From the IMG/VR virus record IMGVR_UViG_3300036768_001066: DNA of 64,000 nucleotides. One strand, given 5' to 3'. This DNA comes from a virus (taxonomy: Duplodnaviria; Heunggongvirae; Uroviricota; Caudoviricetes). The translations under genes were made by a program, and so were the position numbers. Under the pieces are notes generated by a model. That model searched no databases, was not told the origin of the DNA, and saw only the letters and a list, made by a program, of their open reading frames with translations. This document shows positions 1-64,000 of the stretch, one piece after another. Every line of letters starts with the position of its first letter. Positions within the stretch are counted from its first letter, which is position 1.

Positions 1-1
1 G

Positions 2-1540
2 GGCAACCCGTCGCAGGTCAACACACTTATCGCGAAGATAACCAGCAATGGCATGGGACTTCTCCGCGGCGCACCAATCGAGATAACTGCGACCAACATC
101 GTTAGCACCACTGCGCAGAAGGTCGGTGCGGCGAGGTACAATATCTACAACACGGGACCATCAAAGACGGTGGCCATAAACCAGGCCGACGAGTACGCGA
201 GCCTCAGCGCTGTGATACAAGAGAGCAACGGTGGCGACTACTACGAGTACTTCGCCTCATGGGACGGCGGGTTCATCGAGGACTTCATATTCAACGCCAA
301 CGCGCTTCCGGGGAACAACTGGGTGGTCATACACGAGATACAAGTCATAGAGCAGATAGGCAGCAACTTCAAGACGACCGCTCGTGTGCAGTCCATACAG
401 GAGGACGCGTTCGACCGGCCGAACCTGTTTAGACCGGTCATACTAAACGCTGCTACGGCATTCAGCTTCACCATAGAATACACCGTCAGGATGTACAACA
501 AGTTCGACTCCATGCAGATCATCAGGGTCGCGAGCGTCACGAGCTACAACCCCAAGATGTGGGGCAGGTACATACAGAAGATCCAGCTCCTCAACGAGCC
601 AGAGCCCCTGAAGGTGTACAACAAGATTGTGTCCGGCCCAGTGATGCAGAACGAGGCGTTCTTGAACACGGTGACGGAGGTGGTTCCGGTTAATACGAAG
701 GTCGCCCCGGCGTTCTTCGACAGGTCCATAATGACGGTGTCGAAGGAGACGGTGTTCCTCGACCAGAATGGACAGCTCAGGGCGGACAAGACTGCTGCGT
801 CGTCGACCGTTTACGGGCAAGGCGAAGCGGGAATAATACTGGCGCCGTTCGACAACTTCTTCAAGTTCACAATACTCAGGACGGAGAAATCAACCGGCGG
901 AGTCCCAGTGCCGCTCGACCTCGGCATGAACGCGGAGTACTTCCTCGTGTTCATAAACGACAACGGCGAGAAGCTCAGGTTCCCCCATCTCCCCGAATCC
1001 GTAATAGGAGATCCGACCAAGGGTGACCTCGTGTACAAGGTGCAGGGATCCGATGCGGAGACGATCCTCAAGTCGTCGAACAGACAATTCTGGATAACGT
1101 CGAGATTTCCAGACGGATCAGAGACGACGATATACCAGGGCAAGTTCTACCACGTGGACGAACGCGCGCAATACCAGGCGAACGAAGACAAGATAGCCAA
1201 GAAGTCCTCCACTAACGCAAAGAGCGAGGAGGTCATCCGCACGCTCGAGGCGAAGAACAAGGCGCTCGAGGCCGCTCTACATCAGATAAAGGCCGGCTCG
1301 GTAAAGACAACGACGGGCACGGTCGACGTGAAGAATGAACTGAAGCCTGTGATAGAAGGCGGCATCAAGTTGCCCTCCAACCTTAATCCGGTAACGGCCA
1401 ACGAGATCCAGGCGCAGATACCGGGCGTCAAACCCGCTGTGGTAACGCTGCAGACATCGATAGTCGCGCAGGTGGCTCCGGTGGCCCCGGTCAAGACAAA
1501 GGTCGAGGTAAAGAGCAAGGGCAACTCAGAGTCAAAGTAA
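2..1540 (+). CDS. virion structural protein, 5' partial; frame is open to the window edge. Coiled-coil segment plus an Ala/Pro/Val-rich C-terminus. It lies directly upstream of the tail tube gene. Sheath identity is not supported.
   Basis: Long ORF with G/C-biased third positions and no stop from nt 2. C-terminal heptad-like EEVIRTLEAKNKALEAALHQIK. Synteny with the downstream gp19-like gene. Confidence 0.5.
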   Translation, partial: GNPSQVNTLIAKITSNGMGLLRGAPIEITATNIVSTTAQKVGAARYNIYNTGPSKTVAINQADEYASLSAVIQESNGGDYYEYFASWDGGFIEDFIFNANALPGNNWVVIHEIQVIEQIGSNFKTTARVQSIQEDAFDRPNLFRPVILNAATAFSFTIEYTVRMYNKFDSMQIIRVASVTSYNPKMWGRYIQKIQLLNEPEPLKVYNKIVSGPVMQNEAFLNTVTEVVPVNTKVAPAFFDRSIMTVSKETVFLDQNGQLRADKTAASSTVYGQGEAGIILAPFDNFFKFTILRTEKSTGGVPVPLDLGMNAEYFLVFINDNGEKLRFPHLPESVIGDPTKGDLVYKVQGSDAETILKSSNRQFWITSRFPDGSETTIYQGKFYHVDERAQYQANEDKIAKKSSTNAKSEEVIRTLEAKNKALEAALHQIKAGSVKTTTGTVDVKNELKPVIEGGIKLPSNLNPVTANEIQAQIPGVKPAVVTLQTSIVAQVAPVAPVKTKVEVKSKGNSESK

Positions 1541-1551
1541 CAACGACGTAG

Positions 1552-2103
1552 ATGATTATCAATAGCAGGAGCAGTAATTTTATCTTCAACTTCCCGAGGG
1601 GTTTCTTCGACAAGGACATCGAGGACAAGTACTTGCCGTATGTGAAGCGCAACCCGCTACCGTTCGACACGGTGCACACCATGATGAACGCGCACGTTCA
1701 GTCGGTTACGTTCCCGAGCCTCAGCATGGAGCCAGTGTCGCAGACAAGGAAGTTCGGCAAGGAGCAGAACTACAAGAACTCCAAGCCCGTGTACGACCTG
1801 TTCACCCGCGACATGACGGTGACGATGAAGGCGCTCGACGGATACATCAACTACTGGATATTCATGGAGAACGCGCTCAAGTACCTCGAGGTCCTCGAGG
1901 AGAACCCGCCGTACTTCGACGACCTCAACATCGACTTCCTCAACCAGGAGGGCCACATCATAATGACCGCGAGGTTCAACAAGCTCGTGCTGACCGGAAT
2001 ATCCGAGATACAGCTGAGTTACTCCGACAACCAGCCGGAGTTCAAGACGTTCGATGCAACGTTCAGATTCAACAAGATGGACCTAATAGTAAAACGCGAC
2101 TAA
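1552..2103 (+). CDS. tail tube protein, T4 gp19-like
   Basis: 183 aa, size typical of tube proteins. Motifs RDMTVTM and ISEIQLSYSDNQPEFKTFDATFRFN resemble T4 gp19 DDWTVTV and VGELQLDWDSNNEIQTFEVTLALDY, judged by recall of the gp19 sequence. Confidence 0.55.
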   Translation: MIINSRSSNFIFNFPRGFFDKDIEDKYLPYVKRNPLPFDTVHTMMNAHVQSVTFPSLSMEPVSQTRKFGKEQNYKNSKPVYDLFTRDMTVTMKALDGYINYWIFMENALKYLEVLEENPPYFDDLNIDFLNQEGHIIMTARFNKLVLTGISEIQLSYSDNQPEFKTFDATFRFNKMDLIVKRD

Positions 2104-2906
2104 TGAGGCACCTCAAGAAATTTAATCAGCTGAACGAGAGCCTGGCCGGAGACGAGATAAAGAAGCTCATGTCGCTGCCTTACGAAAAATTCGTAAAGGA
2201 ACTGAAAGACGCGGTCAGCAATCCGAGGGTCCTATCCGTAATGGCGGCAGGCAAGCTCGACGGGCTCAAGCACGACGAGGTGGTATCTGCCGATGAAATA
2301 GCTGTAACTATTAGCTCGCTCACACCGACGCAATCGGAACTATCGCTGGACGACTCGCTCGAGAAGATGCCCGAATTCGCCAGGGACATAGCCGCAAACA
2401 AAGTACTGTCAATGGACAACCCTATAATAATAGCCAACGGCAAGTACATCATAGACGGCCACCACAGGTGGACGACTGCGTACATGATAGCCCCCAACGC
2501 CAAGATACAGGCGTACAACCTCAACATACCCGGGCTCGGCCCAATAGACATACTGAAGGCGGTCCAGATGGCGATAGCTGTCGAATTCGGCGAGGTAAAG
2601 ACGAAAGACCCGGGACCCGGCAAGGATGCGTTCGACGTGGACGAAAAAACCGCAATCGGGTGGATCGAGAAGAACGTGCCGCAATCCGTGCTGAAAGTAA
2701 CGGGGCTCCGGGACATGGCAGAGAACCTGGTAGAAATAACAGGGAAGAAGCTCGCCGGCTCACCCAACAGAAGATTCATGCCCCAGCCAAAGGCCTCAGC
2801 AAAGAAGGCCGGAATGGACAAGAACCTTGCTGTGTCGAAATTGCTCGCGCGCCTGCAATCAGGCACCGTTAACTTCAAGAATCCCGTAGAGGACGATGAT
2901 ATATAA
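2103..2906 (+). CDS. ParB/sulfiredoxin-like nuclease-domain protein with the N-terminal leader MRHLKKFNQLNE
   Basis: IIDGHHRW motif (DGxHR of the ParB/Srx fold). N-terminal leader shared with about 20 paralogs. Confidence 0.55.
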   Translation: MRHLKKFNQLNESLAGDEIKKLMSLPYEKFVKELKDAVSNPRVLSVMAAGKLDGLKHDEVVSADEIAVTISSLTPTQSELSLDDSLEKMPEFARDIAANKVLSMDNPIIIANGKYIIDGHHRWTTAYMIAPNAKIQAYNLNIPGLGPIDILKAVQMAIAVEFGEVKTKDPGPGKDAFDVDEKTAIGWIEKNVPQSVLKVTGLRDMAENLVEITGKKLAGSPNRRFMPQPKASAKKAGMDKNLAVSKLLARLQSGTVNFKNPVEDDDI

Positions 2907-2924
2907 GAAAATAATAAACGAGTC

Positions 2925-3038
2925 ATGATCCACAATTTTAAAGAATTCAGCAAACTGAACGAGGCGAGCCGCTCCAAGATAGAGGAGGTGCATGGTATGT
3001 TCGAGGATAACTCTATAATTTACAAAGTGACCCTATAA
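2925..3038 (+). CDS. small protein (37 aa) of the leader family (MIHNFKEFSKLNE...)
   Basis: Hand-translated small ORF absent from the six-frame track (under 60 aa). Carries the family leader. Its TAATG stop overlaps the start of the next ORF. Confidence 0.3.
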   Translation: MIHNFKEFSKLNEASRSKIEEVHGMFEDNSIIYKVTL

Positions 3039-3157
3039 TGAACAATATCGTCGACACGTACAAGCCGGGCAAGACGCTCGGCACGTACAGCATATACGAC
3101 AAGGGCAAGTTTGTAAAGACGGTAAAGCTCGACGCGCTGAAGAAGATGAAGAAGTAG
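3038..3157 (+). CDS. small hypothetical protein (39 aa)
   Basis: Hand-translated ORF MNNIVDTYKPGKTLGTYSIYDKGKFVKTVKLDALKKMKK with genome-typical codon bias. Confidence 0.25.
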   Translation: MNNIVDTYKPGKTLGTYSIYDKGKFVKTVKLDALKKMKK

Positions 3158-3198
3158 CACTCGAGGTTCGACAAAGACGCAAAGAAACACAAATAATC

Positions 3199-3768
3199 AT
3201 GGAGTTATTCAACGAATACAGGAGCAAGAAGCAGGGTGAACTCAACGAGGGCAAACAGGCACGAGAAGCCGGAATCGCAAACACGCTAAAGGACATCCTA
3301 AATACAGAAACGTTCACGATATACCCGGCAAGGAACGCGGACAATGCACTGACATGGACACTGGGCAACGACGAGCCGGAATTCAAGATGATACAGAACG
3401 CCATCAAGGCGAGAATAAAAAGGGCGGAGGCCGCAAACGAGAACGAGGCGGTACCATTGTACAAGGACCATGTGGCGAGCAAGAGCAATGGCATATCCTA
3501 CCTCACCGAGGAGGAGAACCAGCAGCTCGACGAAATGATGGTCGTTTTCGAGAACGAGTACGACGGCGACATACGCAACCTCGACGAGGGATTCTTCGGC
3601 AAATTGGTCGGAGGCGCGGCAGGATTCCTTGCCGGACCGATGATTGGCCGTATCATAGCAAAGGCGCTCGGTATAGAGAAGGGCATTCTCTATGACATGT
3701 TCACAAGCAGGCTCGTGTCAACCGCGCTCGGCGCAGCAATAAGCAAAGCTTGGACGGAGAAGAAATGA
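3199..3768 (+). CDS. hypothetical protein, leader family (MELFNEYRSKKQGELNE), with a C-terminal Gly-rich hydrophobic segment
   Basis: 189-aa ORF. C-terminus GGAAGFLAGPMIGRIIAKALG looks membrane-active. Confidence 0.5.
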   Translation: MELFNEYRSKKQGELNEGKQAREAGIANTLKDILNTETFTIYPARNADNALTWTLGNDEPEFKMIQNAIKARIKRAEAANENEAVPLYKDHVASKSNGISYLTEEENQQLDEMMVVFENEYDGDIRNLDEGFFGKLVGGAAGFLAGPMIGRIIAKALGIEKGILYDMFTSRLVSTALGAAISKAWTEKK

Positions 3769-4254
3769 AGTACATAAGAGAGATAAACGAACACGGCACG
3801 GCGGCCGAGAAACTCGAACGCGCAAAGGCTGCAGACCTGATAACATTGCCGTAAGGCATAAAGGGTACGAACTGCGCCAACTGCAAGTTCGTGGAGCTCG
3901 AACGCGAGTACTGCACGCACAAGGACGTGGACCAGAAAGTATCACCGAGGATGTGCTGTGCGCTTTGTGGGACGTAGTGCGGTTTATGTCGTCGAGCAGC
4001 GCGATATTTGACTTCTCGCCTTCCGTGTCCACGCCGTAGCCTTCCGGTTTGTCGCTGCCGGCGATGACGATCGGGTTCTTGTACTTGTACGTCTTGACGA
4101 ACAGGTAGGTCATCTTGTCCTCCTCCTTGCCGGATCCTTCCCGGCCGGACACGAGGCCGTTCGACATCGGATTCGACGTGTCGATCTTCTCGCCTGAGTT
4201 CAAGAGATAGAACTTGTTGCGTTTTCCCTCGTTGAGGAACTGCTCGAATAGCAT
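3718..4254 (-). CDS. hypothetical protein, leader family (MLFEQFLNE); 3' end uncertain
   Basis: Strong coding bias from 4254 down to about 3980. Below that the frame runs antisense to the plus-strand zinc-ribbon ORF with non-coding third-position composition. Possible frameshift or uncertain stop. Confidence 0.4.
   Translation of the reverse strand: MLFEQFLNEGKRNKFYLLNSGEKIDTSNPMSNGLVSGREGSGKEEDKMTYLFVKTYKYKNPIVIAGSDKPEGYGVDTEGEKSNIALLDDINRTTSHKAHSTSSVILSGPRPCACSTRVRAPRTCSWRSSYPLCLTAMLSGLQPLRVRVSRPPCRVRLSLLCTSFLLRPSFAYCCAERG
3765..3977 (+). CDS. leader-family small ORF interrupted by an in-frame TAA at 3852-3854, then a zinc-ribbon-like continuation (CANC...CCALCG)
   Basis: MKYIREINEHGTAAEKLERAKAADLITLP, TAA, then GIKGTNCANCKFVELEREYCTHKDVDQKVSPRMCCALCGT in the same frame with G/C-rich third positions. 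Confidence 0.3.
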
Positions 4255-4261
4255 TATTTTT

Positions 4262-4618
4262 TCATCTGTCCTTGTATTTATTTAGAAACTTCTTCGCCTT
4301 GTTTATGACGCCTTTCTTGAAGTACCTATCCTCGCTTACGCTGCCGAATCCTATCGCACCCTCGAGCCCGTCCAGTAGTTCCTCCAGGTTCTTTAGAATC
4401 TCTGCTTTCTTCTCGTCCACCTGGTGCTTCATCTTCACGTAGCTGGTTATCTCGTCAAGGTCCTTCTCCACGTTCTCCTTCCAGTACGCATCGCTGAGCT
4501 CGCCCTCTTCGGATATGATGTCATTTATCCCGTCTACGATCCCCATGTATATTGTCCATAGGTCGTACAACGGAACGCTTTCGGACTCAAACAATTCGAA
4601 TTTCGTCACTATGCTCAT
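4262..4618 (-). CDS. hypothetical protein, leader family (MSIVTKFELFESE)
   Basis: 118-aa ORF with codon bias and an acidic helical sequence. Confidence 0.5.
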   Translation of the reverse strand: MSIVTKFELFESESVPLYDLWTIYMGIVDGINDIISEEGELSDAYWKENVEKDLDEITSYVKMKHQVDEKKAEILKNLEELLDGLEGAIGFGSVSEDRYFKKGVINKAKKFLNKYKDR

Positions 4619-4772
4619 TTATCCTCCTGTTTATTTTCCCACTCCCTCTTGGTTCCCGCGACAAGTGGGGCGACGACGGTAAAGTAATCGCAATCGCGCA
4701 TGGCGCCGAGGAGATCAAAAAATTCCCTAAAGGGAAGTACACCTTCATGGTGATGAAATAACACGATACAAG

Positions 4773-4916
4773 ATGAAAAATACGGCCGACGACATGAACT
4801 CGTTCCTGACAGACCAGTTGGGTGAAGGCACAAAGGACTCCTTCGACGGAGACGATTCGGTCGAGGCGTGGGTGCTTGATACGCTCGACGAGCTGCACAA
4901 GTTCGCGGCCAAGTAA
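4773..4916 (+). CDS. small acidic hypothetical protein (47 aa)
   Basis: MKNTADDMNSFLTDQLGEGTKDSFDGDDSVEAWVLDTLDELHKFAAK with strong G/C third-position bias. Followed by a terminator. Confidence 0.35.
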   Translation: MKNTADDMNSFLTDQLGEGTKDSFDGDDSVEAWVLDTLDELHKFAAK

Positions 4917-4943
4917 GTACAAAGACGAATTCGTAAGATAAAA

Positions 4944-4979
4944 GAAGCCCCGATTTGAAAAATCGGGGCTTTTTATTTT
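4944..4979. terminator. rho-independent terminator, likely bidirectional (stem aagccccgattt / aaatcggggctt plus T-run)
   Basis: Perfect 11-12 bp GC-rich hairpin followed by TTTTATTTT, sitting between convergent gene blocks. Confidence 0.7.
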
Positions 4980-4982
4980 CGG

Positions 4983-5231
4983 TTAGTTCAAACGCGGGTC
5001 GGCCTGTATGAATGCGCGCTTAGGCCTGCCCTTTATCTGCGCCTCGAGATTCAGGGACTCCGCCACGTCCATATAGCACTCCTTGACGGGCCTGTGGCAG
5101 CGGTCCTGTGCGGCGCACATCCTCTCGAATAATTCAATCTGTTCGGGCGATGTCATCCACTCCGTGAAGCCCACGCCGAGTCTGTCAATGTATTTTTTCA
5201 TGATATTCTTGATATTGCTCTCTCTATACAT
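4983..5231 (-). CDS. small hypothetical protein
   Basis: 82-aa ORF with moderate codon bias. Confidence 0.35.
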   Translation of the reverse strand: MYRESNIKNIMKKYIDRLGVGFTEWMTSPEQIELFERMCAAQDRCHRPVKECYMDVAESLNLEAQIKGRPKRAFIQADPRLN

Positions 5232-5572
5232 AATACTCGTGCCTCGTCAACTGTTTCGGCCCAGACGAACACGACGCCGTCCCACGAGAATCTTTTAGCA
5301 TTGGCAACCTTGCAGACGAGCGACGAGTCCACGCCGAGGTCCCTCGCAGCAGCCCTTATGGTCCTCCAGCGACCGAGCGTCTCCATGCCGGCAGGCACAA
5401 TGCCGTACAGGAACATGACCTGCTCGTCGCCTATGTCCTCCGGCGCCCTGTCTTCGACATACGACCACCTGAAATTGCCGCACGTCTTCAGCTCGCCCTT
5501 GCATGCACGGACGATCCCACTCCTGGACAGAGACAAATCCCTCGCGGCTGAGGCCGGAGAGTCCCACTCCAT
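5198..5572 (-). CDS. stand-alone DNA-binding protein with two IENR1/NUMOD-like repeats, the type found at homing-endonuclease C-termini; no nuclease domain
   Basis: Two copies of the pattern W/F-x-S-x-x-x-A-A-R-D-L-G-x-x-x-S-x-I/V-x-x-C-K-G-x-x-K-T-x-G-x-F-R-W (MEWDSPASAARDLSLSRSGIVRACKGELKTCGNFRWSYVE and AAARDLGVDSSLVCKVANAKRFSWDGVVFVW). Start taken at the internal Met MEWDS. The upstream part of the ORF overlaps the RuvC gene. Confidence 0.5.
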   Translation of the reverse strand: MEWDSPASAARDLSLSRSGIVRACKGELKTCGNFRWSYVEDRAPEDIGDEQVMFLYGIVPAGMETLGRWRTIRAAARDLGVDSSLVCKVANAKRFSWDGVVFVWAETVDEARVLCIERAISRIS

Positions 5573-5610
5573 CAAGAGCCGGCCATCAATGGTGTATTGC
5601 GCGCACCTCC

Positions 5611-6267
5611 TCACAGCTTGCCCTCTTTCCTGAGAACGCAGAGCGCCTTGGCGTCCACACAATCGTTTATCGGCGAAGGTATGGCCGCCATATTCATCAT
5701 CTCGTCGTAATACGTCGACAGGTTCTTCCTGAACCCGGACTCCCTCACGTAAGGTAGATCGAGCGCGAACATCGCCTCGAGCATCTCGTGCTTTGTAAAC
5801 TTGCCGCCAGCGACCCCTGCCGGGTTCCTCGCCACGCCCTTCTTATCGGCACCGTACGTCAGCTTGGCGAACTCGTTCTTGAGCGACATCGGCGCGACTA
5901 TCCTCAGCTCTGCCCCGGCGTCGAGTATCCTCTTCCGGAGGAACGTACCGAACATAACGAGGTCGACGATCGCGCCAGGTGCGCGGAACGCGTATCCCTC
6001 GATGAGCACCTGGTCACCAGGCTTGAGCTCGAGAGTGTCTACTATGTGGTTCGCGTTGCGCTGATAGTCCACCAGCTTCTGCACCTCGGAGTCGGAGTAC
6101 TGCCCGCGACCGTCGTAATCGACCAGGACCATCCTGGCGAAAGGCTCAGCCACCTTGGACCACTTAGTGGTCTTCCCCCTGGTGAAACAGTAAAACTCTG
6201 TGGCGTCGTCGGACATGACGCAGACGGCCGTGGACGAGAGCGATGGGTCAATCCCTAATATTCTCAT
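5611..6267 (-). CDS. RuvC-family Holliday junction resolvase
   Basis: N-terminus MRILGIDPSLSSTAVCV matches the RuvC ILGIDPG motif. 218 aa with acidic catalytic residues. Confidence 0.65.
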   Translation of the reverse strand: MRILGIDPSLSSTAVCVMSDDATEFYCFTRGKTTKWSKVAEPFARMVLVDYDGRGQYSDSEVQKLVDYQRNANHIVDTLELKPGDQVLIEGYAFRAPGAIVDLVMFGTFLRKRILDAGAELRIVAPMSLKNEFAKLTYGADKKGVARNPAGVAGGKFTKHEMLEAMFALDLPYVRESGFRKNLSTYYDEMMNMAAIPSPINDCVDAKALCVLRKEGKL

Positions 6268-6685
6268 GCGGAAATCTTTAGGGTATATATCCGACCGGTG
6301 TGAAATATTTGTAGCAAAAGCGCGTACAAGGCGCTATGGACCTCCCGGTATATAAATCAGACAGACAACATCGCCCTTCGGGCCGCATTGGACGGTTGGA
6401 GCGCGACGGATCCTGTGAAGTTCTCAGTTTTAGCGAGAGACTCGGTTCTGTGGTTAGATCAACAGTCGAAGGTATATCTAATCCCGGGGCATCTTGGGTT
6501 AATTTTTTTACGCCTGTTTGGTGCAAATGTTCCCGAAGACTGGAAAATTTAGCGCACGGAAAAACTCGGACCCCCCTGGCCGAAACATGTGAGGGGGGGG
6601 AGAGTAAAAGGGACGATTGAACGTCGGAGTACATTCAGCGCCCAATCAAAGTTCATTTAAAGTCAAATTAAAAAGCATCAAAGTC

Positions 6686-7651
6686 ATGAGCAACGAGTTC
6701 GACATTTTCAACCTCTCATCGGAGAATCTAATTACTCCGCAGAAGACCGGTAAGGCCGGAGAGATCTATGCGCCATCCGCCGACAAAGGACGCGACGGCA
6801 TCTACAAAGCGCTTATCCGCTTCCTCCCTAACGTGAGGAACAGCGAGAAGTCTAAAATCAAGAAGAGCTACTACTGGCTCGAAGACCCTATCTCGGGGGA
6901 GAGCTTCGGTGTCGACGATCCCGCTACAGTGGGCAAGAAGTCGATACTCGCGGACACGTTCTGGAAGCTCAAGAAGAGCACATCAGTACGCGACCAGGAG
7001 CTGGCAGAGAAGTTCTCGAGGAACGACAACTTCTTCAGCCTCGTTCAGATCATCAAAGATCCGAACCAGCCTGAGCTCGAGGGCAAAATCATGGTGTTCA
7101 AATTCGGCATCAAGATCAACCAGAAAATCGAGGCGCTTCTTAAGCCATCGGAGTTCGGCGAGCCAATCAACCCGTACGACCTCTTCAACGGCAAGCTTTT
7201 CGCGCTTCACATCGTGAAGAAGCAGAAGTGGAACAACTACGACCTCTGCGAGTTCGTGGGTGACAAGACCCCGCTCGTCCTGGAAGGCAAGCCTATCCAG
7301 AGGACAAAGGAGGACATGGCTCGCGTGGTGGAGTGGCTCAAGGCTAACTCGCCAGAGCTCGAGAAGTACGACTACAAGGAGTGGACCGAGGAGCAGTACG
7401 AGAAAGTCCTGAACGCCATTCGCAACATCATACCTGACGGAAGGCTCGTGGAGCAGATCCTCGGTGGCGCAGGCAAGGCCGGAACCAAGACCCCTGCATC
7501 GGACGGCACGGCATCGGAGACTCCGGCAGCCAGGCCATCGACCAGCTTCGACGACCTGATGGGCGGTACCGGCGCGAAGGCCGCTTCTAAGGCGGAGACA
7601 AAAGGCAGTGGTTCTGTATCGAGCCTCGACGACCTCTACAACAACCTGTAA
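6686..7651 (+). CDS. single-stranded DNA-binding protein, T4 gp32-like
   Basis: ALIRFLP resembles AVIRFLP of gp32. LVQIIKDPNQPELEGKIMVFKFGIKINQKIEA resembles [31 protein letters not shown]. Acidic C-terminal tail LDDLYNNL. Confidence 0.8.
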   Translation: MSNEFDIFNLSSENLITPQKTGKAGEIYAPSADKGRDGIYKALIRFLPNVRNSEKSKIKKSYYWLEDPISGESFGVDDPATVGKKSILADTFWKLKKSTSVRDQELAEKFSRNDNFFSLVQIIKDPNQPELEGKIMVFKFGIKINQKIEALLKPSEFGEPINPYDLFNGKLFALHIVKKQKWNNYDLCEFVGDKTPLVLEGKPIQRTKEDMARVVEWLKANSPELEKYDYKEWTEEQYEKVLNAIRNIIPDGRLVEQILGGAGKAGTKTPASDGTASETPAARPSTSFDDLMGGTGAKAASKAETKGSGSVSSLDDLYNNL

Positions 7652-7755
7652 GGGCGTACGACAAGGTCCCGTAAGGCCGCGTCAATTCTGAGAGGAAGCC
7701 CCGTAAGGCTTCCTCTCTTCTTCATTATCATTAACGCACAATCAAGATACAATCG

Positions 7756-8880
7756 ATGCAGAATTTAGAATTCAAGATGTCCGGCGAATCCAAGCCGCAG
7801 GTACAGATGTCGCTTGACAGGGTGGACACGCTGCTGCACGCTGTGCTCAGGAAGAGGTTCCCCGGCGACTCTGAGAGACAGACCGTACTACACAAGGGCG
7901 TGAGGCAGAACTTCTGCTGCCCGTACTGCGGCGACTCGGCAGACCCTCGCAAGAAGAGGGGCAACTTCTACACCAACTGGCTTTACTTCAAGTGCTACAA
8001 CGCGGGATGCGAGAAGTACACCGACTTCATCTGGTTCCTCAAGGACTTCGACTGCTACGACGAGCTGACCGAGGACGAGAAGGTGGCGGCGCGCCTGAGC
8101 ATAGACGAGAGCAAGAAGACGTCTCGGCTCAGCAAGATGCGGAGTTATGAGCTGAATGTGGACGCGATGTCGTCCATAGATTTCTCCAAGGCCCTCGTGC
8201 CGAGGGCGGACATGATGAAGGCGTGCAAGCTCTACAACATCTGGGAGAACCACCCCATCGGCGTGTACCTGTCCAAGAGGCAGCAGAAGCTCGGCAACCA
8301 TTTCGCGTGGGACAACTACAGGAAGCGGCTCTTCATATTCAATCTCGACAAGTCCGGCGACTGGATATTCGGCATGCAGACGAGACAGTTCGGCGAGGCA
8401 GAGAAGACGGGAGCGAAGTACAAGACCTACGGCATCGAGGACGTGTGGTCGAAGTTCATGCGCCGCAACGATCCTGCGTTCCTCGAGTACGTGTCGAAGG
8501 TGAACCACCTCAGCACGATATTTGGCGTGCTCCAGATGGACTTCAACAGGATGATAACTATATTCGAGGGCCCGCTCGACCACTTCTGCTTCGGGGGCAA
8601 CTCGGCCGCGACGTGCTCCATAAATAACGAGTGGCCGTTCGACCTGGACAACAAGAGGTGGTTCCAGGACAACGACGAGGCGGGTCGCAACAAGGCGCTC
8701 GAGTACCTGGCGGCTGGCGACAGCGTGTTCATGTGGAAGAAGTTCCTGTCCGACAACGAGATACCCGCGCACAAGATAAAGGACTTGAACGACGTACGCG
8801 TTTACGAGTGGGCGAACAACAAGAAGTACGACTTCGAGGACTACTTCACGCAGCACAAACTTGACGGAATAAACATATAA
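7756..8880 (+). CDS. DNA primase, T4 gp61/DnaG-like (zinc ribbon plus TOPRIM)
   Basis: CCPYCGDS...CYNAGC zinc-binding element, then a TOPRIM-like FEGPLDHF ... DNDEAGRNKA. Confidence 0.7.
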   Translation: MQNLEFKMSGESKPQVQMSLDRVDTLLHAVLRKRFPGDSERQTVLHKGVRQNFCCPYCGDSADPRKKRGNFYTNWLYFKCYNAGCEKYTDFIWFLKDFDCYDELTEDEKVAARLSIDESKKTSRLSKMRSYELNVDAMSSIDFSKALVPRADMMKACKLYNIWENHPIGVYLSKRQQKLGNHFAWDNYRKRLFIFNLDKSGDWIFGMQTRQFGEAEKTGAKYKTYGIEDVWSKFMRRNDPAFLEYVSKVNHLSTIFGVLQMDFNRMITIFEGPLDHFCFGGNSAATCSINNEWPFDLDNKRWFQDNDEAGRNKALEYLAAGDSVFMWKKFLSDNEIPAHKIKDLNDVRVYEWANNKKYDFEDYFTQHKLDGINI

Positions 8881-8941
8881 CAGATGGCACACAAATACCG
8901 AGGACAAGGTACATCCCAAGGACGCGCCATGGCTCGAGAAC

Positions 8942-9367
8942 ATGAAGATTCTTCATGTGGAGACCCAGATAATAAATTCTCACGAGGCGGCCTCGTACTA
9001 CGGCCTGGCGCTGCAGCTGGCCAAGGAGGCTGGGTATACGCACGTGCGCGACAACCGGGGACCTGTCGGATACGACGATTTCACAATCGATGAGGCAATA
9101 AATAACTACGAGACCGCATTAAAAAACAGAACACAGACGATGAACTCCCCTTCTGAGATAAACGACGAGAACCAGAGGCAGCTCGACGAGTGGGACCCAG
9201 ACAAGGCGAAGGTCAAGGGAACGCTCAAGGCCCCGATAGAGTTCAAGGCCGACGTCGACGAGGTGAAGATTGACGTGGATTTTGACGAGCCAAAGGAGGC
9301 CAAGATTGTCAATAAAAAGGCCAAGATCGTGAGCGTCGGCAAGAGGAACAAAAACAGTTTATTTTGA
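8942..9367 (+). CDS. hypothetical protein
   Basis: 141-aa ORF with codon bias. Confidence 0.45.
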   Translation: MKILHVETQIINSHEAASYYGLALQLAKEAGYTHVRDNRGPVGYDDFTIDEAINNYETALKNRTQTMNSPSEINDENQRQLDEWDPDKAKVKGTLKAPIEFKADVDEVKIDVDFDEPKEAKIVNKKAKIVSVGKRNKNSLF

Positions 9368-9377
9368 TATAATAGAG

Positions 9378-9929
9378 ATGAACAAGGATAATAACGTGCA
9401 CGACATATTCAAGCTCGATCACATGCACGGGGACTCGGGCATGAATCTCCACGCTGCAATATCTAAGCAGGAGGAGTTGATGCAAAATAGGATGTTGGCT
9501 GATACCGATCCCGAGGAACTATACGCGATTGAGCGATCCCAGTTTACACAGAGAATTATTAGCGTATCAAAGGCACATCAAAACGGTAATGCGGACGAGG
9601 CCGTCAGAGCACATTTAGAATTGTTCAATATACAAGGTGAGGCAAGGGAGAAGATGCACGAGTACGTTAGGGTTTTAAACAAATTACTCACAAGATTACG
9701 TAAAGAAAAAAAACAGGCTACGGATAGGTACGTTAACGCATCCAAAAAATTTACTAATAATCAGGTTGACGCGATGGTTGAGGGTGATCTTGCCGATCTG
9801 ATAGCCACTATAAAGGTGATAGAGGACCAAGTTAATTTCTTCCATGACATTGAGAAACAGACAATAAATATGTCATTTTCTATTAAGTACATCAGCAACT
9901 TAAATAATTTCATGCGGGAAAATTCATAA
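9378..9929 (+). CDS. hypothetical protein in a low-GC island
   Basis: 183-aa ORF whose codons often end in A/T, unlike its neighbours. Confidence 0.45.
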   Translation: MNKDNNVHDIFKLDHMHGDSGMNLHAAISKQEELMQNRMLADTDPEELYAIERSQFTQRIISVSKAHQNGNADEAVRAHLELFNIQGEAREKMHEYVRVLNKLLTRLRKEKKQATDRYVNASKKFTNNQVDAMVEGDLADLIATIKVIEDQVNFFHDIEKQTINMSFSIKYISNLNNFMRENS

Positions 9930-9934
9930 CTAAT

Positions 9935-10147
9935 ATGAATATAACAGACTACAAGATAGATTCTTCAAGGCTTCGCCGGTACACGGGTGGGTGCGATGAG
10001 CTTTTTGCCGAGCTCGTCACTGAGGCGGTGGAGAAATTTTTACAGATGGGTGACCCGTCTCCGGGAGGACTTGGCGGCGTGTATATGCCGAATATTCAGA
10101 CAATCGAGTTCCTTGTTGATTGCAAGGTGCTCGTCCAAAAAGAATAA
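9935..10147 (+). CDS. hypothetical protein
   Basis: 70-aa ORF. Confidence 0.35.
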   Translation: MNITDYKIDSSRLRRYTGGCDELFAELVTEAVEKFLQMGDPSPGGLGGVYMPNIQTIEFLVDCKVLVQKE

Positions 10148-10153
10148 AATGCC

Positions 10154-11710
10154 ATGATGCACTTCGAGGTAATGGACAATGGTGAGTGGTTGAGGCTCGT
10201 CGAATACGACGACGAGCTCGACCTACGCCAAATTGAGATCTCCTTCACCAAGAAGGTCGCTAACCATTTCTTCAGGAAGAAGTACAGCAAGAACAAGTCC
10301 TGGGACGGTAACATAGAGTTCTTCAAGAAGAAGAGGTTCCTGCCAATAGGCCTGTGGGCCGAGTTGCTCAACGTATCGAAGCAGTACGGTCTCGGCGTCA
10401 CCATCGACGGTTTGAGAGACACCATCGACGACGGCCTCACAATGGAGGAGTTCACCGCTTGGGTGAACGAGTTCTTTAAGGATGGTATTGGCGGAGACCC
10501 GAACAAGAAACCGCGCGACTACCAGATAAAGGCGGCGTTCTTGATCTGCAAGTTCAGGCGCACGAGCCAGGAGCTCGCCACGTCGGCCGGCAAGACGCTG
10601 ATAACCTTCATGGCTATCGCGTTCATGCTTCACACAAAGCGCATCAAGCGTTTCATAATGATAGTACCGACACTGAACCTCGTGGTGCAGGGAATAGAGG
10701 ACTTCCAGGAGTACGGAGCGTACAGGGTGGGTATGAAGTTCCAGCAGGTCGGCGACGGCGCGAAGGAAATACGCTCGGAGGCCAACGTGGTCATTGGCAC
10801 TTGGCAGACGCTCGTAAAGTTCGAGCGGGAGATGCTCGGCTCTTTCGATTGCGCGTTCGTGGACGAGGCGCACCAGACGCCGGCCAAGTCGATAAAGGAG
10901 ATAATCGGCAAGATAGCGAACGGAGGCGGCGGCAGGTACAGGTTCGGTCTGTCCGGCACGCTCACGGCGGCAGGTAGGGATTCGGCAGACTTCTTTACAT
11001 CGCAGGTTTGTCTCGGACCTATGGTTAACGAGGTGTCAGCGGACTTCTTGTTCCAGAACAAGTACGCGACTCCGGTGGACATCCGCATAGTAAGGATGAA
11101 CTACCTCAACGACGAGACCAGAGCGCAGCTCGCCAGGTTGAAGCAGACGAGGACCGACCTCGAGGGCTCCGACATATTCAACCTCGAGAAGAAGCTCGTG
11201 ATACGATCGAGGGAGAGGCTGAACTTTGTGGTGGACTTTATACTAAGGACCACCAAGAACTCCATCGTCCTGTTCCAGAGTGTGGAGGAGGGGTACGGCC
11301 GCGCGATATACGACCTCATCAGGGAGAAGGACCCGAAGAAGGAGGTGTACTACGTCGACGGCGACACCGACAACAGCCTGAGGGACGAGTACAAGAAGAG
11401 GATGGAAGCGGGTGAGAACAGGATTCTCATAGCAAGCTTCGGTACTTTCTCGACAGGTATATCCATAAAGAACCTGCACAACATCTTCCTTGTCGAGTCG
11501 TACAAGAGCGAGAACATCATCAAACAATCGATAGGCCGTATGATGAGGCTGCACGCGGATAAGGAGACGGCGATAGTGGTGGACTTCGTGGACGACTTCA
11601 GTCACGGCGGCAAGCCCAACTACTTGCTCAACCACATGTACGAACGCATCAAGATATACGAGAAGGAGAAGTTCCCGTACAAGGAATTCAATATAGATCT
11701 TCGCAGATAA
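10154..11710 (+). CDS. SF2 DEAH-box DNA helicase (UvsW / type III restriction res-like)
   Basis: Walker A ATSAGKT. Motif II FVDEAHQT. Motif III SGTL. Motif VI QSIGRMMR. Confidence 0.8.
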   Translation: MMHFEVMDNGEWLRLVEYDDELDLRQIEISFTKKVANHFFRKKYSKNKSWDGNIEFFKKKRFLPIGLWAELLNVSKQYGLGVTIDGLRDTIDDGLTMEEFTAWVNEFFKDGIGGDPNKKPRDYQIKAAFLICKFRRTSQELATSAGKTLITFMAIAFMLHTKRIKRFIMIVPTLNLVVQGIEDFQEYGAYRVGMKFQQVGDGAKEIRSEANVVIGTWQTLVKFEREMLGSFDCAFVDEAHQTPAKSIKEIIGKIANGGGGRYRFGLSGTLTAAGRDSADFFTSQVCLGPMVNEVSADFLFQNKYATPVDIRIVRMNYLNDETRAQLARLKQTRTDLEGSDIFNLEKKLVIRSRERLNFVVDFILRTTKNSIVLFQSVEEGYGRAIYDLIREKDPKKEVYYVDGDTDNSLRDEYKKRMEAGENRILIASFGTFSTGISIKNLHNIFLVESYKSENIIKQSIGRMMRLHADKETAIVVDFVDDFSHGGKPNYLLNHMYERIKIYEKEKFPYKEFNIDLRR

Positions 11711-11746
11711 AGGAGGCCCGATTAACGTCGGGCCTCCTTGTTTGGT
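11711..11746 (+). terminator. rho-independent terminator (aggaggcccg / cgggcctcct plus T-rich tail)
   Basis: 10-bp perfect GC-rich hairpin immediately after the helicase stop codon. Confidence 0.65.
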
Positions 11747-11771
11747 AACCTCGGGGGCGTATATATAAGAT

Positions 11772-12713
11772 ATGAAAAAACGTTATTGCAAGGCATGCTC
11801 TATGCAGGAGCACGGGGTAAAAACCAGGATAGCCATACCGCACACGTGTGGCAAGGAGCCGCGCCGCATAAAGATGTTCGAGCAGTTCGTGTTCGAATCC
11901 ACTTACAATGTGCTGCACGGTACAAAGTCTCCTAAATTCGATAAGTTCCAGGTCAGTCATGATGAGGCCAACGGGATGTACGGCACAGACTCCCCCGATA
12001 ATGGCATGGGCGTGTTCTTCACCGATAACGATACAATGGCCGAGTTCTTCGCAGGTCTAACGCACTTCGATGCCGACAAGGGCAAATACGTGTCCAAGAG
12101 CGGCAAGGGACGTGTTATGAACGTGACCATCAGTATAGATAAGCCTTACGTCATCGATGACAAACACAAGGACTACGATGCCGATAACGATATGGACTCG
12201 GTGCAGATATATTTTGACGAAATAAAGGATGCTGGCGGTGCCGATAAGTACAGAGCTTCGTTAGAGAAGCGCGGATACGACGGGATAATCCTAAAGAAGT
12301 GCACCACGAATTATTACGGGAAGGGAACTTACACTGTATACGTTGTGTTCGATCCTCGCAATACTAAAATCAACGAGAACAAGTCCAAGATATACTACAA
12401 CCACTGGGACAAGCGTTGGACCATGAAGGAGTTCGTAAAGTATTTCGTGGACGAGCTGGGACTGTTCTCCGAACAGGAGGTTTCTAACTGGTTCGAGAAG
12501 TACGACTTAACCAATGATTCCGAGGTGGTTTGGGTGTCCATGGACAAGATGTCAAACAACACCAAGGGCATGTCTGTTGACCACTATTCTGGCGCCAACG
12601 ATGCGCCGAGTGCCGATATTTCGTCCATATTTGTTGACGGTGAGGATGGGTACGTGATCCCGGAAATTTCCGACGGTGCGAACAGCTGCCTCTTTGTTGT
12701 TAAACAAAAATAG
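11772..12713 (+). CDS. hypothetical protein. Has an internal leader-like motif MFEQFVFES at residue 35, which is an alternative start at 11874.
   Basis: 313-aa ORF. TATATATAAGAT lies directly upstream of 11772. The leader-like motif sits at an internal Met. Confidence 0.5.
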   Translation: MKKRYCKACSMQEHGVKTRIAIPHTCGKEPRRIKMFEQFVFESTYNVLHGTKSPKFDKFQVSHDEANGMYGTDSPDNGMGVFFTDNDTMAEFFAGLTHFDADKGKYVSKSGKGRVMNVTISIDKPYVIDDKHKDYDADNDMDSVQIYFDEIKDAGGADKYRASLEKRGYDGIILKKCTTNYYGKGTYTVYVVFDPRNTKINENKSKIYYNHWDKRWTMKEFVKYFVDELGLFSEQEVSNWFEKYDLTNDSEVVWVSMDKMSNNTKGMSVDHYSGANDAPSADISSIFVDGEDGYVIPEISDGANSCLFVVKQK

Positions 12714-12871
12714 GAGAGATTGTGATAGGATTGCTTATGTTGCCAGTTATAGCCGTATTGGCCGTATTCTGGGTGAATGGCAGGGAGAATTATCCGGACT
12801 ACAGGGGGCGAGGATCTGTTCGGCGAGGACTCAGAGCCCTAATTATCACCGTTTTTGTGGATATATAAATC

Positions 12872-13765
12872 GTGAAGCATATCCACACATTCAACGACTT
12901 TCTTTTCGAGGGCGGCAACGCGCTTGACAACACCCGCAGCATCAAGCAGAGCGAGGTGCAGGCTACGCTTGACTCGATACAAGACAACGTGTTCCCGGCA
13001 CTCGGTATTTCGAGCTGGGGCACCGACGCACTGCTCATAGGCTCTGCCGGCAAGAAGGAGTCCGACGAGGACGTATCTGGTGACCTCGACGTGGGCATAC
13101 CCATGAAGGAGTTCTGTGAGAAGCAGGGCGTCGTAGAGACGCAGGGCCTAAAGCAGGTGTACGACTTGCTAAAGCGCAAGTTCCCCGAGTTCCAGATAAA
13201 GTGGATGCGCGGCCTCGAGGTCGTGTCGATGTCGTACCCTATCAAGGGTGATCCCAACCTCGGTTACGTACAGGTGGACTTCCTCCCGCTGAAGAATATG
13301 GAGTGGGCGAAGTTCATATACCATTCCCCCAACTACAAGAAGGGCGAGAGCAAGTACAAGAGCGCGCACAGGAACTGGCTGTTCGCCGCCATCCTGTCGG
13401 TGCTAACGGGAGAGGAGGAACGCGACGAGCACGGCAACTTGCTCGGGTTCTCCGGCTACATGATGAGGCTCAACGACGGTCTCAGCAAGATAAGGAAATC
13501 GTACGTTGGTAAGAAGAAACTGCTCAAGAATCCGGTCATACAACCGGAGCACGAGGAGCTGATAACCAGGTCTCCAAAGGACTTTCTGGAGTTCGTGCTG
13601 GGTCCTGGAATACGGCCCAAAGATGCAGAAACATTCGAGCAGGTGTTCGAATATATAAATAAACCCGATTATATGTTCCATGATAAATTGGACGAAATCA
13701 AACGGAATTGTATTAAATTTTTAAAACGGGTTAAGTTGGAAATCCCGGCCGAACTTGAAAAATAA
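12872..13765 (+). CDS. nucleotidyltransferase-fold protein (Pol-beta superfamily signature) with leader MKHIHTFNDFLFE
   Basis: GSAGKKESDEDVSGDLDV fits the pattern G-[GS]-x(9-13)-D-h-[DE]. GTG start directly after TATATAA. Confidence 0.45.
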   Translation: MKHIHTFNDFLFEGGNALDNTRSIKQSEVQATLDSIQDNVFPALGISSWGTDALLIGSAGKKESDEDVSGDLDVGIPMKEFCEKQGVVETQGLKQVYDLLKRKFPEFQIKWMRGLEVVSMSYPIKGDPNLGYVQVDFLPLKNMEWAKFIYHSPNYKKGESKYKSAHRNWLFAAILSVLTGEEERDEHGNLLGFSGYMMRLNDGLSKIRKSYVGKKKLLKNPVIQPEHEELITRSPKDFLEFVLGPGIRPKDAETFEQVFEYINKPDYMFHDKLDEIKRNCIKFLKRVKLEIPAELEK

Positions 13766-13822
13766 TATACCTGGCATATATCGCATAGTAAATAAAAAAC
13801 ACAGGTGATTTTTAATTGGGTA

Positions 13823-13924
13823 ATGTTCATAAAAATGTGCATACAGAGGGCTTGGAACAAATATGGCGAAGATAATTTTGCATTCGAGCTAATCCCAAAG
13901 ACTGAGCGTAGAACTAACACATAA
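13823..13924 (+). pseudogene. remnant of a GIY-YIG homing endonuclease gene (internal AWNKYGEDNFAFELI segment only)
   Basis: MFIKMCIQRAWNKYGEDNFAFELIPKTERRTNT matches the conserved LQxAWNKYGxxNFxFExLE block of GIY-YIG enzymes. The N-terminal catalytic half is absent. Confidence 0.45.
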
Positions 13925-13974
13925 GGGGTTTATATGGGTATATGAAACAGATTGGGTTGTGGGGTATAAAATAG

Positions 13975-14442
13975 ATGATGAACTCAAAAAGAAATAGAAA
14001 CCCGATGGTGCAGAATAGTAATAGCTTCCTGATTGTCGCGCTGCAGTTGTTCTTAGGCGAGAGCGTGATAGGTGCAGAGAAGCACGAGGACGAGACTGTA
14101 TCGTTCGTGACGATGCGAGGCGATTCCGGGTTCATGGGTCCCAACTTCACTGGCAACTGGGATATATGGATAGGGGACGAGGTTGTATATGAAGTGGAGA
14201 GCGACCTGTACGAGATAATACAGCACCAGAAGGACGAGAACCTGATAGAGCTGTATGGGTACATAAAAAGCATAGATCCCAATGCGCTGAAGTACAAATC
14301 AAGGAGGTTCCTCGAGGTCGTGATCACCGCCATAGAGAATGTCATCCTGAACTTCACGTTGCCGCTAAACGGTCAGGTAACGATAGGCGATCAAGAGGTG
14401 ATATATAAAAACAAGAAGAAGATAAAGATAAACCTTAACTAA
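13975..14442 (+). CDS. hypothetical protein
   Basis: 155-aa ORF. Confidence 0.4.
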   Translation: MMNSKRNRNPMVQNSNSFLIVALQLFLGESVIGAEKHEDETVSFVTMRGDSGFMGPNFTGNWDIWIGDEVVYEVESDLYEIIQHQKDENLIELYGYIKSIDPNALKYKSRRFLEVVITAIENVILNFTLPLNGQVTIGDQEVIYKNKKKIKINLN

Positions 14443-14455
14443 TAAACAGAAAGTT

Positions 14456-16384
14456 ATGGCGGGAATAGCACACTTAAACGAAATCTACAAAAAGAAGGGC
14501 AAAGATTTTCTGGACAAACTATTCGACAGTTATGTCACTATAAACGAAAAGCTCGACGCGAGCGCCTTTGGTGTAGAGAAGAATCCGATCAGCAAGAAGA
14601 TCGAATTCTTCAAGCGCAACACTACAAACCCAATTTCCCAGGTGGACAGGACCCTCGTGCGTTATTACGAGGCACCTATCGAGCATATCAACAGCCTTGG
14701 CGACAAGGTGCTTGCCAAGCTACCCAGTGGATGGAGGTTCGGTATGGAGTACTTCGCCAACTCAAATCCGCAGGAGCTTGTTTATGACAAGCTCCCGAAG
14801 AACGGATTGGTGCTGTCGTACATTCACGTGAAAAACTCGGCCGGCAAGATGGTCCGTACAATCCAGGACAAGGAAGAGCTCGATAAGTGGGCAGACATCC
14901 TGCAGGTGGAGCGCGCGCCGATAATATTCCAGGGCGTTCTCAACGACGACCAGAGGATAAAGATCCTCGACTTCCTCGACACGCCGCAGGCCGAGCTCGA
15001 GAAGAAGTTCAAGACCGAGTCCTTCGTGAAGTACGTAATATCCATTCTGAACCCAAAGATGCGCAGCACGGTCCTGAACAAGGATCTGGAGAAGCCAATA
15101 GAGGGAATAGTGTTTAGGTTCGGCAGCGACGACGATGACGTGGTGCTTGCCAAGATGGTGGACCCGATATTTTCGCAGATGGCGCAGAACAGGGTCAACG
15201 AGACGAACGACACGCCGAACGACATCTATTACATGACGCTCATCGACATAGCCAACTACGTCGAGAACCTAAACCTAAAGAAGTTCAAGCCGAAGGGGCG
15301 TAACTTCGACGACAGGTACATAAACTTCATCTGCGACCTATTCATAAAGTTCATATCCGAAAGGGGGGAGGACTACAAGAACATCAACTTCTCCGAGCCG
15401 GCTTACATGAAGAAAAAGGAGTTCGACCTCAACAGGCAGATGATACCGAACCAGGAGGCGCTCGATCTCATAGACTCGGCGGACTCGTACAAGAAACTGT
15501 TCAAGATAATGCTGGCATCTCTGCGCAAGCACAAGAAGAAGGCAAACAACTTCTTCAGCCAGGAGGTTATCCGCCAGTTCAATGGCACCATAGACAAGAT
15601 AAACAACCACCTATCACAGAACCTAAGGGAGAGCCTCAACGAAAACGACGTGCCATTGTTCGGCGAGTTCATAGCACAGAGGGGCAGGCCCGAAGTTGAG
15701 GACGAGGACGCAGACACCGATGGTGATTCTGTGGATGATTCCGATCCTGAAATGACCGGGCTCAAAAACACTATGGACCTTTTGTCCGCCGATGAGCCGA
15801 AAGAAGAGGAGGACGTCAAGAAGAAATCCAAGAAGAAGGGAAAGAGGGTTAACATAATAGTCGGAAGGTTCCAGCCGTTCCACAACGGGCACGCCGAGAT
15901 GGTGAAGGAACTTAACGAGGCCAACGGCTTGCCCGTCGTAATAGTCGCCGTGCATCCGGGACACAACAAGTCGGGCAACAGCCCGTTCACTATATCCACA
16001 CTGAGGACGATGCTTGGCAACCTGCACAAGGACACCAACGACCTCGTGATCGGCTACAGGATAGTCGGCAGGGGCTTCATACAGGACATCATAGATTCGC
16101 TGAGGCCGGAGTTCGAGCCGATACTGTGGGGCGCGGGTCCTGACAGGATAAACGACTACCGCAAGCAGCTCGAGTTTAACTTCAAGCGCAACAACGAGCT
16201 CGACCTCGACGAGAAGTTCGAGGTGATGGAGACTCGGAGGATCATATCGGGTACCGACGTGCGCAAGCTCGTGGACGAGGACAAGTTCGGCGAGTTCAAG
16301 ACGCACGTGCCAAAGACGGTGCAGGGCTTGTATCCTATACTTAGGAACGACATCCATAATAGCAAAGAACCCGCCAATCAGTAA
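14456..16384 (+). CDS. multidomain protein. N-terminal domain of unknown function with a KLDAS motif (possible ligase-like K-x-D-G variant), an acidic linker, and a C-terminal NMN/NaMN adenylyltransferase domain (NadM/NadR type).
   Basis: The C-terminal region has GRFQPFHNGH (G-x-F-x-P-x-H-x-G-H nucleotidyltransferase signature) and later ISGTDVR. The linker is DEDADTDGDSVDDSDPE. Confidence 0.55.
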   Translation: MAGIAHLNEIYKKKGKDFLDKLFDSYVTINEKLDASAFGVEKNPISKKIEFFKRNTTNPISQVDRTLVRYYEAPIEHINSLGDKVLAKLPSGWRFGMEYFANSNPQELVYDKLPKNGLVLSYIHVKNSAGKMVRTIQDKEELDKWADILQVERAPIIFQGVLNDDQRIKILDFLDTPQAELEKKFKTESFVKYVISILNPKMRSTVLNKDLEKPIEGIVFRFGSDDDDVVLAKMVDPIFSQMAQNRVNETNDTPNDIYYMTLIDIANYVENLNLKKFKPKGRNFDDRYINFICDLFIKFISERGEDYKNINFSEPAYMKKKEFDLNRQMIPNQEALDLIDSADSYKKLFKIMLASLRKHKKKANNFFSQEVIRQFNGTIDKINNHLSQNLRESLNENDVPLFGEFIAQRGRPEVEDEDADTDGDSVDDSDPEMTGLKNTMDLLSADEPKEEEDVKKKSKKKGKRVNIIVGRFQPFHNGHAEMVKELNEANGLPVVIVAVHPGHNKSGNSPFTISTLRTMLGNLHKDTNDLVIGYRIVGRGFIQDIIDSLRPEFEPILWGAGPDRINDYRKQLEFNFKRNNELDLDEKFEVMETRRIISGTDVRKLVDEDKFGEFKTHVPKTVQGLYPILRNDIHNSKEPANQ

Positions 16385-16422
16385 TGGATGCACAGTACCA
16401 AGCAGATAACATTCATTCTCTA

Positions 16423-16455
16423 CAATAACCGTTCCGTAGAGGGAACGGTTTTTAA
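16423..16455 (+). terminator. rho-independent terminator (aaccgttcc / ggaacggtt plus T-run)
   Basis: 9-bp hairpin followed by TTTTTAATTTTTTT. Confidence 0.6.
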
Positions 16456-16783
16456 TTTTTTTACCCAGATACAGATTAGACCCTGGTGCATGGTCAACGG
16501 CCCGACCTCGTTGTCACGCCGAAGATGGTTTGTGCGGGCAGAGCACTTTTTCGAGCGAGGACTGGACTGGACTGGACTTCCGTGGGTCGAAATCGATATA
16601 TATAACTCAGGGGCTCATCGACCAGTCCCCGGACATGACATTTAACTTCACGAAATACCCGAAGAACAGAAATTTCTGAATGATATATAAGAAAAGAAAT
16701 AGTTACCACTACAATGAGCAAAATAAACAATTTTAACGCATCAATGAGGCGGACGAGTCCGTAAAACTAACTCTTAAGAAGTA

Positions 16784-17110
16784 ATGGGACTTAAGAAATT
16801 CGGAGAGTTCGAGACGACCCGCAATGAGGCGCTCGAAGCGGAGAAGGCCAACGCTTGGAAGAAGCTCGATGACGAGCGCACAATCATTGGCGTTGAGTGG
16901 CGCGGAGCCGGTAAATGGGGGACGGTAGGTATCGTTGCCGTGCACAACACGAAGATGAACTACTGGACCGCTTACATGGGCGTGGCCGATGAGCGTGACG
17001 AGCGGCAGGACGCATTCGCTATCGCGGACTACGGCAATAAGATGGTGCCGGAAGAGGCCAAGGCGTACTTCCCGCACATCAAGGACATCAAATACAAAAT
17101 GGAGGACTAA
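16784..17110 (+). CDS. hypothetical protein, leader family (MGLKKFGEFETTRNE)
   Basis: 108-aa ORF. Confidence 0.5.
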   Translation: MGLKKFGEFETTRNEALEAEKANAWKKLDDERTIIGVEWRGAGKWGTVGIVAVHNTKMNYWTAYMGVADERDERQDAFAIADYGNKMVPEEAKAYFPHIKDIKYKMED

Positions 17111-17640
17111 TGAGGAAGATATTCACATTCGATAGGTTCGTAAACGAGAACTACGTAAACGAGGACGGCTACGGCGATCTTCCTTTTTTCTACGCCAAGA
17201 ACGGCGACGTGGCTAACTACTTCTTCAAGGTAGGGGCGGAGACTCAGCGCGGTTTCGTGATAAGCATCGGCAAGTTCAGCAAGTTCGCACAACCATCTGA
17301 GGGCAAGGCCGAATACTCAGTGCTGTCCATAACGGAATTGCCGGTCGATGCTATCGATCAGGCTGTTATCGACAAGGGAAATTTCGAGACCAACGACAAC
17401 CACATCGAGGTCGACGAGCGTGAACTCAACAAAGTACTCGAGATGCTCTGCAAATGCGTTGAGGACTACCTGCAGAAGAATCCGAAAGTTACCAAGTTCT
17501 ACGACGAGATGCAGGCTAACCTGAGGAACACTCAGTACACGTCTAAGATGACTGCGCATCTCGACAAGTGGCCAGGTGGCCAGGGCGCTTGGAAGATGCA
17601 GGAGGTAGAAGCCGGCAAACTAAACTACATTGTTAAATGA
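17110..17640 (+). CDS. hypothetical protein, leader family (MRKIFTFDRFVNENYVNE)
   Basis: 176-aa ORF. Confidence 0.5.
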   Translation: MRKIFTFDRFVNENYVNEDGYGDLPFFYAKNGDVANYFFKVGAETQRGFVISIGKFSKFAQPSEGKAEYSVLSITELPVDAIDQAVIDKGNFETNDNHIEVDERELNKVLEMLCKCVEDYLQKNPKVTKFYDEMQANLRNTQYTSKMTAHLDKWPGGQGAWKMQEVEAGKLNYIVK

Positions 17641-17810
17641 AGAATATAAAACTATTTGAGGATTTTTCGGTAAACGAAGAAGGATGCTGAGGCTCCGAGG
17701 GAACCCAATGACGAGGAGCGCGGCACCGATCCAGAACTAAACGATTTTGAGTCCGAAGAGTCCGAGGACGAGAAAGAAAAGGACGAAGAAAACTAAACCA
17801 CAATTGATAA
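17637..17810 (+). pseudogene. chimeric pseudogene: 5' end of gene 17811, an internal segment of gene 18167 and the 3' end of gene 18550, joined out of frame
   Basis: 17681-17750 is identical to 18208-18277. 17744-17808 is near-identical to 18891-18960. The first 45 nt equal the start of 17811. The resulting ORF stops after 17 codons. Confidence 0.55.
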
Positions 17811-18170
17811 ATGAAGAATATAAAACTATTTGAGGATTTTTCGGTAAACGAGGATAACCTCGACGCCGCGCTGCAAGCGCTGGTGCCAGACCTGAAGACT
17901 GCATTCATGAATTACCTCGAGAACAGGGACCTCGTAGAGCTCATGGACGAGCTCGATGCGTTGGACGGACGTGCGAGGAAAATAAAGGGCGGATCTAAAA
18001 AAGCAGGTTTGTGGTGGAGGTTCTTCGATAACGATACCGGAGCCAACACGGCTGGCACATTAAGGAGAGATCTCGAATTGCCGGCATCGCATGCGAACCA
18101 CAAGTACGCGATAGAGAATATGGAGCTGGCCGTTGAGCCGGACACAAAAATGAAAGTCTACTTTTCGTGA
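17811..18170 (+). CDS. hypothetical protein, leader family (MKNIKLFEDFSVNE)
   Basis: 119-aa ORF. Confidence 0.5.
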   Translation: MKNIKLFEDFSVNEDNLDAALQALVPDLKTAFMNYLENRDLVELMDELDALDGRARKIKGGSKKAGLWWRFFDNDTGANTAGTLRRDLELPASHANHKYAIENMELAVEPDTKMKVYFS

Positions 18171-18550
18171 AGCACATTAAGAAAATAAGCGACCTCTTCG
18201 AGAAGAAGGATGCTGAGGCTCCGAGGGAACCCAATGACGAGGAGCGCGGCACCGATCCAGAACTAAACGAGGGACTCGTGCCGGTGTTCAAAGACGTTGC
18301 ACAGAATGACAAGGAGATGGTCGACCAGAAGGACCTTGCCGGATTCATTAAGGGGAAGATGGATGCGGCTGCGGAAGAGAAGGATCCGAGCAAGCAGCGA
18401 CCGGTTCTCATAGTCGTCCAGAACCCAAAGTACTGGCAGCGCGAGTTCGTCGTAATGGAGATCGAGGGAGACAACATCAAGACGCAGGACCGCAACAAGA
18501 AGCCGGTCACGCTAAAAATAAAGGATGTCATCGGCGTATTCGCACAGTAA
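18167..18550 (+). CDS. hypothetical protein, leader family (GTG start, KHIKKISDLFE)
   Basis: 127-aa ORF. The GTG start overlaps the upstream TGA stop. Confidence 0.5.
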   Translation: MKHIKKISDLFEKKDAEAPREPNDEERGTDPELNEGLVPVFKDVAQNDKEMVDQKDLAGFIKGKMDAAAEEKDPSKQRPVLIVVQNPKYWQREFVVMEIEGDNIKTQDRNKKPVTLKIKDVIGVFAQ

Positions 18551-18954
18551 TGAGCGACACATCATCATACAAACCACCGAAGTCTGCAATCAAGCCATAT
18601 CCCGGAGACAAGGGATACGAGCTCGTACGTAAGAATTACAAGAGGTCTATCTGGACGTGGAACGACTACGCCGACAAGAAACCGGACATTGAGAAGGCCG
18701 AGGGTGTCGACGAGGCGGACAGCTCATCGTTCAGCAGGTACCAGGGAGAGATCTCGGGCATGGGAATGTCGCAGGACTTCCCGGGCGAGACCGTCGGGTA
18801 TACTGGACCGCTCAAGTACGGTAATTTCATGGCTACTGACGACTACCTCGATCCGGACGATGAGGAGTTGAAGAAGCTCAAATCTATAGACGATTTTGAG
18901 TCCGAAGAGTCCGAAGAGTCCGAGGACGAGAAAGAAAAGGACGAAGAAAACTAA
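18550..18954 (+). CDS. hypothetical acidic protein
   Basis: 134-aa ORF with an acidic C-terminal SEESEESEDEKEKDEEN. Confidence 0.5.
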   Translation: MSDTSSYKPPKSAIKPYPGDKGYELVRKNYKRSIWTWNDYADKKPDIEKAEGVDEADSSSFSRYQGEISGMGMSQDFPGETVGYTGPLKYGNFMATDDYLDPDDEELKKLKSIDDFESEESEESEDEKEKDEEN

Positions 18955-18966
18955 ACCACAATTGAT

Positions 18967-19419
18967 ATGTTTGTTATTGTATCAGTAATTGCATTTGTCG
19001 TCATCCTGGCGGTAATCATTGCCAAGGCCGCGAAAAGCGTACCTGCTGGTTCGGAGCCGATCCATAAGAAGGACTGCGGATGTGACAGCAACAGCAACTG
19101 CCAGCCGAAAGAGACCATGGCGTACCCATTGACTTTGGACCCGTCGGTGTCACCAGTTCCTATGCACGCCGAGGTTGCGGTAGAGACCGAGCAGCCCAAG
19201 GACGAGGTAATAGTCGAGCCAGTTGCTCCGGTGGTTGAAGAGAAGGTGGAAGAGCCTAAGGCTGGAGCTCCCATTGTGGAAGAGCCGAAGGCAGAGGAGC
19301 CTAAGAAGAAAGCGGAGCCTAAGAAGAAAGCGGAGCCTAAGAAGAAAGCGGAGCCTAAGAAGAAGCCTGCTGCAAAGAAGACCTCCAAGAGCAAGGACAA
19401 AGGTAAGGACAAGAAGTAA
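18967..19419 (+). CDS. membrane-anchored protein with a Lys/Pro/Glu-rich repetitive tail (AEPKKK x4)
   Basis: N-terminal TM helix. 18-bp tandem repeat gaagaaagcggagcctaa repeated four times at 19300-19370. Confidence 0.45.
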   Translation: MFVIVSVIAFVVILAVIIAKAAKSVPAGSEPIHKKDCGCDSNSNCQPKETMAYPLTLDPSVSPVPMHAEVAVETEQPKDEVIVEPVAPVVEEKVEEPKAGAPIVEEPKAEEPKKKAEPKKKAEPKKKAEPKKKPAAKKTSKSKDKGKDKK

Positions 19420-19422
19420 TTC

Positions 19423-19848
19423 ATGTACGGCATACTCGGCATACTCGCACTGTGGATAGCTTACGCCGCCTTCGAGGGCGTGCGCGAGGCTTACTATTTC
19501 TCAGCTAAAGTAAAGTGCGACGCGCACAAGGGAGTTGACGAGCACGCGTTCTTCACGGCGCAGCGTGCCCAGGTGGCATTCATCGCTGCCGTCGCGTTCT
19601 ACGCGCAGATGCAAAGCTTACCATGGACCGCGTATTACGTGGCCTCCATGATACTGATGTTCCCGTTCATGCACGACGGTTCCTACTACGTGACGAGGCA
19701 TCACCTGGACGGGGTGTACGACAAGGGGTGGTTCGATCATAGCAAGACTTCCACGGCCAAGACTGAGAAGTTGTTGACCCCATTAAACAGGACCATCATG
19801 TTTGGCGTTGGACTTGTGACTTACTTAATAAAAACACTTTTGTTATGA
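19423..19848 (+). CDS. hypothetical membrane protein
   Basis: 141-aa ORF with hydrophobic segments. Confidence 0.4.
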
Positions 19849-20267
19849 GGATCAAGAGGTTCACCGAACTTAACGAGAAGGCGGAGATGTATGACTTCGG
19901 GTTTACTTCCGAGGTGCAGCGCCGCGATGTCAGCTACTACGGTGAGGACACTGTGGTGGACAAGTCCAAGGATCAGTACATAGATGCAAACGACCTGACC
20001 GTCGTGTGGGAGATGAACTTCGATAACCGCAAGTCTGGCATAAACAGCATGGCCCCAGTTATACATAGGGTCAGCGGCTATTACACAGTAGTCACACCTT
20101 CGGACGACAAGGACGGCGAGAATGAGGTTGAGTTCAGCATCATCAAGGGCGACGGAGAGTGGGAAATGAACGGTGTGCTTTCCAGCGAGTTTGAGTTTGG
20201 TGGTTCCATGTACCCCAATGACATTGAGATCGATTTCAAGAAGAAGACGATAACCGTCAACTTCTGA
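19845..20267 (+). CDS. hypothetical protein, leader family ([11 protein letters not shown])
   Basis: 140-aa ORF. Confidence 0.5.
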
Positions 20268-20317
20268 TATATAATTTAGCATCGCCCAAAGGACGAAGGC
20301 ACTGGCCACGCGAGCCG

Positions 20318-20346
20318 TATTCCGCGCAGGACACCGACAGGGTGTC
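20318..20346 (+). terminator. rho-independent terminator (ggacacc / ggtgtcc plus TTTTTTG)
   Basis: Hairpin and T-run after the stop codon of the preceding gene. Confidence 0.55.
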
Positions 20347-20368
20347 CTTTTTTGTTATATTTGTGTAG

Positions 20369-21223
20369 ATGAAAAAATTCGGATTATTAGCGATAGCTCT
20401 GAAGATAGGATCAAAGATCCTGAGCATACTCGCAAAAAGCACAAAGTTCGTTCTCGCCGGCGTTTCGTTCGCCGCTTACGCATACATATTCACCTGGCAA
20501 TTTTCCGTGATAATATTGTCCATGCTGATAGTCCACGAGTACGGTCATATCTGGGCTATGCAGCGTTGCGGCATAAAGACCAAGGGCATCTACCTGATAC
20601 CGTTCGTCGGCGGTCTCGCGGTCTCGGACGGCATGGCCAAGTCGAGGTGGGATGAGGTCTACATCGCTATGATGGGGCCCATATTCGGGTTCGCCCTATC
20701 GGTGGTGTCTCTTGTCATATACTGCGCCACCATGGACCCCCTATTTGCCGCGTGCGCATCGTGGATGGCCATGGTCAACATACTTAATCTGTTCCCTGTT
20801 ACCCCACTGGACGGAGGCAGGGTGCTGAAATCAATAACCTTGTCGATAGACAAGCGCGTTGGGTTCGCGTACATGCTGCTTGCGCTGCTTGCCATGCTTG
20901 CGGCCGTCGTGTTTCTCGGCCTGTGGACGTTTGTCGTCCTGATAATAATCGGTGGCCTCGAGCTTTACTTCGAGTACCAGAGCCACAAGATACAGCAGAC
21001 GTTGACCGAACTGGAGAAGCACAAGCCCAACCTGACCGATGAGAGCGCGAAGATCATGGACGAGCTGATAGAGAAGCACCGCGATACTACGGAGAAAATG
21101 GACGGGCGCATGATGATAAAGTCGATGGCGCTTTACCTTTTGGTGCTGGCCGCGCTGTACGTAGTTATGGCGCTGATGAACCACGTGCCCGGCGCAGACA
21201 TAGCAATGCAAATGCTTAAGTAA
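20369..21223 (+). CDS. M50 family site-2 protease (RseP/SpoIVFB-like membrane zinc metalloprotease)
   Basis: HEYGH (HExxH) inside a TM helix. LFPVTPLDGGRV (LDG motif). Multiple TM segments. Confidence 0.6.
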   Translation: MKKFGLLAIALKIGSKILSILAKSTKFVLAGVSFAAYAYIFTWQFSVIILSMLIVHEYGHIWAMQRCGIKTKGIYLIPFVGGLAVSDGMAKSRWDEVYIAMMGPIFGFALSVVSLVIYCATMDPLFAACASWMAMVNILNLFPVTPLDGGRVLKSITLSIDKRVGFAYMLLALLAMLAAVVFLGLWTFVVLIIIGGLELYFEYQSHKIQQTLTELEKHKPNLTDESAKIMDELIEKHRDTTEKMDGRMMIKSMALYLLVLAALYVVMALMNHVPGADIAMQMLK

Positions 21224-21237
21224 TATGGGACTGTTTT

Positions 21238-21639
21238 TTGATAAAGGAAATAAAGAGCCGTGACGGCGAGCTGCACTTCAAGCGCTGGCGTATAATAGAG
21301 ACGCCATGGTTCTCCATTTACATACACGGGATATACAAGGCGGACGAGGATAAGCACATGCACGACCACCCCTGGAATTACACGTCCTTTGTGCTGAGGG
21401 GGTTCTTTTCCGAGAGGATGCCGGCGAGGGACGGCAGGAAAGGGAGGTACGACACTCTGATACTCGGGCCCGGCAAGTTCGTCGGGCGCAAGGCTGAGCA
21501 GTTCCACAAGATAGAACAATTACACTCTCCGAGCGTATACACTTTGTTCTTCACAGGCAGGAGGCGCAGGGATTTGGGATATTTGACGGAGATCGGGTGG
21601 ATGGACCATAAAACATACAGGAAGAAAAAACATGAGTAA
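21238..21639 (+). CDS. hypothetical protein (His-rich, possible cupin-like); TTG start
   Basis: 133-aa ORF. Confidence 0.35.
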   Translation: MIKEIKSRDGELHFKRWRIIETPWFSIYIHGIYKADEDKHMHDHPWNYTSFVLRGFFSERMPARDGRKGRYDTLILGPGKFVGRKAEQFHKIEQLHSPSVYTLFFTGRRRRDLGYLTEIGWMDHKTYRKKKHE

Positions 21640-22129
21640 GATTTCTATTATAGCAGCCGTATCAAAGAACGGAGTAATCGGTAAGGACAATAAACTGCCG
21701 TGGCACCTGCCGGAGGACATGAAGTTCTTCAAGGACACGACCACCGGGCACTGCGTGATAACCGGCCGCAAGAACTACGAGTCCATACCTGCCAAGTTCA
21801 GGCCTCTCAAGGACCGCACCAACATAGTGGTCACGCGGCAGGAAGGTTACGCGGCCGAGGGCGCCGTTGTGGTACAGAGCATCGAGGCGGCCATCGAGGC
21901 GGCCAAGAAGACCGGCGACGAGGAGATATTCATAATCGGCGGGGCCGATGTGTACAAGCAGTGCATGGGCCTGGCGGACAGGATGTACATCACGTCCATA
22001 GAACAGGAGTTCGAGGGCGACGTGTTCTTCCCAGAGATCGGCCCCGAGTGGACGATCGCGGTGGAGATAACTCCGAGCGTGGAGCCATCGATAAAATACA
22101 AGATAACTATTTACGAAAAGAATGGATAA
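21632..22129 (+). CDS. frd: dihydrofolate reductase
   Basis: N-terminus IAAVSKNGVIGKDNKLPWHLPEDMKFFK is the classic DHFR start. 165 aa. Confidence 0.85.
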   Translation: MSKISIIAAVSKNGVIGKDNKLPWHLPEDMKFFKDTTTGHCVITGRKNYESIPAKFRPLKDRTNIVVTRQEGYAAEGAVVVQSIEAAIEAAKKTGDEEIFIIGGADVYKQCMGLADRMYITSIEQEFEGDVFFPEIGPEWTIAVEITPSVEPSIKYKITIYEKNG

Positions 22130-22401
22130 ACAACGAGGCAAAGTTCCTGTTAATAGATGGGAAGGCCAACACACAAACTCCTAAGATGAAGGAGAAAATC
22201 GACGCAGTAGTGTTCGTCGGTCTAAAGCTGGTAAAGAACGCGGGCGGCAAGGTGTATGTGACCGGGTGGGCACGCTAATGGCCAAGTCCGAGATAGACAA
22301 GATCCGCCGGAAATTCAACCGCTCCGAGATAGAGGATTTATAGTTGCATTTGTACCCGTAATGAAACTTTTGTTAATTTCTTGAATATATATGAATGCTA
22401 T

Positions 22402-22833
22402 GGGACCGTACGGCATCGACAGAGATCCAATGGTTCAGAGAAGCACGTCGTGTTACTGTGGAATCAACACGTAAAAAATGAGTCTACGTTTTAGATGGCA
22501 ACATCACTAACGAGGTCGGCGGACTTGCCGACGTGTTAGCAGTCGAGAAGGCAACCAAGGCTCAGCCTGTTGCTGCTCAAGTAGAAGAACTTGAGTTCGC
22601 CTAACACCGGGAAGCTGGACCAGGTCCAGTGACCCCAAAACTTCAACCCCTATGAGCCTACGCAACGGCGGGTCAAAGCTGGTAACGTGGGTAGATGGTC
22701 CGGATCGAAAGTCTGGGATATTTTGGGAGGTTAGAAAATCTCATCCTGTTCGGAAGGTTTGGAAACGTTCCTAAACGTGTAGAAGGCTGGTCATGAGGTT
22801 TTTTGGACGGCGGTTCGAATCCGCCCGGTTCCA
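22402..22833 (+). ncRNA. ssrA: tmRNA (ssrA-like). Acceptor stem GGGACCG / CGGUUCC with a G3:U70 wobble pair, a T-arm GGCGGUUCGAAUCCGCC, and an internal tag-like reading frame.
   Basis: A 7-bp acceptor stem forms between 22402-22408 and 22826-22832, including G3:U70, the alanine identity element. The 5' region GGCAUCGACAGAG resembles E. coli tmRNA GGAUUCGACGGG. AAAAAAUGAGUC precedes an open frame, resembling E. coli AAAAAAUAGUC before the resume codon. A rho-independent terminator follows. Confidence 0.7.
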
Positions 22834-22911
22834 CTGAAGGTTTGTTCATTCCTCGAAAAATGAACTGGTGGATGCTACTGGTTAAGATATTTAGTCATAC
22901 CGGTCGGCCCT

Positions 22912-22940
22912 AAAAGCGAACCTAAGTTCGCTTTTTTATT
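22912..22940 (+). terminator. rho-independent terminator (agcgaac / gttcgct plus TTTTTTATT)
   Basis: Hairpin and T-run downstream of the tmRNA 3' end. Confidence 0.6.
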
Positions 22941-23053
22941 GAATAATTTCTGAAGGGGCGAAAGAGAAAAGGAAACGGGCATTGATTACCGGAACAATTC
23001 TTGGCTCGTGATGCTTTCAAACTGAATTTTTTATGGACATTTAAGCTCTACGA

Positions 23054-23422
23054 ATGAACCAACAGCTAATATCAGCACTAAACAAAAAGCCAGAAACCGC
23101 CGACGAGGAAGGTTTTTTTGGCAAGGCTCCGAGCAAAGAATGCAAGGAGAACGCGACGAAGTTTCTGGCGTCGTTACCCAAATACTACCGGGAGATTATC
23201 AAACCAGAGGAACACATCACCACACAACCGCACGGGACCATCGTGATAGACTGGTACTTCCGTAAGCAGTTCGTCAGCGTGGAGGTCGGTGACACGCTCG
23301 TGGGATTCTTCAGCGATTTCGACGACGGAGTTAATCCCGAGTCGTCCGGAATGGAACCTGCTGCGATCCGTGACACCATAGTGCAAGCCCTCAATAAGCT
23401 GTACAGGAGGAATGACGAATGA
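23054..23422 (+). CDS. hypothetical protein
   Basis: 122-aa ORF. Confidence 0.4.
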   Translation: MNQQLISALNKKPETADEEGFFGKAPSKECKENATKFLASLPKYYREIIKPEEHITTQPHGTIVIDWYFRKQFVSVEVGDTLVGFFSDFDDGVNPESSGMEPAAIRDTIVQALNKLYRRNDE

Positions 23423-23661
23423 GCGACGTAACATACAGGATCTGTTCTAACGTTAAGCGTTTACTTTTACCGTCCAAAGATGAGACTATAGAGCGGCGCC
23501 AGGGCAGGATCAAGAGGTGGACCACAGTTGCTTCCAATTTCGAAATTACCGACAAAGACGGCAACATCACGTACCGCGACTTTTAGACGTTCGAGGACGC
23601 GGAAAAGTACCTGATGCAGGAAGTACGCGAACGGGGGATACGTCCAGCGTTCTGGAAATAA
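23419..23661 (+). CDS. small ORF interrupted by an in-frame TAG (23584-23586), then 24 more in-frame sense codons
   Basis: MSDVTYRICSNVKRLLLPSKDETIERRQGRIKRWTTVASNFEITDKDGNITYRDF, TAG, then TFEDAEKYLMQEVRERGIRPAFWK, all with coding-type third positions. Confidence 0.3.
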
Positions 23662-23726
23662 TTATGAGATAACTTGACCGCAATTTTATTATTGATTATA
23701 TTCGTACAACTTAAAATGATACACAG

Positions 23727-24158
23727 ATGAAACTTTCAGCAGCACTAAAAGAGAAGAATAAATTGACTAAGAAGATCACCGAGACGCAGAAGCTGATCAA
23801 CCAGCACAACTCGGTTATCAAGGGTAACCAGCGTCCGATTGACGCGGTAGCTAAATTGAAGGAGCTTGAAGAGCTAACTGATAAGCTCGTGCACATTAAG
23901 TCCGCTATAGCAGCAGCAAATCAGCCCATCAACAGACACATCCTCCACATCGGAGAGTTGCGCTCACAGATCGCATTCTTGCGTAATCTGGACACCAAGG
24001 AGGGCAATCATACTGACTACGGCAGCACTATGACCGAGTACGAGACTCAGGTGAAGCAGGCGGAAGTTCTCGCAGCTATTGAGAGCAAGGAGAACGAGAT
24101 CGAGAAGCTCCAGGAGATCATCGACCAGTACAACCACAGCACTGAAGTTACACTATAA
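23727..24158 (+). CDS. coiled-coil protein
   Basis: 143-aa helical, heptad-rich ORF. Confidence 0.45.
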   Translation: MKLSAALKEKNKLTKKITETQKLINQHNSVIKGNQRPIDAVAKLKELEELTDKLVHIKSAIAAANQPINRHILHIGELRSQIAFLRNLDTKEGNHTDYGSTMTEYETQVKQAEVLAAIESKENEIEKLQEIIDQYNHSTEVTL

Positions 24159-24373
24159 GTCGGGGAGGGGAGGCGTACGAGACCGGCGCAAGCCGCGCGC
24201 AGAGTATCGGATCTTCCAACTTATGTTGCAGTCGTGTCCTGATAGCGTTAAGATGGCTTTAGAAATTCGAAGTTGCTTTCAAAACTTAGTATCTTAGGAA
24301 TTAAAACTTATGATATAAAGATATGAATACTCAGCAATGTTTCTGAAATCTCCCCGAACCGGCACCACATCAA

Positions 24374-24406
24374 AGCCCTGGAAAATTTCCAGGGCTTTTC
24401 TATTCA
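24374..24406 (+). terminator. rho-independent terminator (agccctgg / ccagggct plus TTTTCTATT)
   Basis: 8-bp hairpin and T-run. Confidence 0.6.
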
Positions 24407-24465
24407 TAATACTGGCTATCAAGTAGTTATGATATTTTCCACAGATTTATTTTATTCAAATAAAC

Positions 24466-24490
24466 TTCGTATCTTTACGAAGTAATGAAA
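24466..24490 (+). promoter_or_regulatory. conserved upstream element CTTCGTATCTTTACGAAGTAAT, 30-50 nt before the ORF at 24519. Bacteroidota-like -7 box TAnnTTTA.
   Basis: Near-identical element TTCGTACCTTTACTAAGTAAT at 26797-26817, the same distance before the ORF at 26848. Contains TAtcTTTA / TAccTTTA. Confidence 0.4.
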
Positions 24491-24518
24491 ACCTACTAAT
24501 AACCTAATCTCAATAACC

Positions 24519-26756
24519 ATGAAATTTAATAAAAATTCCAATTTTAAGAAGGACAGACCCGGCCTTTACTTCTGTGGAAAACCAAAAGTTGGTCAAGAAA
24601 AAATGGAAAAACTACAAACACAAGGCAACTATAAGGACCGCTTGGTAGCGCTGTGCGACCGCATCACAGATTTTTTCGACTGGGATATGGAGCGCGAGCA
24701 GAAGGAGTGGGATGAGAAGGGCAGCCGCAGGATAACGTCTACCGAGGACCTGCGCAAGACCGTGTACAAGGCAAAGATCGAGGCGAGCCTCAACTATGGC
24801 TTGGGCATCACTGGTCTGTACGAGCGCATCCCGACACCCGACAGATGGGGTGCCGGATGGGTTGACATGTTCGGGTATGGCGGGGCCGATGACTTCAACG
24901 AGGAAGAAATTGAGCGCCAGCGCAAGTTCGCCTACATAGTTCTCGACATCGTGAAACTTTACAAGGAGTGGAAGGCCAACGAGTTCGACCCGATGGTTAC
25001 CGGAATATCGTCCCAGCTTAAAACCGGGGAGACTAATATCGATCCTGCCGTCCTCGAGGCGATCAACAAATTGGTGGTTGACGGTAAGTTCACAGCGTAC
25101 AAGTACAAGGAGGGAGGGGACACTATCGGCATAAATGACGAGTACCACATCTCCACTGTTATCGGGTTCAGCCAGGATCTCACAATGTGGCTTACTCACA
25201 TACAGAACCAGCAAGAGTTCCTTAGCAAGCAAGCCGAGAACAAGGTGTTCATAACCATGTTTGGCAAGCTCGATGAGGTTCACCCGATATATTCGAACTG
25301 GCTGTTCACGTTACACAAGGGCAGCACCATCTGGATAGTCACCGACCAGGTAGACTTTGACAACCCGTATCAGAAGCGTGTGCGCCTGGAGAGACGCAGC
25401 GCCTGGAGAGACGCAGACGATCACTATGCCGAGTGCGATCTGCCGTTCAACCTGTTTCACGAGATGGACGAACTGAGAGGCAGCAACGATAAGCTCGCTA
25501 AAAACGATTCGTTCATACGCGAGAAGTTTGTCGACTTCCAGGTAGAGCAGGACAAAAAGTTTTCCAGTTACTTTGACCGCCGCGATAAAGGGTCAGAGCT
25601 CGAGGAGCACATGAAGAACCTGTTCAAGAAGAAGCTCGATAAGCTTGCCGTGGATTACGATTTCGTTTACGCGCAATCTGACGATAAGTATTACATACAT
25701 GACATGTACGCTCGCAGAGACGGACACACGGTGGCCTACGCGCACAGCGGTGAGATAATCGTGTACCGCCGCGCCGAAGTATTCTTCAAGCAGTTTTCCG
25801 AGCTAAAGGCCGGGCAGCAGACGTTCGTGGTCCTACTGATGAAGGAGATGATACAGTACCTTGGTTCTAACGTGGAGACCGAGCAGATAATGCTCGCGTC
25901 GGAGCACATGGACCTTAAATTGCTCGAGGGCGCCAAGATTGACCCTGTTGCACCGACGCACATGGAATACTGGACCGACGAGCACAAGGAGATATTCAAG
26001 GAACTTCTTGAGACCCTGGAGGAAGGCGAGGAGAAGCCTACAGCAATTGCGATCCAGACCTATGATGTTGTGCGCAAGTCGACACATTACAACGCGTCCT
26101 GGCTGACAACCCCGAAAAAATTGGAGAGCCTTGCGGAGTGGACTGTCCTCGAGGATGAGAAGAACAAGTTGTACTCGAAGGTTAAGGAACTCAGTGATAT
26201 GAAGGACGAGGCGTACAAGTGGCTTGACAAGCAGTTCCAGGACAACTATGACGCTATAGTTGAACGCATGACCATGGCCAAGGAGATAAGTTTCGTGGGG
26301 ATGAGATCCAGTTCCGGATTCAGCACCGATTTGGAGCTTGGCGAATGCGGTTCTGTTTTTGAGATGGATAAGAAGGGTGTATGTGTCAAGCGTGGCACAG
26401 GAATAGGCAAGAAGCAATACCACGAGGAGGATTGTATACCTTGTCGTACCACGAGGCTCGCACCGAACCAATCCAAAATAGTCAAAGGCGTGCACATACG
26501 TCATTACAAAGAGCTGATGTGGTTGCTTGGCCTCACTGATCGCAAGCAGTTGCACAAGTACTTCAGACAGTACAGGGCTCATAATTTGATACCGTATACC
26601 GGCAATAGCATACTCGGCCAGACGCACCCGTATTTGAGGATAAACGATCCGTGCAGCAGGAGAGAATCGAACGGCATGACGTTTTATATGTTCATGTGCG
26701 GCACCTGCTATAAGAAGATAAAACAACAAGATAAACTCGAAATAAAATGGGCTTGA
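24519..26756 (+). CDS. large hypothetical protein (745 aa) with a C-terminal Cys cluster
   Basis: Long ORF with strong codon bias. No polymerase, terminase or Walker motifs recognised. Confidence 0.6.
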   Translation: MKFNKNSNFKKDRPGLYFCGKPKVGQEKMEKLQTQGNYKDRLVALCDRITDFFDWDMEREQKEWDEKGSRRITSTEDLRKTVYKAKIEASLNYGLGITGLYERIPTPDRWGAGWVDMFGYGGADDFNEEEIERQRKFAYIVLDIVKLYKEWKANEFDPMVTGISSQLKTGETNIDPAVLEAINKLVVDGKFTAYKYKEGGDTIGINDEYHISTVIGFSQDLTMWLTHIQNQQEFLSKQAENKVFITMFGKLDEVHPIYSNWLFTLHKGSTIWIVTDQVDFDNPYQKRVRLERRSAWRDADDHYAECDLPFNLFHEMDELRGSNDKLAKNDSFIREKFVDFQVEQDKKFSSYFDRRDKGSELEEHMKNLFKKKLDKLAVDYDFVYAQSDDKYYIHDMYARRDGHTVAYAHSGEIIVYRRAEVFFKQFSELKAGQQTFVVLLMKEMIQYLGSNVETEQIMLASEHMDLKLLEGAKIDPVAPTHMEYWTDEHKEIFKELLETLEEGEEKPTAIAIQTYDVVRKSTHYNASWLTTPKKLESLAEWTVLEDEKNKLYSKVKELSDMKDEAYKWLDKQFQDNYDAIVERMTMAKEISFVGMRSSSGFSTDLELGECGSVFEMDKKGVCVKRGTGIGKKQYHEEDCIPCRTTRLAPNQSKIVKGVHIRHYKELMWLLGLTDRKQLHKYFRQYRAHNLIPYTGNSILGQTHPYLRINDPCSRRESNGMTFYMFMCGTCYKKIKQQDKLEIKWA

Positions 26757-26796
26757 AGTGATTTCCGCTGAGATGTAAACTATATTGTCAAAAATT

Positions 26797-26821
26797 TCGT
26801 ACCTTTACTAAGTAATCAATC
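26797..26821 (+). promoter_or_regulatory. second copy of the TTCGTAyCTTTACnAAGTAAT promoter-like element
   Basis: See 24466-24490. Confidence 0.4.
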
Positions 26822-26847
26822 AAAAAGAAACCATAAAAGTTAAAGTT

Positions 26848-27684
26848 ATGTCAAAAATGATGATCGATGTTGGAGTGGAGCGTATCTCTCCGCAGTTAGC
26901 CAAGTTGTACTTGGAGAAAAATAAAGAAAACCGTCCATTGAACAACAGAAAGGTTGATGAGTGGCTACAATCAATGAATAAGGGTCTGTGGGAAACTACC
27001 ACTGATGCTATAGGGTTCGACACGAATGGGAACCTAATCAATGGTCAACACCGGTTGACTGCACTTATCAGATACGGAAAACCGCTTGAGTTCCTCGTCG
27101 CCCGTAATTTATCTCCTACCGCTTTCGCCGCAATAGATACCGGTAAATCGAGAAGCGCTGGTGATGTGCTTGGAATTCAGAAATTCAGCAATGCCAATCA
27201 GAAGGCTGGTATCATTCGTGTTTACTGTAACATGAAGAAGAATCGTTTCGTACGTTATCACGATGGCTCAGGTGCCGCGAAAATGAACAACCAAGAGGTT
27301 CTCGAATTTGCGATGCAACACGTCGAACAATTGGATGAGGTTTCTAATCTTGCGGCCAAGGTTAAGAATAAGTTCAAAGCGTGCATACACGCACGATACG
27401 TAGGCGCGCTCTATTGGGTATTCAGCGAATTGCCAGGAAAACAATCTCGTGAACAGGCAATGGAATTTTTCAATATGCTTGCCACCGGAGAGAATCTTAG
27501 CAAGAGTCATCCGGTGTTTGTCCTGCGTAACAGACTTATATCCGAGATGGCCTCACGTAAAAATTCTCCAGACAGTGATATGGTTGCGTGGACGATTATC
27601 ACATGGAACGCGTACAGAAAGGGCAAGCCATTAACCAATATCAGGTACAACCCTAATGAAAGAGATTTCCCTAAACCAATCTAA
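26848..27684 (+). CDS. ParB-like nuclease-domain protein
   Basis: LINGQHRLTAL fits the ParB/Srx-fold motif D/N-G-x-H-R. Confidence 0.5.
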   Translation: MSKMMIDVGVERISPQLAKLYLEKNKENRPLNNRKVDEWLQSMNKGLWETTTDAIGFDTNGNLINGQHRLTALIRYGKPLEFLVARNLSPTAFAAIDTGKSRSAGDVLGIQKFSNANQKAGIIRVYCNMKKNRFVRYHDGSGAAKMNNQEVLEFAMQHVEQLDEVSNLAAKVKNKFKACIHARYVGALYWVFSELPGKQSREQAMEFFNMLATGENLSKSHPVFVLRNRLISEMASRKNSPDSDMVAWTIITWNAYRKGKPLTNIRYNPNERDFPKPI

Positions 27685-27692
27685 ATTATATA

Positions 27693-27886
27693 TGAAACAC
27701 GCAGTTATCATCAGTATACTTACCGTACTCATCCTGGCGTTACTGTTCGCCATCAAGGCGTTCGCCTTCGTATTCGTGGCAATCTTCCAGTACGGATTGC
27801 TTGCCCTCGGAATCGCATGCGTGCTCTATCTTTGGTGGACGTTTACCCGCAAAAAGAAGAAGCAAAATGAAAACGACAAACTTTGA
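27693..27886 (+). CDS. small membrane protein (two predicted TM helices)
   Basis: 64 aa with a hydrophobic core and a KKKKQNE tail. Confidence 0.4.
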
Positions 27887-28095
27887 TTGGGACAAGTACT
27901 TTGTCTCTTTGTCTCTTTCGAGAAATACGGTATAAGTACCCGAATATTAAGTTCGCATACATTATACCCGACCGCAAGGTGGAATTGAGGCAGTACAGAC
28001 GCAGAATGCGATTAACTATGCTAATGCCGGTAACAAGGGTGTTGACCTAACGTGGTGGATTACGCCGCCAAATACAAGTTTTAAAAAGAGGAATC

Positions 28096-28932
28096 ATGAC
28101 TAAAAGAATAGACACCAAAGAGAGGAACAAGCAGATTGCGGCCCGTTATGCGGAGCTCGTGTCTGTCGATGTGTCGCCGGACGATGCTATTCAGAAAATC
28201 TCTGATGAACAGGAGATTGGCAAATTTTACGTACGCAGCATTCTCCGAGCTATTGGGGTGCGCATAGGCCGCAAGGGACAGTATGACCGCAAGGGCAACC
28301 TGTCGGACAGGGATCGCCAGATCATCGAGCTTGCCGAGAAGGGCGAGACGCCGGAGGACATTGGCAGCCGCTTTGAGATAACCCCAACGAGGGTCCGTCA
28401 GGTTGTGCGTGACAATGTCACTGATTTGAAACACGTACGCATTGAACGTACGCTGTCCGAGATAAAGAACGAAGTCGCCAACTACCAGGAGATGATAAAG
28501 TCCAACGAGAACATGAAGTCCGAGGAAAACCCGGGCGGCATCGACCGAACATGGAAAACCTGGTACCGCGGCATCACATCCAAGTACGGAGAGAAAACTA
28601 TGAGGGAGATAAAATCCAACCTCGGGTACAATCTGTTCAAGGAGTCGCAGAGATACCGCGACGAGAACATCGTGCAGATGGGCAAGATCGGCGGATTCTC
28701 GGCACAGTACACGGCAGACAAGCACGGACTGTGCAAGGATTACGTGTACAGCATCTGGCACAGCAATGGTGTGCACAAGGACAAGAAGAAGAAACTCACA
28801 CCCAAGGAGCGCCAGCAGCGAGACGCCAAGATTCGTGAAGCGTGTAAAACAAAGAAGATAGGCGAGGTCGCCAAGGATTTCGGTCTGTCGTATACAATGG
28901 TGAAACTAATAAATTCAGATAATGTCCGGTAA
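28096..28932 (+). CDS. putative transcriptional regulator with sigma-70 region-4-like helix-turn-helix motifs
   Basis: LSDRDRQIIELAEKGETPEDIGSRFEITPTRVRQVV resembles sigma region 4 / LuxR HTH. A second HTH-like IGEVAKDFGLSYTMVKLI. Confidence 0.45.
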   Translation: MTKRIDTKERNKQIAARYAELVSVDVSPDDAIQKISDEQEIGKFYVRSILRAIGVRIGRKGQYDRKGNLSDRDRQIIELAEKGETPEDIGSRFEITPTRVRQVVRDNVTDLKHVRIERTLSEIKNEVANYQEMIKSNENMKSEENPGGIDRTWKTWYRGITSKYGEKTMREIKSNLGYNLFKESQRYRDENIVQMGKIGGFSAQYTADKHGLCKDYVYSIWHSNGVHKDKKKKLTPKERQQRDAKIREACKTKKIGEVAKDFGLSYTMVKLINSDNVR

Positions 28933-37300: not shown

Positions 37301-37708
37301 GTGAAAACATCCCCCTACAATCTATTACAGGAGATTTACCGATCGGACGACTGGAAGATTTTCGTTTGCTGTATGATGCTTAACCAAACTACCAGGCAGC
37401 AAGTGGACCGGGTTCGGCACGAATTCTTCCGTAGGTGGCCGAACGCCAGGAAGGCCATGTCTGCCGATCCATTGGAAATGGCAGAGCTGATAAAGCCGCT
37501 GGGATTCTCAAACAAACGCAGCACAGGGATAATAAAGATGAGCGCGGACTACATAGAGAAGGAATGGCGCGAACCGAAGGACTTGTACGGACTCGGTCAA
37601 TACGCACAGGACTCATACGACATATTCATCCGAAAGCGACTCGACCTGAAGAACCCGGCCGATAAATTCCTCAGCAAATACATGGAATGGGCCAGGTGCA
37701 GGTTGTAA
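37301..37708 (+). CDS. MBD4-like HhH-GPD DNA glycosylase (mismatch-specific thymine/uracil glycosylase domain); GTG start
   Basis: [27 protein letters not shown] resembles human MBD4 [55 protein letters not shown] resembles [43 protein letters not shown] resembles LHGIGKYGNDSYRIF, including the catalytic Asp. Confidence 0.7.
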   Translation: [135 protein letters not shown]

Positions 37709-37767
37709 GTTTTTCCAATTTACTATTTTTATTACCTTCACTTCATCAAAACAAATAATAGATAAAC

Positions 37768-38369
37768 ATGGAAAACTATCGTAAGTACATTTTCTGGGGG
37801 TAATCGGGTTCGTCCTGTTCTTCACAGGTTGCAGTAGCTATGTAAGCTACAACAACATGGTATCAATGGAAGAAACCGTAACGGCTAAGTGGTCACAGGT
37901 TGAGAACGTATACCAGCGGAGGTCGGACCTCATTCCGAACTTGGTTAACACTGTCAAGACAGAAGCCAACTTTGAAAAATCAACGCTCGAAGCGGTGATT
38001 CAAGCGCGTGCAAGCGCCACGCAAGTTAAGATTGATCCTACAAACCTGACACCGGAATCCATGAAGGCATTCGAGGCGGCACAAGGTCAACTTGGCACAA
38101 CTCTATCTCGCTTGTTGGTGACGATGGAGCAGTATCCGAACCTCAAATCCAATGAGGCGTTCAACCAGCTGATGTCGCAGCTCGAGGGCACGGAGAACCG
38201 CATAACCGTAGAGCGCCGCGAGTTCAACATCGCTGTGCAGGACTACAACAAGTACATCAGAAGGTTCCCAAAAAATGTGTGGGCCGGCATGTTCGGATTT
38301 CAGACCAAGGCGTACTTCCAGGCAGACAAGGGAGCAGAAAAAACACCAACCGTAAACTTTGACAAATAA
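37768..38369 (+). CDS. LemA-family lipoprotein. The reading frame is broken at a G5 homopolymer (37796-37800): the N-terminal signal/lipobox segment and the LemA body are in different frames.
   Basis: MENYRKYIFWG, then in the next frame VIGFVLFFTGC (lipobox FTGC) SSYV...WSQVENVYQRRSDLIPNLV (LemA signature). Adding one G joins them perfectly. Confidence 0.5.
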
Positions 38370-38373
38370 AAAT

Positions 38374-38604
38374 ATGGGATTTCTTGACAAATTATGGAAA
38401 GACCCCAACGCGGGTAAGACCACAGAGGAGAAAAAGGAGGAGACGCCTAAGAGCGGCAGGTCGTCCAAGAAGAAAAATAAAATGGCTTCATTGGAATGGA
38501 TTGCATTTGGTGTCGGCATGTTTTGCTGTGCCGTCATCATCTTGCAAATTATTATTATTTTGACAAGCTGGACAAGTAGGTCCGGCGCAACAGAGATTAA
38601 ATGA
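38374..38604 (+). CDS. small membrane protein
   Basis: 77 aa with the TM segment WIAFGVGMFCCAVIILQIIIIL. Confidence 0.35.
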   Translation: MGFLDKLWKDPNAGKTTEEKKEETPKSGRSSKKKNKMASLEWIAFGVGMFCCAVIILQIIIILTSWTSRSGATEIK

Positions 38605-39089
38605 TCAACGAAGGAACTACCGGGGAAGAGTCCGATAAGGAAGTTGGAGAAGGTTCGCTCTTGGCGCGATGGGGGCATGCCATTATACGCAAGTTCTACT
38701 ACTGGCGCATGCGTAAGTATGTGAGGATGTCCGGCATGTGGAACCGCCGGATGAACTCGGACCAGGCGAAGTGCTTCGGCATCATCCGCAACCTCGCGGC
38801 CAAGTCGGATTCCGAACTGATGATAGCGCCAATCTCGCAGAAGTTTTACATCCGCTATGGCGACATATTCGTGATAGTGGAGCGTGGCACGGTTAGTATA
38901 ATTAACGGGAGGTACCACTATGACATATCGGTCACAGACGATCTCAACGGCAAGATAACGTCTTTCCTGCACAAGGTGATAGAGCGCCGCAGGGCAGCGC
39001 TCGAGGCCGAGGTCAGATCGAAGATAGACCGCAGCCTCGACAACATATACTACGAGACGCGCAACATGAAAGGACCAAAAAAAGATTAA
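38601..39089 (+). CDS. hypothetical protein
   Basis: 162-aa ORF. Confidence 0.45.
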   Translation: MINEGTTGEESDKEVGEGSLLARWGHAIIRKFYYWRMRKYVRMSGMWNRRMNSDQAKCFGIIRNLAAKSDSELMIAPISQKFYIRYGDIFVIVERGTVSIINGRYHYDISVTDDLNGKITSFLHKVIERRRAALEAEVRSKIDRSLDNIYYETRNMKGPKKD

Positions 39090-39090
39090 C

Positions 39091-39582
39091 ATGTCACTAT
39101 ATTATTTCGCATACGGAAGCAACATGAACCCCGACCGCATGACTGCGAGAGGCGTGGCGTTCGAGTCGTTCGAGTACGGGCACTTGCACCACTACAGATT
39201 ACGGAGCAACAAGATGTCGCAGAAGTACAGGACGCTCGCGTTCGTCAACATCGAGCCGTGCTTCGAGTCGAGTGTGTTCGGCGTGCTGTACACGTTGCCG
39301 TCGACCGCCCAGCTGGAGGAACTGGACAAGAAGGAGGGCTACCCTAACCACTACGAGAAGTGCTTCGTACCGGTGCATACCAAAGAGGGTATGAAGCTCG
39401 CGCTCGTTTACGTGGCTACCCGCAACTGGGCGAGCGAGAACGACCTGCCGATGCCGTCGGAATATAAGGCGCTCATGAATTCCGGATTGGACAAGTGCGA
39501 GGATCTGGTCATCGAGGACAAACAACTATACGAGGCGTTCTTACACTACAAGGAGAAGACACAAGAAATGACAATGATATGA
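39091..39582 (+). CDS. gamma-glutamyl cyclotransferase-like (AIG2/GGCT fold) protein
   Basis: N-terminal YYFAYGSNMNP (YGSNL signature of the GGCT/AIG2 family). Confidence 0.65.
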   Translation: MSLYYFAYGSNMNPDRMTARGVAFESFEYGHLHHYRLRSNKMSQKYRTLAFVNIEPCFESSVFGVLYTLPSTAQLEELDKKEGYPNHYEKCFVPVHTKEGMKLALVYVATRNWASENDLPMPSEYKALMNSGLDKCEDLVIEDKQLYEAFLHYKEKTQEMTMI

Positions 39583-39722
39583 ACAAGATATTTTACGGCT
39601 TCGGTCGAGACTACCTAAAACTGCTCGACTACGGAGAATACAACGAAGAGAACTATCACGGACAGAACGAATCTGACGCAGACATCATGTATGTGGGCAT
39701 CAGCAAAATCACCCGATAGTCT
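39582..39722 (+). CDS. small hypothetical protein (46 aa)
   Basis: Hand-translated MNKIFYGFGRDYLKLLDYGEYNEENYHGQNESDADIMYVGISKITR. Confidence 0.25.
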
Positions 39723-39825
39723 GGACTTCTTGCATCGGCCAATAAGTCAATGGACAGCATCGACAAGCATGGAGAGGGAAAGGAGATTGGCGAGTGGCTT
39801 CTGATTCGAGTACGAGGAACACGGC

Positions 39826-40638
39826 ATGCCCGACCAACAATACAGAATTCGCCGGCAAGTTCAACGCGTCATAGGTGTTTATACGTTTTTACTCAACCTG
39901 CTATACGTCAACAGTAAGTACTACCATGTTCAGATCCCGGCGAGCATGCACTCGCTAATAGGTATAGTCATCGGCTTGCTGCTCGTTTTCAGGACGAACA
40001 CCGCGTACGACCGCTGGTGGGAGGGACGCAGGCTCTTCAGCGCGCTGTCGACCTCAATATCTTACTTCTCAATAAAATTGAACTCGTGCTGCACCGACGT
40101 CCTCGTGAAGACGCAGGCCCGTAACATCATAAAGCAGATACTGCGCAACCTGTCCGACTACCTGCGAGAGACGAACGCCGATAACGTCATGGGACATCAT
40201 AATAAGCAGACCAAGTTCGTTTGCGATATGTTGTTACTCATACGCGACGCCAAGTTGTCTGACAGGGACCTCAACATTCTCGAGGACAAACTAAATGAGA
40301 TAGTTGACATATCCAACTCGTTCGAGCGTATCAAGAGCACGCCGATACCGAAGGCGTACGCCCTGCACATAAAGGCATCGATATTCATATACCTGCTGAG
40401 CCTGCCATTCGGGTTGTTTCACGACCTCGGACTCTGGGCCGCAGCGATGGTCATGGTCATATTCTACATAGTCGCCGGCATCGAGATAATAAGCAACGAG
40501 ATAGAGGACCCATTCGCGGACGATCCGAACGACCTGCCGATAGACACGTACTTCAAGCAGATAAAGGACTCTATGAACATAATCAAGGAGAGCGTGAACT
40601 CGGAGTACGGGAAGTACGGAAAGGAGACCCTGAAATGA
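39826..40638 (+). CDS. bestrophin/UPF0187-family membrane channel homolog
   Basis: RTNTAYDRWWEGRRL matches the bestrophin-family RxxxAYxRWWEAR signature. Several TM helices. Confidence 0.6.
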   Translation: MPDQQYRIRRQVQRVIGVYTFLLNLLYVNSKYYHVQIPASMHSLIGIVIGLLLVFRTNTAYDRWWEGRRLFSALSTSISYFSIKLNSCCTDVLVKTQARNIIKQILRNLSDYLRETNADNVMGHHNKQTKFVCDMLLLIRDAKLSDRDLNILEDKLNEIVDISNSFERIKSTPIPKAYALHIKASIFIYLLSLPFGLFHDLGLWAAAMVMVIFYIVAGIEIISNEIEDPFADDPNDLPIDTYFKQIKDSMNIIKESVNSEYGKYGKETLK

Positions 40639-40898
40639 TTTGGCCGTTTAAACGCAAGAAGCAAGTTAAGCCCTGCTGTGGTAACTGCGCGCACTACAAC
40701 AAGGTCAGGGTGCAGGGTAACAGACTGGAAGACATAATGCTTGGACTGTGCGACAACAAGGATGTGCGCAGCGCGTGCGTTCCGTACGGCAGAACAGCGA
40801 ATGGCTTCTACAGGTGGGACTGGCCCGGTGAGTCACCGTTCGGCCCGGTATCTTTCGATCCAGAGTTCAGCTGTAAACATTTCAAGCCCAAGCAATGA
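40635..40898 (+). CDS. Cys-rich small protein
   Basis: 87 aa with CCGNCAHY...C...C...C. Confidence 0.4.
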   Translation: MIWPFKRKKQVKPCCGNCAHYNKVRVQGNRLEDIMLGLCDNKDVRSACVPYGRTANGFYRWDWPGESPFGPVSFDPEFSCKHFKPKQ

Positions 40899-41056
40899 CA
40901 AACAAATACGAAAAGGCAGAGCTCGCCGCAAAGTGGTTATCCGAGCTCGCCAAAAGGATAATATAACAATAGTGACGGTTATGTGCATCGCCCCATGAGG
41001 GACTCGTCCATTCCGGACGTCATAATAGTTGATCATCTCAGCCTGATGAATTAAAC

Positions 41057-41084
41057 AAAGCCCGGTTTGTCCGGGCTTTTTTAT
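41057..41084 (+). terminator. rho-independent terminator (aagcccgg / ccgggctt plus TTTTTTATT)
   Basis: Hairpin and T-run. Confidence 0.6.
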
Positions 41085-41090
41085 TGATCC

Positions 41091-41269
41091 ACCACAATTT
41101 TCCGCAAATTTCCTGATATATACAGAGTAGATACCATCTGTTCGAAGTCCAATTTATATAGACCAATCAAAGGTTTTCAAGCGTTTAGAGTCCCAGAATA
41201 CTAAAGGCTCTGGGAAGTTTTATCCTTTTTGAAAGGATTTTCCAAAAATTTCCAGATATATAAAGACAA
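41091..41269 (+). promoter_or_regulatory. two copies of a 30-bp element, ATTTTCCnnAAATTTCCnGATATATAmAGA, at 41091-41121 and 41239-41269, upstream of the head-gene cluster. TATATAAAGA resembles the T4 late promoter TATAAATA.
   Basis: Direct repeat seen in the sequence. The second copy ends 21 nt before the prohead protease/scaffold start. A small hairpin, cccagaatactaaaggctctggg, lies between the copies. Confidence 0.4.
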
Positions 41270-41289
41270 AGGAATCAACCTTACAACGG

Positions 41290-43278
41290 ATGAATACAAA
41301 CCTGCAACTACAAGAGAACTACGTGTTCCTCCTCGAGCGTGCTGAGAGCAACCTCGTGGTAGAGGCTACGGGTAGCAATCCGAAAGACTACATTCTCGAA
41401 GGTATCGCCGCTATCATGGGCGAGGAGAATAACAACCACAGGATTTACGAGGCAAAGGAGTATCTTCCGCACCTCGAGTACCTAAACAAGAAGATTCAGC
41501 AGAAGCGCCTGGTCGGAGAGCTCGACCACCCAGAGAAGTTTGACGTTTCCCTCAAGAACATATCCCACATAGTTGAGAAGCTCGAGTACAACGAGAAGGA
41601 CAGGACCCTCAGGATTCGCGTGCGCTTGCTCGACACTCCACACGGACAGATTGCCAAGACATTAGTAGACGCCGGATACCCGCTGTCTATTTCTTCGCGT
41701 GCTGCCGGTTCTGTTATGGAGAACAAGAAGGTTAAGATCAAAAAGATATTCACATACGACCTCGTCGCAGACCCTGGTTTCGAAAAGGCACAGCTTGATA
41801 GGATTTACGAGAGCGCGAACTTTGATGCGGGCACTAAAAAGTCCGTTATTTCAGAGCTTACGGACATCTCGGAGAGCTTTGCGCCAGAATTTTCCGCACA
41901 CACGAAGATATATAGTGTAGATCCGAACAATGCGGCGTTTAAGAAGGCGATGCTGGATGAGGACAAAAAAACCAACAACGACATGAATCAATTCGTAACA
42001 TCTGAAGAGCTCAACGATTGGTCCGCTGCATTCCGTACCGGAATCATGAAGGAGATTGAAAATGTTAAGTCGAAGGTTACCGAGTCTACTGATGCTGAAA
42101 TTATCAAGACCCTTCTTGAAAAAATCGAGAAGCACGAGAGGTACATGAAGTATCTCGCAGGCAACCTTGATAAGAACATTCAGTACACTGAGTACGTGGC
42201 TGAGAACCTCGACAAGAACATCGAGTATTCTAAGTACCTCGCAGAGAACCTCGACCGTAACATTTCTTACAGCGAGTACCTCGCAGAGAACCTCGACCGT
42301 AACATTTCTTACAGCGAGTACCTCGCAGAGAACCTCGACCGCGGTATTTCGTTTATGGACTACCTCGCAGAGAACCTCGAGAAGAACATCAACTACAGCG
42401 AGTACCTCGCAGAGAACCTCGACAAGAACATTTCTTATTCCGAGTACCTCGCAGAGAACCTCGACAAGAACATTTCTTATTCCGAGTACCTCGCAGAGAA
42501 CCTCGACAAGAACATTTCTTATTCCGAGTACCTCGCAGAGAACCTCGACAGGGGAATCGGATATTCTGAGTATTTGGCAGAAAAAATCGAGAATAACATC
42601 GCTTATTCCGAATATATAGCTGAAAACGTCGTTGCTGCGGCCCCAGCGGTTACCGCAATGCCAGCAGCTACGAACAATAGTTCTGCACCGATAGCCAAGG
42701 TTAACGAGAGCGTAGCTGAGGCGAACAAATACACTGGTTTGTCCGCACAGATAAACCAACTGCTGGAGGCCGCTACTAAACAGAAAGCCGCCACCAAAAT
42801 GAACGAGAGCCAGTACCACTTCTTCCGCTTCCTAAGCGAAGCTAAGAGGAACGAGTTCGAAGCCCTCGAGGAGGCCAAGAAAGAAAAGGTCGCAAACGCC
42901 CTGAAACCAGGTGCGTACTTTTCAGAAGCTGACGTAACCAAAATTTGGGAAGCAGCTTTGATTGAGAAGCAGGATGACACTCCGAAGTTCCTGCAAATGA
43001 TTCCGGAGTCGATTAAGCCGCTCTACGAGGCGCTTACCGAATCCGAAAAGCAAGGCATACTTGCACAGAGCAAATTGATGAACCTCGACACCGAGTACAA
43101 AATCAAGAACTTCTGGACAAGCAGGCCATTTGTAAGGGGCAAGGTTGTTGGACTTGTAAAACTCAACGAAAATGAAACGGCAGTTCCAGCGAACACCGAT
43201 AAAACCAAGACACTCGGCTACGGCACAGAGTACATGGACAAAATCGCGTCACAACTCGGACAACGTTTTAAAAAGTAA
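41290..43278 (+). CDS. prohead protease (T4 gp21-like, N-terminal) fused to a scaffold/core domain containing about 11.5 tandem 14-aa repeats (YSEYLAENLDKNIS)
   Basis: N-terminus GIAAIMGEENNNHRIYEAKEY...GELDHPE resembles the gp21/U35-type prohead protease signature (GxxG..N.NgRiY). The helical acidic repeat array is encoded by a 42-bp periodicity at 42151-42630. The gene lies immediately upstream of the major capsid gene. Confidence 0.6.
   Translation: MNTNLQLQENYVFLLERAESNLVVEATGSNPKDYILEGIAAIMGEENNNHRIYEAKEYLPHLEYLNKKIQQKRLVGELDHPEKFDVSLKNISHIVEKLEYNEKDRTLRIRVRLLDTPHGQIAKTLVDAGYPLSISSRAAGSVMENKKVKIKKIFTYDLVADPGFEKAQLDRIYESANFDAGTKKSVISELTDISESFAPEFSAHTKIYSVDPNNAAFKKAMLDEDKKTNNDMNQFVTSEELNDWSAAFRTGIMKEIENVKSKVTESTDAEIIKTLLEKIEKHERYMKYLAGNLDKNIQYTEYVAENLDKNIEYSKYLAENLDRNISYSEYLAENLDRNISYSEYLAENLDRGISFMDYLAENLEKNINYSEYLAENLDKNISYSEYLAENLDKNISYSEYLAENLDKNISYSEYLAENLDRGIGYSEYLAEKIENNIAYSEYIAENVVAAAPAVTAMPAATNNSSAPIAKVNESVAEANKYTGLSAQINQLLEAATKQKAATKMNESQYHFFRFLSEAKRNEFEALEEAKKEKVANALKPGAYFSEADVTKIWEAALIEKQDDTPKFLQMIPESIKPLYEALTESEKQGILAQSKLMNLDTEYKIKNFWTSRPFVRGKVVGLVKLNENETAVPANTDKTKTLGYGTEYMDKIASQLGQRFKK
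42151..42630 (+). repeat. coding tandem repeat, 42-bp unit repeated about 11.4 times, inside the protease-scaffold gene
   Basis: Near-identical units tacctcgcagagaacctcgacaagaacatttcttattccgag. Confidence 0.8.
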
Positions 43279-43296
43279 AAAAACCAAACAAGCATC

Positions 43297-44811
43297 ATGA
43301 AAATGATCAACGAACAAGAGGTTTTTGAAACTTGGTCTCCGGTTATCAACGAGAAGACTAATATCAAAGACTCGAACAAAGTAGAATGGCTTTCTAAGTA
43401 CTGCCACTACCACTCGCTCAATGAGTCTGCTATCCACGCTGGATACGGCACTCTCGACGCGCTTAACGGTATGGGCCAGCCTTTGGCTCCGACCAGGTCC
43501 GCTAACGGTTCCGGCGACAAGTTCCCTTCACTTCTTCCGCTCGCTATCCAGGTAGCAGCTAAGACTGTAGGTTTCGACATCGTTCCGGTTATCCCGATGC
43601 CAGGCCCAACAGGTGTTCTCACCTACCTCGATTACGTTTACGCAGGTGGACGTATCGACAACGCTGACCATAAGCCACTCCTGATCAAGTTCAACGCGAC
43701 AGGTACGTGGACTAACGGTACATCGTACACCGCAACTTCAGGTGCTGGTACCCTTGCCCTTACCTTCGTTGGTAAGTCGAGGATCGACGGTTACCCAATC
43801 TTCAAGGTTGGTGCATCTACTCCGTCTACCATCTCTGTAGCTCAGGTTATTGGTGTGGTTGGCGCGACAGTAACAACTGACGCAGCTCCGGTTGCAGCTA
43901 CTAACGCTGCTGCCCTCGTAGCAATGCTCGAAGATCACATCCAAGGTTTCGCTGGTGCAGGTGACACTGACACAGCTAACTGGACCGGTCCTTACGCAGA
44001 TGCTAACGACTCTGGTCCAATGACCCGTGAAGTTGGTGAGTCTACCTACTACAGGACGACTAACCTCAAGACTTTCACCAAGTTCGTTGAGACTGAGACC
44101 TACCAGCTTGCTGCGCAGGTAACTACTGAGCAGATACAAGACCTTAACAAGCAGTTCGGTATCGACGTTGTGTCGATGGTTGAGAACTCGCTCGTTAACG
44201 ATGTATCACAGCACATCAACAAACACATCCTCGTGACCGCATTCGGTCTTGGTACGCAGAACGCTACTGAGTTCGCTGCAACTGAAGGACAGGTGCTCGA
44301 CCTCAACCTTACGGCTCTGCCTACGGTTGGTACGTACGAGAACCTCCAGACGTTCCAGAGGAGAATCTTCAGCCGCATACTTGCTGCCGCTAACGTAGTA
44401 GCAAACCGTGGTCGTCGTGGACCTGCGAACTTCGTTGTATGTAACTCTCAGATTGCTACGGCGATCCAGGACATCAGCCAGTTCCAGCCAGCTCCGTTCG
44501 CGAACACCGCAAGCCAGAACAACGGTGCTCTCTACCCAGTAGGATCACTCGCTGGTATGACTGTGTACGTTGACCAGAACATGAAGTGGACTGACACTCG
44601 CGTACTTGTCGGCCGTAAGGGCGCAGACGACGAGCCAGGTCTGAAGTTCATGCCGTACATGATGGCTGAGTCTATCCAGACAATCTCTGAAGGCACTATG
44701 TCTCCGAAGATCGCTGTGAAGTCTCGCTACGCCCTCGTGTCAGCTGGATTCCACCCACAGACAATGTACTTCACTTTCACGATCCAGGTGCCTACCTCAG
44801 GTATCATCTAA
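43297..44811 (+). CDS. major capsid protein, T4 gp23-like (HK97 fold)
   Basis: FDIVPVIPMPGPTGVLTYLDYVYAGG resembles the conserved gp23 core block (V..V.PM..P.G.i.YL). 504 aa. Preceded by the protease-scaffold gene and followed by a strong terminator. Confidence 0.75.
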   Translation: MKMINEQEVFETWSPVINEKTNIKDSNKVEWLSKYCHYHSLNESAIHAGYGTLDALNGMGQPLAPTRSANGSGDKFPSLLPLAIQVAAKTVGFDIVPVIPMPGPTGVLTYLDYVYAGGRIDNADHKPLLIKFNATGTWTNGTSYTATSGAGTLALTFVGKSRIDGYPIFKVGASTPSTISVAQVIGVVGATVTTDAAPVAATNAAALVAMLEDHIQGFAGAGDTDTANWTGPYADANDSGPMTREVGESTYYRTTNLKTFTKFVETETYQLAAQVTTEQIQDLNKQFGIDVVSMVENSLVNDVSQHINKHILVTAFGLGTQNATEFAATEGQVLDLNLTALPTVGTYENLQTFQRRIFSRILAAANVVANRGRRGPANFVVCNSQIATAIQDISQFQPAPFANTASQNNGALYPVGSLAGMTVYVDQNMKWTDTRVLVGRKGADDEPGLKFMPYMMAESIQTISEGTMSPKIAVKSRYALVSAGFHPQTMYFTFTIQVPTSGII

Positions 44812-44860
44812 TCCATGATCCTGTAAAGGACGGGTGCTCTGAACGAGTACACGGAATAAC

Positions 44861-44897
44861 GAAACCCCGAAGGATACTTCGGGGTTTCTTATTTTAT
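44861..44897. terminator. strong rho-independent terminator (gaaaccccgaag / cttcggggtttc plus T-rich tail)
   Basis: 12-bp perfect hairpin after the capsid gene, where the flanking genes are convergent. Confidence 0.75.
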
Positions 44898-44906
44898 ATC
44901 GGTCGT

Positions 44907-45047
44907 GATTTATTCGTCGAGTATTCCACTGATCAGCATGCCGCCGACCATGCAAGCTGGCAACTGCCAAGGCGACAAACCGGGAGTTGCGACGCCCATC
45001 AACACGAGGATCCCGCCAACTATGCGCCAGAATATGTTTCTCTTCTC
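44907..45047 (-). CDS. small membrane protein (46 aa)
   Basis: MREKRNIFWRIVGGILVLMGVATPGLSPWQLPACMVGGMLISGILDE. Confidence 0.3.
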
Positions 45048-45049
45048 CC

Positions 45050-45640
45050 TCATAATGTAGTTATCAAATGTGTCTCGTCTATCCCAGGCGTTCCGCTGCA
45101 GTAGAGTCGGTACTTGACATCACCGAGCCTGTGCGCTATTATTTCGTTGGGCATCACCGAGAACACGCACGTGCTCGATATGCGTCCATCCATTGTTATC
45201 CGGTCTCCCCTCAGTATGCCGTCGAGGTTGAACTCCAGAGACCGCGCCACGCCGACACTCTTCTCGTTGCCGGCGTCGGTGCGTATCTCTATCCTGTACA
45301 CTCCCATGTGCCTCAGCACGGTCGCGAGCAGAGCTGCCGCGGTTTTTGTGTGACCCTTGCCTTGCTCCGACGTCCTCATCCAGTACCCTATCTCTGCCAC
45401 GTGAGCGTTGAACGGCGCGCGTATTATTCCGACGCTGCCGATGAACCTCGGCGTGTTGTCGACGCGCTTGAATACGTCGTACCTGAATGACGCGCGGCTC
45501 TCCCTGAGCTTCTCCGCCTCTCTCAGGTCGTCTTCCACTCTCTCCATGGTCGGGTACTCCTGCGCCCATCCCATCCACGCGGACAGGTCCCTGTGCGACT
45601 CCTTGCGGGCGTCGAGGATCTCCTCGGCCGGGCTGAGCAT
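45050..45640 (-). CDS. GNAT family N-acetyltransferase (RimJ/RimL-like)
   Basis: FIGSVGIIR...AEIGYWMRTSEQGKGHTKTAAALLATVLRHMGVYRIEIRTDAGNEKSVGVARSLEF is GNAT motif A/B-like. Start chosen at the internal Met MLSPAEE, because the upstream part overlaps the neighbouring gene. Confidence 0.6.
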   Translation of the reverse strand: MLSPAEEILDARKESHRDLSAWMGWAQEYPTMERVEDDLREAEKLRESRASFRYDVFKRVDNTPRFIGSVGIIRAPFNAHVAEIGYWMRTSEQGKGHTKTAAALLATVLRHMGVYRIEIRTDAGNEKSVGVARSLEFNLDGILRGDRITMDGRISSTCVFSVMPNEIIAHRLGDVKYRLYCSGTPGIDETHLITTL

Positions 45641-45695
45641 GCTCGTTCGGAATATTATTATCCCGTTGCCCTCGATCCAGTGCAGGTGCTGTATT

Positions 45696-46080
45696 TTACT
45701 TAATAAGTTCAAGGTATAATTTGGTTGAGGCGTTCTCGAAGTTGTTCGGCACATCCATGTCGAGCAGTTCCTTGAGGTCGGACTTGAGCTTCTCGTATTT
45801 AACGGCGCCGTTGTCCTGGTCCCTCGCAATCCTGAACACTTGCACAGAGGCTATCGTGCGCCTGCGGTTCGGCCGTATCATCTTGTGCAGGTCCTGGTTG
45901 CCCTTGTAAAGGCTGGTGAAGTTCTTCTCGATTATCTTCTCGAGCGTGACCTTCCCGTTCTCGGCCGCCGTGGCTATCCCGGTAACTACCCAGGTCATGC
46001 CGTTCTGGCTCTTCGAGTACCCGTACTCGGCGCCTATTACTATTTCCTCTCCTACTGCTCCTACTGCGTCTATTGTTTTC
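45696..46080 (-). CDS. hypothetical protein
   Basis: 128 aa, from MKTIDAVGAVG. Confidence 0.4.
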
Positions 46081-46477
46081 ATCGGTGTGTGTAGTATCTG
46101 AATGAGTATTTCATGCCGTACAGCGGCATCAGGAAGAACGTCCGATCGAGCTTGACGGGCTCGATGTGCACGTAGAACCTCACCTTGGTGATGTCCTTCT
46201 CGAGCAGCCCCTTCACGATGTCCCTGAACGTCCTCTCGTGCTCGAACCATCCCGGTATCCACGACTCGAGTATCAGCGTCTTTTCTATAGACTCGTGGTG
46301 ATCGAGCGACTTGCGGTCCGTCTTCGTCGCGGCGTGTATGCCCACCTGCTTGAACAGCCCTATCAGGTCCGACTCCATCTGCAGCTCCTTCTTGTCCATG
46401 TAGCCCTGGAAGTTCTCGTAGAATATGTTCACCCTCGGTTCCAGGCCGTCGGGCATGTCCCTCTCAATCGTCGTCAT
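46079..46477 (-). CDS. hypothetical protein
   Basis: 132-aa ORF. Confidence 0.4.
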   Translation of the reverse strand: MTTIERDMPDGLEPRVNIFYENFQGYMDKKELQMESDLIGLFKQVGIHAATKTDRKSLDHHESIEKTLILESWIPGWFEHERTFRDIVKGLLEKDITKVRFYVHIEPVKLDRTFFLMPLYGMKYSFRYYTHR

Positions 46478-46494
46478 CGTCCCTTATCAATTTC

Positions 46495-47101
46495 TCAATT
46501 TGCGTATACGTACGAGGACAGTTCGTCGAGCTCCCTGGCCTTTACCTCGAGCGTCGGTATGTCGCGTGCCGCGTTTATCTCCATTATTATCTCCACAAAA
46601 TTAGTCGTCAAGGACGGGTGCTGCATCATGTTTTCTACTGCCGCTTGTCGCAGGTATGTCCTGTAATCCTCCATGTGCTGCAATCCGGTACTAAGGCTTG
46701 GTCCGCCGTTGTACGAAAAAACCGTCTTCCATTCGTCGAAGGTCATGGGCCCGACCGGCGTGTTTGTGTCCTTTACCGTGGTGGTGAAGAACGATGATCT
46801 CTGTGCCCTCCTTGATTGCATTGCTATTACTTTTTGGCGCTCCACCTATGTAGAGCATGTCGTATTCCTTAACCTTTTGTTCGTAGTTTTCCAGCTTGTC
46901 GACTCGTGTATGCAGTCCGCGAGGCTGAGCACGCAGAGCATGGTTCCGCACCTTCGTCACGTCCACTGCCGTATGTACTCGATGACCTTGTCGTAAAGCT
47001 CGAGGTCGAGTCCTGGCGCAGCTTGAGCACTTGGTCGGTTCAGGTTCTTGACCCCTGTCTTCGAGCTCTGTTATGCCGAGCAGGCGCCTTATCCATCTCA
47101 T
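46495..47101 (-). pseudogene. disrupted gene: protein-like segments in at least three different frames (frameshifts near 46780 and 46990)
   Basis: Frame a: ...VDKLENYEQKVKEYDMLYIGGAPKSNSNAIKEGTEIIVLHHHGKG. Frame d: ...TNTPVGPMTFDEWKTVFSYNGGPSLSTGLQHMEDYRTYLRQAAVENMMQHPSLTT...YVYAN. A third frame: ...LDLELYDKVIEYIRQWT. Arg-rich junk lies between them. Confidence 0.3.
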
Positions 47102-47400
47102 TCCCCGTCGCTGTCCCTTAGTTTGTCGAGCACGTACCTGTTCGATAGCGTCGGTCTCTCGTACACTTTCTTATCATAGTACTCGTCGATGCTCATGCCG
47201 TACAGCGTTCTCACCAGGTGCTCAAACACGGCTTCTCTCGTCAGCGATTCCTGGAACCCCCACTTCACGGCCTCTCCCTGGATATGGTCAGGCAGCTCAT
47301 TGAACACTTGGAACATGAAGTCCTGGTCTCCGTCATTTATGTTGAGGTCGTCCGTGTGGAACGGTCCCAAACTGTTGAATTGGTCTCTCGTTAATTTCAT
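47098..47400 (-). CDS. hypothetical protein (start at MKLTRDQFNSL)
   Basis: About 100 aa with codon bias. The upstream portion of the ORF looks antisense-derived. Confidence 0.4.
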   Translation of the reverse strand: MKLTRDQFNSLGPFHTDDLNINDGDQDFMFQVFNELPDHIQGEAVKWGFQESLTREAVFEHLVRTLYGMSIDEYYDKKVYERPTLSNRYVLDKLRDSDGE

Positions 47401-47416
47401 TTCAGCTTTATTTTTA

Positions 47417-47530
47417 TTTCTTCGTTTTCGAGGTGAAGGTGGTCGTAGATGATCTGTCGAGCAGGACAAGGCCGTCGACCGCCTTCGTTGCCTCGCGTAT
47501 CTCATCCATCAAGTCGTCCGGCCCGCCCAT
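47417..47530 (-). CDS. small hypothetical protein (37 aa)
   Basis: MGGPDDLMDEIREATKAVDGLVLLDRSSTTTFTSKTKK. TAATG overlap with the clpP stop. Confidence 0.25.
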
Positions 47531-48219
47531 TACTTCTTAGCAGAAGGGTCAGCTATAAGAATCTCATCGATCATTCCGTACTCCTTGGCTTGGCCGGATG
47601 TCATCCAGTAGTCACGGTCCGAGTCGGTCCACACCTTGTCGTACGTCTGACCCGAGTGGTTCGCGATTATCTCGTACAGTTCCTTCTTGAGAATCTGGAT
47701 CTCTCTGGCGGTGATCTCGATGTCCGAAGCCTGCCCCTCGGCGCCTCCGAGCGGCTGGTGTATCATTATCCTCGAGTGCTTTAGTGCCGAGCGCTTGCCC
47801 CTGGCACCTGCACACATAAGTACCGCTCCCATGGATGCTGCCATCCCGGTGCAGATGGTCGCTACGTCGGGCGTGATGTACTGCATGGTGTCGTATATTC
47901 CGAGACCCGCGTATACGCTGCCGCCTGGTGAGTTGATGTAAATTTGGATGTCCTTCTTTCCGTCGAGCGACTGCAGGAAGAGGAGCTGCGCCTGTATGAT
48001 GTTCGCGACCTCGTCGTATATCCCCGTTCCGAGGAAGATGATGCGGTCCATCATGAGACGCGAGAACACGTCCATCTCTGCCACGTTGAGCTGACGCTCC
48101 TCGATGATGTACGGTGTTATGCTGCTGTTGATGCCGTGCTTCGTGTAGGAATCAAACGTGTTTGAACTGATGCCCCTGTGTTTGACGGCATACTTTCTGA
48201 ATTCGTCTCTATTGTTCAT
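47530..48219 (-). CDS. clpP: ATP-dependent Clp protease proteolytic subunit ClpP
   Basis: INSPGGSVYAGLGIYDTM. TICTGMAASMGAVL (catalytic Ser). IMIHQPLGG (catalytic His). 229 aa. Confidence 0.85.
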   Translation of the reverse strand: MNNRDEFRKYAVKHRGISSNTFDSYTKHGINSSITPYIIEERQLNVAEMDVFSRLMMDRIIFLGTGIYDEVANIIQAQLLFLQSLDGKKDIQIYINSPGGSVYAGLGIYDTMQYITPDVATICTGMAASMGAVLMCAGARGKRSALKHSRIMIHQPLGGAEGQASDIEITAREIQILKKELYEIIANHSGQTYDKVWTDSDRDYWMTSGQAKEYGMIDEILIADPSAKK

Positions 48220-48343
48220 ATCTGTAGTTTAGTATTTGTGCTCAATATAGTGATTTATTGCTCATTCCGTAGTCCACCGCAACCAATTTACCGTCGAGGA
48301 CTCGTTTTCAGAGAAGAACGCCTCTGTCTATGTCTATGTCCAT

Positions 48344-49219
48344 TTAATCAACGTATTCCGTATTTTCATCGACCTGGTCCTCGCTCGTTATCACTACCGC
48401 CTCACCCTTCTTTGGCTTCATCTTTATGATGCACTCATCGTAGTTTACTATCGCGAATGTCATGCCAGCATCGGTCGAACTGAGGTACTCGCCGTCCCAC
48501 GTCCAGTGCTGCGTGCTGAGCTTGGTCGTGTCGTGGTACTTGGTCACCACCGTCCCTGGCCTTAGCGTGTGCACGAGGGCCTTCCTGCCTACTGGAGATA
48601 AGTTCTTTATTATGTTCTCGACGTACTCGTGCTCCTTTACCACGAGGGCGTACATCTCGGGCATCTCTTCCTTCAGGTGCATCAAGAACATCGGTATGAC
48701 CTCCTTCTGGTACGACGTTATCTCGCCGCCGAATAAGGCCTGCGGTCTGAACCTTATTATGTTCATTATTAGATTCACGTCGAACGCCTTGATGTCTATG
48801 AAGTGCGACCCGTTGTTCATGAACGACCCGTGGCTCGACACCGGCAGGTCCTTGTTCATGTTCATGTTCATGTGCGCGTACGGTAGGAACACGTAGTCCC
48901 CGACTATCGCGAGCTTCTTCTTGTACGATCCCAGCTTGCCGAGCGCGTCCTTATACTTCTCCTTCCGCTCCGAGATCCATTTGCCGAAGCCTCTTGCCTT
49001 CCTTGTGAATCCGTACTCGTACGATTTCTTGCCGTACGGGCAGTCGCGGGCGTCGAGCATGGCTATGGTGGCACACTCGCCGCGCTTGAACAGCCCGCAG
49101 TTCTCGGAGTTCGAGCACGTTACTATCTGGCACTCCGCCCTGTCGTTCCTTCTGGACTTGAACAGCGCGTTCTCCGGGTTGTACACGTGTGCGTGCACTA
49201 TTTTCATTTCGTTTCCCAT
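48344..49219 (-). CDS. hypothetical protein with a Cys-rich N-terminal region
   Basis: 291-aa ORF. Confidence 0.45.
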   Translation of the reverse strand: MGNEMKIVHAHVYNPENALFKSRRNDRAECQIVTCSNSENCGLFKRGECATIAMLDARDCPYGKKSYEYGFTRKARGFGKWISERKEKYKDALGKLGSYKKKLAIVGDYVFLPYAHMNMNMNKDLPVSSHGSFMNNGSHFIDIKAFDVNLIMNIIRFRPQALFGGEITSYQKEVIPMFLMHLKEEMPEMYALVVKEHEYVENIIKNLSPVGRKALVHTLRPGTVVTKYHDTTKLSTQHWTWDGEYLSSTDAGMTFAIVNYDECIIKMKPKKGEAVVITSEDQVDENTEYVD

Positions 49220-49364
49220 TTAAGTTTCTTTGTGATGTTCTTCATCTCCGGTGTCATTCCGCCCCACTTGTCCTGCGCGCACCAAGCTTCCGGCCACGGC
49301 CTGCCGACGTCCGGGTTGCTTGACGCGTTCTCGAACCTAAGGTGTACGCACGTGTCGCACCTTA

Positions 49365-49685
49365 TTATCTCGGGTTGATTATGGAGTTGACCTCCTTGAG
49401 CAGGTCGTTCTCTATCAGGAACCTCTTCAGCATGAGCAGTTTCCCCTGGAGGATCTTGCTATCCTCCACGAGCGCTTGCTTTTCGCGTATCTGCTGGGCG
49501 CGCAGCCTGTCGCGCTCGAGCTTCATTTTCTGGCGTTCCTCCTCGTCCTTGACGATTGCGCCCATGAGCAGCTCGCCCATGAATTCGCCTGCTATGTCCT
49601 TGTTCGGTAGGTGCTCGAGACCCTGCACCATAAGGGTGATTTGATTGATTCGTTCATTATTGTCGGTTTTAAAATTTATATGCAA
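49365..49685 (-). CDS. coiled-coil hypothetical protein
   Basis: 106-aa ORF, KE-rich and helical. Confidence 0.4.
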   Translation of the reverse strand: MHINFKTDNNERINQITLMVQGLEHLPNKDIAGEFMGELLMGAIVKDEEERQKMKLERDRLRAQQIREKQALVEDSKILQGKLLMLKRFLIENDLLKEVNSIINPR

Positions 49686-49710
49686 ACGCCCTTGACGTCC
49701 TCTATCTTCT

Positions 49711-49872
49711 CTATGACTCCACCCTCTTCTTCGGTTTCAGGTGTTCATTGAGTTTGGCCGGGATGTCCTCGATTTTGTTGTCTGTGAACACGTGACCGGT
49801 CTCCTGCTTGATGTTGCCGATCTTGTCGTCCTGCATGATAGCAAGGGTGTAGTAGTTTACTTTGTATGCCAT
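49711..49872 (-). CDS. small hypothetical protein (53 aa)
   Basis: MAYKVNYYTLAIMQDDKIGNIKQETGHVFTDNKIEDIPAKLNEHLKPKKRVES. Confidence 0.3.
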   Translation of the reverse strand: MAYKVNYYTLAIMQDDKIGNIKQETGHVFTDNKIEDIPAKLNEHLKPKKRVES

Positions 49873-49877
49873 GTTAA

Positions 49878-50153
49878 TTAGAATAAAGCGTTCTTACTGT
49901 ACATTGTGAATTTCGAGTCGGGATTTATTATGTTGCCACCCTTGAGCATGGTGAACTCACATATCTTGTCGCCAACCTTAAGCTCATTGAACTTCATCGA
50001 GTTCTTGTTCTTGTCCTTGACGTTTACGTGTATGCGTTTCCCGTCGTCTGTCCTGAACACTATCTGGCGCGTCTTGTACGGCTTGCCGTCCTCCGGATCG
50101 GGAAACTGCCCGTCGTGCCATGTCCTCTTCTCTATAACCTCAGCGTATTTCAT
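49878..50153 (-). CDS. hypothetical protein
   Basis: 91-aa ORF with good codon bias. Confidence 0.45.
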   Translation of the reverse strand: MKYAEVIEKRTWHDGQFPDPEDGKPYKTRQIVFRTDDGKRIHVNVKDKNKNSMKFNELKVGDKICEFTMLKGGNIINPDSKFTMYSKNALF

Positions 50154-50222
50154 CAGTTCAGTTTAAGTAAATTTTCAAACAGCGCCGTCATTATCAGCGC
50201 CACTATCGCTACTCTTTTCATA

Positions 50223-50696
50223 TTACTGCTTGTTTTCTTCCGTCAGTTGCCCCGCTATCATCCCTATCACGTACGGTGCGGATGCCGCCGGATCCTCGGA
50301 CCCCTGCCCGTAGTGCGTGTAGTCCCAGCGGTGGTTGGTGTCCCAGTCCACGTAGTGCACCATCTCGTGTATTATGGTGTTGGTGATGCTGGAGTTGCTC
50401 CTGTCGAGCTTCGCGGTGTTCACGCATATCTCGGTCTGCGTCTTCGCCAGGCACTTCGTCCAGCGCTTGCTGTACTCGGTCACCTGTATAGTGTCGTTCG
50501 AACCAAGCTTGCCCCTCGTGGTGTCGTTTATGCGGCGCATTATCTTGTTCACCGCTATGTCCTTGCCCGTGTGCAGCCGCGCCTCGTACATCTCGCTGCT
50601 TTTGGCGCTGGCATGTTGCACTCTTTCAGGACCATTGTTCTTGTACGCCTCGTTGTAGTGCATGTGCTTCGCCGACTGGGCGGGCATGTCGACCAT
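50223..50696 (-). CDS. SprT-like zinc metallopeptidase
   Basis: TIIHEMVHYVDWD (HExxH plus a downstream acidic residue), preceded by the SprT-like block TRGKLGS...TIQVT. Confidence 0.5.
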   Translation of the reverse strand: MVDMPAQSAKHMHYNEAYKNNGPERVQHASAKSSEMYEARLHTGKDIAVNKIMRRINDTTRGKLGSNDTIQVTEYSKRWTKCLAKTQTEICVNTAKLDRSNSSITNTIIHEMVHYVDWDTNHRWDYTHYGQGSEDPAASAPYVIGMIAGQLTEENKQ

Positions 50697-50797
50697 GTCG
50701 GGAAGTTCGGGCGAGGGTGGCCTTCAAGATGGAAGAGCTGCCCACCGGGCTGCGCAACAGGGCGAAGCTGGAGCTCGCGGAGGTTCTGCATGATCAC

Positions 50798-51265
50798 TCA
50801 TCTCAATTTTATACTGTTCATTAGTTCCGCCGCCATCTTCGTCAGTGTTTCTTCTGGGACGCCGTGGACGTCCTTGCCGCCGTGGCGGTTCTCGACCACG
50901 ACAGAGAACACCATGTATCCGTGCTCCTGCGCCATGTCGATGTACTCCTTCATGTCCCTTACCTTAATAAACGTGTTGCTAACGAATATGAGCCGCTTGC
51001 CGTCTTCCATGGCGCGCCTGCACCTACCTTGGCAGTCCTCGTGTGCCTTGCCGAGCTTGAACCGGTCCCACTTGTACTCGCCGCCAACCATAAAGTAGTC
51101 GTCGGCCGCCAGAATCGGGTACTTGCCATCAGACAGCGTCTCGGCCATTGTCGATTTGCCAGAACCGGGCACTCCTCTGAGCAGTACCAGGGCCTTGGCC
51201 TTCTTTTTGCCCGAAACAATCCCCTTTATCCACGTTATTAGTTTTATCCACGTTATTAGTCTCAT
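50798..51265 (-). CDS. P-loop polynucleotide-kinase-like kinase (T4 Pnk kinase-domain-like, AAA_33), without a phosphatase domain
   Basis: LLRGVPGSGKSTMAE resembles T4 Pnk TIGCPGSGKSTWA. IFVSNTFI resembles IISDTNL. VPEETLTKMA resembles VPIDVLRSMY. The 5' end has an 18-bp tandem duplication that encodes ITWIKLITWIK. Confidence 0.6.
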   Translation of the reverse strand: MRLITWIKLITWIKGIVSGKKKAKALVLLRGVPGSGKSTMAETLSDGKYPILAADDYFMVGGEYKWDRFKLGKAHEDCQGRCRRAMEDGKRLIFVSNTFIKVRDMKEYIDMAQEHGYMVFSVVVENRHGGKDVHGVPEETLTKMAAELMNSIKLR

Positions 51266-51298
51266 AGTCGAATATATAAAAAAACTAATCCAGCACAA

Positions 51299-51754
51299 AT
51301 GAAGCACGTAAAGACTTTCCAATTATGGGAGGGCAAGAAGAGGAACCCAGAGAAGTACAAGACCGGCGATTACAAATGGTACGATGCCGAGGAATTCCTC
51401 AAACTCATAGACGCGGTGGCGGCTAAAGCGCCTGACATGGAGTGGGGTACGCCGTCCGACATCTACGGGCACGCGACCCATTACGCCAAGTTCGAGGAGG
51501 CCAAGTCGGAGCTCGAGAAGTGGGTCAAGTACTGGTCCGACAGGAAGGACCCGGTCAAGCTCTGCATCTGGAGCATAGATGACTCGAGACTCAACTACAT
51601 AAACAGCACCAGGCTGCTCGCATCCGGGCTCGAGAAACTCGCGGAATTCGTGGAGCCTGGCAAGTCAAAGCGCGTAAGCATAACCATGAACAACAAGGGC
51701 ATAAGCGACTTCGGCGCCGCCATGAGCCGCGGCGATTACGGCTCACTTGATTAA
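51299..51754 (+). CDS. hypothetical protein, leader family (MKHVKTFQLWE)
   Basis: 151-aa ORF. Confidence 0.5.
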   Translation: MKHVKTFQLWEGKKRNPEKYKTGDYKWYDAEEFLKLIDAVAAKAPDMEWGTPSDIYGHATHYAKFEEAKSELEKWVKYWSDRKDPVKLCIWSIDDSRLNYINSTRLLASGLEKLAEFVEPGKSKRVSITMNNKGISDFGAAMSRGDYGSLD

Positions 51755-51776
51755 ATAATCGAGGATATATAAGACA

Positions 51777-51887
51777 TGAAGAACATCAAGCTATTTAAAC
51801 AATTCGTGGGAGAACTAAACGAGACCTACCACGATATGAAATACGACGGACACGACATGGTCATGTTCGGCAAATACATATCATAAA
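51777..51887 (+). CDS. small protein (36 aa), leader family (MKNIKLFKQFVGELNE)
   Basis: Hand-translated ORF with TATATAAGAC directly upstream of the ATG. Confidence 0.3.
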
Positions 51888-51900
51888 AACCAAAACACAA

Positions 51901-52629
51901 ATGAGCAAATACGACAGACTTGATTCCCTGCTTGAGGGTTTCGAAAACAGGATAGCGATAGGAGACCTCGAGGACAAGGTAAAGGCCACGCTAATGAAAA
52001 AGCTCGGTGAGGACTTCACACTATCCGGCCCCGGCAAGAAAACAATCGAGGACGAGATGGGAACCGTTTACTTCGACATAGACACACTCGAAGTGGAGAA
52101 CGACGGATCCACAGAGACCATCGCGGACCTGCTCGGGATAACGCCGGACGAGTTTGCCGCCAAGATAAAGGGCGAGCTCGAGAAGATGCCGGCTACCGAC
52201 CTCGGCAAGTACGAGTCCATTGTTCAGGAGAGCACCGGCAGGTTTCTTTACGGCATAAAGACGTTCGAATCTTTTCAGGCAACTGAGGTGGTTAATGAGT
52301 CGGAAATTCCGGAGGAGCTGAAGAACGTGAAGCAGATAGCCGCTATTACCGAGGACAAGTATGATGATATGCACGGCGTTCTACCCCCGATATACATATC
52401 CTCGATAGACGGCATAAAGGTCGGAGGTTTTGCGGTGTCCGAACCGTACGATTCGTTTAAGGGCCTGCCTACGTTTGGCGTGTACTTCAAGTTCAAGGGC
52501 AAGTACTACAGCGCTGTCGCATCACTGACCAAGGACGACGGCAAGCCAATAACCTTCGCCTCGTACAACAACCAGGAGTTCACCAGGAACAACAGGGCGA
52601 CGAGTGTAGAAAAAGAAAGTAGAGAATAA
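51901..52629 (+). CDS. hypothetical protein, leader-like (MSKYDRLDSLLE)
   Basis: 242-aa ORF. Confidence 0.5.
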   Translation: MSKYDRLDSLLEGFENRIAIGDLEDKVKATLMKKLGEDFTLSGPGKKTIEDEMGTVYFDIDTLEVENDGSTETIADLLGITPDEFAAKIKGELEKMPATDLGKYESIVQESTGRFLYGIKTFESFQATEVVNESEIPEELKNVKQIAAITEDKYDDMHGVLPPIYISSIDGIKVGGFAVSEPYDSFKGLPTFGVYFKFKGKYYSAVASLTKDDGKPITFASYNNQEFTRNNRATSVEKESRE

Positions 52630-52630
52630 C

Positions 52631-53380
52631 ATGAAGTTCAGCAAATTCGAAAAGATAAGCTCGCTCCTCGAGTACCACTCGCCGGAAGAAGTAGACAAGC
52701 AGATACTCGAGTCGTACGGGCTCGACGAGTCGGACATCTCTGACATCGAGAGCGTCAACGAAGGACTATTTGACAAGTTCAAAAACATGCTCAGCAAGGC
52801 GCTGCCAGGCGGGGCTATAAACAAGGCCGAGAAGATCCTGAAGGACTACGAGAACATCAAGAAGGACACGTTGAAGAAGATCGGCTCGCTGAGGACTACT
52901 GCGTTCAAGGCGAAAATAAAGGCCAACGCCAACAAAGACGACAAGAATCTTGCAGACCTCGCGGCTGAAGCCGATGACCGCATGAAGCGTGCGTCAAGGA
53001 TTGTACAGAACGCGGAGGATAAGCAGATGCAGGCGATAGAGGACAGGCTCATGACGTTCGTAAAGGACAAGCCGGACCGCGTGAAGTCGTACGTACAGAT
53101 GCGTGTCGCCGAGATACAACAGAAGATGGCGGAGCTCGAGATGAAGGATGCGCAGAATTACGGTTCCGAGGAAGAGTTGAAGAAGCTCGAGGACATCGTG
53201 AAGAAGCGCGGTGCGCTCAAGCAAAAGTACGCTACCAAGCTCGAGAAGATAGCCAAGGGCGGCAAGGACGCTAAGAACACGGGTCAGCTTGACAAGGAGA
53301 TTGAGACGGCAAAGAAGGACCTGGAGAAGGTCGAGGGCGGTAAGAAAGAGGGTGAACAAGAACAGAAAAAAGCTGCGTAA
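52631..53380 (+). CDS. hypothetical KE-rich coiled-coil protein, leader family (MKFSKFEKISSLLE)
   Basis: 249-aa ORF. Confidence 0.5.
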   Translation: MKFSKFEKISSLLEYHSPEEVDKQILESYGLDESDISDIESVNEGLFDKFKNMLSKALPGGAINKAEKILKDYENIKKDTLKKIGSLRTTAFKAKIKANANKDDKNLADLAAEADDRMKRASRIVQNAEDKQMQAIEDRLMTFVKDKPDRVKSYVQMRVAEIQQKMAELEMKDAQNYGSEEELKKLEDIVKKRGALKQKYATKLEKIAKGGKDAKNTGQLDKEIETAKKDLEKVEGGKKEGEQEQKKAA

Positions 53381-54723
53381 TGATAAAGTTCCATCAGTTT
53401 GAGAAAATAAAGAATGCTATCGATGGGGGCGTCGATATGGCGGAGCTAACTTCGCTGATGGAGTCGGAGAACCTGAGCGAGGGCATATTCTCGAGCATAA
53501 TGAACTACTTCTCCAAGCTGCTTGGCGGTAAGATCGACAAGCTCGACAAGATAATCTCCAAGTACAAGTCCAACGAACATGACTACTGGGCTAAGTGGGC
53601 GGACGCCAACTTCAAGTTCAACGAGGCAGACGCGTTGATGCGCCAGACGAGCGACCCATCTGAGAAAGAGAAGTATCTTGAGATGAAGCAGAGGGCGGAC
53701 AAGCTGCTCAGGGTTGTGGACTCGTCAAGGGACGAGGTCAACGATGCGTTGTCGCGCCAGGCGCAGCACATAATAAAGGGTAACGCACGGCTCGGCGATT
53801 ACTACCTCATGGCAAAGGCCAAGGCCGACGAAGAGGTCGCCAACGAGAGCTACAAGAAGTTGAAGAAACTGTCCGACAAGGACACGGTCGACACGCTCTA
53901 CAAGAAGGTGGAGGTCGACACAGAGAACGCGCGCAAGAAGGAGGAAGAGTTCAAGAAGAAGTATGGCGGACAATCTACTGGCTCGATGCGCGAGTTCAGG
54001 GGGGCGGGCGAAAGCACGCTGTCAAAGCTCGGCGTGGATGATATAGACGATATGGTGTACAAGGATCTGAACGACGTCAGGGACGAGCTTGACGAGATAG
54101 CGGCCGACGACAAGAAAAAGAAGAACCTCGAGGTGTACCTTGCGAGCAAGATAAAGAGAGTCAAAGACAAGCTTGCGGATGAGACTAAGAAGGGTCCGAG
54201 CACGTCGCTCGAGAGCACGGCCAAGCACATAATAAGCACGCTCGAGAAGAAGATAGACTACCTGCAGAAGGCTGGGTTCTCCGCAAAGGTTAAGGACGAG
54301 GTGAAGAGCGACCCCGAGGTGGTCACTCCAGTGACAACCCCGGAGATCGGCAAGGAAAACGTTGCGGACACCATACAGAACTCCATAGATAAGGTCGGCG
54401 ACGACGCGAAGGATGTGATCGAGGACCTAACAAAGGAGACTGACAAGTTCTTCAAGGACGCCAAGTCCATAATAGAGGACACTACCGGCCCAATATCCGA
54501 CGAGAGGTACGAGCTGCTGAAGGACGACCTGGTGTCTCTGTTCGGCAAGCTGACGTTCGCGTACAAGAGAGACAATAAGGAGATGAAGATGCGCACATTG
54601 CAGATGAGTATTGTTAATTTCGCAGGCAAGGTTTACGAGTACAAGAAAAAGAAAAACAAGCTCGACGGCAGTCTGACGGACATAGAGCTCGAGGAGTTGT
54701 TCGATACATATAACAAAGGATAA
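53380..54723 (+). CDS. hypothetical KE-rich coiled-coil protein, leader family (MIKFHQFEKIKNAI)
   Basis: 447-aa ORF. Confidence 0.5.
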   Translation: MIKFHQFEKIKNAIDGGVDMAELTSLMESENLSEGIFSSIMNYFSKLLGGKIDKLDKIISKYKSNEHDYWAKWADANFKFNEADALMRQTSDPSEKEKYLEMKQRADKLLRVVDSSRDEVNDALSRQAQHIIKGNARLGDYYLMAKAKADEEVANESYKKLKKLSDKDTVDTLYKKVEVDTENARKKEEEFKKKYGGQSTGSMREFRGAGESTLSKLGVDDIDDMVYKDLNDVRDELDEIAADDKKKKNLEVYLASKIKRVKDKLADETKKGPSTSLESTAKHIISTLEKKIDYLQKAGFSAKVKDEVKSDPEVVTPVTTPEIGKENVADTIQNSIDKVGDDAKDVIEDLTKETDKFFKDAKSIIEDTTGPISDERYELLKDDLVSLFGKLTFAYKRDNKEMKMRTLQMSIVNFAGKVYEYKKKKNKLDGSLTDIELEELFDTYNKG

Positions 54724-54727
54724 TACA

Positions 54728-55876
54728 ATGAGGGTACTTGGCTTTGACGGATGGAGCAACCTCAACGAGGCTGCACAGTTCGACGACATAGTGGACAAGG
54801 TGAAGACTGCGGTTGAACCGGATATGGGCAAGCTTAATGTTGTCAAGGACCTCCACACATTCAAGCGCCCGGGGGAACCCGTGCAGACCGCCATACTTTT
54901 CAGCAACGACAAGATGCAGTCGTTCGCACTGAACATCGTCAAGGCGACCAACAAGCTGTACAGTATTGACATCTGGAAGCCGGAATCGAAGGGACCAGTG
55001 GCCACCGTGTATGCTAACAAGATGAGCGTTGACGATATTGTGCCGCAGCTCCCGGAGCTGGTTAACAACCCGAAGGTTAACGAGAAGGAAACCGATCTGA
55101 CCATCGCCGCGCCCAAGGCTAAGGAAGATACTACAGAGGACGCTAAGGTTGACGACGAGTACATCTTTGCGGACGATGAGGACGAGCTGTTCGACCAGAT
55201 ACGTTCGTACGTTGACATGGTAATCAAGGGCAAGCAGCCGGCGCTCATGCTGACCGGCATGCCAGGTCTCGGCAAGACGAGGATCGTCAAGGACCGCCTC
55301 GATGCAGCGGGAATGAAGCGCGACGTAGATTACGTGAAGATAACCGGAACCGCCTCCGCGGTCGGTTTGTACACGCAGCTGTACGAGAACAACGGGAAGT
55401 TCATCCTGTTCGACGACTGCGACGGTGTGTTCGATGACAAGGATGGCGTCAATGTGTTGAAGGGAGCGCTCGACTCCGATGACAGGGAAATATCGTGGGC
55501 GAAGGCAAGCAAGCTAAGGACGTCTGACGACAAGCCCGTTCCAAAGAGGTTCGAGTTCAAGGGTAAGATAATATTCATAAGCAACAAGTCGATAAAGTCA
55601 CTGCCGCCGGCGCTGAAGAGCCGCTCGTTCATAGTGGAGGGAGCGTTGAGACCTAAGGACATGGCAGAGTACATGGAGAAGAATATAAAGGGATTCATGC
55701 CCGAAGAGAGCATGGAAGCGAAGAAGTTTGCGCTGAGCACCATAAAAGCGATAGCGAAGGAGGATCCTAAGATCAAGATTGACTGGAGGACCTTGCAGAA
55801 GGCCATGCGCATACTCGATTCGGTTTCTGATCTGGCGAAGGCAAAAAAAATGATAGCGCAGCAAGCGTACAACTAA
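54728..55876 (+). CDS. AAA+ ATPase with the leader-like N-terminus MRVLGFDGWSNLNE
   Basis: Walker A LTGMPGLGKT. Walker B ILFDDCDG. Sensor-like IIFISNKS. Confidence 0.55.
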   Translation: MRVLGFDGWSNLNEAAQFDDIVDKVKTAVEPDMGKLNVVKDLHTFKRPGEPVQTAILFSNDKMQSFALNIVKATNKLYSIDIWKPESKGPVATVYANKMSVDDIVPQLPELVNNPKVNEKETDLTIAAPKAKEDTTEDAKVDDEYIFADDEDELFDQIRSYVDMVIKGKQPALMLTGMPGLGKTRIVKDRLDAAGMKRDVDYVKITGTASAVGLYTQLYENNGKFILFDDCDGVFDDKDGVNVLKGALDSDDREISWAKASKLRTSDDKPVPKRFEFKGKIIFISNKSIKSLPPALKSRSFIVEGALRPKDMAEYMEKNIKGFMPEESMEAKKFALSTIKAIAKEDPKIKIDWRTLQKAMRILDSVSDLAKAKKMIAQQAYN

Positions 55877-55890
55877 AACAACGAATCACA

Positions 55891-56217
55891 ATGAAGTACC
55901 TGAAATTGTTCAACGAGGGCGAGCGAGATCAGCGCCAGAGGGACAACGAGGCCAAGTCCAAGGAGGTCATGAAGGTCGCGACCCCAGAGCAGAAGAAGGT
56001 GCTGGATGACATGCAGTCGGGCACGGAGTACTTCTTCTTCCTGATGCCGTTAAAGCTCGGCGAGATCACGCCGGAGGCGATAGACTTCCAGCTCCAGGTG
56101 ATGATAAACTCGGTGGAGGGCGACAAGTCACAACTCGAGGACGAGCACGTCAAGTACGGCGAGAAGAAGGGCTGGTTTGACGGGTTCGATGAAAGCTTAC
56201 AGGAAAAAGTAAATTGA
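55891..56217 (+). CDS. hypothetical protein, leader family (MKYLKLFNE)
   Basis: 108-aa ORF. Confidence 0.45.
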   Translation: MKYLKLFNEGERDQRQRDNEAKSKEVMKVATPEQKKVLDDMQSGTEYFFFLMPLKLGEITPEAIDFQLQVMINSVEGDKSQLEDEHVKYGEKKGWFDGFDESLQEKVN

Positions 56218-56446
56218 TCGACCAGGATGGACGACCGTGTCAAATAGTACCGTACTTAAATAGTGAAATGATAATGACAAAAAGCCCCAGAAAATCTGGG
56301 GCCTTTCGCTTGAAACATTTTATCCGCGCGATATATAAAGGGTACTTACGTTCAGTGAGTGCTGGGTACTAAACACACCCTCGAGGCGTTCCATAGGCGC
56401 CGATAGCATTTGCCGAATTTATTGCAAAATAAACAAAACAAGTAAC

Positions 56447-57220
56447 ATGAAGACAACTTCAACGAGTTCGTCGCCTGCTGCCTATTTGGCCGTTGGCAGG
56501 GACCAAAACAGACTCAAAATCTACGGAGGCAGCAAAGTCTATCTCCAAGACGGCCAGGAGTTCTTGATAGAGCTTTTCAATCCAACACAGAACACTATCG
56601 GCGCCAAGATCTTCATCAACGGCAAAGCCATATCCGGCAGGATGGTCGTGCTTCGCCCGGGTGAGAGAGATGTGCTTCGTCGGTACATCGACAAGGATCG
56701 CAAGTTCGTGTTCAACACCTACAAGGTGGGTGACACGCCGGAGGCGAGACATGCCATATCGCGAAACGGGTTCGTCAGGGTGGAGTTCTACCGCGAGTGC
56801 CGTCCGTACACCATGATAACCTGGGGTGTGGGTGGGACGAGCCTCAACATCACAAATACAGGCAGCGGCATGGGTCCGCTGTACAGGTCCACGACCGGAG
56901 ACGCCCGATCTCTGTTTAGCCAGGACCTCAGTGCCAACATTGGGGACGTTCAGTGCAACAATGTCACGCACGACAGCTTATCAAGTCTCAACGAGGTTGA
57001 GACCGGGAGGATAGAGGCTGGTAATGCGAGCGGACAGAGCTTCGACACGTATCACGGGACTTTCGAGTACTACAGCTTCGCGAACAGCGAGTACCAGATA
57101 CTGCCAATGTCGATGCAGCCGGTTGAGGCTTCCAAGATACGCCAGTATTGCCCTGGATGCCGCAACAGGATACGCAAGTCAAGCTGGAAGTACTGCCCAT
57201 CGTGCGGCGAGTTACTATAG
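56447..57220 (+). CDS. hypothetical protein with a C-terminal zinc ribbon (CPGC...CPSCG)
   Basis: 257-aa ORF. Confidence 0.45.
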   Translation: MKTTSTSSSPAAYLAVGRDQNRLKIYGGSKVYLQDGQEFLIELFNPTQNTIGAKIFINGKAISGRMVVLRPGERDVLRRYIDKDRKFVFNTYKVGDTPEARHAISRNGFVRVEFYRECRPYTMITWGVGGTSLNITNTGSGMGPLYRSTTGDARSLFSQDLSANIGDVQCNNVTHDSLSSLNEVETGRIEAGNASGQSFDTYHGTFEYYSFANSEYQILPMSMQPVEASKIRQYCPGCRNRIRKSSWKYCPSCGELL

Positions 57221-57418
57221 ATTAACAAAAACAAATACGACAACAATGGAACATGTAAGAATCAAGTCGGGTTCTACGGACATCATCTCCGTCAAAAAGG
57301 CACAGCGTTAGCTTCGCGTTTCCAGACTCTTTCTTCTGGTCGGCGAGGAAGGCGTTAAAACCTTCGATTGTTTTTCCTACCAATCCTGAGGTCCTGATGG
57401 TAGACCTGTCGAGAATAC

Positions 57419-57450
57419 AGACGGGTGGCTATAAAAGTCACCCGTTTTTT
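57419..57450 (+). terminator. rho-independent terminator (acgggtg / cacccgt plus a T9 run)
   Basis: Hairpin followed by TTTTTTTTT. Confidence 0.6.
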
Positions 57451-57527
57451 TTTGGAATTTTTTTTGTTGTTATGCTTCCATATATTAAAAAAAACTTCTT
57501 ATCTTCACTATAAAATCAATCAAAATC

Positions 57528-58415
57528 ATGACAATGAAAACCGTAAAACTTTTTACTCAGTCACAGTGGGAAACATTCGAGTACGATAAACTCAGCGACA
57601 TCTCCGCTGAGTTCAAAAAGCGCGGCATTAGCATCGGCCAGCGCGTGAGCATCGGCGAAGGCGCGAGCATCGGCGAAGGCGCGAGCATCGGCGAAGGCGC
57701 GAGCATCGGCGAAGGCGCGAGCATCGGCGAAGGCGCGAGCATCGGCGAAGGCGCGAGCATCGGCGAAGGCGCGAGCATCGCCCCCCGCGCGAGCATCGGA
57801 TGGGGCGCGAGCATCGCCCCCCGCGCGATCATCGGCGAAGGCGCAAGCATCGACCCCCGCACGAACATCGGCGAAGGCGCGAGCATCGGCGAAGGCGCGA
57901 GCATCGGCGAAGGCGCGAGCATCGGCGAAGGCGCGAGCATCGCCCCCCGCGCGATCATCGGCCGGGGCACGAACATCGGCGAAGGCGCGAGCATCGGCGA
58001 AGGCGCGAGCATCGGCCCACGCGCGAGCATCGGCGAAGGCGCGAGCATCGGCCCACGCGCGAGCATCGGCGAAGGCGCGAGCATCGGCCCCCGCGCGAAC
58101 GTCGGATGGGGCGCGATCATCGGCGACGGCGCGATCATCGGCCCCCGCGCGAACATCGGCCGGGGCGCGATCATCGAGGAATGCGTTATCGTGCGCTCTC
58201 TCAGCTTCAACGGCTCAAGACATCACGTGTCATATTGGGGCTCAGATGAGATTCAAATCGGCTGCATGAAATACTCTATAAAATATTGGCAAAATAACCT
58301 CAAGAGCGTCGGTGAAACCGAAGATTACAGCGCAGAAGAGATCGCGGAGTATGGCAACTACATCGAGTTGATTGCAAATTTGCATGAGAAAAACGCGCTG
58401 TCTCACATCGGATGA
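57528..58415 (+). CDS. hexapeptide-repeat (left-handed beta-helix-type) protein with the leader MTMKTVKLFTQSQWE
   Basis: About 28 consecutive I-G-E-G-A-S hexapeptides, encoded by an 18-bp tandem array. Non-repetitive C-terminal domain. Confidence 0.55.
   Translation: MTMKTVKLFTQSQWETFEYDKLSDISAEFKKRGISIGQRVSIGEGASIGEGASIGEGASIGEGASIGEGASIGEGASIGEGASIAPRASIGWGASIAPRAIIGEGASIDPRTNIGEGASIGEGASIGEGASIGEGASIAPRAIIGRGTNIGEGASIGEGASIGPRASIGEGASIGPRASIGEGASIGPRANVGWGAIIGDGAIIGPRANIGRGAIIEECVIVRSLSFNGSRHHVSYWGSDEIQIGCMKYSIKYWQNNLKSVGETEDYSAEEIAEYGNYIELIANLHEKNALSHIG
57650..58190 (+). repeat. 18-bp coding tandem repeat array (ggcgaaggcgcgagcatc and variants), about 30 copies
   Basis: Directly visible periodicity. 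It creates spurious antisense and shifted-frame ORFs in the six-frame track. Confidence 0.85.
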
Positions 58416-58663
58416 AATCGGTAAAACTTTTTACTCAGTCACGGTGGGAAACATTCGAGTACGATAAACTCAGCGACATCTCCGCTGAGTTCAAAAAGCG
58501 TGGCATTAGCATCGGCCAGCGCGCGAGCATCGGATGGGACGCGAGCATCGGCCCCCGCGCGAACATCGGCGAAGGCGCGAGCATCGGCGAAGGCGCGAAA
58601 ATCGGTCGGTGCGCGAGCATCCGCCAGCGCGCGAGCATCGACGATGGCGCGATCATAAAGTAA
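58412..58663 (+). CDS. truncated paralog of the hexapeptide-repeat gene (same leader, 5 repeats, no C-terminal domain)
   Basis: N-terminal 40 aa are near-identical to 57528 (MKSVKLFTQSRWETFEYDKLSDISAEFKKRGISIGQR). Confidence 0.4.
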   Translation: MKSVKLFTQSRWETFEYDKLSDISAEFKKRGISIGQRASIGWDASIGPRANIGEGASIGEGAKIGRCASIRQRASIDDGAIIK

Positions 58664-58815
58664 ATGAAAACAATAGCGCCAACGCTGGAGGCAGACCCGT
58701 TTCATGAAGGGATCTTGTTGCAATCGAAGGTTGTTCGATCAGCGATTTGATCTCGTCGCAGGACTCGTCGCACCAGTTGTTCAGATACGACTTGTCGACG
58801 CTCTCCTCGTAGAAC
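58664..58815 (-). CDS. possible small gene with strong coding bias but no in-frame start; possibly frameshifted relative to an upstream ATG near 58880
   Basis: ...EDGRKSQFYEESVDKSYLNNWCDESCDEIKSLIEQPSIATRSLHETGLPPALALLFSFTL, with G/C third positions throughout. Confidence 0.25.
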
Positions 58816-59069
58816 TGGCTTTTTCGACCATCCTCTCGTTAGGTGCCTCGCCTATATCTACAGTCTCTTGCCAGATGTCACGGACCCTCCGCATTGGCAG
58901 GTTCCGTCGATCTTCTGCATGTATATGTGTCCCCTCTGAGATTTTACAAATTTCTTGAACCCTAAGAGGGTATCCAGCGGAAAGGACTGTATTACGAGGT
59001 TTTGCCGGAAACCGACCCGGTGAACCACAGAAGAATTTCCGAAAACAAAATAATTAGTAAATTCGCACA

Positions 59070-61088
59070 ATGGCAAAAAGTTTATTCGACACAGAGGACA
59101 CGTTCATTGGCATCACCGATGCCAGTTTCGAATCTCGTCTAAAGAAGATGAGTCTCAAAGAAAAAGAAACCCTGTACCTTAAGGCTAAGGACCGCTACTA
59201 CAGCGGAGACCCTATCATGTCAGACCCGCAATTTGACAGGCTGGAGTTGTGGTTGGAGTCTGAAGATTCCAAAGTCACACAGAAGGTCGGTGGCGCCGAC
59301 GGCGACCGCGACAAGCTCATACACCCGCACATGAGTCCGATGCTTTCTCTTGAGAAGATTCAGGTTAACGATGAGGATAACTTCCCTTTGGCGGAGATCC
59401 AATCGTGGAACGCGACACACACGTATCCGCTCGAGGCAACTCCCAAATTCGATGGTAACGCAATTGAGCTTCAGTACCGTGGCGGAAAGCTTAAGCTGGC
59501 GATAACACGAGGAGAACACGGCAAGGGAGGTGACGTCACAAAGAAGCTGCTCACCATGGGTATCCCAGAGCAGCTCCCGGTCGACAAGGACATCGAGATA
59601 CGCGGAGAGGTCTGTATGCCGATGACCATTTTCAAAAACAAATACCAGAAGGATTTTAAGAACCCGCGCAACCTGGTTGCCGGCATATTGAATCCCAACA
59701 ACGATAAGGACGAGCGCTCGTCAGATTGCGCGTTCGTGGCGTACTCTGTGAAGGTACACCAGAACGGAAGAGTACACTACGTGGAAGACGCAATGGCAAA
59801 CCTCGAGCGCTTCGGCTTCAACAAGGACTATCCGGTTCGCGTTGAGACAATCCAGAACGCGCAGGATTACCGTAGAGTGTACGACATATTCAAGCATTAC
59901 CGCGAGGTGCAGTCTCCGTTCCAGCTTGACGGTATCGTATTCAAGACCCCTGAGAACAAGCGCGCTGCTATTGGGGAGAACAGCCGTCATCCAAAATGGG
60001 CGATTGCATTGAAGTTCCCTGCCAAAGAGGTTACCACAAAAATCATTTCACACGTTTGGGAAGTTGGTTATACCGGCGAGCTGAGCCCAGTTGGCATACT
60101 CGAGCCGGTTGATCTTGACGGTTCCGAGATTACGAGAGTTTCGTTGTACAACAAGTCGCGTATTATCGCGAGCGGTACGTTCCCGGGCGCGGTGGTTACC
60201 ATCCGCAAGGCCGGTGACATCATCCCGCAAATTATCAAAATAGTTCAGCCGTCTCCGGATAGCGCCAAATATATCCGCGACAAGAACTTCTTCCCTACGT
60301 GTTGCCCCGCTTGCGGAGGCAACATCGATGTTGAGGTTTACTCTACGAACAAAAAAAATGATGCGCCCACCGAGCACTTGATGTGCAACAACCCCGATTG
60401 CTCCGGTAAACTCACTCGCAAACTTTCTCTTGGTATATCCGCGTTGAAAGTTAAAGGGATCGGCGATTCCACTTGCGAGGGCCTCATCAAGTCCGGCGTT
60501 AAGACCATCTTCGACGTTTTCGATGCCACCAAATTCAACACTCAGGCATTATGTAAGGCCGGAGTATTCAAGCCTGGACGTCAGCTCGAGCTTGTCCTGA
60601 ACGCTATAAAGGCCATCAAACAGGTTGACCTTGACAAAGCGATTCTCGCACTACAATTTGATGGCCTCGGCGATACAGGGTCAAAGGCGGTTGCAGACCT
60701 CGTTGCCGGTCGCATACAGAATTTCGACAACATGGGATTGGAGAAGGCGGTTGTGGACCCGTTCTTAAATGCCAACTCTTGGCAGTCCCAGTCCATAAAG
60801 TCTTTCCTCGGAGTTTTAAAGGATAACGGCATCACAGTTAATATGCCGAAGCAGATTGCCGCAGGCGCTATCGTATTCGAGATGACTGGAAGCCCGGAAA
60901 GCGCCGGATACAAGACGAAGGAGGAGTTTGTTAATTACGTCGCACGTTACGGGTATGTGCACGGCAAGCTGGCCAAAGCGTCTCTGCTTATTACCGATTC
61001 GTATACTTCTAAAACCTCTAAGATGAAGGACGCAGAGAAGAAGGGCATCAAGATTATGACGTACGAGGACCTAATCAATTCACTGTAA
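59070..61088 (+). CDS. ligA: NAD+-dependent DNA ligase LigA (adenylation domain, OB fold, Cys4 zinc finger, HhH, C-terminal BRCT)
   Basis: KxDG adenylation motif ATPKFDGNAIELQ. Zinc finger CPACGG...CNNPDC. C-terminal BRCT-like GKLAKASLLITDSYTSKTSKMKDAEKKGIKIMTYEDL. 672 aa. Confidence 0.85.
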   Translation: MAKSLFDTEDTFIGITDASFESRLKKMSLKEKETLYLKAKDRYYSGDPIMSDPQFDRLELWLESEDSKVTQKVGGADGDRDKLIHPHMSPMLSLEKIQVNDEDNFPLAEIQSWNATHTYPLEATPKFDGNAIELQYRGGKLKLAITRGEHGKGGDVTKKLLTMGIPEQLPVDKDIEIRGEVCMPMTIFKNKYQKDFKNPRNLVAGILNPNNDKDERSSDCAFVAYSVKVHQNGRVHYVEDAMANLERFGFNKDYPVRVETIQNAQDYRRVYDIFKHYREVQSPFQLDGIVFKTPENKRAAIGENSRHPKWAIALKFPAKEVTTKIISHVWEVGYTGELSPVGILEPVDLDGSEITRVSLYNKSRIIASGTFPGAVVTIRKAGDIIPQIIKIVQPSPDSAKYIRDKNFFPTCCPACGGNIDVEVYSTNKKNDAPTEHLMCNNPDCSGKLTRKLSLGISALKVKGIGDSTCEGLIKSGVKTIFDVFDATKFNTQALCKAGVFKPGRQLELVLNAIKAIKQVDLDKAILALQFDGLGDTGSKAVADLVAGRIQNFDNMGLEKAVVDPFLNANSWQSQSIKSFLGVLKDNGITVNMPKQIAAGAIVFEMTGSPESAGYKTKEEFVNYVARYGYVHGKLAKASLLITDSYTSKTSKMKDAEKKGIKIMTYEDLINSL

Positions 61089-61089
61089 G

Positions 61090-61407
61090 ATGGATAAAGA
61101 AACAGAATTATTCCTGAGAGATAACTTTAGAACTACTAAGAATTCGGAGCTATCTGAGCGCACGGGCATAAAAAATATATACAGGGCTCTGACTAAACTC
61201 GGGTTGAAAAGAACTCCTGAAGAAGCACGCGCTATTATAGCGACTGCGAGTAAGGACGGACAGCGACTCGTTTTCACCAAGGACCACGAAAAATTCCTGC
61301 GCGATAATATGCACTCCATGAGCAATCGTGAGATCGGAGAAGCTCTCGGATTTAAGAAAACTTATATCTGCGATAAACTTGCGGAGCTCGGAGCGCGTCT
61401 TGTCTAA
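61090..61407 (+). CDS. tandem helix-turn-helix DNA-binding protein
   Basis: Two repeats, FLRDN...S..ELSERTGIKNIYRALTKLGLKRT and SNREIGEALGFKKTYICDKLAELG. Confidence 0.45.
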   Translation: MDKETELFLRDNFRTTKNSELSERTGIKNIYRALTKLGLKRTPEEARAIIATASKDGQRLVFTKDHEKFLRDNMHSMSNREIGEALGFKKTYICDKLAELGARLV

Positions 61408-61408
61408 T

Positions 61409-62107
61409 GTGGACTACAAGGAGGTTGCGGCGTCAAGAGCTAAGATTGAGGGCGGGAGCAGGAACAACAGTAAATCCAGGTGGCACCTTGTTAAATGGCA
61501 GACACTGAATGGTCCATTAAAGAAACGGCAGATGCTCGTTTATAGAACAGGAGACTTCGACAGTTTTGAAGATTTGATGGTAATTTCCAGGAGTAAATTT
61601 GCCAACTTTGTGCGTATCCGCGAGAAGAAGAAGGAACAGGCAAGAAGGAAGGAAGAGAAGGAGAAACAGAAACAGTTAAAGAAACCGAAGCGCGTCAAGT
61701 CGGCACCATCCCTGGAGTCGATTGAACGTAGGAAGGCGGCTTCTGCTGCGAACGAGAAGTTCGCGGAGTTCAAAAGAAATTACAAGCAGAAGACCATTGC
61801 GCAAGCGCAGGAGGAGCTCGTGAATGAGGGGAAGGTTCCCGTTAAGATCGATCACAAAACGACGGTGTGGGTTAGACGAGACAAGTGCGTTAGACTTGAT
61901 AACGGTAGCTGGGTAAAGAAATCATCACTGACAAACAAGAATAACTATGAGCATAAAAATGAGCGAACTGACACCAGAGCAATTAAAGGCGCTAAGAGCC
62001 GAGGCTATGAAGCGAGTGAACCGGAAAATGAAATCCACTGTGGAGAAGGACAAGAGGGAGAGGAAGTGGGCAGAACAGCAGAAATCGGAGAGCTCGGCCA
62101 TTTCTAA
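61409..62107 (+). CDS. basic KE-rich protein with a C-terminal KVPVKIDHKTTVWVRRDKCVRLDNGSWVKK motif; GTG start; 3' end uncertain because it overlaps the next paralog out of frame
   Basis: Paralogous to 61947-62216. The tail after WVKK has poor codon bias. Confidence 0.35.
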   Translation: MDYKEVAASRAKIEGGSRNNSKSRWHLVKWQTLNGPLKKRQMLVYRTGDFDSFEDLMVISRSKFANFVRIREKKKEQARRKEEKEKQKQLKKPKRVKSAPSLESIERRKAASAANEKFAEFKRNYKQKTIAQAQEELVNEGKVPVKIDHKTTVWVRRDKCVRLDNGSWVKKSSLTNKNNYEHKNERTDTRAIKGAKSRGYEASEPENEIHCGEGQEGEEVGRTAEIGELGHF

Positions 62108-62216
62108 GTCGGCGGACAGCGACAAGGTGCCAGTTAAAATAGACGCAAGGACCACCATCATGGTGAGACGCGAAAAGTGCGTGCAACTGAAAGACGGTAC
62201 CTGGATCAAAAAGTAA
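61947..62216 (+). CDS. paralogous basic protein ending in KVPVKIDARTTIMVRREKCVQLKDGTWIKK
   Basis: Good codon bias. Shares the C-terminal motif with the upstream gene. Confidence 0.45.
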   Translation: MSIKMSELTPEQLKALRAEAMKRVNRKMKSTVEKDKRERKWAEQQKSESSAISKSADSDKVPVKIDARTTIMVRREKCVQLKDGTWIKK

Positions 62217-62312
62217 CCACAACATAAAACAGATGGTAGAGCAGATGGTAGAGCAGAAGCCTAAGCGCGCTAAGACCCGTGAATAAAGAAGACTTCCCGT
62301 GGAAGATTTGTT

Positions 62313-62498
62313 TTGACGGACAATAGCGGAAAGTGCGAGTGTGACGAGTACGGCATCCCGAAGATGGTCGAGATGGAACTCGACAAGATGAAGATCAACT
62401 TGATGGTTGATGGGAAAGACATCGGCAAGTTCGAGAACCAGGTGCTTGATGTCCTAACTCCGTCTGCCGAATTGTGTGCAGCGTTTGAATTCGTATAG
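62313..62498 (+). CDS. small hypothetical protein
   Basis: 61-aa ORF. Confidence 0.3.
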   Translation: MTDNSGKCECDEYGIPKMVEMELDKMKINLMVDGKDIGKFENQVLDVLTPSAELCAAFEFV

Positions 62499-62544
62499 TC
62501 GTATATAAGGAAGCATCATCACCAAGAAGCTGAATAAAGTTGGC

Positions 62545-62847
62545 ATGAGCGATCCAGTAGTAATAGGACAGTGCCCGATTTGCGAGCGGGATATGTGGAA
62601 AGGTCCATCCATCGATAAGCACCACTTTACACCGAAGTGCCGCGGTGGGAAGGACTCCGAGTACCTACACAAGATATGTCACCGCAAGATTCACTCGCTG
62701 TGGACTGAGAAGGAGCTCGAGAAAGAGTTCAACGACCCCAACAAGGTCATTGCGCACCCGGACATGCAGAAGTTCATAGCGTGGGTCCAGAAGAAGGAGC
62801 CCGACTACTACGACAAGAACGACACTGCTAATCGTAAAAAGAAATAA
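62545..62847 (+). CDS. HNH endonuclease (small)
   Basis: CPICERD...DKHHFTPKCRGGKDSEYLHKICHRKIH carries the H-N-H motif with flanking Cys pairs. Confidence 0.6.
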   Translation: MSDPVVIGQCPICERDMWKGPSIDKHHFTPKCRGGKDSEYLHKICHRKIHSLWTEKELEKEFNDPNKVIAHPDMQKFIAWVQKKEPDYYDKNDTANRKKK

Positions 62848-62994
62848 CAAAATTCCAAAAACAAAAAATTATGTCAAAAATAATATCTAAATTCGTAAAG
62901 TTTTACGGCAGAATCGAGAACCGATTAAACAGGTTCGCCGCTTACATAGTAGCCCCATCGGCGCGAGTGCGCTACGAGGCGACTGCCCGTATTT

Positions 62995-63717
62995 ATGAAA
63001 TATATGAGAATTAAAGAGAATTACAACGGAAGGAAAATTCCACTCAATGAGGTTCTGTCCAAGGTAACGCCAGACACCCCAAAATTCACGTCCGCCTGGT
63101 TCGACGGCGCGGAGGTTAACATCGGTATGCTTAATGTGAGGCTGTACGCGGCCAAGGGATGCGACTGCGTCCATTGCGAACTCAAGGGCGCATTCTTCCG
63201 CATAGAGAGGATGGGCAAGGGCAACTCCATATTCAACGAGTGGCACCTCAATCTCTACGGCGTAAATGAGTACGGGACCGAGATACTTATGACAAAGGAC
63301 CACATACATGCTCGGTCTAAGGGCGGCAGCGACGAGATAGAGAACTTACAGCCTATGTGCGAGATATGCAACGTCAAGAAGAAGGACATGCCTATGCACG
63401 AGTTCCAAGCTAAGCATGGTGGACCCGCACCGAGCAAATACGACAGATATTTCGAAAAGGTGTCAAAGAGATTGCAAGAGAGATACGGGCTAAGCATAAC
63501 CAAGGAGCAGTTCGGTCACCTGCAGAAGACCGTGCGCAACGCACGGGTGATAAAGGACGTGGGATGCGGTAACAGCATCCGCGAGATGAAGTTGAACGGC
63601 CGCAGCATCAAGGTGTTCTACCACGGCACGCAGCGCTGCATAATTAGCGCCATGGAGGACAAGGACGACCAGTGGTTCCACGAACAGATGGTGCCCAATT
63701 TCGCAAAGAACGACTAG
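62995..63717 (+). CDS. HNH homing-type endonuclease
   Basis: CVHCEL...LMTKDHIHARSKGGSDEIENLQPMCEICNVKK is the classic HNH block DHIHPxSxGG...NLQ..C..CN. Confidence 0.65.
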   Translation: MKYMRIKENYNGRKIPLNEVLSKVTPDTPKFTSAWFDGAEVNIGMLNVRLYAAKGCDCVHCELKGAFFRIERMGKGNSIFNEWHLNLYGVNEYGTEILMTKDHIHARSKGGSDEIENLQPMCEICNVKKKDMPMHEFQAKHGGPAPSKYDRYFEKVSKRLQERYGLSITKEQFGHLQKTVRNARVIKDVGCGNSIREMKLNGRSIKVFYHGTQRCIISAMEDKDDQWFHEQMVPNFAKND

Positions 63718-63802
63718 GACCGTGCGAAGCATCTGTACCAGATGATACTGCCGAACCACAGCCTGACGCAAAACCATTGTTACCTGTTTTTTCTTCGGAG
63801 GA

Positions 63803-64000
63803 AATGAACTTTATCAGAGATGTTAAGATAGACAATGTGAATTATCCTGGCAGCATATTATATTTCCGAGACGACAAATTTATGTTTGAAATTGAAAATG
63901 ATAGAGTGTTTTTAAACTACCATCTATTTTGGAAGATTTTTGAAGATGAATTTAATATGAACTATGTTCAGATTCAAGACTTTATAAAAAGTGCGCTCGG
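63803..64000 (+). CDS. hypothetical protein, 3' partial, in a low-GC segment
   Basis: MNFIRDVKIDNVNYPGSILYFRDDKFMFEIENDRVFLNYHLFWKIFEDEFNMNYVQIQDFIKSAL, open to the window end. A/T-rich codons, unlike the rest of the window. Confidence 0.3.

Follow-up and report, generated by a model that had tools for sequence, protein, structure and literature searches.

In E. coli, T:G-specific repair is carried out by Vsr; the vsr gene overlaps dcm, which encodes the cytosine methyltransferase whose product creates the lesion. The gene for Mig lies on a plasmid, beside one for a C5 cytosine methyltransferase. Mig.MthI, a thermostable thymine-DNA glycosylase (1KEA), belongs to the helix-hairpin-helix (HhH)-GPD superfamily and also acts on T/U:G mismatches. 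The described system closest to the gene analyzed here is mammalian MBD4 (MED1; 1NGN, 3IHO, 4EVV, 4EW0, 4EW4, 4E9E). In the mouse enzyme, L421-V422-Q423 stack on the flipped thymine or uracil and hydrogen-bond its O2, N3, and O4, a “finger” (R442) fills the gap after base flipping, the carbonyl of L480 contacts the orphan guanine, and L482 serves as an intercalating wedge (PMC3458566). Y514 stands where bifunctional enzymes have their lysine nucleophile, and its role is to activate the leaving base; the catalytic Asp is D534 (human D560), found in HPEDHKL. The roles of Q423, Y514, and D534 were established by structures and by D534N and Y514F mutants, the latter change almost abolishing activity (PMC3458566).

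Among phages, the relevant precedent is Xp12, a siphovirus in whose DNA every C is replaced by 5mC (PMC7653180, PMC13229309). We found a stand-alone homologue of the glycosylase domain (QNN97216.1) inside the Xp12 dCMP-methylase operon and further homologues in seven other cultured phages, all of the same subfamily as the protein described below. The best solved relative of the Xp12 homologue is MBD4 (E 5e-14, versus 5e-4 for endonuclease III), and it has the signatures LxQE, LNxT, PLG, GxGxY, and PxDxxL. These Xp12-type proteins are annotated as hypothetical protein, ENDO3c domain protein, or endonuclease III, and that of Xp12 itself is still labelled hypothetical protein, which is an annotation gap. 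We found no phage MBD4-like glycosylase in the literature; one apparent match was merely a protein accession beginning with MBD4.

A stand-alone MBD4-type glycosylase gene in a phage

The window, a 64-kb stretch of DNA, carries T4-type capsid, protease, and gp32 genes. It is clearly from a phage, one that is T4-like and probably jumbo. The gene of interest and the region ahead of it are as follows.

37301..37708, plus strand: stand-alone MBD4-type HhH-GPD DNA glycosylase coding sequence (GTG start, TAA stop, 135 aa)
37221..37300: divergent intergenic region of 80 bp, between a small minus-strand gene (37017-37220) and the glycosylase start

The initial annotation had the coordinates right but gave the product as 136 aa; the open reading frame has 135 codons plus the stop, and when genes were called separately on a Logan contig from the same phage, the product was an identical 135 aa. 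An upstream TTG (37211) is unnecessary as a start because all close homologues share the same MK start. No Shine-Dalgarno motif precedes the GTG. The intergenic region presumably holds the promoter, an assignment that is positional only, since sigma-70-like matches there are no commoner than in shuffled sequence; scans for sigma-70-like promoters and for terminators around the gene likewise stayed at chance level. Two copies of the Bacteroidota -7 motif TAnnTTTG lie upstream, and we dropped the idea of a Bacteroidota host drawn from this motif, as the window holds no excess of it (23 observed versus 26.6 expected).

Sequence, profile, predicted structure, and conserved residues all identify the product as an MBD4-like HhH-GPD glycosylase. 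Pfam PF00730 (HhH-GPD) matches with 36 bits (E 9.4e-9), above its gathering threshold of 26.2. In a phmmer search of PDB sequences, MBD4 chains scored from E 6.5e-29 to 7e-26, with the next family, Mig.MthI (1KEA), at a marginal 0.02. The best match was the mouse MBD4 glycosylase domain 4EW4 (E 6.5e-29), in which chain residues 8-136 align without a gap to residues 3-131 of our protein (129 residues, about 40% identity to mammalian MBD4). The AF2 model (pLDDT 95.4), with helices at 100-110 and 122-134, is similarly close: Foldseek placed 16 MBD4 chains at TM 0.91-0.94 and an rmsd of about 1.1 A, followed by 1KEA at 0.67. The resemblance to MBD4 is far beyond chance. Thus, the residue-by-residue MBD4 alignment reported initially was borne out, with all four quoted motif pairs present in the gapless alignment, as was the HhH-GPD profile match that had been suggested as a check. 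The view that a phage carries an MBD4-like glycosylase stands, with profile, structure model, residues, and phage context in agreement.

Both proteins share an all-helical HhH-GPD fold without an iron-sulphur cluster. The phage protein differs from MBD4 in being a stand-alone, phage-encoded domain; Pfam detects HhH-GPD only, and the methyl-CpG-binding domain and linker of full-length MBD4 are absent. Nothing suggests that it, like MBD4, would act in a CpG context. It is equally distinct from the EndoIII, MutY, and Mig enzymes, which have about 220 aa and a 4Fe-4S cluster loop. The phage protein ends at residue 135 and contains only C23, C24, and C133, with no Cys-rich loop, and its matches to these enzymes lie at E 0.02-0.9 by sequence and TM <=0.69. 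PHROGs v4 has no family for it, for the Xp12 homologue, or for the homologue on the T4-like contig L054 discussed below. The Xp12 homologue itself shares only about 30% identity with the protein of the window and has an N-terminal extension of ~25 residues.

Active-site and DNA-contact residues

The alignment with MBD4 places the functional positions of the mouse enzyme on the following codons.

37322..37333, plus strand: L8-L9-Q10-E11 (in SPYNLLQE), corresponding to mouse MBD4 L421-V422-Q423
37379..37390, plus strand: L27-N28-Q29-T30 (in MLNQT), corresponding to mouse L440-N441-R442-T443
37499..37507, plus strand: L67-G68-F69 (in PLGF), corresponding to mouse L480-G481-L482
37574..37627, plus strand: helix-hairpin-helix, residues 92-109 including Y101, from the MBD4 alignment
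37661..37663, plus strand: D121, the catalytic Asp (in NPADKFL), corresponding to mouse D534 and human D560

The residues that read thymine or uracil (Q10 and Y101, equivalent to mouse Q423 and Y514) and those that stack on it (L8 and L27, equivalent to L421 and L440) are conserved in the family. Q10 is conserved in the close family (>=70% of the column), is Gln in 43 of 46 short sequences, and is invariant or near-invariant across diverse sets of short homologues. Y101 lies in the hairpin around L95-G97-L98-G99, is invariant in 149 cluster representatives, and is followed 20 residues later by D121. As Tyr rather than Lys occupies the nucleophile position, the glycosylase is predicted to be monofunctional, like MBD4.

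The initial annotation was correct that the catalytic Asp is conserved, but the residue it named, in AQDSY, is D104, which corresponds to mouse D517. The true catalytic residue is D121: in the D534N chain 4EVV, the equivalent motif reads HPENHKL, and the substituted position aligns with D121 of NPADKFL. The loss of this residue, which would have spoken against the assignment, is not seen. It is Asp wherever the column is occupied in the 149 representatives and is near-invariant in the close family.

Three positions depart from MBD4. The finger is Gln29 instead of Arg, the wedge is Phe69 instead of Leu, and Lys536 of MBD4 is replaced by Phe123, at a position that varies among phage homologues. 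While L27, N28, and T30 do not vary across the family, phage homologues can have Q, C, L, I, or R at position 29, and among long eukaryote-type homologues we counted 34 K, 27 R, and 22 Q. The Arg finger is therefore not a strict family-defining residue. Because Gln29 and Phe123 stand in place of the Arg finger and Lys536, the kinetics and substrate range of the phage enzyme may differ from those of MBD4.

Gene neighborhoods and cytosine modification

The glycosylase gene sits in a replication module, adjoining PolB and dUTPase; its neighbors in the window are replication genes, not nucleotide-modification genes. Locus L003 keeps this arrangement of glycosylase, PolB, and dUTPase, and so does the 482-kb contig from which L011 was taken. 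The exact sequences at the ends of the window do not occur in IMG/VR or in JGI metagenome contigs, and its leftmost protein gave no match, but SRR11727984 contains contigs identical to parts of it. A Logan contig found with the rightmost protein of the window extends the sequence by ~10 kb and adds topoisomerase II, RNase HII, and a second PolB piece. The initial annotation had proposed looking for cytosine-modification enzymes, and none is encoded: we found no thymidylate-synthase (TS)-like enzyme, DNA methyltransferase, TET/JBP, or glucosyltransferase in the 64-kb window or ~10 kb past its right end, nor did the window or L010 encode a TS-like enzyme of the type that has Asp at the position of ThyA N177. 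A ParB-like protein (26848-27684) and its neighbors were considered as a 5-methylpyrimidine dioxygenase module of the kind described in PMC13229309, but one neighbor proved to be a sigma/HTH regulator and another a genuine NAD synthetase. This NAD synthetase and an ADP-ribosyltransferase domain are possible antidefense genes in the window.

Restriction-site content gave an indirect hint of modified cytosine in this phage. Among 6-bp palindromes, the window is purged of 4 of the 6 at which 5hmC DNA can still be fully cut, compared with 1 of the 47 resistant ones, although AT content confounds this argument (within AT-rich sites, p is about 0.01). It is purged of CTAG and ATGCAT as well, even though 5hmC blocks BfaI and NsiI.

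In other phages, the gene is found with enzymes that modify dCMP. Whereas the window gene lies beside PolB, the Xp12 gene order is glycosylase, MazG-like NTP pyrophosphohydrolase, TS-like enzyme (Asp at the ThyA N177 position), and dCMP deaminase. In the seven other cultured phages with a homologue, an Xp12-type TS-like gene is about 1.7 kb from it. Cultured phages with an Xp12-type homologue number only 8, all of them Xp12-like, and the Xp12-type TS-like gene occurs in about 26 cultured phages, of which only those 8 carry the glycosylase; even among phages with this TS-like enzyme, then, the glycosylase is dispensable. A second example comes from a related T4-like lineage. The T4-like contig L054 has a capsid protein 51-54% identical to that of the window, and its glycosylase gene is 1.4 kb upstream of a TS-like gene that, among solved structures, is most closely related to T4 dCMP hydroxymethylase. 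Where the three nearest relatives of this hydroxymethylase are encoded, the glycosylase is kept at the same place. A DUF6378 protein on L054 had no similarity by BLAST to the Xp12 pyrophosphohydrolase. In L073, a hydroxymethylase-like gene lies within 10 kb of the glycosylase, and TS-like genes of the Asp type (ThyA N177 position) are nearby in Xp12, L054, L073, L094, L095, and L103. Nevertheless, the majority of the 44 dereplicated locus groups have no TS-like gene within 10 kb.

A different association involves a methyltransferase gene, which is immediately upstream of the glycosylase in 16 of the 44 groups; L041 8504-9316 is an example of this gene. In the loci that were read (L004-L006), the two genes overlap by 11 bases, an arrangement that may be likened to that of vsr and dcm. 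The likeness has limits, as Vsr is an endonuclease of unrelated fold and the phage-linked methyltransferase is FkbM-type (PF05050), not a recognized DNA C5-methyltransferase. The glycosylase gene could serve as a marker of C5-modified phage genomes in metagenomes.

Probable function, alternatives, and origin

Phages with 5mC or 5hmC in place of cytosine face a little-noticed problem, as deamination yields T or 5hmU, which uracil-DNA glycosylase leaves untouched. We consider it probable (roughly 0.6) that the window gene encodes an active, monofunctional mismatch glycosylase of the MBD4 type for T and U, and probably 5hmU, that is made during phage replication and most likely reverses deamination of cytosine derivatives in phage DNA. 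By analogy with MBD4, the helix-hairpin-helix would bind the minor groove, Phe69 would wedge into the opposite strand, and the G-paired pyrimidine would be flipped out, with Gln29 filling the gap. Gln10, Tyr101, and the backbone of residue 9 would read the Watson-Crick edge of T or U, excluding cytosines, and Asp121 would cleave the glycosidic bond. A host AP endonuclease could then cut the abasic site, a polymerase refill it from the phage nucleotide pool, and, for example, the phage NAD-dependent ligase seal the strand. The lesions reversed in this way would be those of hydrolytic deamination: 5mC to T, 5hmC to 5hmU, and C to U. Such an enzyme would matter most when cytosine is C5-substituted, since ordinary uracil-DNA glycosylase is inactive on T and 5hmU. 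Repair of deaminated cytosines in phage DNA is the most likely role because related phages keep the gene beside enzymes that make 5mC or 5hmC. Repair of the phage's own modified DNA was also raised in the initial annotation; the Xp12 and L054 contexts favor it, but as no cytosine-modifying gene is present in the window and the ~10 kb beyond it, we can only infer modified cytosine, and hence this role, in the window phage. A phage T/5hmU:G glycosylase inherited together with modification genes would be a counterpart of Dcm-Vsr and of mammalian MBD4/TDG.

It is also conceivable, though somewhat unlikely, that the enzyme is a general anti-mutator that clears an unmodified genome of U or T opposite G, whether these come from cytosine deamination or from mistakes of the polymerase, and that it supplements or replaces host Ung/Mug while a very large genome is rapidly copied. 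The position of the gene between PolB, dUTPase, and other replication genes is where a fidelity factor would be expected, and the lack of modification genes in the window and ~10 kb beyond, like that of TS-like genes within 10 kb in most of the 44 locus groups, agrees with this. Strong purging of several restriction sites is also typical of phages with unprotected DNA, but the purged sites are biased towards those cleavable in C5-modified DNA. Hosts already supply uracil-DNA glycosylase, and in other lineages the gene has repeatedly and independently become linked to genes for dCMP methylase or hydroxymethylase and to a methyltransferase gene, which points back to repair of modified cytosine. 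A catalytically dead or purely DNA-binding remnant would fit the changes at the Arg finger and Lys536, yet eukaryote-type homologues vary just as much at the finger, essentially all of hundreds of diverged homologues keep the catalytic Asp, Tyr101, and Gln10, and the reading frame is intact with a confident, compact predicted fold, so we regard this as nearly negligible.

Roles in conflict are harder to reconcile with the data. The initial annotation had suggested action on host 5mC:G contexts and the countering of deaminase-based defense, and neither found support. Starting U:G repair in phage DNA against host cytosine deaminases or deamination-based immunity would suit an MBD4-type enzyme, in that MBD4 works best on U:G (kobs 1.7 per min, versus 0.45 for T:G; PMC3458566), and the possible antidefense genes noted above are in the same window. 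However, gene neighborhoods give no pointer to such a role, host Ung already removes uracil, MBD4 turnover is very slow (about once per 4 h without added salt; PMC3458566), and excision at densely deaminated sites would break the DNA up instead of saving it; this makes counter-defense very unlikely. Offensive use or exclusion, with a base cut out of the DNA of the host or of a rival phage that has modified pyrimidines, much as defense glycosylases of hosts attack modified phage DNA, is highly improbable. DNA glycosylases have been repeatedly recruited for conflict (bioRxiv 10.1101/2025.10.29.685425), and variation among phage homologues at the residue that covers the flipped base (MBD4 K536) could tune the pocket. 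Against this, the phage proteins keep the residues that confine MBD4 to T/U opposite G, MBD4 does not act on correctly paired bases, and the gene travels with phage nucleotide-modification operons, not with nucleases or toxins.

The distribution of the family bears on the origin of the eukaryotic methylation-repair toolkit. MBD4-type glycosylases occur on at least 562 IMG/VR contigs of uncultured phages, and in two GTDB scans of 185,579 prokaryotic species genomes there was 1 hit, with the limit that distant bacterial relatives would escape these scans because the query peptides were clade-specific. Other members are eukaryotic MBD4-type proteins. Abundance in phages, virtual absence from prokaryotic cellular genomes, and otherwise only eukaryote-type multidomain proteins make up a distribution that fits a phage origin but does not prove it. 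A neighbor-joining tree of 224 domain sequences set most eukaryote-type sequences apart from viral ones and left the ancestral side unsettled. We hold it unlikely that stand-alone MBD4-type glycosylases are a phage invention for maintaining genomes with C5-modified cytosine (5mC, 5hmC, and derivatives) and the source of the glycosylase domain of eukaryotic MBD4/MBD4L. If true, this would parallel the phage or bacterial origins proposed for TET/JBP and DNA methyltransferases. On a practical note, a cofactor-free protein of only 135 aa may be of use in mismatch and methylation-sequencing chemistry.

The glycosylase gene and its active site

The gene is an intact open reading frame:

37301-37708, + strand: glycosylase coding sequence, GTG start, 135 codons, TAA stop

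Independent gene calling on a Logan contig in which the gene is identical also yields the 135-aa product, and close homologues all start at the same M-K/... N-terminus; a longer reading from the TTG at 37211 is possible but unsupported. The initial annotation had proposed an MBD4-like HhH-GPD glycosylase in a phage, and profile, sequence and structure comparisons all uphold this. The Pfam HhH-GPD search it had suggested gave 36 bits (threshold 26.2). Among all PDB sequences, the best matches were the mouse and human MBD4 glycosylase domains (E 6.5e-29 to 7e-26), which align without gaps to residues 3-131 and include all of the motif pairs originally quoted; the archaeal T:G glycosylase Mig.MthI (1KEA) came next among the families, at E 0.02. 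An AlphaFold2 model (35 homologues as input, mean pLDDT 95.4) matched 16 MBD4 structures with TM 0.91-0.94 and rmsd 1.0-1.4 Å, against TM 0.67 for 1KEA and 0.69 or below for MutY/EndoIII.

Apart from the Arg finger, all criteria that could be tested place the protein in the MBD4 glycosylase-domain subfamily, and we consider its enzymatic identity as an MBD4-type glycosylase very probable. The absence of a methyl-CpG-binding domain sets it apart from full-length MBD4, and the absence of an iron-sulphur cluster from the EndoIII, MutY and Mig types. Our literature searches found no paper describing phage MBD4-type glycosylases, and PHROGs has no family for them.

Residues were mapped through the gapless alignment from mouse MBD4-DNA structures (PMC3458566), with numbering fixed by the HPENHKL sequence of the D534N chain 4EVV. 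The substrate contacts and mutant phenotypes listed are those reported for the mouse enzyme (PMC3458566).

Functional residues of mouse MBD4 and their counterparts in the window protein
L421, V422, Q423: stack on thymine, read O2/N3/O4; window L8, L9, Q10
L440, N441: stacking, minor-groove contact; window L27, N28
R442: gap-filling finger; window Q29
L480: carbonyl touches orphan guanine; window L67
L482: intercalating wedge; window F69
Y514: replaces Lys nucleophile, Y514F nearly inactive; window Y101
D534: catalytic, D534N inactive; window D121
K536: over flipped base; window F123

The Asp in AQDSYDIF, initially taken as catalytic, is D104 (mouse D517) and is non-catalytic; the true catalytic residue is D121 in NPADKFL, aligned with mouse D534. 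Because D121 is conserved, the catalytic Asp, whose loss had been named as evidence against the assignment, is retained. Y101 does not vary in 149 representatives of clusters formed at 50% identity, and every residue present in the D121 column is Asp. The finger position varies both in phage homologues (Q/C/L/I/R) and in long eukaryote-type homologues (34 K, 27 R, 22 Q), and Gln29 is therefore no sign of inactivity; judged from these alignments, the Arg finger is not conserved within the MBD4-type family itself. Neither a Cys cluster nor a Lys nucleophile is present in the window protein, which is predicted to be a monofunctional, cluster-free enzyme like MBD4.

Known and putative genes for cytosine modification beside homologues

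The window protein matched 17 of 50,697 phage records by tblastn: Xp12 and its relatives, Janthinobacterium phage Donnerlittchen, a cyanophage, an archaeal virus and a fragment. In Xp12, the classic case, 5-methylcytosine takes the place of every cytosine (PMC7653180; PMC13229309). In the Xp12 record the homologue is labelled a hypothetical protein:

MT664984.1 46973-47455: QNN97216.1, Xp12 locus (L002)

The best solved relative of QNN97216.1 is MBD4 (E 5e-14, vs 5e-4 for EndoIII), and on this match we assign it as an MBD4-type glycosylase. The gene is the first of a run that continues with a PRA-PH/MazG-like NTP pyrophosphohydrolase, a "thymidylate synthase", a dCMP deaminase and DHFR. Replacement of Asn by Asp at the ThyA 177 position shifts specificity from dUMP to dCMP. 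The thymidylate-synthase-like (TS-like) protein of Xp12 has Asp (GLPYDV) at the position of E. coli ThyA Asn177, in keeping with the dCMP methyltransferase known from Xp12. The Xp12-type glycosylase homologue occurs in eight cultured phages, each (8/8) with an Xp12-type TS-like gene about 1.7 kb away; location in a dCMP-methylase operon was read in Xp12. About 18 further cultured phages have the same TS-like gene without the homologue, and the glycosylase is therefore an accessory gene.

An uncultured T4-like lineage is represented by L054, a 260-kb contig whose capsid protein is 51-54% identical and whose glycosylase is 53% identical to those of the window. Its gene order is glycosylase, DUF6378, a 361-aa gene of unknown function, a TS-like gene and a DUF707 gene. 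The best solved relative of the TS-like protein is T4 dCMP hydroxymethylase (E 1.8e-18, with the best thymidylate synthase at 2.7e-9), and it has Asp at the specificity position. At the loci of the three closest IMG/VR relatives of this hydroxymethylase (62-64% identity), a glycosylase gene again lies at that offset, but these glycosylases are only about 52-54% identical to their best query sequences. Another hydroxymethylase-like gene lies within 10 kb of the glycosylase in locus L073. MBD4 excises 5hmU opposite G faster than T opposite G (PMC3458566), which makes a role in 5hmC genomes chemically plausible.

For 90 loci, which form 44 groups at 85% glycosylase identity, we also clustered every ORF lying up to 6 kb from the glycosylase gene. 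The commonest immediate neighbour was an FkbM-type methyltransferase (PF05050), directly upstream in 16 of the 44 groups. Two examples are:

L004-L006, 9151-10011: FkbM-type methyltransferase, stop overlapping the glycosylase start by 11 bases
L041, 8504-9319: FkbM-type methyltransferase immediately upstream of the glycosylase

The arrangement recalls dcm-vsr, though the FkbM-type enzyme is no recognised DNA C5-methyltransferase and no solved relative of it was found.

Role in the window phage

We favor, with a probability of roughly 60%, an active MBD4-type enzyme whose purpose is to restore cytosine, possibly modified, in phage DNA. The glycosylase would remove T, U or 5hmU opposite G, and excision would start short-patch repair, probably finished by a host AP endonuclease, a polymerase and the phage ligase. 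An inactive remnant is unlikely, as residue conservation in the alignment supports an active enzyme. The main rival, that the same activity serves as a general anti-mutator in unmodified DNA, is possible and considerably less probable. The suggested search for cytosine-modification enzymes came back empty: no TS-like enzyme, DNA methyltransferase, TET/JBP or glucosyltransferase was found in the window or in the approximately 10 kb past its right end (L010, a Logan contig), out of a genome probably exceeding 200 kb. A ParB-like gene pursued as a modification lead led nowhere. Counter-defence against deaminases, as initially suggested, is unlikely, and so is an offensive or exclusion role.

Palindrome counts bear indirectly on possible modification of the window DNA. 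Scored against maximal-order Markov expectation over the whole 64-kb window, several sites were purged, and GC-rich palindromes showed no avoidance.

Palindromes in the window, observed and expected
CTAG: 1, 77
GATATC: 0, 16
CATATG: 0, 11
ATGCAT: 0, 8.5
ATTAAT: 0, 7.6
TTATAA: 1, 9.2

The sensitivity of 5hmC DNA to 227 enzymes has been measured (Flodman et al. 2020, Table S1). Among 6-bp palindromes, 4/6 of those still cut completely in 5hmC DNA were purged vs 1/47 of those resistant (Fisher p about 2.5e-4; about 0.011 within sites with ≤2 G/C), a comparison that uses commercial enzymes in place of the host's own and is confounded by AT content. This pattern would be expected if cytosine modification blocks most enzymes and only modification-insensitive ones exert selection, although it is not proof, and CTAG and ATGCAT do not fit it.

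Distribution and genomic setting

Close relatives numbered 37 in a word-seeded search, all of them metagenomic, and an exhaustive HMMER comparison with 1.84 billion cluster representatives yielded 1,920 clusters at E≤1e-3 (1,085 at E≤1e-10). Among the best 150 of the 1,920 are both stand-alone proteins (about 135-200 aa) and long proteins in which the domain sits at the C-terminus, as in eukaryotic MBD4/MBD4L; a chromo domain occurs in one of the long proteins, and no further Pfam domain in the others. In IMG/VR, at least 562 viral contigs encode a relative, and every genomic context read was phage-like (T4 baseplate, RNR, NAMPT, lysins, PolB, capsid genes). Two scans of prokaryotes (one genome per species, 185,579 species), which used phage-clade-typical peptides and so exclude close relatives only, gave a single match, in an archaeal MAG (6.4-kb contig). 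A neighbour-joining tree puts most eukaryote-type and viral sequences into separate clades and does not fix their branching order. That the family arose in phages as a maintenance enzyme for C5-modified cytosine genomes and was the source of the eukaryotic MBD4 domain is a speculative and improbable proposal.

The window belongs to a phage with T4-type core genes, probably a jumbo phage, and at the DNA level it has no counterpart among cultured phages.

6617-7651: gp32-like single-strand-binding protein
10154-11710: helicase
11772-12713: ART-PolyVal ADP-ribosyltransferase domain
14456-16384: RNA-ligase-like domain fused to a cytidylyltransferase-like (NMNAT-like) domain
28922-29839: genuine NAD synthetase (E 2e-49)
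33259-33996, - strand: NUMOD3 homing-endonuclease-like gene
about 34009-34449: dUTPase
34901-36328: split family-B DNA polymerase, exonuclease/N-terminal part
41290-43278: gp21-type prohead protease (S77) fused to a repeat-rich scaffold (Pfam, translation)
43297-44811: gp23-like major capsid protein
47530-48219, - strand: ClpP
59070-61088: NAD-dependent DNA ligase
62995-63717: HNH homing-endonuclease-like gene
L010 13526-14767, just past the right end: family-B DNA polymerase, C-terminal part

The two polymerase genes lie about 30 kb apart, with homing-endonuclease-like genes nearby, and topoisomerase II and RNase HII also lie just past the right end. The order sigma-like regulator, dUTPase, PolB, DUF4494, glycosylase is repeated in a 482-kb IMG/VR contig (L011) and partly in a 114-kb contig (L003). 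Shine-Dalgarno-like motifs precede 18 of 70 window genes (≥100 aa), the glycosylase gene not among them, which hints at a host leaning little on such pairing; the Bacteroidota promoter motif is not enriched in the window.

Just downstream of the glycosylase, a LemA-like gene (37768-38369) has an apparent frameshift at a five-G run (37795-37799), with MENYRKYIFWG in one frame and a signal/lipobox-like VIGFVLFFTGCSS... plus the LemA domain in another; one added G would fuse them, and the Logan contig sequence is identical there. The prohead protease gene runs on into about 10 tandem copies of the 14-residue unit YSEYLAENLD(K/R)NIS. NAD-related functions cluster (NAD synthetase, the NMNAT-like fusion, ART-PolyVal), the NAD-dependent ligase also being in the window. 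Cellular-type genes uncommon in phages include, besides ClpP, a bestrophin-like channel (39826-40638), a gamma-glutamyl cyclotransferase-like gene (39091-39582) and an M50 membrane protease (20369-21223). An 804-aa protein (30830-33244) has a match to PF11978, the shoulder domain of major vault protein, unusual for a phage, and has a 61% identical counterpart in L003. Many GEGASI/GPRASI units make up a hexapeptide-repeat protein (57528-58415), and after it comes a short paralogue (58412-58663) that shares its N-terminus.

What the first reader, a model, noticed from the sequence alone, without database searches (positions are those of the whole stretch)
39826..40638. Phage-encoded bestrophin-family channel together with other host-like membrane and stress proteins
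RTNTAYDRWWEGRRL is the hallmark of bestrophin/UPF0187 anion channels. The neighbourhood also has a GGCT/AIG2-like enzyme (39091), LemA (37768), an M50 site-2 protease (20369) and small membrane proteins. Such genes are unusual in T4-like phages. They suggest manipulation of host membrane physiology, for example ion flux, regulated intramembrane proteolysis, or glutathione or gamma-glutamyl metabolism, during infection.
Basis: partly seen in the sequence, partly recalled or inferred. Interest (0 to 1): 0.5.

Follow-up and report, generated by a model that had tools for sequence, protein, structure and literature searches.

The report
Truncated bestrophin channel gene in jumbo phage
The ORF really is a bestrophin-type ion-channel gene carried by a ~374 kb phage, but this copy lost its first 32 codons to a 1 kb deletion and is probably crippled, while intact copies form a large, apparently undescribed family in huge phages.

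Summary
ORF 39826-40638 (270 aa) matches Pfam Bestrophin_2 (E 9e-50) and KpBest by sequence and fold, and the motif follows TM2. GGACT, LemA and an M50 protease with intact catalytic motifs are also real.

This copy is a deletion derivative. Compared with sister contigs (93-94% nt), a ~1 kb deletion removed most of a 346-aa gene and bestrophin codons 1-32. The first 14 codons come from that neighbouring pseudogene. The lost part holds conserved residues, the N-terminal 'belt' helix and half of helix S1; TM1 hydropathy drops below threshold. LemA (1-nt deletion) and a 61-aa gene are also broken. An independent assembly is 100% identical, so the lesions are real. omega on the window branch is ~0.14 against 0.03-0.05 in relatives.

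At family level, all verified phage copies, 12 IMG/VR copies and 114 top metagenome hits form one clade. It is separate from 80 Bacteroidota chromosomal homologs (33-40% identity). It spans two jumbo-phage lineages and is under strong purifying selection. No GenBank phage has one, and I found no paper on phage bestrophins.

The genes do not form a module: M50 lies 18.6 kb away. The capsid is closest to huge phages. The neck is 'ILF', like Na+-selective KpBest, so anion selectivity is unproven.

The parts
39826..40638 (+). Chimeric 270-aa ORF: 14 N-terminal codons from a neighbouring pseudogene fused to bestrophin codons 33-288
   Evidence: ORF list; Pfam Bestrophin_2 E 9e-50; junction analysis against L013
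39826..39867 (+). Non-bestrophin 5' end. MPDQQYRI is an internal piece of the 346/347-aa protein (…EYEEHGMPDQQYRIKF…); RRQVQR is frame-shifted sequence after a 14-nt deletion
   Evidence: Translation of L013 8644-9687 and blastn alignment
39868..40638 (+). Retained bestrophin body (256 codons), 97% aa identity to P0001 residues 33-288; no indels or stop codons
   Evidence: blastn/tblastn; dN/dS 0.07
39934..39990 (+). TM2 (residues 37-55) carrying the hydrophobic neck I47/L51/F55, equivalent to KpBest I62/I66/F70
   Evidence: Hydropathy; column mapping to KpBest; AF2 helix 39-88
39991..40035 (+). Motif RTNTAYDRWWEGRRL (residues 56-70) at the cytosolic end of TM2. R56, Y61, R63 and R68 are invariant; K-to-R at residue 69 is specific to the window
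   Evidence: Alignments; branch analysis
39579..39867 (+). Decayed remnant of a 346/347-aa gene (phrog_6077, unknown function) that is intact in L013, L100 and L101. It carries 42-, 5-, 2-, 5-, 93- and 14-nt deletions, a 1-nt insertion and a TAG at 39717-39719, leaving a 46-codon ORF at 39579-39719
   Evidence: blastn alignment; tblastn p346; PHROG
39867..39868 (.). Junction of the ~1003-nt deletion (relative to L013 9095-10096). It removed the 3' two-thirds of the 347-aa gene, an 89-aa gene and bestrophin codons 1-32
   Evidence: identical junction in the independent contig L099
39091..39582 (+). Intact GGACT/AIG2-like gamma-glutamyl cyclotransferase (YFAYGSN motif, E82), the conserved upstream neighbour in Group A phages
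   Evidence: Pfam; phrog_2520; synteny; dN/dS 0.12
38601..39089 (+). Intact conserved 162-aa gene of unknown function, upstream of GGACT in all close relatives
40635..40898 (+). Intact 87-aa Cys-rich gene overlapping the bestrophin stop codon (ATGA). 100% aa identity to L013 (dN = 0); conserved only in the window's sublineage
40895..41051 (+). Remnant of a 61-aa gene, disrupted by 1-nt and 25-nt deletions
   Evidence: tblastn in two frames and blastn alignment
41057..41079 (.). Bidirectional intrinsic terminator (9-bp stem, 6 GC pairs) that closes the transcription unit before the head-gene module
   Evidence: conserved in L013
37768..38369 (+). LemA gene with a 1-nt deletion in the T-run at 37790-37793. 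This separates the start codon and the beginning of the lipoprotein-type signal (MENYRKYIF|LGVIGFVLFFTGCSS) from the LemA domain ORF 37857-38369
20369..21223 (+). Intact M50 (site-2-protease-like) gene, 18.6 kb away, preceded by a GATATATA motif at 20266

Best explanation
The ORF is what remains of an accessory bestrophin gene that this lineage of huge phages carries.

In intact relatives the gene encodes a KpBest-like protein of about 286-293 aa. It has four TM helices plus a cytosolic helical domain. By homology it should assemble as a pentameric ion channel in the host inner membrane, with a hydrophobic I-L-F neck on TM2.

Inferred: the channel is made outside the head-gene transcription unit and changes the monovalent-ion permeability and membrane potential of the infected (probably Bacteroidota) cell.

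In this genome a ~1 kb deletion removed the start codon and 32 codons. Those codons encode the N-terminal belt helix and the cytosolic half of helix S1. The rest is now fused to 14 codons of a decayed neighbouring gene.

The most likely outcome is a loss-of-function or severely weakened allele: poor translation start, a marginal TM1 and no inter-protomer belt. It is caught early in decay within a small accessory island where LemA, the 346-aa gene and a 61-aa gene are also broken.
For: Family identity: Pfam E 9e-50; KpBest by sequence E ~1e-19; AF2 model of P0001 pLDDT 85 with Foldseek TM-score 0.72-0.82 to KpBest; neck I/L/F conserved.

Deletion and chimera: homology to L013 starts only at 39868, the N-terminus equals an internal peptide of the 347-aa protein, and there are multiple indels upstream.

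The lost segment matters: invariant P20 and >=90% conserved Y23/L27/T31; helices 12-18 and 20-32 lost; in bestrophins the N-terminal extension wraps the adjacent protomer (PMC8496536); TM1 hydropathy is 1.04 against 1.48 and falls below threshold.

Derived state: P0001, P0153 and P0154 (>=90% identity) are all full length.

Relaxation signal: window branch 7 nonsynonymous and 14 synonymous changes, L013 branch 0 and 7; omega ~0.14 against 0.03-0.05 in relatives. Window-specific changes hit near-invariant positions (K69R, N228D).

Weak start context: GC-rich former coding sequence, whereas most genes here have A-rich leaders. A gene caller chose Met41 instead (P0152, 230 aa).

Neighbouring lesions: LemA and the 61-aa gene.

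Lesions are real: L099 is 100% identical over 12.3 kb.

Accessory status: the gene is absent near gp23 in 3 of 4 close and 51 of 51 more distant capsid relatives.
Against: The retained 256 codons have no frameshift or stop. Overall dN/dS against L013 is 0.07, and even the window branch (omega ~0.14) is far from neutral. The branch contrast is not significant (Fisher p = 0.14).

The 14-nt deletion puts ATG 39826 in frame with the bestrophin body. Without it the frame ends in TAG at the junction, which could reflect selection to keep the protein expressed (a 1-in-3 chance event otherwise).

A GAGGAA sequence lies 6 nt upstream of the ATG. The hydrophobic core of TM1 (VIGVYTFLLNLLYV) and positive charges ahead of it are retained. 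AF2 still models the same fold, although the alignment drives that result.

No expression or functional data exist. The physiological role of any bacterial bestrophin is unknown.
Confidence: 0.55

Rival explanations
1. The truncated gene is still a working channel. It would be translated from ATG 39826, with the short basic N-terminus (RIRRQVQR) and the retained hydrophobic core acting as TM1, and the N-terminal belt would be dispensable in this subfamily. The phage would keep using it to alter host ion flux.
For: No indels or stops in 771 nt, while the adjacent ~290-nt remnant carries at least 7 indels and a stop. dN/dS is 0.07 overall and ~0.14 on the window branch, far below 1. The 14-nt deletion makes an in-frame fusion. 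A GAGGAA sequence lies upstream. The translationally coupled 87-aa gene is perfectly conserved. The AF2 fold is retained.
Against: The invariant and near-invariant N-terminal residues and the belt helix are lost. TM1 is sub-threshold. Nonsynonymous change is elevated at conserved sites. All three nearest relatives keep the full N-terminus. The start context is atypical. The low dN/dS is equally expected if the deletion is recent.
Confidence: 0.3
2. One reading: an intact phage bestrophin anion channel acting together with LemA, the M50 protease and GGCT as a coordinated module that manipulates host membrane physiology.
For: All four protein families are truly present. GGACT-bestrophin adjacency is conserved in Group A phages. 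M50 has intact catalytic motifs.
Against: Bestrophin is 5'-truncated and LemA is frameshifted. M50 is 18.6 kb away behind a different promoter-like motif. LemA is absent at this place in L013. Bestrophin, LemA and M50 do not co-occur in relatives. Anion selectivity is not supported by the neck type (PMC8496536).
Confidence: 0.08
3. Artefact: the truncation and frameshifts come from misassembly or sequencing error, and the real genome carries intact genes.
For: The LemA lesion is a single base in a short homopolymer. The source is metagenomic.
Against: An independently assembled contig from an SRA run is 100% identical over 12,317 bp, including both lesions. The 346-aa remnant has eight separate indels plus a stop, a pattern of evolutionary decay rather than error. 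The two assemblies may share reads, so this is not fully independent.
Confidence: 0.04

Closest known systems
KpBest, the Klebsiella pneumoniae bestrophin homolog (PDB 4WD7/4WD8, 6IV0 and related entries); E. coli YneE/UPF0187 family
   Same: Same Pfam family (Bestrophin_2). Similar length in full-length relatives (~288 aa). Four TM helices plus a cytosolic helical bundle, TM-score 0.72-0.82. Hydrophobic neck triad on TM2 with an aliphatic middle residue (ILF versus IIF). Conserved R71/Y76/R78, P208, P262 and D269 equivalents.
   Different: Only ~21% identity. Encoded by phages, in a clade separate from chromosomal homologs. The position aligned to the KpBest aperture residue I180 is variable (Arg in the window; N/P/R/I across the clade). 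G264 is replaced by Ala. The window copy lacks the N-terminal 32 residues.
Chromosomal bestrophins of Bacteroidota (Flavobacterium, Chitinophaga, Cytophagales)
   Same: The closest cellular relatives and probable donor phylum; same domain architecture and length.
   Different: 33-40% identity only. They form a separate clade in the NJ tree. Their neck is 'FLF' rather than 'ILF', and the aperture-aligned position is acidic.
Eukaryotic bestrophins (BEST1-4), plant VCCN1 and bestrhodopsins (PDB 7PL9, 7EK1)
   Same: Homologous pore domain. The TM2 motif and the C-terminal E-x-P-F…NDLP region align.
   Different: The eukaryotic proteins are Ca2+- or light-gated anion channels with an IFF neck and long C-terminal tails. 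None of these features was shown here.
Virus-encoded channels (chlorovirus Kcv; bestrophin genes reported in giant-virus MAGs, PMC13335480 citing Perini et al. 2024)
   Same: A virus carrying a host-derived ion-channel gene.
   Different: Those are eukaryotic viruses. I found no report of bestrophins in bacteriophages, and PHROGs lists the matching family as 'unknown function'.

Membership tests
Bestrophin_2 (bacterial/fungal bestrophin, KpBest-like) | Profile match above the curated threshold | tested here: met
   PF25539: 170 bits against a cut-off of 27, E 9e-50, profile positions 26-286 of 288
Bestrophin_2 (bacterial/fungal bestrophin, KpBest-like) | KpBest-type fold (TM helices plus cytosolic helical domain) | tested here: met
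   P0001 model pLDDT 85; Foldseek TM-score 0.72-0.82 to 4wd7/6iv*. The window model has the same fold, pLDDT 89
Bestrophin_2 (bacterial/fungal bestrophin, KpBest-like) | Hydrophobic three-residue neck on TM2 | tested here: met
   I47/L51/F55 align with KpBest I62/I66/F70. In the phage clade F is invariant, L is in 129 of 133 sequences and I in 104 of 133
Bestrophin_2 (bacterial/fungal bestrophin, KpBest-like) | Complete N-terminal extension and full-length helix S1 (the belt around the adjacent protomer) | tested here: not met
   The window copy lacks P0001 residues 1-32 (helix 12-18, the first half of helix 20-46, invariant P20). They are replaced by 14 unrelated polar residues
Bestrophin_2 (bacterial/fungal bestrophin, KpBest-like) | Four membrane-spanning segments | tested here: inconclusive
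   Kyte-Doolittle scan: P0001 has 4 segments. In the window protein 3 pass the threshold, and the best TM1 19-mer scores 1.04
Bestrophin_2 (bacterial/fungal bestrophin, KpBest-like) | Homopentameric assembly and ion conduction; ion selectivity | not testable with these tools
   Needs multimer modelling, biochemistry and electrophysiology
Eukaryotic Ca2+-activated Cl- bestrophin (PF01062 type) | IFF neck, Ca2+ clasp, anion selectivity | tested here: not met
   Pfam reports only PF25539. The neck middle residue is Leu, not Phe. The Ca2+ clasp was not assessed
Peptidase M50 (site-2 protease) | HExxH and NxxPxxxLDG motifs in a polytopic membrane protein | tested here: met
   HEYGH at residue 56 and NLFPVTPLDG at residues 140-149; Pfam E 4e-20. 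It scores far below the RseP equivalog cut-offs, so it is not an RseP ortholog
LemA | LemA domain plus N-terminal membrane anchor or signal in one reading frame | tested here: not met
   The domain is present (E 5e-57), but the start codon and the first nine codons of the signal are out of frame through a 1-nt deletion. The signal's hydrophobic core and lipobox lie in the LemA frame but have no in-frame start codon. Homologs align to the repaired N-terminus
GGACT/GGCT (gamma-glutamyl cyclotransferase fold) | Profile match; N-terminal YGS(N/L) motif and catalytic Glu | tested here: met
   PF06094 E 4e-12 and phrog_2520. The sequence shows YFAYGSN (residues 5-11) and E82 in KKEG. The roles of these motifs are recalled from knowledge of GGCT and were not tested

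The most novel reading that the evidence does not exclude
Huge phages that probably infect Bacteroidota maintain their own long-lived, monophyletic family of bestrophin ion channels. The family has at least 130 clusters at 90% identity, occurs in two phage lineages, and shows omega of about 0.03-0.05. The phages would use these channels to reset host membrane potential or ion balance during infection. This would be an unrecognised class of phage-encoded channel. The window allele would then be a natural N-terminal 'belt' deletion that shows what the belt is needed for.
Probability: 0.5. Interest if true: 0.65.

Novelty: new member of a known kind. Interest (0 to 1): 0.45.

Why it matters
Ion channels encoded by bacteriophages are rare, and what bacterial bestrophins do physiologically is unknown.

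The phage clade is conserved and strongly selected, which argues that channel activity pays off during infection. It also gives a tractable entry point: express P0001-like proteins and measure selectivity and effects on membrane potential, superinfection and lysis timing.

For annotation, the case is a warning. A perfect family motif and a strong Pfam hit can sit in a gene that has lost its 5' end. Only comparison with sister genomes revealed that this copy, and two to three of its neighbours, are decaying.

Tried and rejected
- Stop-codon recoding (a known Lak-phage trait) as an explanation for the in-frame stops. Rejected: all three stops are used (TAA 37, TGA 25, TAG 8) and 87% of the window is coding under the standard code.
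- T4 late promoter TATAAATA: 1 hit against 1.1 expected.
- DHFR as a functional partner. Bestrophin-DHFR adjacency in 8 IMG/VR loci looked promising, but DHFR is ordinary phage nucleotide metabolism and lies 18 kb away here.
- The 87-aa Cys-rich downstream gene as a universal partner: conserved only in the window's sublineage.
- The aperture residue (KpBest I180 aligns with Arg here) as a clue to selectivity: the column is too variable and gappy to trust.
- Defence or anti-defence role: no PADLOC hits.
- AF2 on the window protein to judge the N-terminus: uninformative, because the alignment forces the chimeric residues onto helix S1.
- LemA relatives in IMG/VR by peptide patterns: none found. 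tblastn against GenBank phages worked instead.
- GenBank 'Acinetobacter phage MD-2021a' bestrophin hits: these are bacterial chromosome mislabelled as phage.
- NCBIfam gives no model for the bestrophin, and only sub-threshold RseP and MamQ hits for M50 and LemA.

Full report

Yes. ORF 39826..40638 (+) encodes 270 aa. It matches Pfam PF25539 Bestrophin_2 at E 9.4e-50, 170 bits against a cut-off of 27. It matches the solved Klebsiella bestrophin KpBest (4WD7/4WD8 and mutants) at E ~1e-19, and the bestrophin domain of a bestrhodopsin (7PL9). The motif RTNTAYDRWWEGRRL is residues 56-70, immediately after the TM2 hydrophobic segment 37-55.

The named neighbours are also real:
- GGACT/AIG2 at 39091..39582 (E 4e-12).
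- A LemA domain at 37857..38369 (E 5e-57).
- Peptidase_M50 at 20369..21223 (E 4e-20), with HEYGH56 and NLFPVTPLDG140-149 intact.

**2. What genome is this?**

There is no near match in 50,697 GenBank phage records. The capsid protein Gp23 (43297..44811) is closest to an uncultured 462 kb phage (45%), to Prevotella Lak megaphages (~40%) and to Tenacibaculum jumbo phages.

A 230-aa protein identical to window residues 41-270 (P0152) is on record on a 373,759-bp JGI contig and on a Logan contig, L099. L099 is 100% identical to window 29946-42262. The window therefore comes from a ~374 kb jumbo phage.

The standard genetic code applies. Three lines point to Bacteroidota as host, but this is inference only: only 18 of 66 gene starts have SD-like motifs and most have A-rich leaders; the closest cellular bestrophins are almost all from Bacteroidota; and the capsid relatives infect that phylum.

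The window holds a broad scattered set of host-like genes: gp32, a UvsW-like helicase, ART, NAD synthase, a sigma-like protein, dUTPase, DHFR, ClpP, GNAT and NAD-ligase.

**3. The key finding: this copy is a deletion derivative.**

The best database hit, P0001 (97% identity, 288 aa), lies on a sister contig, L013. Window and L013 are collinear at 93-94% nt identity, except that L013 9095-10096 is missing from the window.

That ~1 kb deletion removed three things: the 3' two-thirds of a 347-aa gene (phrog_6077, unknown function), an 89-aa gene, and bestrophin codons 1-32.

The window ORF's first residues, MPDQQYRI, are an internal peptide of the 347-aa protein (…EYEEHGMPDQQYRIKF…). A 14-nt deletion then shifts the frame (RRQVQR), and the bestrophin sequence begins at V15, which equals P0001 V33.

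The remnant of the 347-aa gene (39579-39867) also carries 42-, 5-, 2-, 5- and 93-nt deletions, a 1-nt insertion and a TAG, so it is a pseudogene.

Two more close relatives, L100 (P0154) and L101 (P0153), have full-length bestrophins. They show the ancestral order: 162-aa gene, GGACT, 346-aa gene, bestrophin, ~88-aa gene, with overlapping stops and starts.

**4. What was lost?**

In a 65-sequence alignment of the phage clade, the missing segment contains invariant P20 and >=90% conserved Y23, L27 and T31. The AF2 model of P0001 (pLDDT 85) has helices 12-18 and 20-46, the latter being S1. The window keeps only residues 33-46 of S1.

In solved bestrophins the N-terminal extension (helices s1a/s1b) wraps around the neighbouring protomer like a belt (PMC8496536).

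By hydropathy, P0001 has four TM segments. In the window protein the best TM1 19-mer falls from 1.48 to 1.04, below threshold, and the 14 substituted residues average -1.99 against -0.29.

AF2 still gives the same fold for the window protein (pLDDT 89). The alignment drives that result, so it is not evidence of function.

**5. Selection.**

Over the shared 256 codons, window against L013 gives dS 0.21 and dN/dS 0.07. I polarised changes with L100 and L101 as outgroups:

| Branch | Synonymous | Nonsynonymous |
|---|---|---|
| Window | 14 | 7 |
| L013 | 7 | 0 |

Fisher p = 0.14. omega is ~0.14 on the window branch against 0.03-0.05 among relatives.

The window-specific replacements include near-invariant positions: K69R in the hallmark motif and N228D. 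This fits a recent loss of constraint, but it does not exclude continued, weaker selection.

Points in favour of retained function:
- The retained body has no indel or stop.
- The fusion is in frame only because of the 14-nt deletion.
- A GAGGAA sequence lies upstream of the ATG.

**6. The neighbourhood is decaying too.**

LemA: the ATG at 37768 reads MENYRKYIFWG*. One extra T in the run at 37790-37793 would give MENYRKYIFLGVIGFVLFFTGCSS…, a lipoprotein-type signal continuous with the LemA domain. Homologs, including one in a 635 kb uncultured phage (50% identity), align to this repaired N-terminus.

A 61-aa gene that is intact in L013 is split by 1-nt and 25-nt deletions at 40895-41051.

By contrast, the 162-aa gene, GGACT and the 87-aa gene are intact with low dN/dS. 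All lesions recur in L099.

**7. Family level: a phage bestrophin clade.**

Every context I inspected among the top hits is phage-like.

- Group A comprises the window, L013, L014, L095, L100, L101 and L006. GC is 47-50% where measured (L006, L013, L014 and the window region). Bestrophin sits after GGACT and before the S77 protease and Gp23.
- Group B comprises eight IMG/VR loci plus L097 and L098. The eight IMG/VR loci have GC 31-36%. Contigs reach 376 kb. Bestrophin sits among the 4HBT, YqeY, DUF3307, Metallophos, AAA, NUDIX and NAMPT genes.
- L096 is another dense phage-like contig.

In an NJ tree of 214 sequences, the 80 best genome-derived Bacteroidota homologs (33-40% identity) form one clade. 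All 7 verified phage sequences, the 12 IMG/VR sequences and the 114 top metagenome sequences form the other. Groups A and B are mutually exclusive subclades.

PHROGs has a matching family, phrog_35011, labelled 'unknown function'. The only GenBank 'phage' hits are mislabelled Acinetobacter chromosome. Literature searches found bestrophins only in giant viruses of eukaryotes, not in bacteriophages.

The gene is accessory. Near gp23 it is present in 1 of 4 close capsid relatives with enough flank, and in 0 of 51 more distant ones.

**8. How it most likely works.**

Shown: family, fold, a conserved hydrophobic neck (I47/L51/F55, equivalent to KpBest I62/I66/F70), and strong purifying selection in phages.

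Inferred by homology: a homopentameric inner-membrane channel.

Selectivity is unknown. KpBest ('IIF') conducts Na+, and the I66F mutation makes it Cl- selective (PMC8496536). The phage 'ILF' neck has an aliphatic middle residue, so anion selectivity should not be assumed.

The block is closed by a strong terminator at 41057-41079. It also lacks the enriched GATATATA promoter-like motif, which occurs 13 times against 0.87 expected and precedes the head genes and M50. The block is therefore probably expressed separately from the head module.

My best guess, which is inference only: the intact channel resets ion permeability and membrane potential of the infected cell. For the allele in this window, loss or severe weakening of function is the most likely state (0.55), and a still-functional shortened channel is the main rival (0.30).

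**9. Verdict.**

The window gene itself is an ordinary decaying accessory gene. The more interesting result is the previously undescribed phage-specific bestrophin clade.

Noticed in passing
window 2898, 6284(-), 12860, 14400, 16595, 16682, 20266, 34001(-), 41115, 41255, 41907, 51764, 56330: GATATATA occurs 13 times against 0.87 expected (0 of 100 shuffles reach 13). Nearly all copies are intergenic and point toward the downstream gene. An extended form, AAATTTCCnGATATATA, occurs twice before the prohead protease. It is probably a phage promoter class. The classical T4 late motif TATAAATA is not enriched.
   Followed up: partly
window 37768-38369: LemA carries a 1-nt deletion in a T-run (37790-37793) that cuts its start codon and the beginning of its lipoprotein-type signal from the domain. 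The same lesion is present in an independent assembly (L099).
   Followed up: yes
window 40895-41051: A 61-aa gene that is intact in sister contig L013 is disrupted here by 1-nt and 25-nt deletions.
   Followed up: yes
window 30830-33244: An 804-aa protein has major-vault-protein shoulder and Vault_3 domains plus an SPFH/Band 7 domain. It has no PHROG, PADLOC or NCBIfam match. This is an unusual protein for a phage.
   Followed up: no
window 20369-21223; L102 and L137 (IMGVR_UViG_3300028558_000016, 482 kb): The M50 site-2-protease-like gene with intact catalytic motifs has no tblastn match in 50,697 GenBank phages. One relative (42% identity) lies on a 482 kb IMG/VR contig whose capsid is 77% identical to the window's.
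   Followed up: partly
window 41290-43278 (repeats ~42150-42630): The S77 prohead protease ORF contains about 11 tandem copies of a 14-aa unit (YSEYLAENLDKNIS). This causes spurious LTI65_PGEED Pfam hits.
   Followed up: no
window 34901-36328 and 33259-33996(-): The family-B DNA polymerase ORF is only 475 aa (the exonuclease domain plus the start of the polymerase domain), and no continuation lies next to it. A NUMOD3 homing-endonuclease-like gene is nearby, which suggests a split polymerase gene.
   Followed up: no
window 47530-48219(-), 28922-29839, 11772-12713, 28096-28932: Other host-like genes are present: ClpP (E 5e-75), NAD synthase, an ART-PolyVal ADP-ribosyltransferase, and a protein with sigma-70 region 4.
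   Followed up: no
window 40635-40898: An 87-aa Cys-rich gene overlaps the bestrophin stop codon (ATGA) and is 100% identical in protein to its L013 counterpart (dN = 0, dS 0.20). It is conserved only in the window's sublineage.
   Followed up: partly
GenBank CAKLQH020000018.1 and related records (L183): Records named 'Acinetobacter phage MD-2021a' are bacterial chromosome (metL, glnG, acoABC and pdhC flank yneE). They contaminate phage collections and produce false 'phage' hits for bestrophin and LemA.
   Followed up: yes
L014 10001-11107 (P0002): The bestrophin of this sister phage has a ~80-aa C-terminal extension with a weak Multi_ubiq (PF14452) match, E 0.0014.
   Followed up: no
L013 3517-3699, L014 6273-6455, L101 4046-4228; L098 8793-9356: Sister contigs encode a 60-aa Hc1 (chlamydial histone-like, PF07432) protein. 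A Group B contig carries an Acb1-type 2H phosphoesterase (anti-CBASS family) just upstream of the bestrophin block.
   Followed up: no

What the first reader, a model, noticed from the sequence alone, without database searches (positions are those of the whole stretch)
41290..43278. Prohead protease fused to a scaffold with a perfect 42-bp, 11-copy tandem repeat
The N-terminus has the gp21/U35-type protease signature (GEENNNHRIY). The remaining 450 aa are helical and acidic. They include about 11.5 copies of YSEYLAENLDKNIS encoded by a 42-bp DNA repeat at 42151-42630. The gene directly precedes the gp23-like capsid gene. A modular repeat scaffold could act as a length ruler for head size. The near-identical DNA repeats are also prone to expansion and contraction.
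Basis: seen in the sequence. Interest (0 to 1): 0.55.

Follow-up and report, generated by a model that had tools for sequence, protein, structure and literature searches.

The report
Megaphage head protease fused to repeat scaffold
This gene from a very large uncultured phage joins a T4-type capsid-maturation protease to a helical scaffolding protein built from about twelve 14-residue repeats. Each repeat carries the protease's likely cutting site, and a conserved internal start codon probably also yields the scaffold alone. It is an undescribed variant of a known design, not a proven size ruler.

Summary
The ORF (41290-43278, 662 aa) is real, and the gp23-type capsid gene follows 18 nt downstream. 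The N-terminus is a T4 gp21-type (S77) prohead protease with the catalytic His and Ser conserved.

The repeat is real but not perfect. It has 11 full 42-bp units plus a partial twelfth (42142-42627), about 82% matching, and only two units are identical.

It is not an assembly artefact. Hundreds of homologues from uncultured huge phages, including the 462-735 kb GenBank megaphages, carry the same 14-aa array in the same place.

I found three things:
- Every unit contains [LIV]-A-E followed by N. This fits the T4 gp21 cleavage rule L/I-x-E. Similar conserved sites lie at the end of the protease domain, 35 aa from the C-terminus and in the capsid propeptide.
- Met232 is conserved in all homologues. 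It is preceded by an A-rich, unstructured, Bacteroidota-type initiation region. Some relatives encode the scaffold as a separate gene starting there, so a nested 431-aa scaffold is likely.
- Copy number changes quickly but stays bounded (8-17, mode 13-14). It shows no relation to genome or contig length.

The simple ruler idea is therefore not supported. I class this as a new variant of a known kind, of moderate interest.

The parts
41290..43278 (+). Full ORF, 662 aa: prohead protease fused to scaffold
   Evidence: ORF listing. The identical protein is on record from a 373,759-bp JGI contig.
41290..41814 (+). S77 (T4 gp21-type) serine protease domain, aa 1-175. Catalytic His80 is at 41527-41529 and Ser135 at 41692-41694. 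The candidate third residue, Asp157, is at 41758-41760.
   Evidence: Pfam S77 match above the cut-off. PHROG 207. 5JBL by sequence, 6e-4 for the single protein and 8e-10 for the profile, and by fold. H80, S135 and D157 are invariant in 12-26 diverse homologues. H80 and S135 align with the two Ala positions ('GELNAP', 'VASRGLG') in the 5JBL chain.
41803..41814 (+). Candidate release site R-I-Y-E174|S175 at the end of the protease domain. A second [IV]-x-E|S site, D-I-S-E195|S, lies at 41866-41877.
   Evidence: An [LIV]xE motif is present here in 26/26 aligned homologues, and E174 is invariant. That it is actually cleaved is inferred from the T4 gp21 rule L/I-x-E (PMC9026906).
41959..41985 (+). 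A-rich initiation region (gacaaaaaaaccaacaacgac) and internal ATG for Met232 (41983-41985)
   Evidence: Met is present in 64/64 non-redundant loci and 120/120 database homologues. A at -15/-14 is 98% and at -12 is 94%; no T at -3. Synonymous codons shift towards A. The region is among the least structured in the gene. It resembles the leader of the capsid gene.
41983..43278 (+). Putative nested scaffold gene, 431 aa, 49 kDa, pI 4.8
   Evidence: Relatives encode stand-alone scaffold genes that start at or near the homologous Met: L092 and L090. No Pfam or PHROG family matches this part.
42142..42627 (+). Tandem array: 11 full 42-bp (14-aa) units plus a partial twelfth. Consensus YSEYLAENLDKNIS. 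Each unit carries [LIV]-A-E|N.
   Evidence: TRF. Unit table and identity matrix. Predicted as part of a long helix, aa 269-446, at low confidence. The motif is conserved unit by unit across homologues.
42628..42738 (+). Variable linker rich in Ala, Thr and Pro, predicted disordered (aa 447-483)
   Evidence: AlphaFold2 pLDDT <50. Length and composition vary among homologues, and the nearest relative has a 26-aa insertion here.
42739..43170 (+). Conserved helical C-terminal domain (aa 484-627), ending in the conserved site K-L-N-E627|N (43159-43170)
   Evidence: AlphaFold2 predicts helices with pLDDT 60-82. Conserved columns, with E627 invariant in 26/26.
43171..43275 (+). C-terminal tail (aa 628-662, pI 9.2) with a terminal helix at 646-660 ending in RFKK. 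Candidate capsid-binding tail, removed by the cut at E627.
   Evidence: AlphaFold2 helix 646-660. Y648 and F660 are conserved. Charge. The binding role is inferred by analogy with the herpesvirus M-site (PMC4498786).
43297..44811 (+). gp23-type major capsid protein. Conserved propeptide aa 1-43 (43297-43425) ends in H-S-L-N-E43|S.
   Evidence: Pfam Gp23. The propeptide and its [LIM]-N-E motif are conserved in about 60 loci, followed by a variable Gly/Pro-rich stretch.

Best explanation
The gene encodes the head-assembly core of a huge phage that probably infects Bacteroidota. It combines the T4 gp21 (protease) and gp22 (scaffold) functions in one reading frame.

Layout:
- aa 1-175: an S77 serine protease.
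- aa 232-662: a scaffolding protein. It has a long amphipathic, acidic helix made of about twelve 14-residue units, a disordered linker, a conserved helical domain, and a basic C-terminal tail that probably holds the capsid protein.

Proposed mechanism:
1. The full-length product carries the protease into the procapsid by co-assembling with the scaffold.
2. A second product, the 431-aa scaffold alone, is probably made in excess by internal initiation at Met232. This start has an SD-less, A-rich leader of the Bacteroidota type.
3. After shell assembly the protease cuts after Glu in [LIV]-x-E. It cuts itself free at E174, removes the capsid-binding tail at E627 and removes the capsid propeptide at E43.
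4. It also cuts once per repeat, so the core is reduced to 14-mers of about 1.7 kDa that can leave the shell.

The array evolves by gain and loss of whole units, within bounds.

Shown: the domain identities, the repeat anatomy, the conservation of the motifs and of Met232, and the existence of stand-alone scaffold genes in relatives.
Inferred: the cleavage specificity, use of the internal start, the capsid-binding tail and the scaffold role itself.
For: Protease:
- Pfam S77 above the cut-off, PHROG 207, and 5JBL by sequence and by fold.
- H80, S135 and D157 are invariant.

Scaffold identity:
- The gene occupies the gp21-gp22-gp23 position, 18 nt before the capsid gene.
- The C-terminal part is helical and acidic.
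- Relatives encode the same module as a separate gene. L092 has a 403-aa gene with 230 nt of non-coding DNA upstream and a capsid gene 51% identical directly after it. L090 has portal, a 217-aa S77 protease, a 409-aa scaffold, then the capsid gene.
- Cultured Tenacibaculum phages annotate homologues as 'prohead core scaffolding protein and protease'.

Cleavage logic:
- T4 gp21 cuts after L/I-x-E and shreds gp22 (PMC9026906).
- [LI]xE occurs 29 times against 12+/-3 in shuffles. [LIV]xE[SN] occurs 19 times against 2.3+/-1.5.
- Sites are conserved in >=80% of 26 homologues at E174, in every repeat, and at E493, E580 and E627.
- The capsid propeptide ends in a conserved LNE|S.

Internal start:
- Met232 is present in 64/64 loci and 120/120 proteins, although it lies in a variable linker. 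The only other Met conserved at >=80% is M570.
- The A profile at -15 to -11 and at -3 matches the capsid gene start and the Bacteroidia initiation signature (PMC6847099).
- Lys AAA is used 85% of the time upstream of the Met against 64% elsewhere (p=1e-6).
- The region is at the median 90th percentile for lack of RNA structure.
- Genes in the window lack SD sequences.
- The closest GenBank relatives were predicted by their authors to infect Bacteroidetes (PMC7162821).

Repeat dynamics.
Against: - There is no experimental evidence for any product, cleavage site or assembly role.
- AlphaFold2 confidence is low in the repeat (pLDDT 38-60). The model is a monomer, so the oligomeric state is unknown.
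- The scaffold part matches no curated family and shows no detectable sequence homology to T4 gp22.
- The K/N/T-rich stretch before Met232 could simply be a flexible linker. The codon-bias p-values ignore shared ancestry.
- The L090 split lies next to an A6 run and could be an indel error.
- L/I-x-E motifs are common in acidic helices, and the specificity of this protease is only assumed from T4. The phiKZ-type relatives use S/A-x-E.
- The third catalytic residue was not aligned to T4.
Confidence: 0.7

Rival explanations
1. Length ruler. The number of 14-aa units sets the reach of the scaffold and so the head size. More units would give a larger capsid and genome.
For: - Copy number is bounded (8-17, mode 13-14) despite fast turnover.
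- The window and its nearest relative both have 12 units after one loss and one gain at different places. This hints at selection on total length.
- Total scaffold length from Met232 to the end rises with genome or contig length (rho 0.89, n=12).
Against: - Copy number itself does not track genome or contig length from 309 to 735 kb (rho -0.06, 12-15 units throughout).
- The scaffold-length trend rests on one clade of four genomes above 630 kb. It comes from the linker and pre-repeat regions, not the array.
- Contig lengths are only lower bounds on genome size.
- Close relatives (>=95% identity) differ by up to 6 units. Under a strict ruler this would imply different head sizes within near-identical phages.
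- If helical, the 162-aa array is about 24 nm long (my estimate at 0.15 nm per residue). That is well short of the radius expected for a capsid of T about 30 or more (genome-to-T table in PMC8814770).
Confidence: 0.12
2. Single polyprotein only. Met232 is not used as a start. All scaffold comes from self-cleavage of the full-length protein at E174, and the conserved Met and A-rich stretch reflect protein-level constraints.
For: - A conserved candidate release site, [IV]-x-E174|S, exists, so free scaffold could be made without a second start.
- K/N/T-rich linkers are common in multidomain proteins.
Against: - Met is 100% conserved at a variable distance (2-13 aa) from the next conserved motif, inside an otherwise variable linker.
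- There is a synonymous-site bias towards A and minimal RNA structure.
- The region resembles real start sites in the same genomes.
- Separate scaffold genes start at the same place in relatives.
- T4 uses about 576 gp22 to 100 gp21 copies (PMC5694885). A 1:1 polyprotein cannot give such a ratio.
Confidence: 0.25
3. Assembly artefact or collapsed repeat. On this view the array and its copy number come from short-read misassembly.
For: - Units 7-9 are 93-100% identical over 126 bp.
- Some of the copy-number differences among near-identical database proteins could be assembly noise.
Against: - Most units differ from one another at several positions (52-93% identity), so reads can be placed.
- The reading frame is intact.
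- The same array lies at the same place in hundreds of independent assemblies. These include manually curated complete genomes and two separate runs for the nearest relative.
Confidence: 0.03
4. Not a scaffold. On this view the repeat region is an internal head or ejection protein, or a store of acidic peptides that stay in the head with the DNA, and shell assembly is guided by something else.
For: - T4 keeps some acidic core fragments in the mature head (PMC9026906).
- The predicted 14-mers are acidic, with pI 4.4.
- No homology to a proven scaffold was found.
Against: - The gene order, the fusion to the protease, the conserved tail with a cleavage site just before it, and the stand-alone gene directly upstream of the capsid gene in L092 all fit a scaffold.
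- No other scaffold candidate lies beside the capsid gene in the window.
Confidence: 0.08

Closest known systems
Phage T4 gp21 prohead protease plus gp22 scaffolding core protein
   Same: - The protease belongs to the same family (S77), by sequence and by fold.
- The gene order is the same: protease, scaffold, gp23-type capsid gene.
- The capsid propeptide resembles the T4 Delta-piece region.
- The scaffold is acidic and helical and is rich in L/I-x-E sites.
   Different: - T4 has two separate genes, whereas here there is one frame, probably with a nested start.
- There is no detectable sequence similarity to gp22.
- The scaffold is a regular 14-aa tandem array with one site per unit.
- The hosts use SD-less initiation.
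Herpesvirus UL26 / UL26.5 (assemblin-scaffold, nested genes)
   Same: - An N-terminal protease of the same structural superfamily (weak Foldseek hit to PrV pUL26N) is fused to a C-terminal scaffold.
- An in-frame shorter scaffold product is made.
- There is a release site after the protease.
- A maturation site lies about 35 aa from the C-terminus (37 aa in PrV) and frees the scaffold from the capsid protein.
   Different: - UL26.5 is made from its own transcript, whereas here internal translation initiation is proposed.
- The cleavage motifs differ (Ala|Ser in herpesviruses, Glu| here).
- Herpesvirus scaffolds have no tandem repeat.
- All the site assignments here are inferred.
Lambda C/Nu3, Mu I/Z and P2 gpO protease-scaffold arrangements (recalled from memory, not tested here)
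   Same: Protease and scaffold share one reading frame, and the scaffold is also made from an internal start or released by self-cleavage.
   Different: - The protease families are different.
- The capsids are small (T=7).
- The scaffolds are not repetitive.
'Prohead core scaffolding protein and protease' of Tenacibaculum phages PTm1/pT24 and of T4-like cyanophages and pelagiphages
   Same: - The fused S77-plus-helical-tail architecture and the annotation are the same.
- PTm1 also has a short internal repeat, seen.
   Different: - Identity is only 27-33%, mainly over the protease domain.
- The 14-aa YSEYLAENLDKNI array is absent.
- That array is found only in uncultured huge phages among the 50,697 GenBank phage records searched.

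Membership tests
Peptidase S77 (T4 gp21 prohead core protease) | Sequence match to the family model above its curated threshold | tested here: met
   PF03420 scores 38.4 bits against a cut-off of 27, E=1.2e-9. PHROG 207 scores 1.5e-40.
Peptidase S77 (T4 gp21 prohead core protease) | Assemblin-like fold shared with the solved T4 gp21 structure | tested here: met
   Foldseek against 5JBL gives E=1e-7 and target TM 0.69-0.72, from an AlphaFold2 model with pLDDT 70-85 in this domain.
Peptidase S77 (T4 gp21 prohead core protease) | Catalytic His and Ser present | tested here: met
   H80 (GELDHP) and S135 (ISSRAAG) are invariant. They align with the positions that read Ala in the 5JBL chain. That these are the mutated catalytic residues rests on my own knowledge.
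Peptidase S77 (T4 gp21 prohead core protease) | Third catalytic residue (Asp) | tested here: inconclusive
   D157 is invariant, 22 residues after the Ser. The spacing is similar to S153/D178 in SPN3US gp245. The alignments to 5JBL stop before this position.
Peptidase S77 (T4 gp21 prohead core protease) | Cleavage after Glu in L/I-x-E | not testable with these tools
   Only indirect evidence exists: conserved [LIV]-x-E sites in the expected substrates.
Phage scaffolding (prohead core) protein, gp22-like in function | Gene lies next to and upstream of the major capsid gene in the head module | tested here: met
   There are 18 nt between the stop codon and the capsid ATG. The order is the same in L001-L005, L088, L090 and L092.
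Phage scaffolding (prohead core) protein, gp22-like in function | Helical, acidic, elongated protein | tested here: met
   AlphaFold2 predicts helices at 238-446 and 484-616. Net charge is -20 and pI 4.8. Confidence is low in the repeat.
Phage scaffolding (prohead core) protein, gp22-like in function | Sequence homology to a characterised scaffold such as T4 gp22 | tested here: not met
   No Pfam or PHROG family matches aa 232-662. tblastn against 50,697 phage records hits only six unannotated megaphage records.
Phage scaffolding (prohead core) protein, gp22-like in function | Present in procapsids, absent from virions, and required for shell assembly | not testable with these tools
   This needs proheads or genetics in a cultured host.
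Nested protease/scaffold gene pair (lambda C/Nu3, herpes UL26/UL26.5 type) | In-frame internal start that yields the scaffold alone | tested here: inconclusive
   The comparative signal is strong: a universal Met, an A-rich unstructured leader, synonymous-site bias, and stand-alone genes in relatives. There is no expression data.

The most novel reading that the evidence does not exclude
The 14-residue array is a length-constrained, self-destructing building block of the assembly core of capsids with T of about 30 or more.
- A nested, SD-less internal start supplies it in excess over the fused protease.
- One protease site per unit turns the whole core into uniform 1.7-kDa acidic peptides.
- Unit number is held near 13 by selection, because the array sets a fixed spacing in the core. 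The variable linker, rather than the array, scales with head size.

If so, this would be the first identified scaffold of the largest known phages, and a natural copy-number series for testing how giant capsids are measured.
Probability: 0.25. Interest if true: 0.65.

Novelty: new variant of a known kind. Interest (0 to 1): 0.45.

Why it matters
How very large capsids are built to the right size is an open question. [quoted passage not shown]

This family covers at least 720 clusters at 50% identity. It includes the 462-735 kb megaphages. It gives a concrete scaffold candidate with natural variation in unit number (8-17) and in linker length, which can be compared with genome size.

It also gives a clear case of a probable internal translation start in phages of SD-less Bacteroidota hosts. 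Gene callers report only the long ORF.

The regular placement of a putative cleavage site in every repeat gives a simple, testable picture of how a large scaffold mass is cleared.

Tried and rejected
- Megablast of the protease and capsid genes against GenBank phages found nothing.
- The exact protein could not be located with the look-up of encoding contigs. The source sample is therefore unknown beyond 'JGI, 373,759-bp contig'.
- The Pfam hit to the LTI65/LTI78 PGEED repeat has no single stretch that passes on its own. I treat it as summed low-complexity noise. The same applies to FERM_F2, PSCyt2 and the other sub-threshold hits.
- A profile of the whole alignment A1 found nothing in the PDB. 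A profile of the protease domain alone did.
- Three apparent stand-alone scaffold proteins were artefacts. L091 and L094 are open to the contig edge, and L093 is broken by an N gap while remaining in frame with a protease.
- Very long proteins (1,300-2,300 aa) hit by the repeat region lack the strict motif. They are probably generic coiled-coil matches.
- The motif occurs nowhere else in the window.
- Hydrophobic periodicity is mixed, with power at both 3.5 and 4.67 residues. I make no claim of a canonical two-stranded coiled coil.
- The scaffold-length versus genome-length correlation is confounded by clade. I do not use it as support.
- The antisense ORF 41851..42819 is a by-product of the repeat.
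Full report
**1. What is in the sequence**

An ATG ORF runs 41290..43278 on the + strand and encodes 662 aa. The next ORF, 43297..44811, starts 18 nt after its stop codon.

Tandem Repeats Finder reports a 42-bp array at 42149-42550 with 9.6 copies, 82% matches, no indels and score 447. Overlapping 84-bp and 126-bp descriptions reach 42611.

Read in frame, there are 11 full units from 42142 to 42603 and a partial twelfth at 42604-42627 (YSEYIAEN). Among the 11 full units, DNA identity between units ranges from 52% to 100%. Only units 8 and 9 are identical, and unit 7 differs from them by 3 nt. Three units read exactly YSEYLAENLDKNIS. The repeat is therefore real and far beyond chance, but it is not 'perfect', and the coordinates are slightly off.

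**2. The two neighbouring genes**

- The N-terminal part matches Pfam Peptidase_S77, the T4 gp21 family (38.4 bits against a cut-off of 27). It matches Peptidase_S80 more weakly.
- The downstream protein matches Gp23 at 8.7e-42.
- PHROGs calls the two proteins head maturation protease (1.5e-40) and major head protein.
- The only solved structure found by sequence is T4 gp21, 5JBL (6e-4 for the single protein, 8e-10 for a profile of the protease domain).
- An AlphaFold2 model (mean pLDDT 61, but 70-85 in the protease domain) matches 5JBL by Foldseek at E=1e-7 with target TM about 0.7. It matches pseudorabies virus assemblin weakly.
- H80 (GELDHP) and S135 (ISSRAAG) are invariant in the family. 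They align with the two positions that read Ala in the 5JBL chain. D157 is also invariant and is a candidate third catalytic residue, but the alignments stop before it.
- 'U35' in the finding is the HK97-type family. The match here is to S77.

**3. Where it comes from**

- The identical protein is on record from a 373,759-bp JGI contig.
- No GenBank phage is similar at the DNA level.
- By tblastn the best relatives are the uncultured huge phages LR756500 (462 kb), LR745206, LR756504 and LR756502 (635-642 kb) and LR756501/3 (735 kb). More distant relatives are the Lak megaphages and Tenacibaculum phages PTm1/pT24. The PTm1 homologue is annotated 'prohead core scaffolding protein and protease'.
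- The authors of the LR genomes placed the genomes above 634 kb in the Mahaphage clade and predicted Bacteroidetes hosts (PMC7162821).
- Genes in the window have no Shine-Dalgarno sequences. They have A-rich leaders instead, which fits such a host.
- The window also carries replication genes: helicase, primase, DNA polymerase and NAD ligase.

**4. The repeat is an old, conserved protein feature**

- All five LR megaphage homologues carry the same 14-aa unit, Y-[ST]-E-Y-[LIV]-A-E-N-[LV]-D-K-[NS]-I-x, at the same place.
- All 120 best database homologues (45-86% identity, 618-746 aa) carry it, with 8-17 units and a mode of 13-14.
- Most of 80 IMG/VR loci carry it, down to 35% identity.
- With the scaffold part alone as query, 720 cluster representatives match at E<=1e-3 and 108 at E<=1e-30.
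- Among 50,697 GenBank phage records, only the six LR records match.
- Lak phages have an acidic low-complexity region instead. PTm1 has a different short repeat.

This excludes an assembly artefact as the origin of the array.

**5. Anatomy of the C-terminal two thirds**

AlphaFold2 predicts the following:

| Region (aa) | Prediction |
|---|---|
| 238-264, 269-353, 359-446 | Helices. The repeat lies inside this long helix, at pLDDT of only 38-60. |
| 447-483 | Disordered stretch |
| 484-616 | Helical domain, pLDDT 60-82 |
| 617-645 | Disordered stretch |
| 646-660 | Terminal helix |

- The repeat carries a net charge of -20, which equals the net charge of aa 232-662 as a whole. The last 35 residues are basic, with pI 9.2.
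- Hydrophobic periodicity has power at both 3.5 and 4.67 residues. I call it an amphipathic helix with a 14-residue super-period and make no claim about the oligomer.
- No Pfam or PHROG family covers this part.

**6. A cleavage site in every unit**

T4 gp21 cuts after Glu in L/I-x-E. It breaks gp22 into small fragments that leave the shell, and it removes N-terminal propeptides from shell proteins (PMC9026906).

- In this protein, [LI]-x-E occurs 29 times against 12+/-3 in composition-preserving shuffles. Outside the repeat the count is 19 against 7.5+/-2.5.
- The narrower pattern [LIV]-x-E-[SN] occurs 19 times against 2.3+/-1.5.
- Sites conserved in at least 80% of 26 diverse homologues are:
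  - E174, at the end of the protease domain (RIYE|S);
  - one site per repeat (LAE|N);
  - E493 and E580;
  - E627 (KLNE|N), 35 residues from the C-terminus.
- The first 43 or so residues of the capsid protein are highly conserved and end in [LIM]-N-E|S. A variable Gly/Pro-rich stretch follows before the gp23 fold begins.
- Cutting at every [LI]-x-E would leave no scaffold fragment longer than 48 aa. It would turn the array into 14-mers of 1.66 kDa and pI 4.4.

The layout parallels herpesvirus UL26. That protein has a release site after the protease and a maturation site 37 aa from the C-terminus, which frees the scaffold from the capsid protein (PMC4498786). The cleavage specificity here is inferred, not shown.

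**7. A probable nested scaffold gene**

- Met232 (ATG at 41983) lies in an otherwise variable linker. It sits 2-13 residues before the invariant V236-T237. It is present in 64 of 64 non-redundant loci and in all 120 database homologues. The only other Met conserved at >=80% is M570, inside the C-terminal domain.
- Upstream, A reaches 98% at -15 and -14, 94% at -12 and 75% at -3, with no T at -3. The capsid gene start in the same loci has a similar profile. This matches the Bacteroidia initiation signature of A at -14 to -11, -6 and -3 with low structure (PMC6847099).
- In the window the leader 'acaaaaaaaccaacaacgacATG' resembles the capsid gene leader 'gtaaaaaaaccaaacaagcatcATG'.
- Synonymous codons in the eight upstream codons are shifted towards A. 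Lys AAA is 85% against 64% elsewhere (p=1e-6), Glu GAA is 89% against 73%, and third-position G is 6% against 12%. These p-values ignore shared ancestry.
- The 50 nt around the Met are among the least structured in the gene. The median is the 90th percentile in 63 loci, and in the window the value is -1.8 against a mean of -8.3 kcal/mol.
- Some relatives encode the module separately:
  - L092 has a 403-aa scaffold gene with 230 nt of non-coding DNA upstream and a capsid gene 51% identical directly after it.
  - L090, on a 204.6-kb contig, has portal, a 217-aa S77 protease, then a 409-aa scaffold starting at the homologous Met. That split lies beside an A6 run and could be an indel error.
- T4 uses roughly 576 gp22 to 100 gp21 copies (PMC5694885). 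This gives a reason for an extra, scaffold-only product.

I put internal initiation at about 0.65-0.7.

**8. Copy number and the ruler idea**

- The nearest relative (89% nt identity, two independent runs) also has 12 units. The alignment shows one unit missing and another added at different places, plus a 78-nt insertion in the linker. Its units are also less alike than those of the window.
- Across 120 homologues, 38% of pairs with >=95% identical protease domains differ in unit number. The mean difference saturates near 1.6 whatever the divergence. Turnover is therefore fast but bounded, which suggests selection on array length. Some of the differences may be assembly noise.
- For 12 genomes or contigs of 309-735 kb, unit number (12-15 by the relaxed count used in the correlation; 6-14 by the strict count, because the LR756500 array is degenerate) does not correlate with length (rho -0.06).
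- Total scaffold length does correlate with length (rho 0.89). That rests on one clade of four genomes above 630 kb and on linker length, and contig lengths are only lower bounds.
- If helical, the array is about 24 nm long (162 aa at 0.15 nm per residue, my estimate). Genomes of 350-500 kb go with T=28-52 shells (PMC8814770).

The simple ruler reading is not supported. A role for a fixed array length is not excluded.

**9. Comparison with known systems and verdict**

By function and position this is T4 gp21 plus gp22 in one frame. By layout it is closest to herpesvirus UL26/UL26.5 and, from memory, to lambda C/Nu3 and Mu I/Z. The fused 'prohead core scaffold and protease' annotation already exists for cultured Tenacibaculum phages and for T4-like cyanophages and pelagiphages. 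UniProt holds at least one homologue with the same architecture, named only as a protease.

I could not find the following in the searchable literature:
- the 14-aa array with one putative site per unit;
- its restriction to uncultured huge phages;
- the conserved SD-less internal start;
- the bounded copy-number dynamics.

I rate it a new variant of a known kind, with interest 0.45.

Noticed in passing
window 30830-33244 (+): An 804-aa protein matches Pfam MVP_shoulder (2.1e-27), the Vault_3 repeat (1.9e-9) and SPFH/Band 7 (3e-5). A major-vault-protein-like protein encoded by a huge phage is unusual.
   Followed up: no
window 37857-40638 (+): Membrane and small-molecule genes lie just upstream of the head genes: LemA (5e-57), a gamma-glutamyl cyclotransferase-like GGACT/AIG2 protein, and a bacterial bestrophin-type channel (9e-50). 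The bestrophin gene sits in the same position in the nearest relative, L088.
   Followed up: partly
window 41000-45000 versus L001-L005, L007, L090: In the window no portal gene lies next to the protease-capsid pair. In L090 and PTm1 an annotated portal gene sits directly upstream of the protease, and in the LR megaphages a 560-610-aa ORF (not annotated, probably the portal) lies in that position.
   Followed up: no
L090 2940-3013: In one relative the protease and scaffold are in different frames, overlapping by 13 nt. The frame change lies next to an A6 run about 45 nt before the scaffold ATG. It could be a real gene split, an indel error or a frameshift site.
   Followed up: partly
L007 (Tenacibaculum phage PTm1) 3920-5689; L006 (Lak-A1) 3941-5695: The homologous fused proteins use other fillers in place of the 14-aa array. 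PTm1 has 3-4 copies of a roughly 16-aa unit (DFTKELSEGIEKWIKT-like). Lak has a long Asp/Glu/Ser-rich low-complexity stretch.
   Followed up: no
L005 (LR756501, 735 kb) 3929-6352: The largest phage genome has the longest homologue, at 807 aa. The extra length is mainly a Gln/Ala/Gly-rich and acidic insertion between the array and the C-terminal domain, not extra units.
   Followed up: partly
window 41851-42819 (-): A 322-aa antisense ORF overlaps the repeat. It is a by-product of the periodic sequence, which has no stop codons in that frame, and is not a gene.
   Followed up: yes
window 45050-45829 (-): A GNAT-family acetyltransferase lies on the opposite strand just after the capsid gene. It is also present in the nearest relative, L088.
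   Followed up: no
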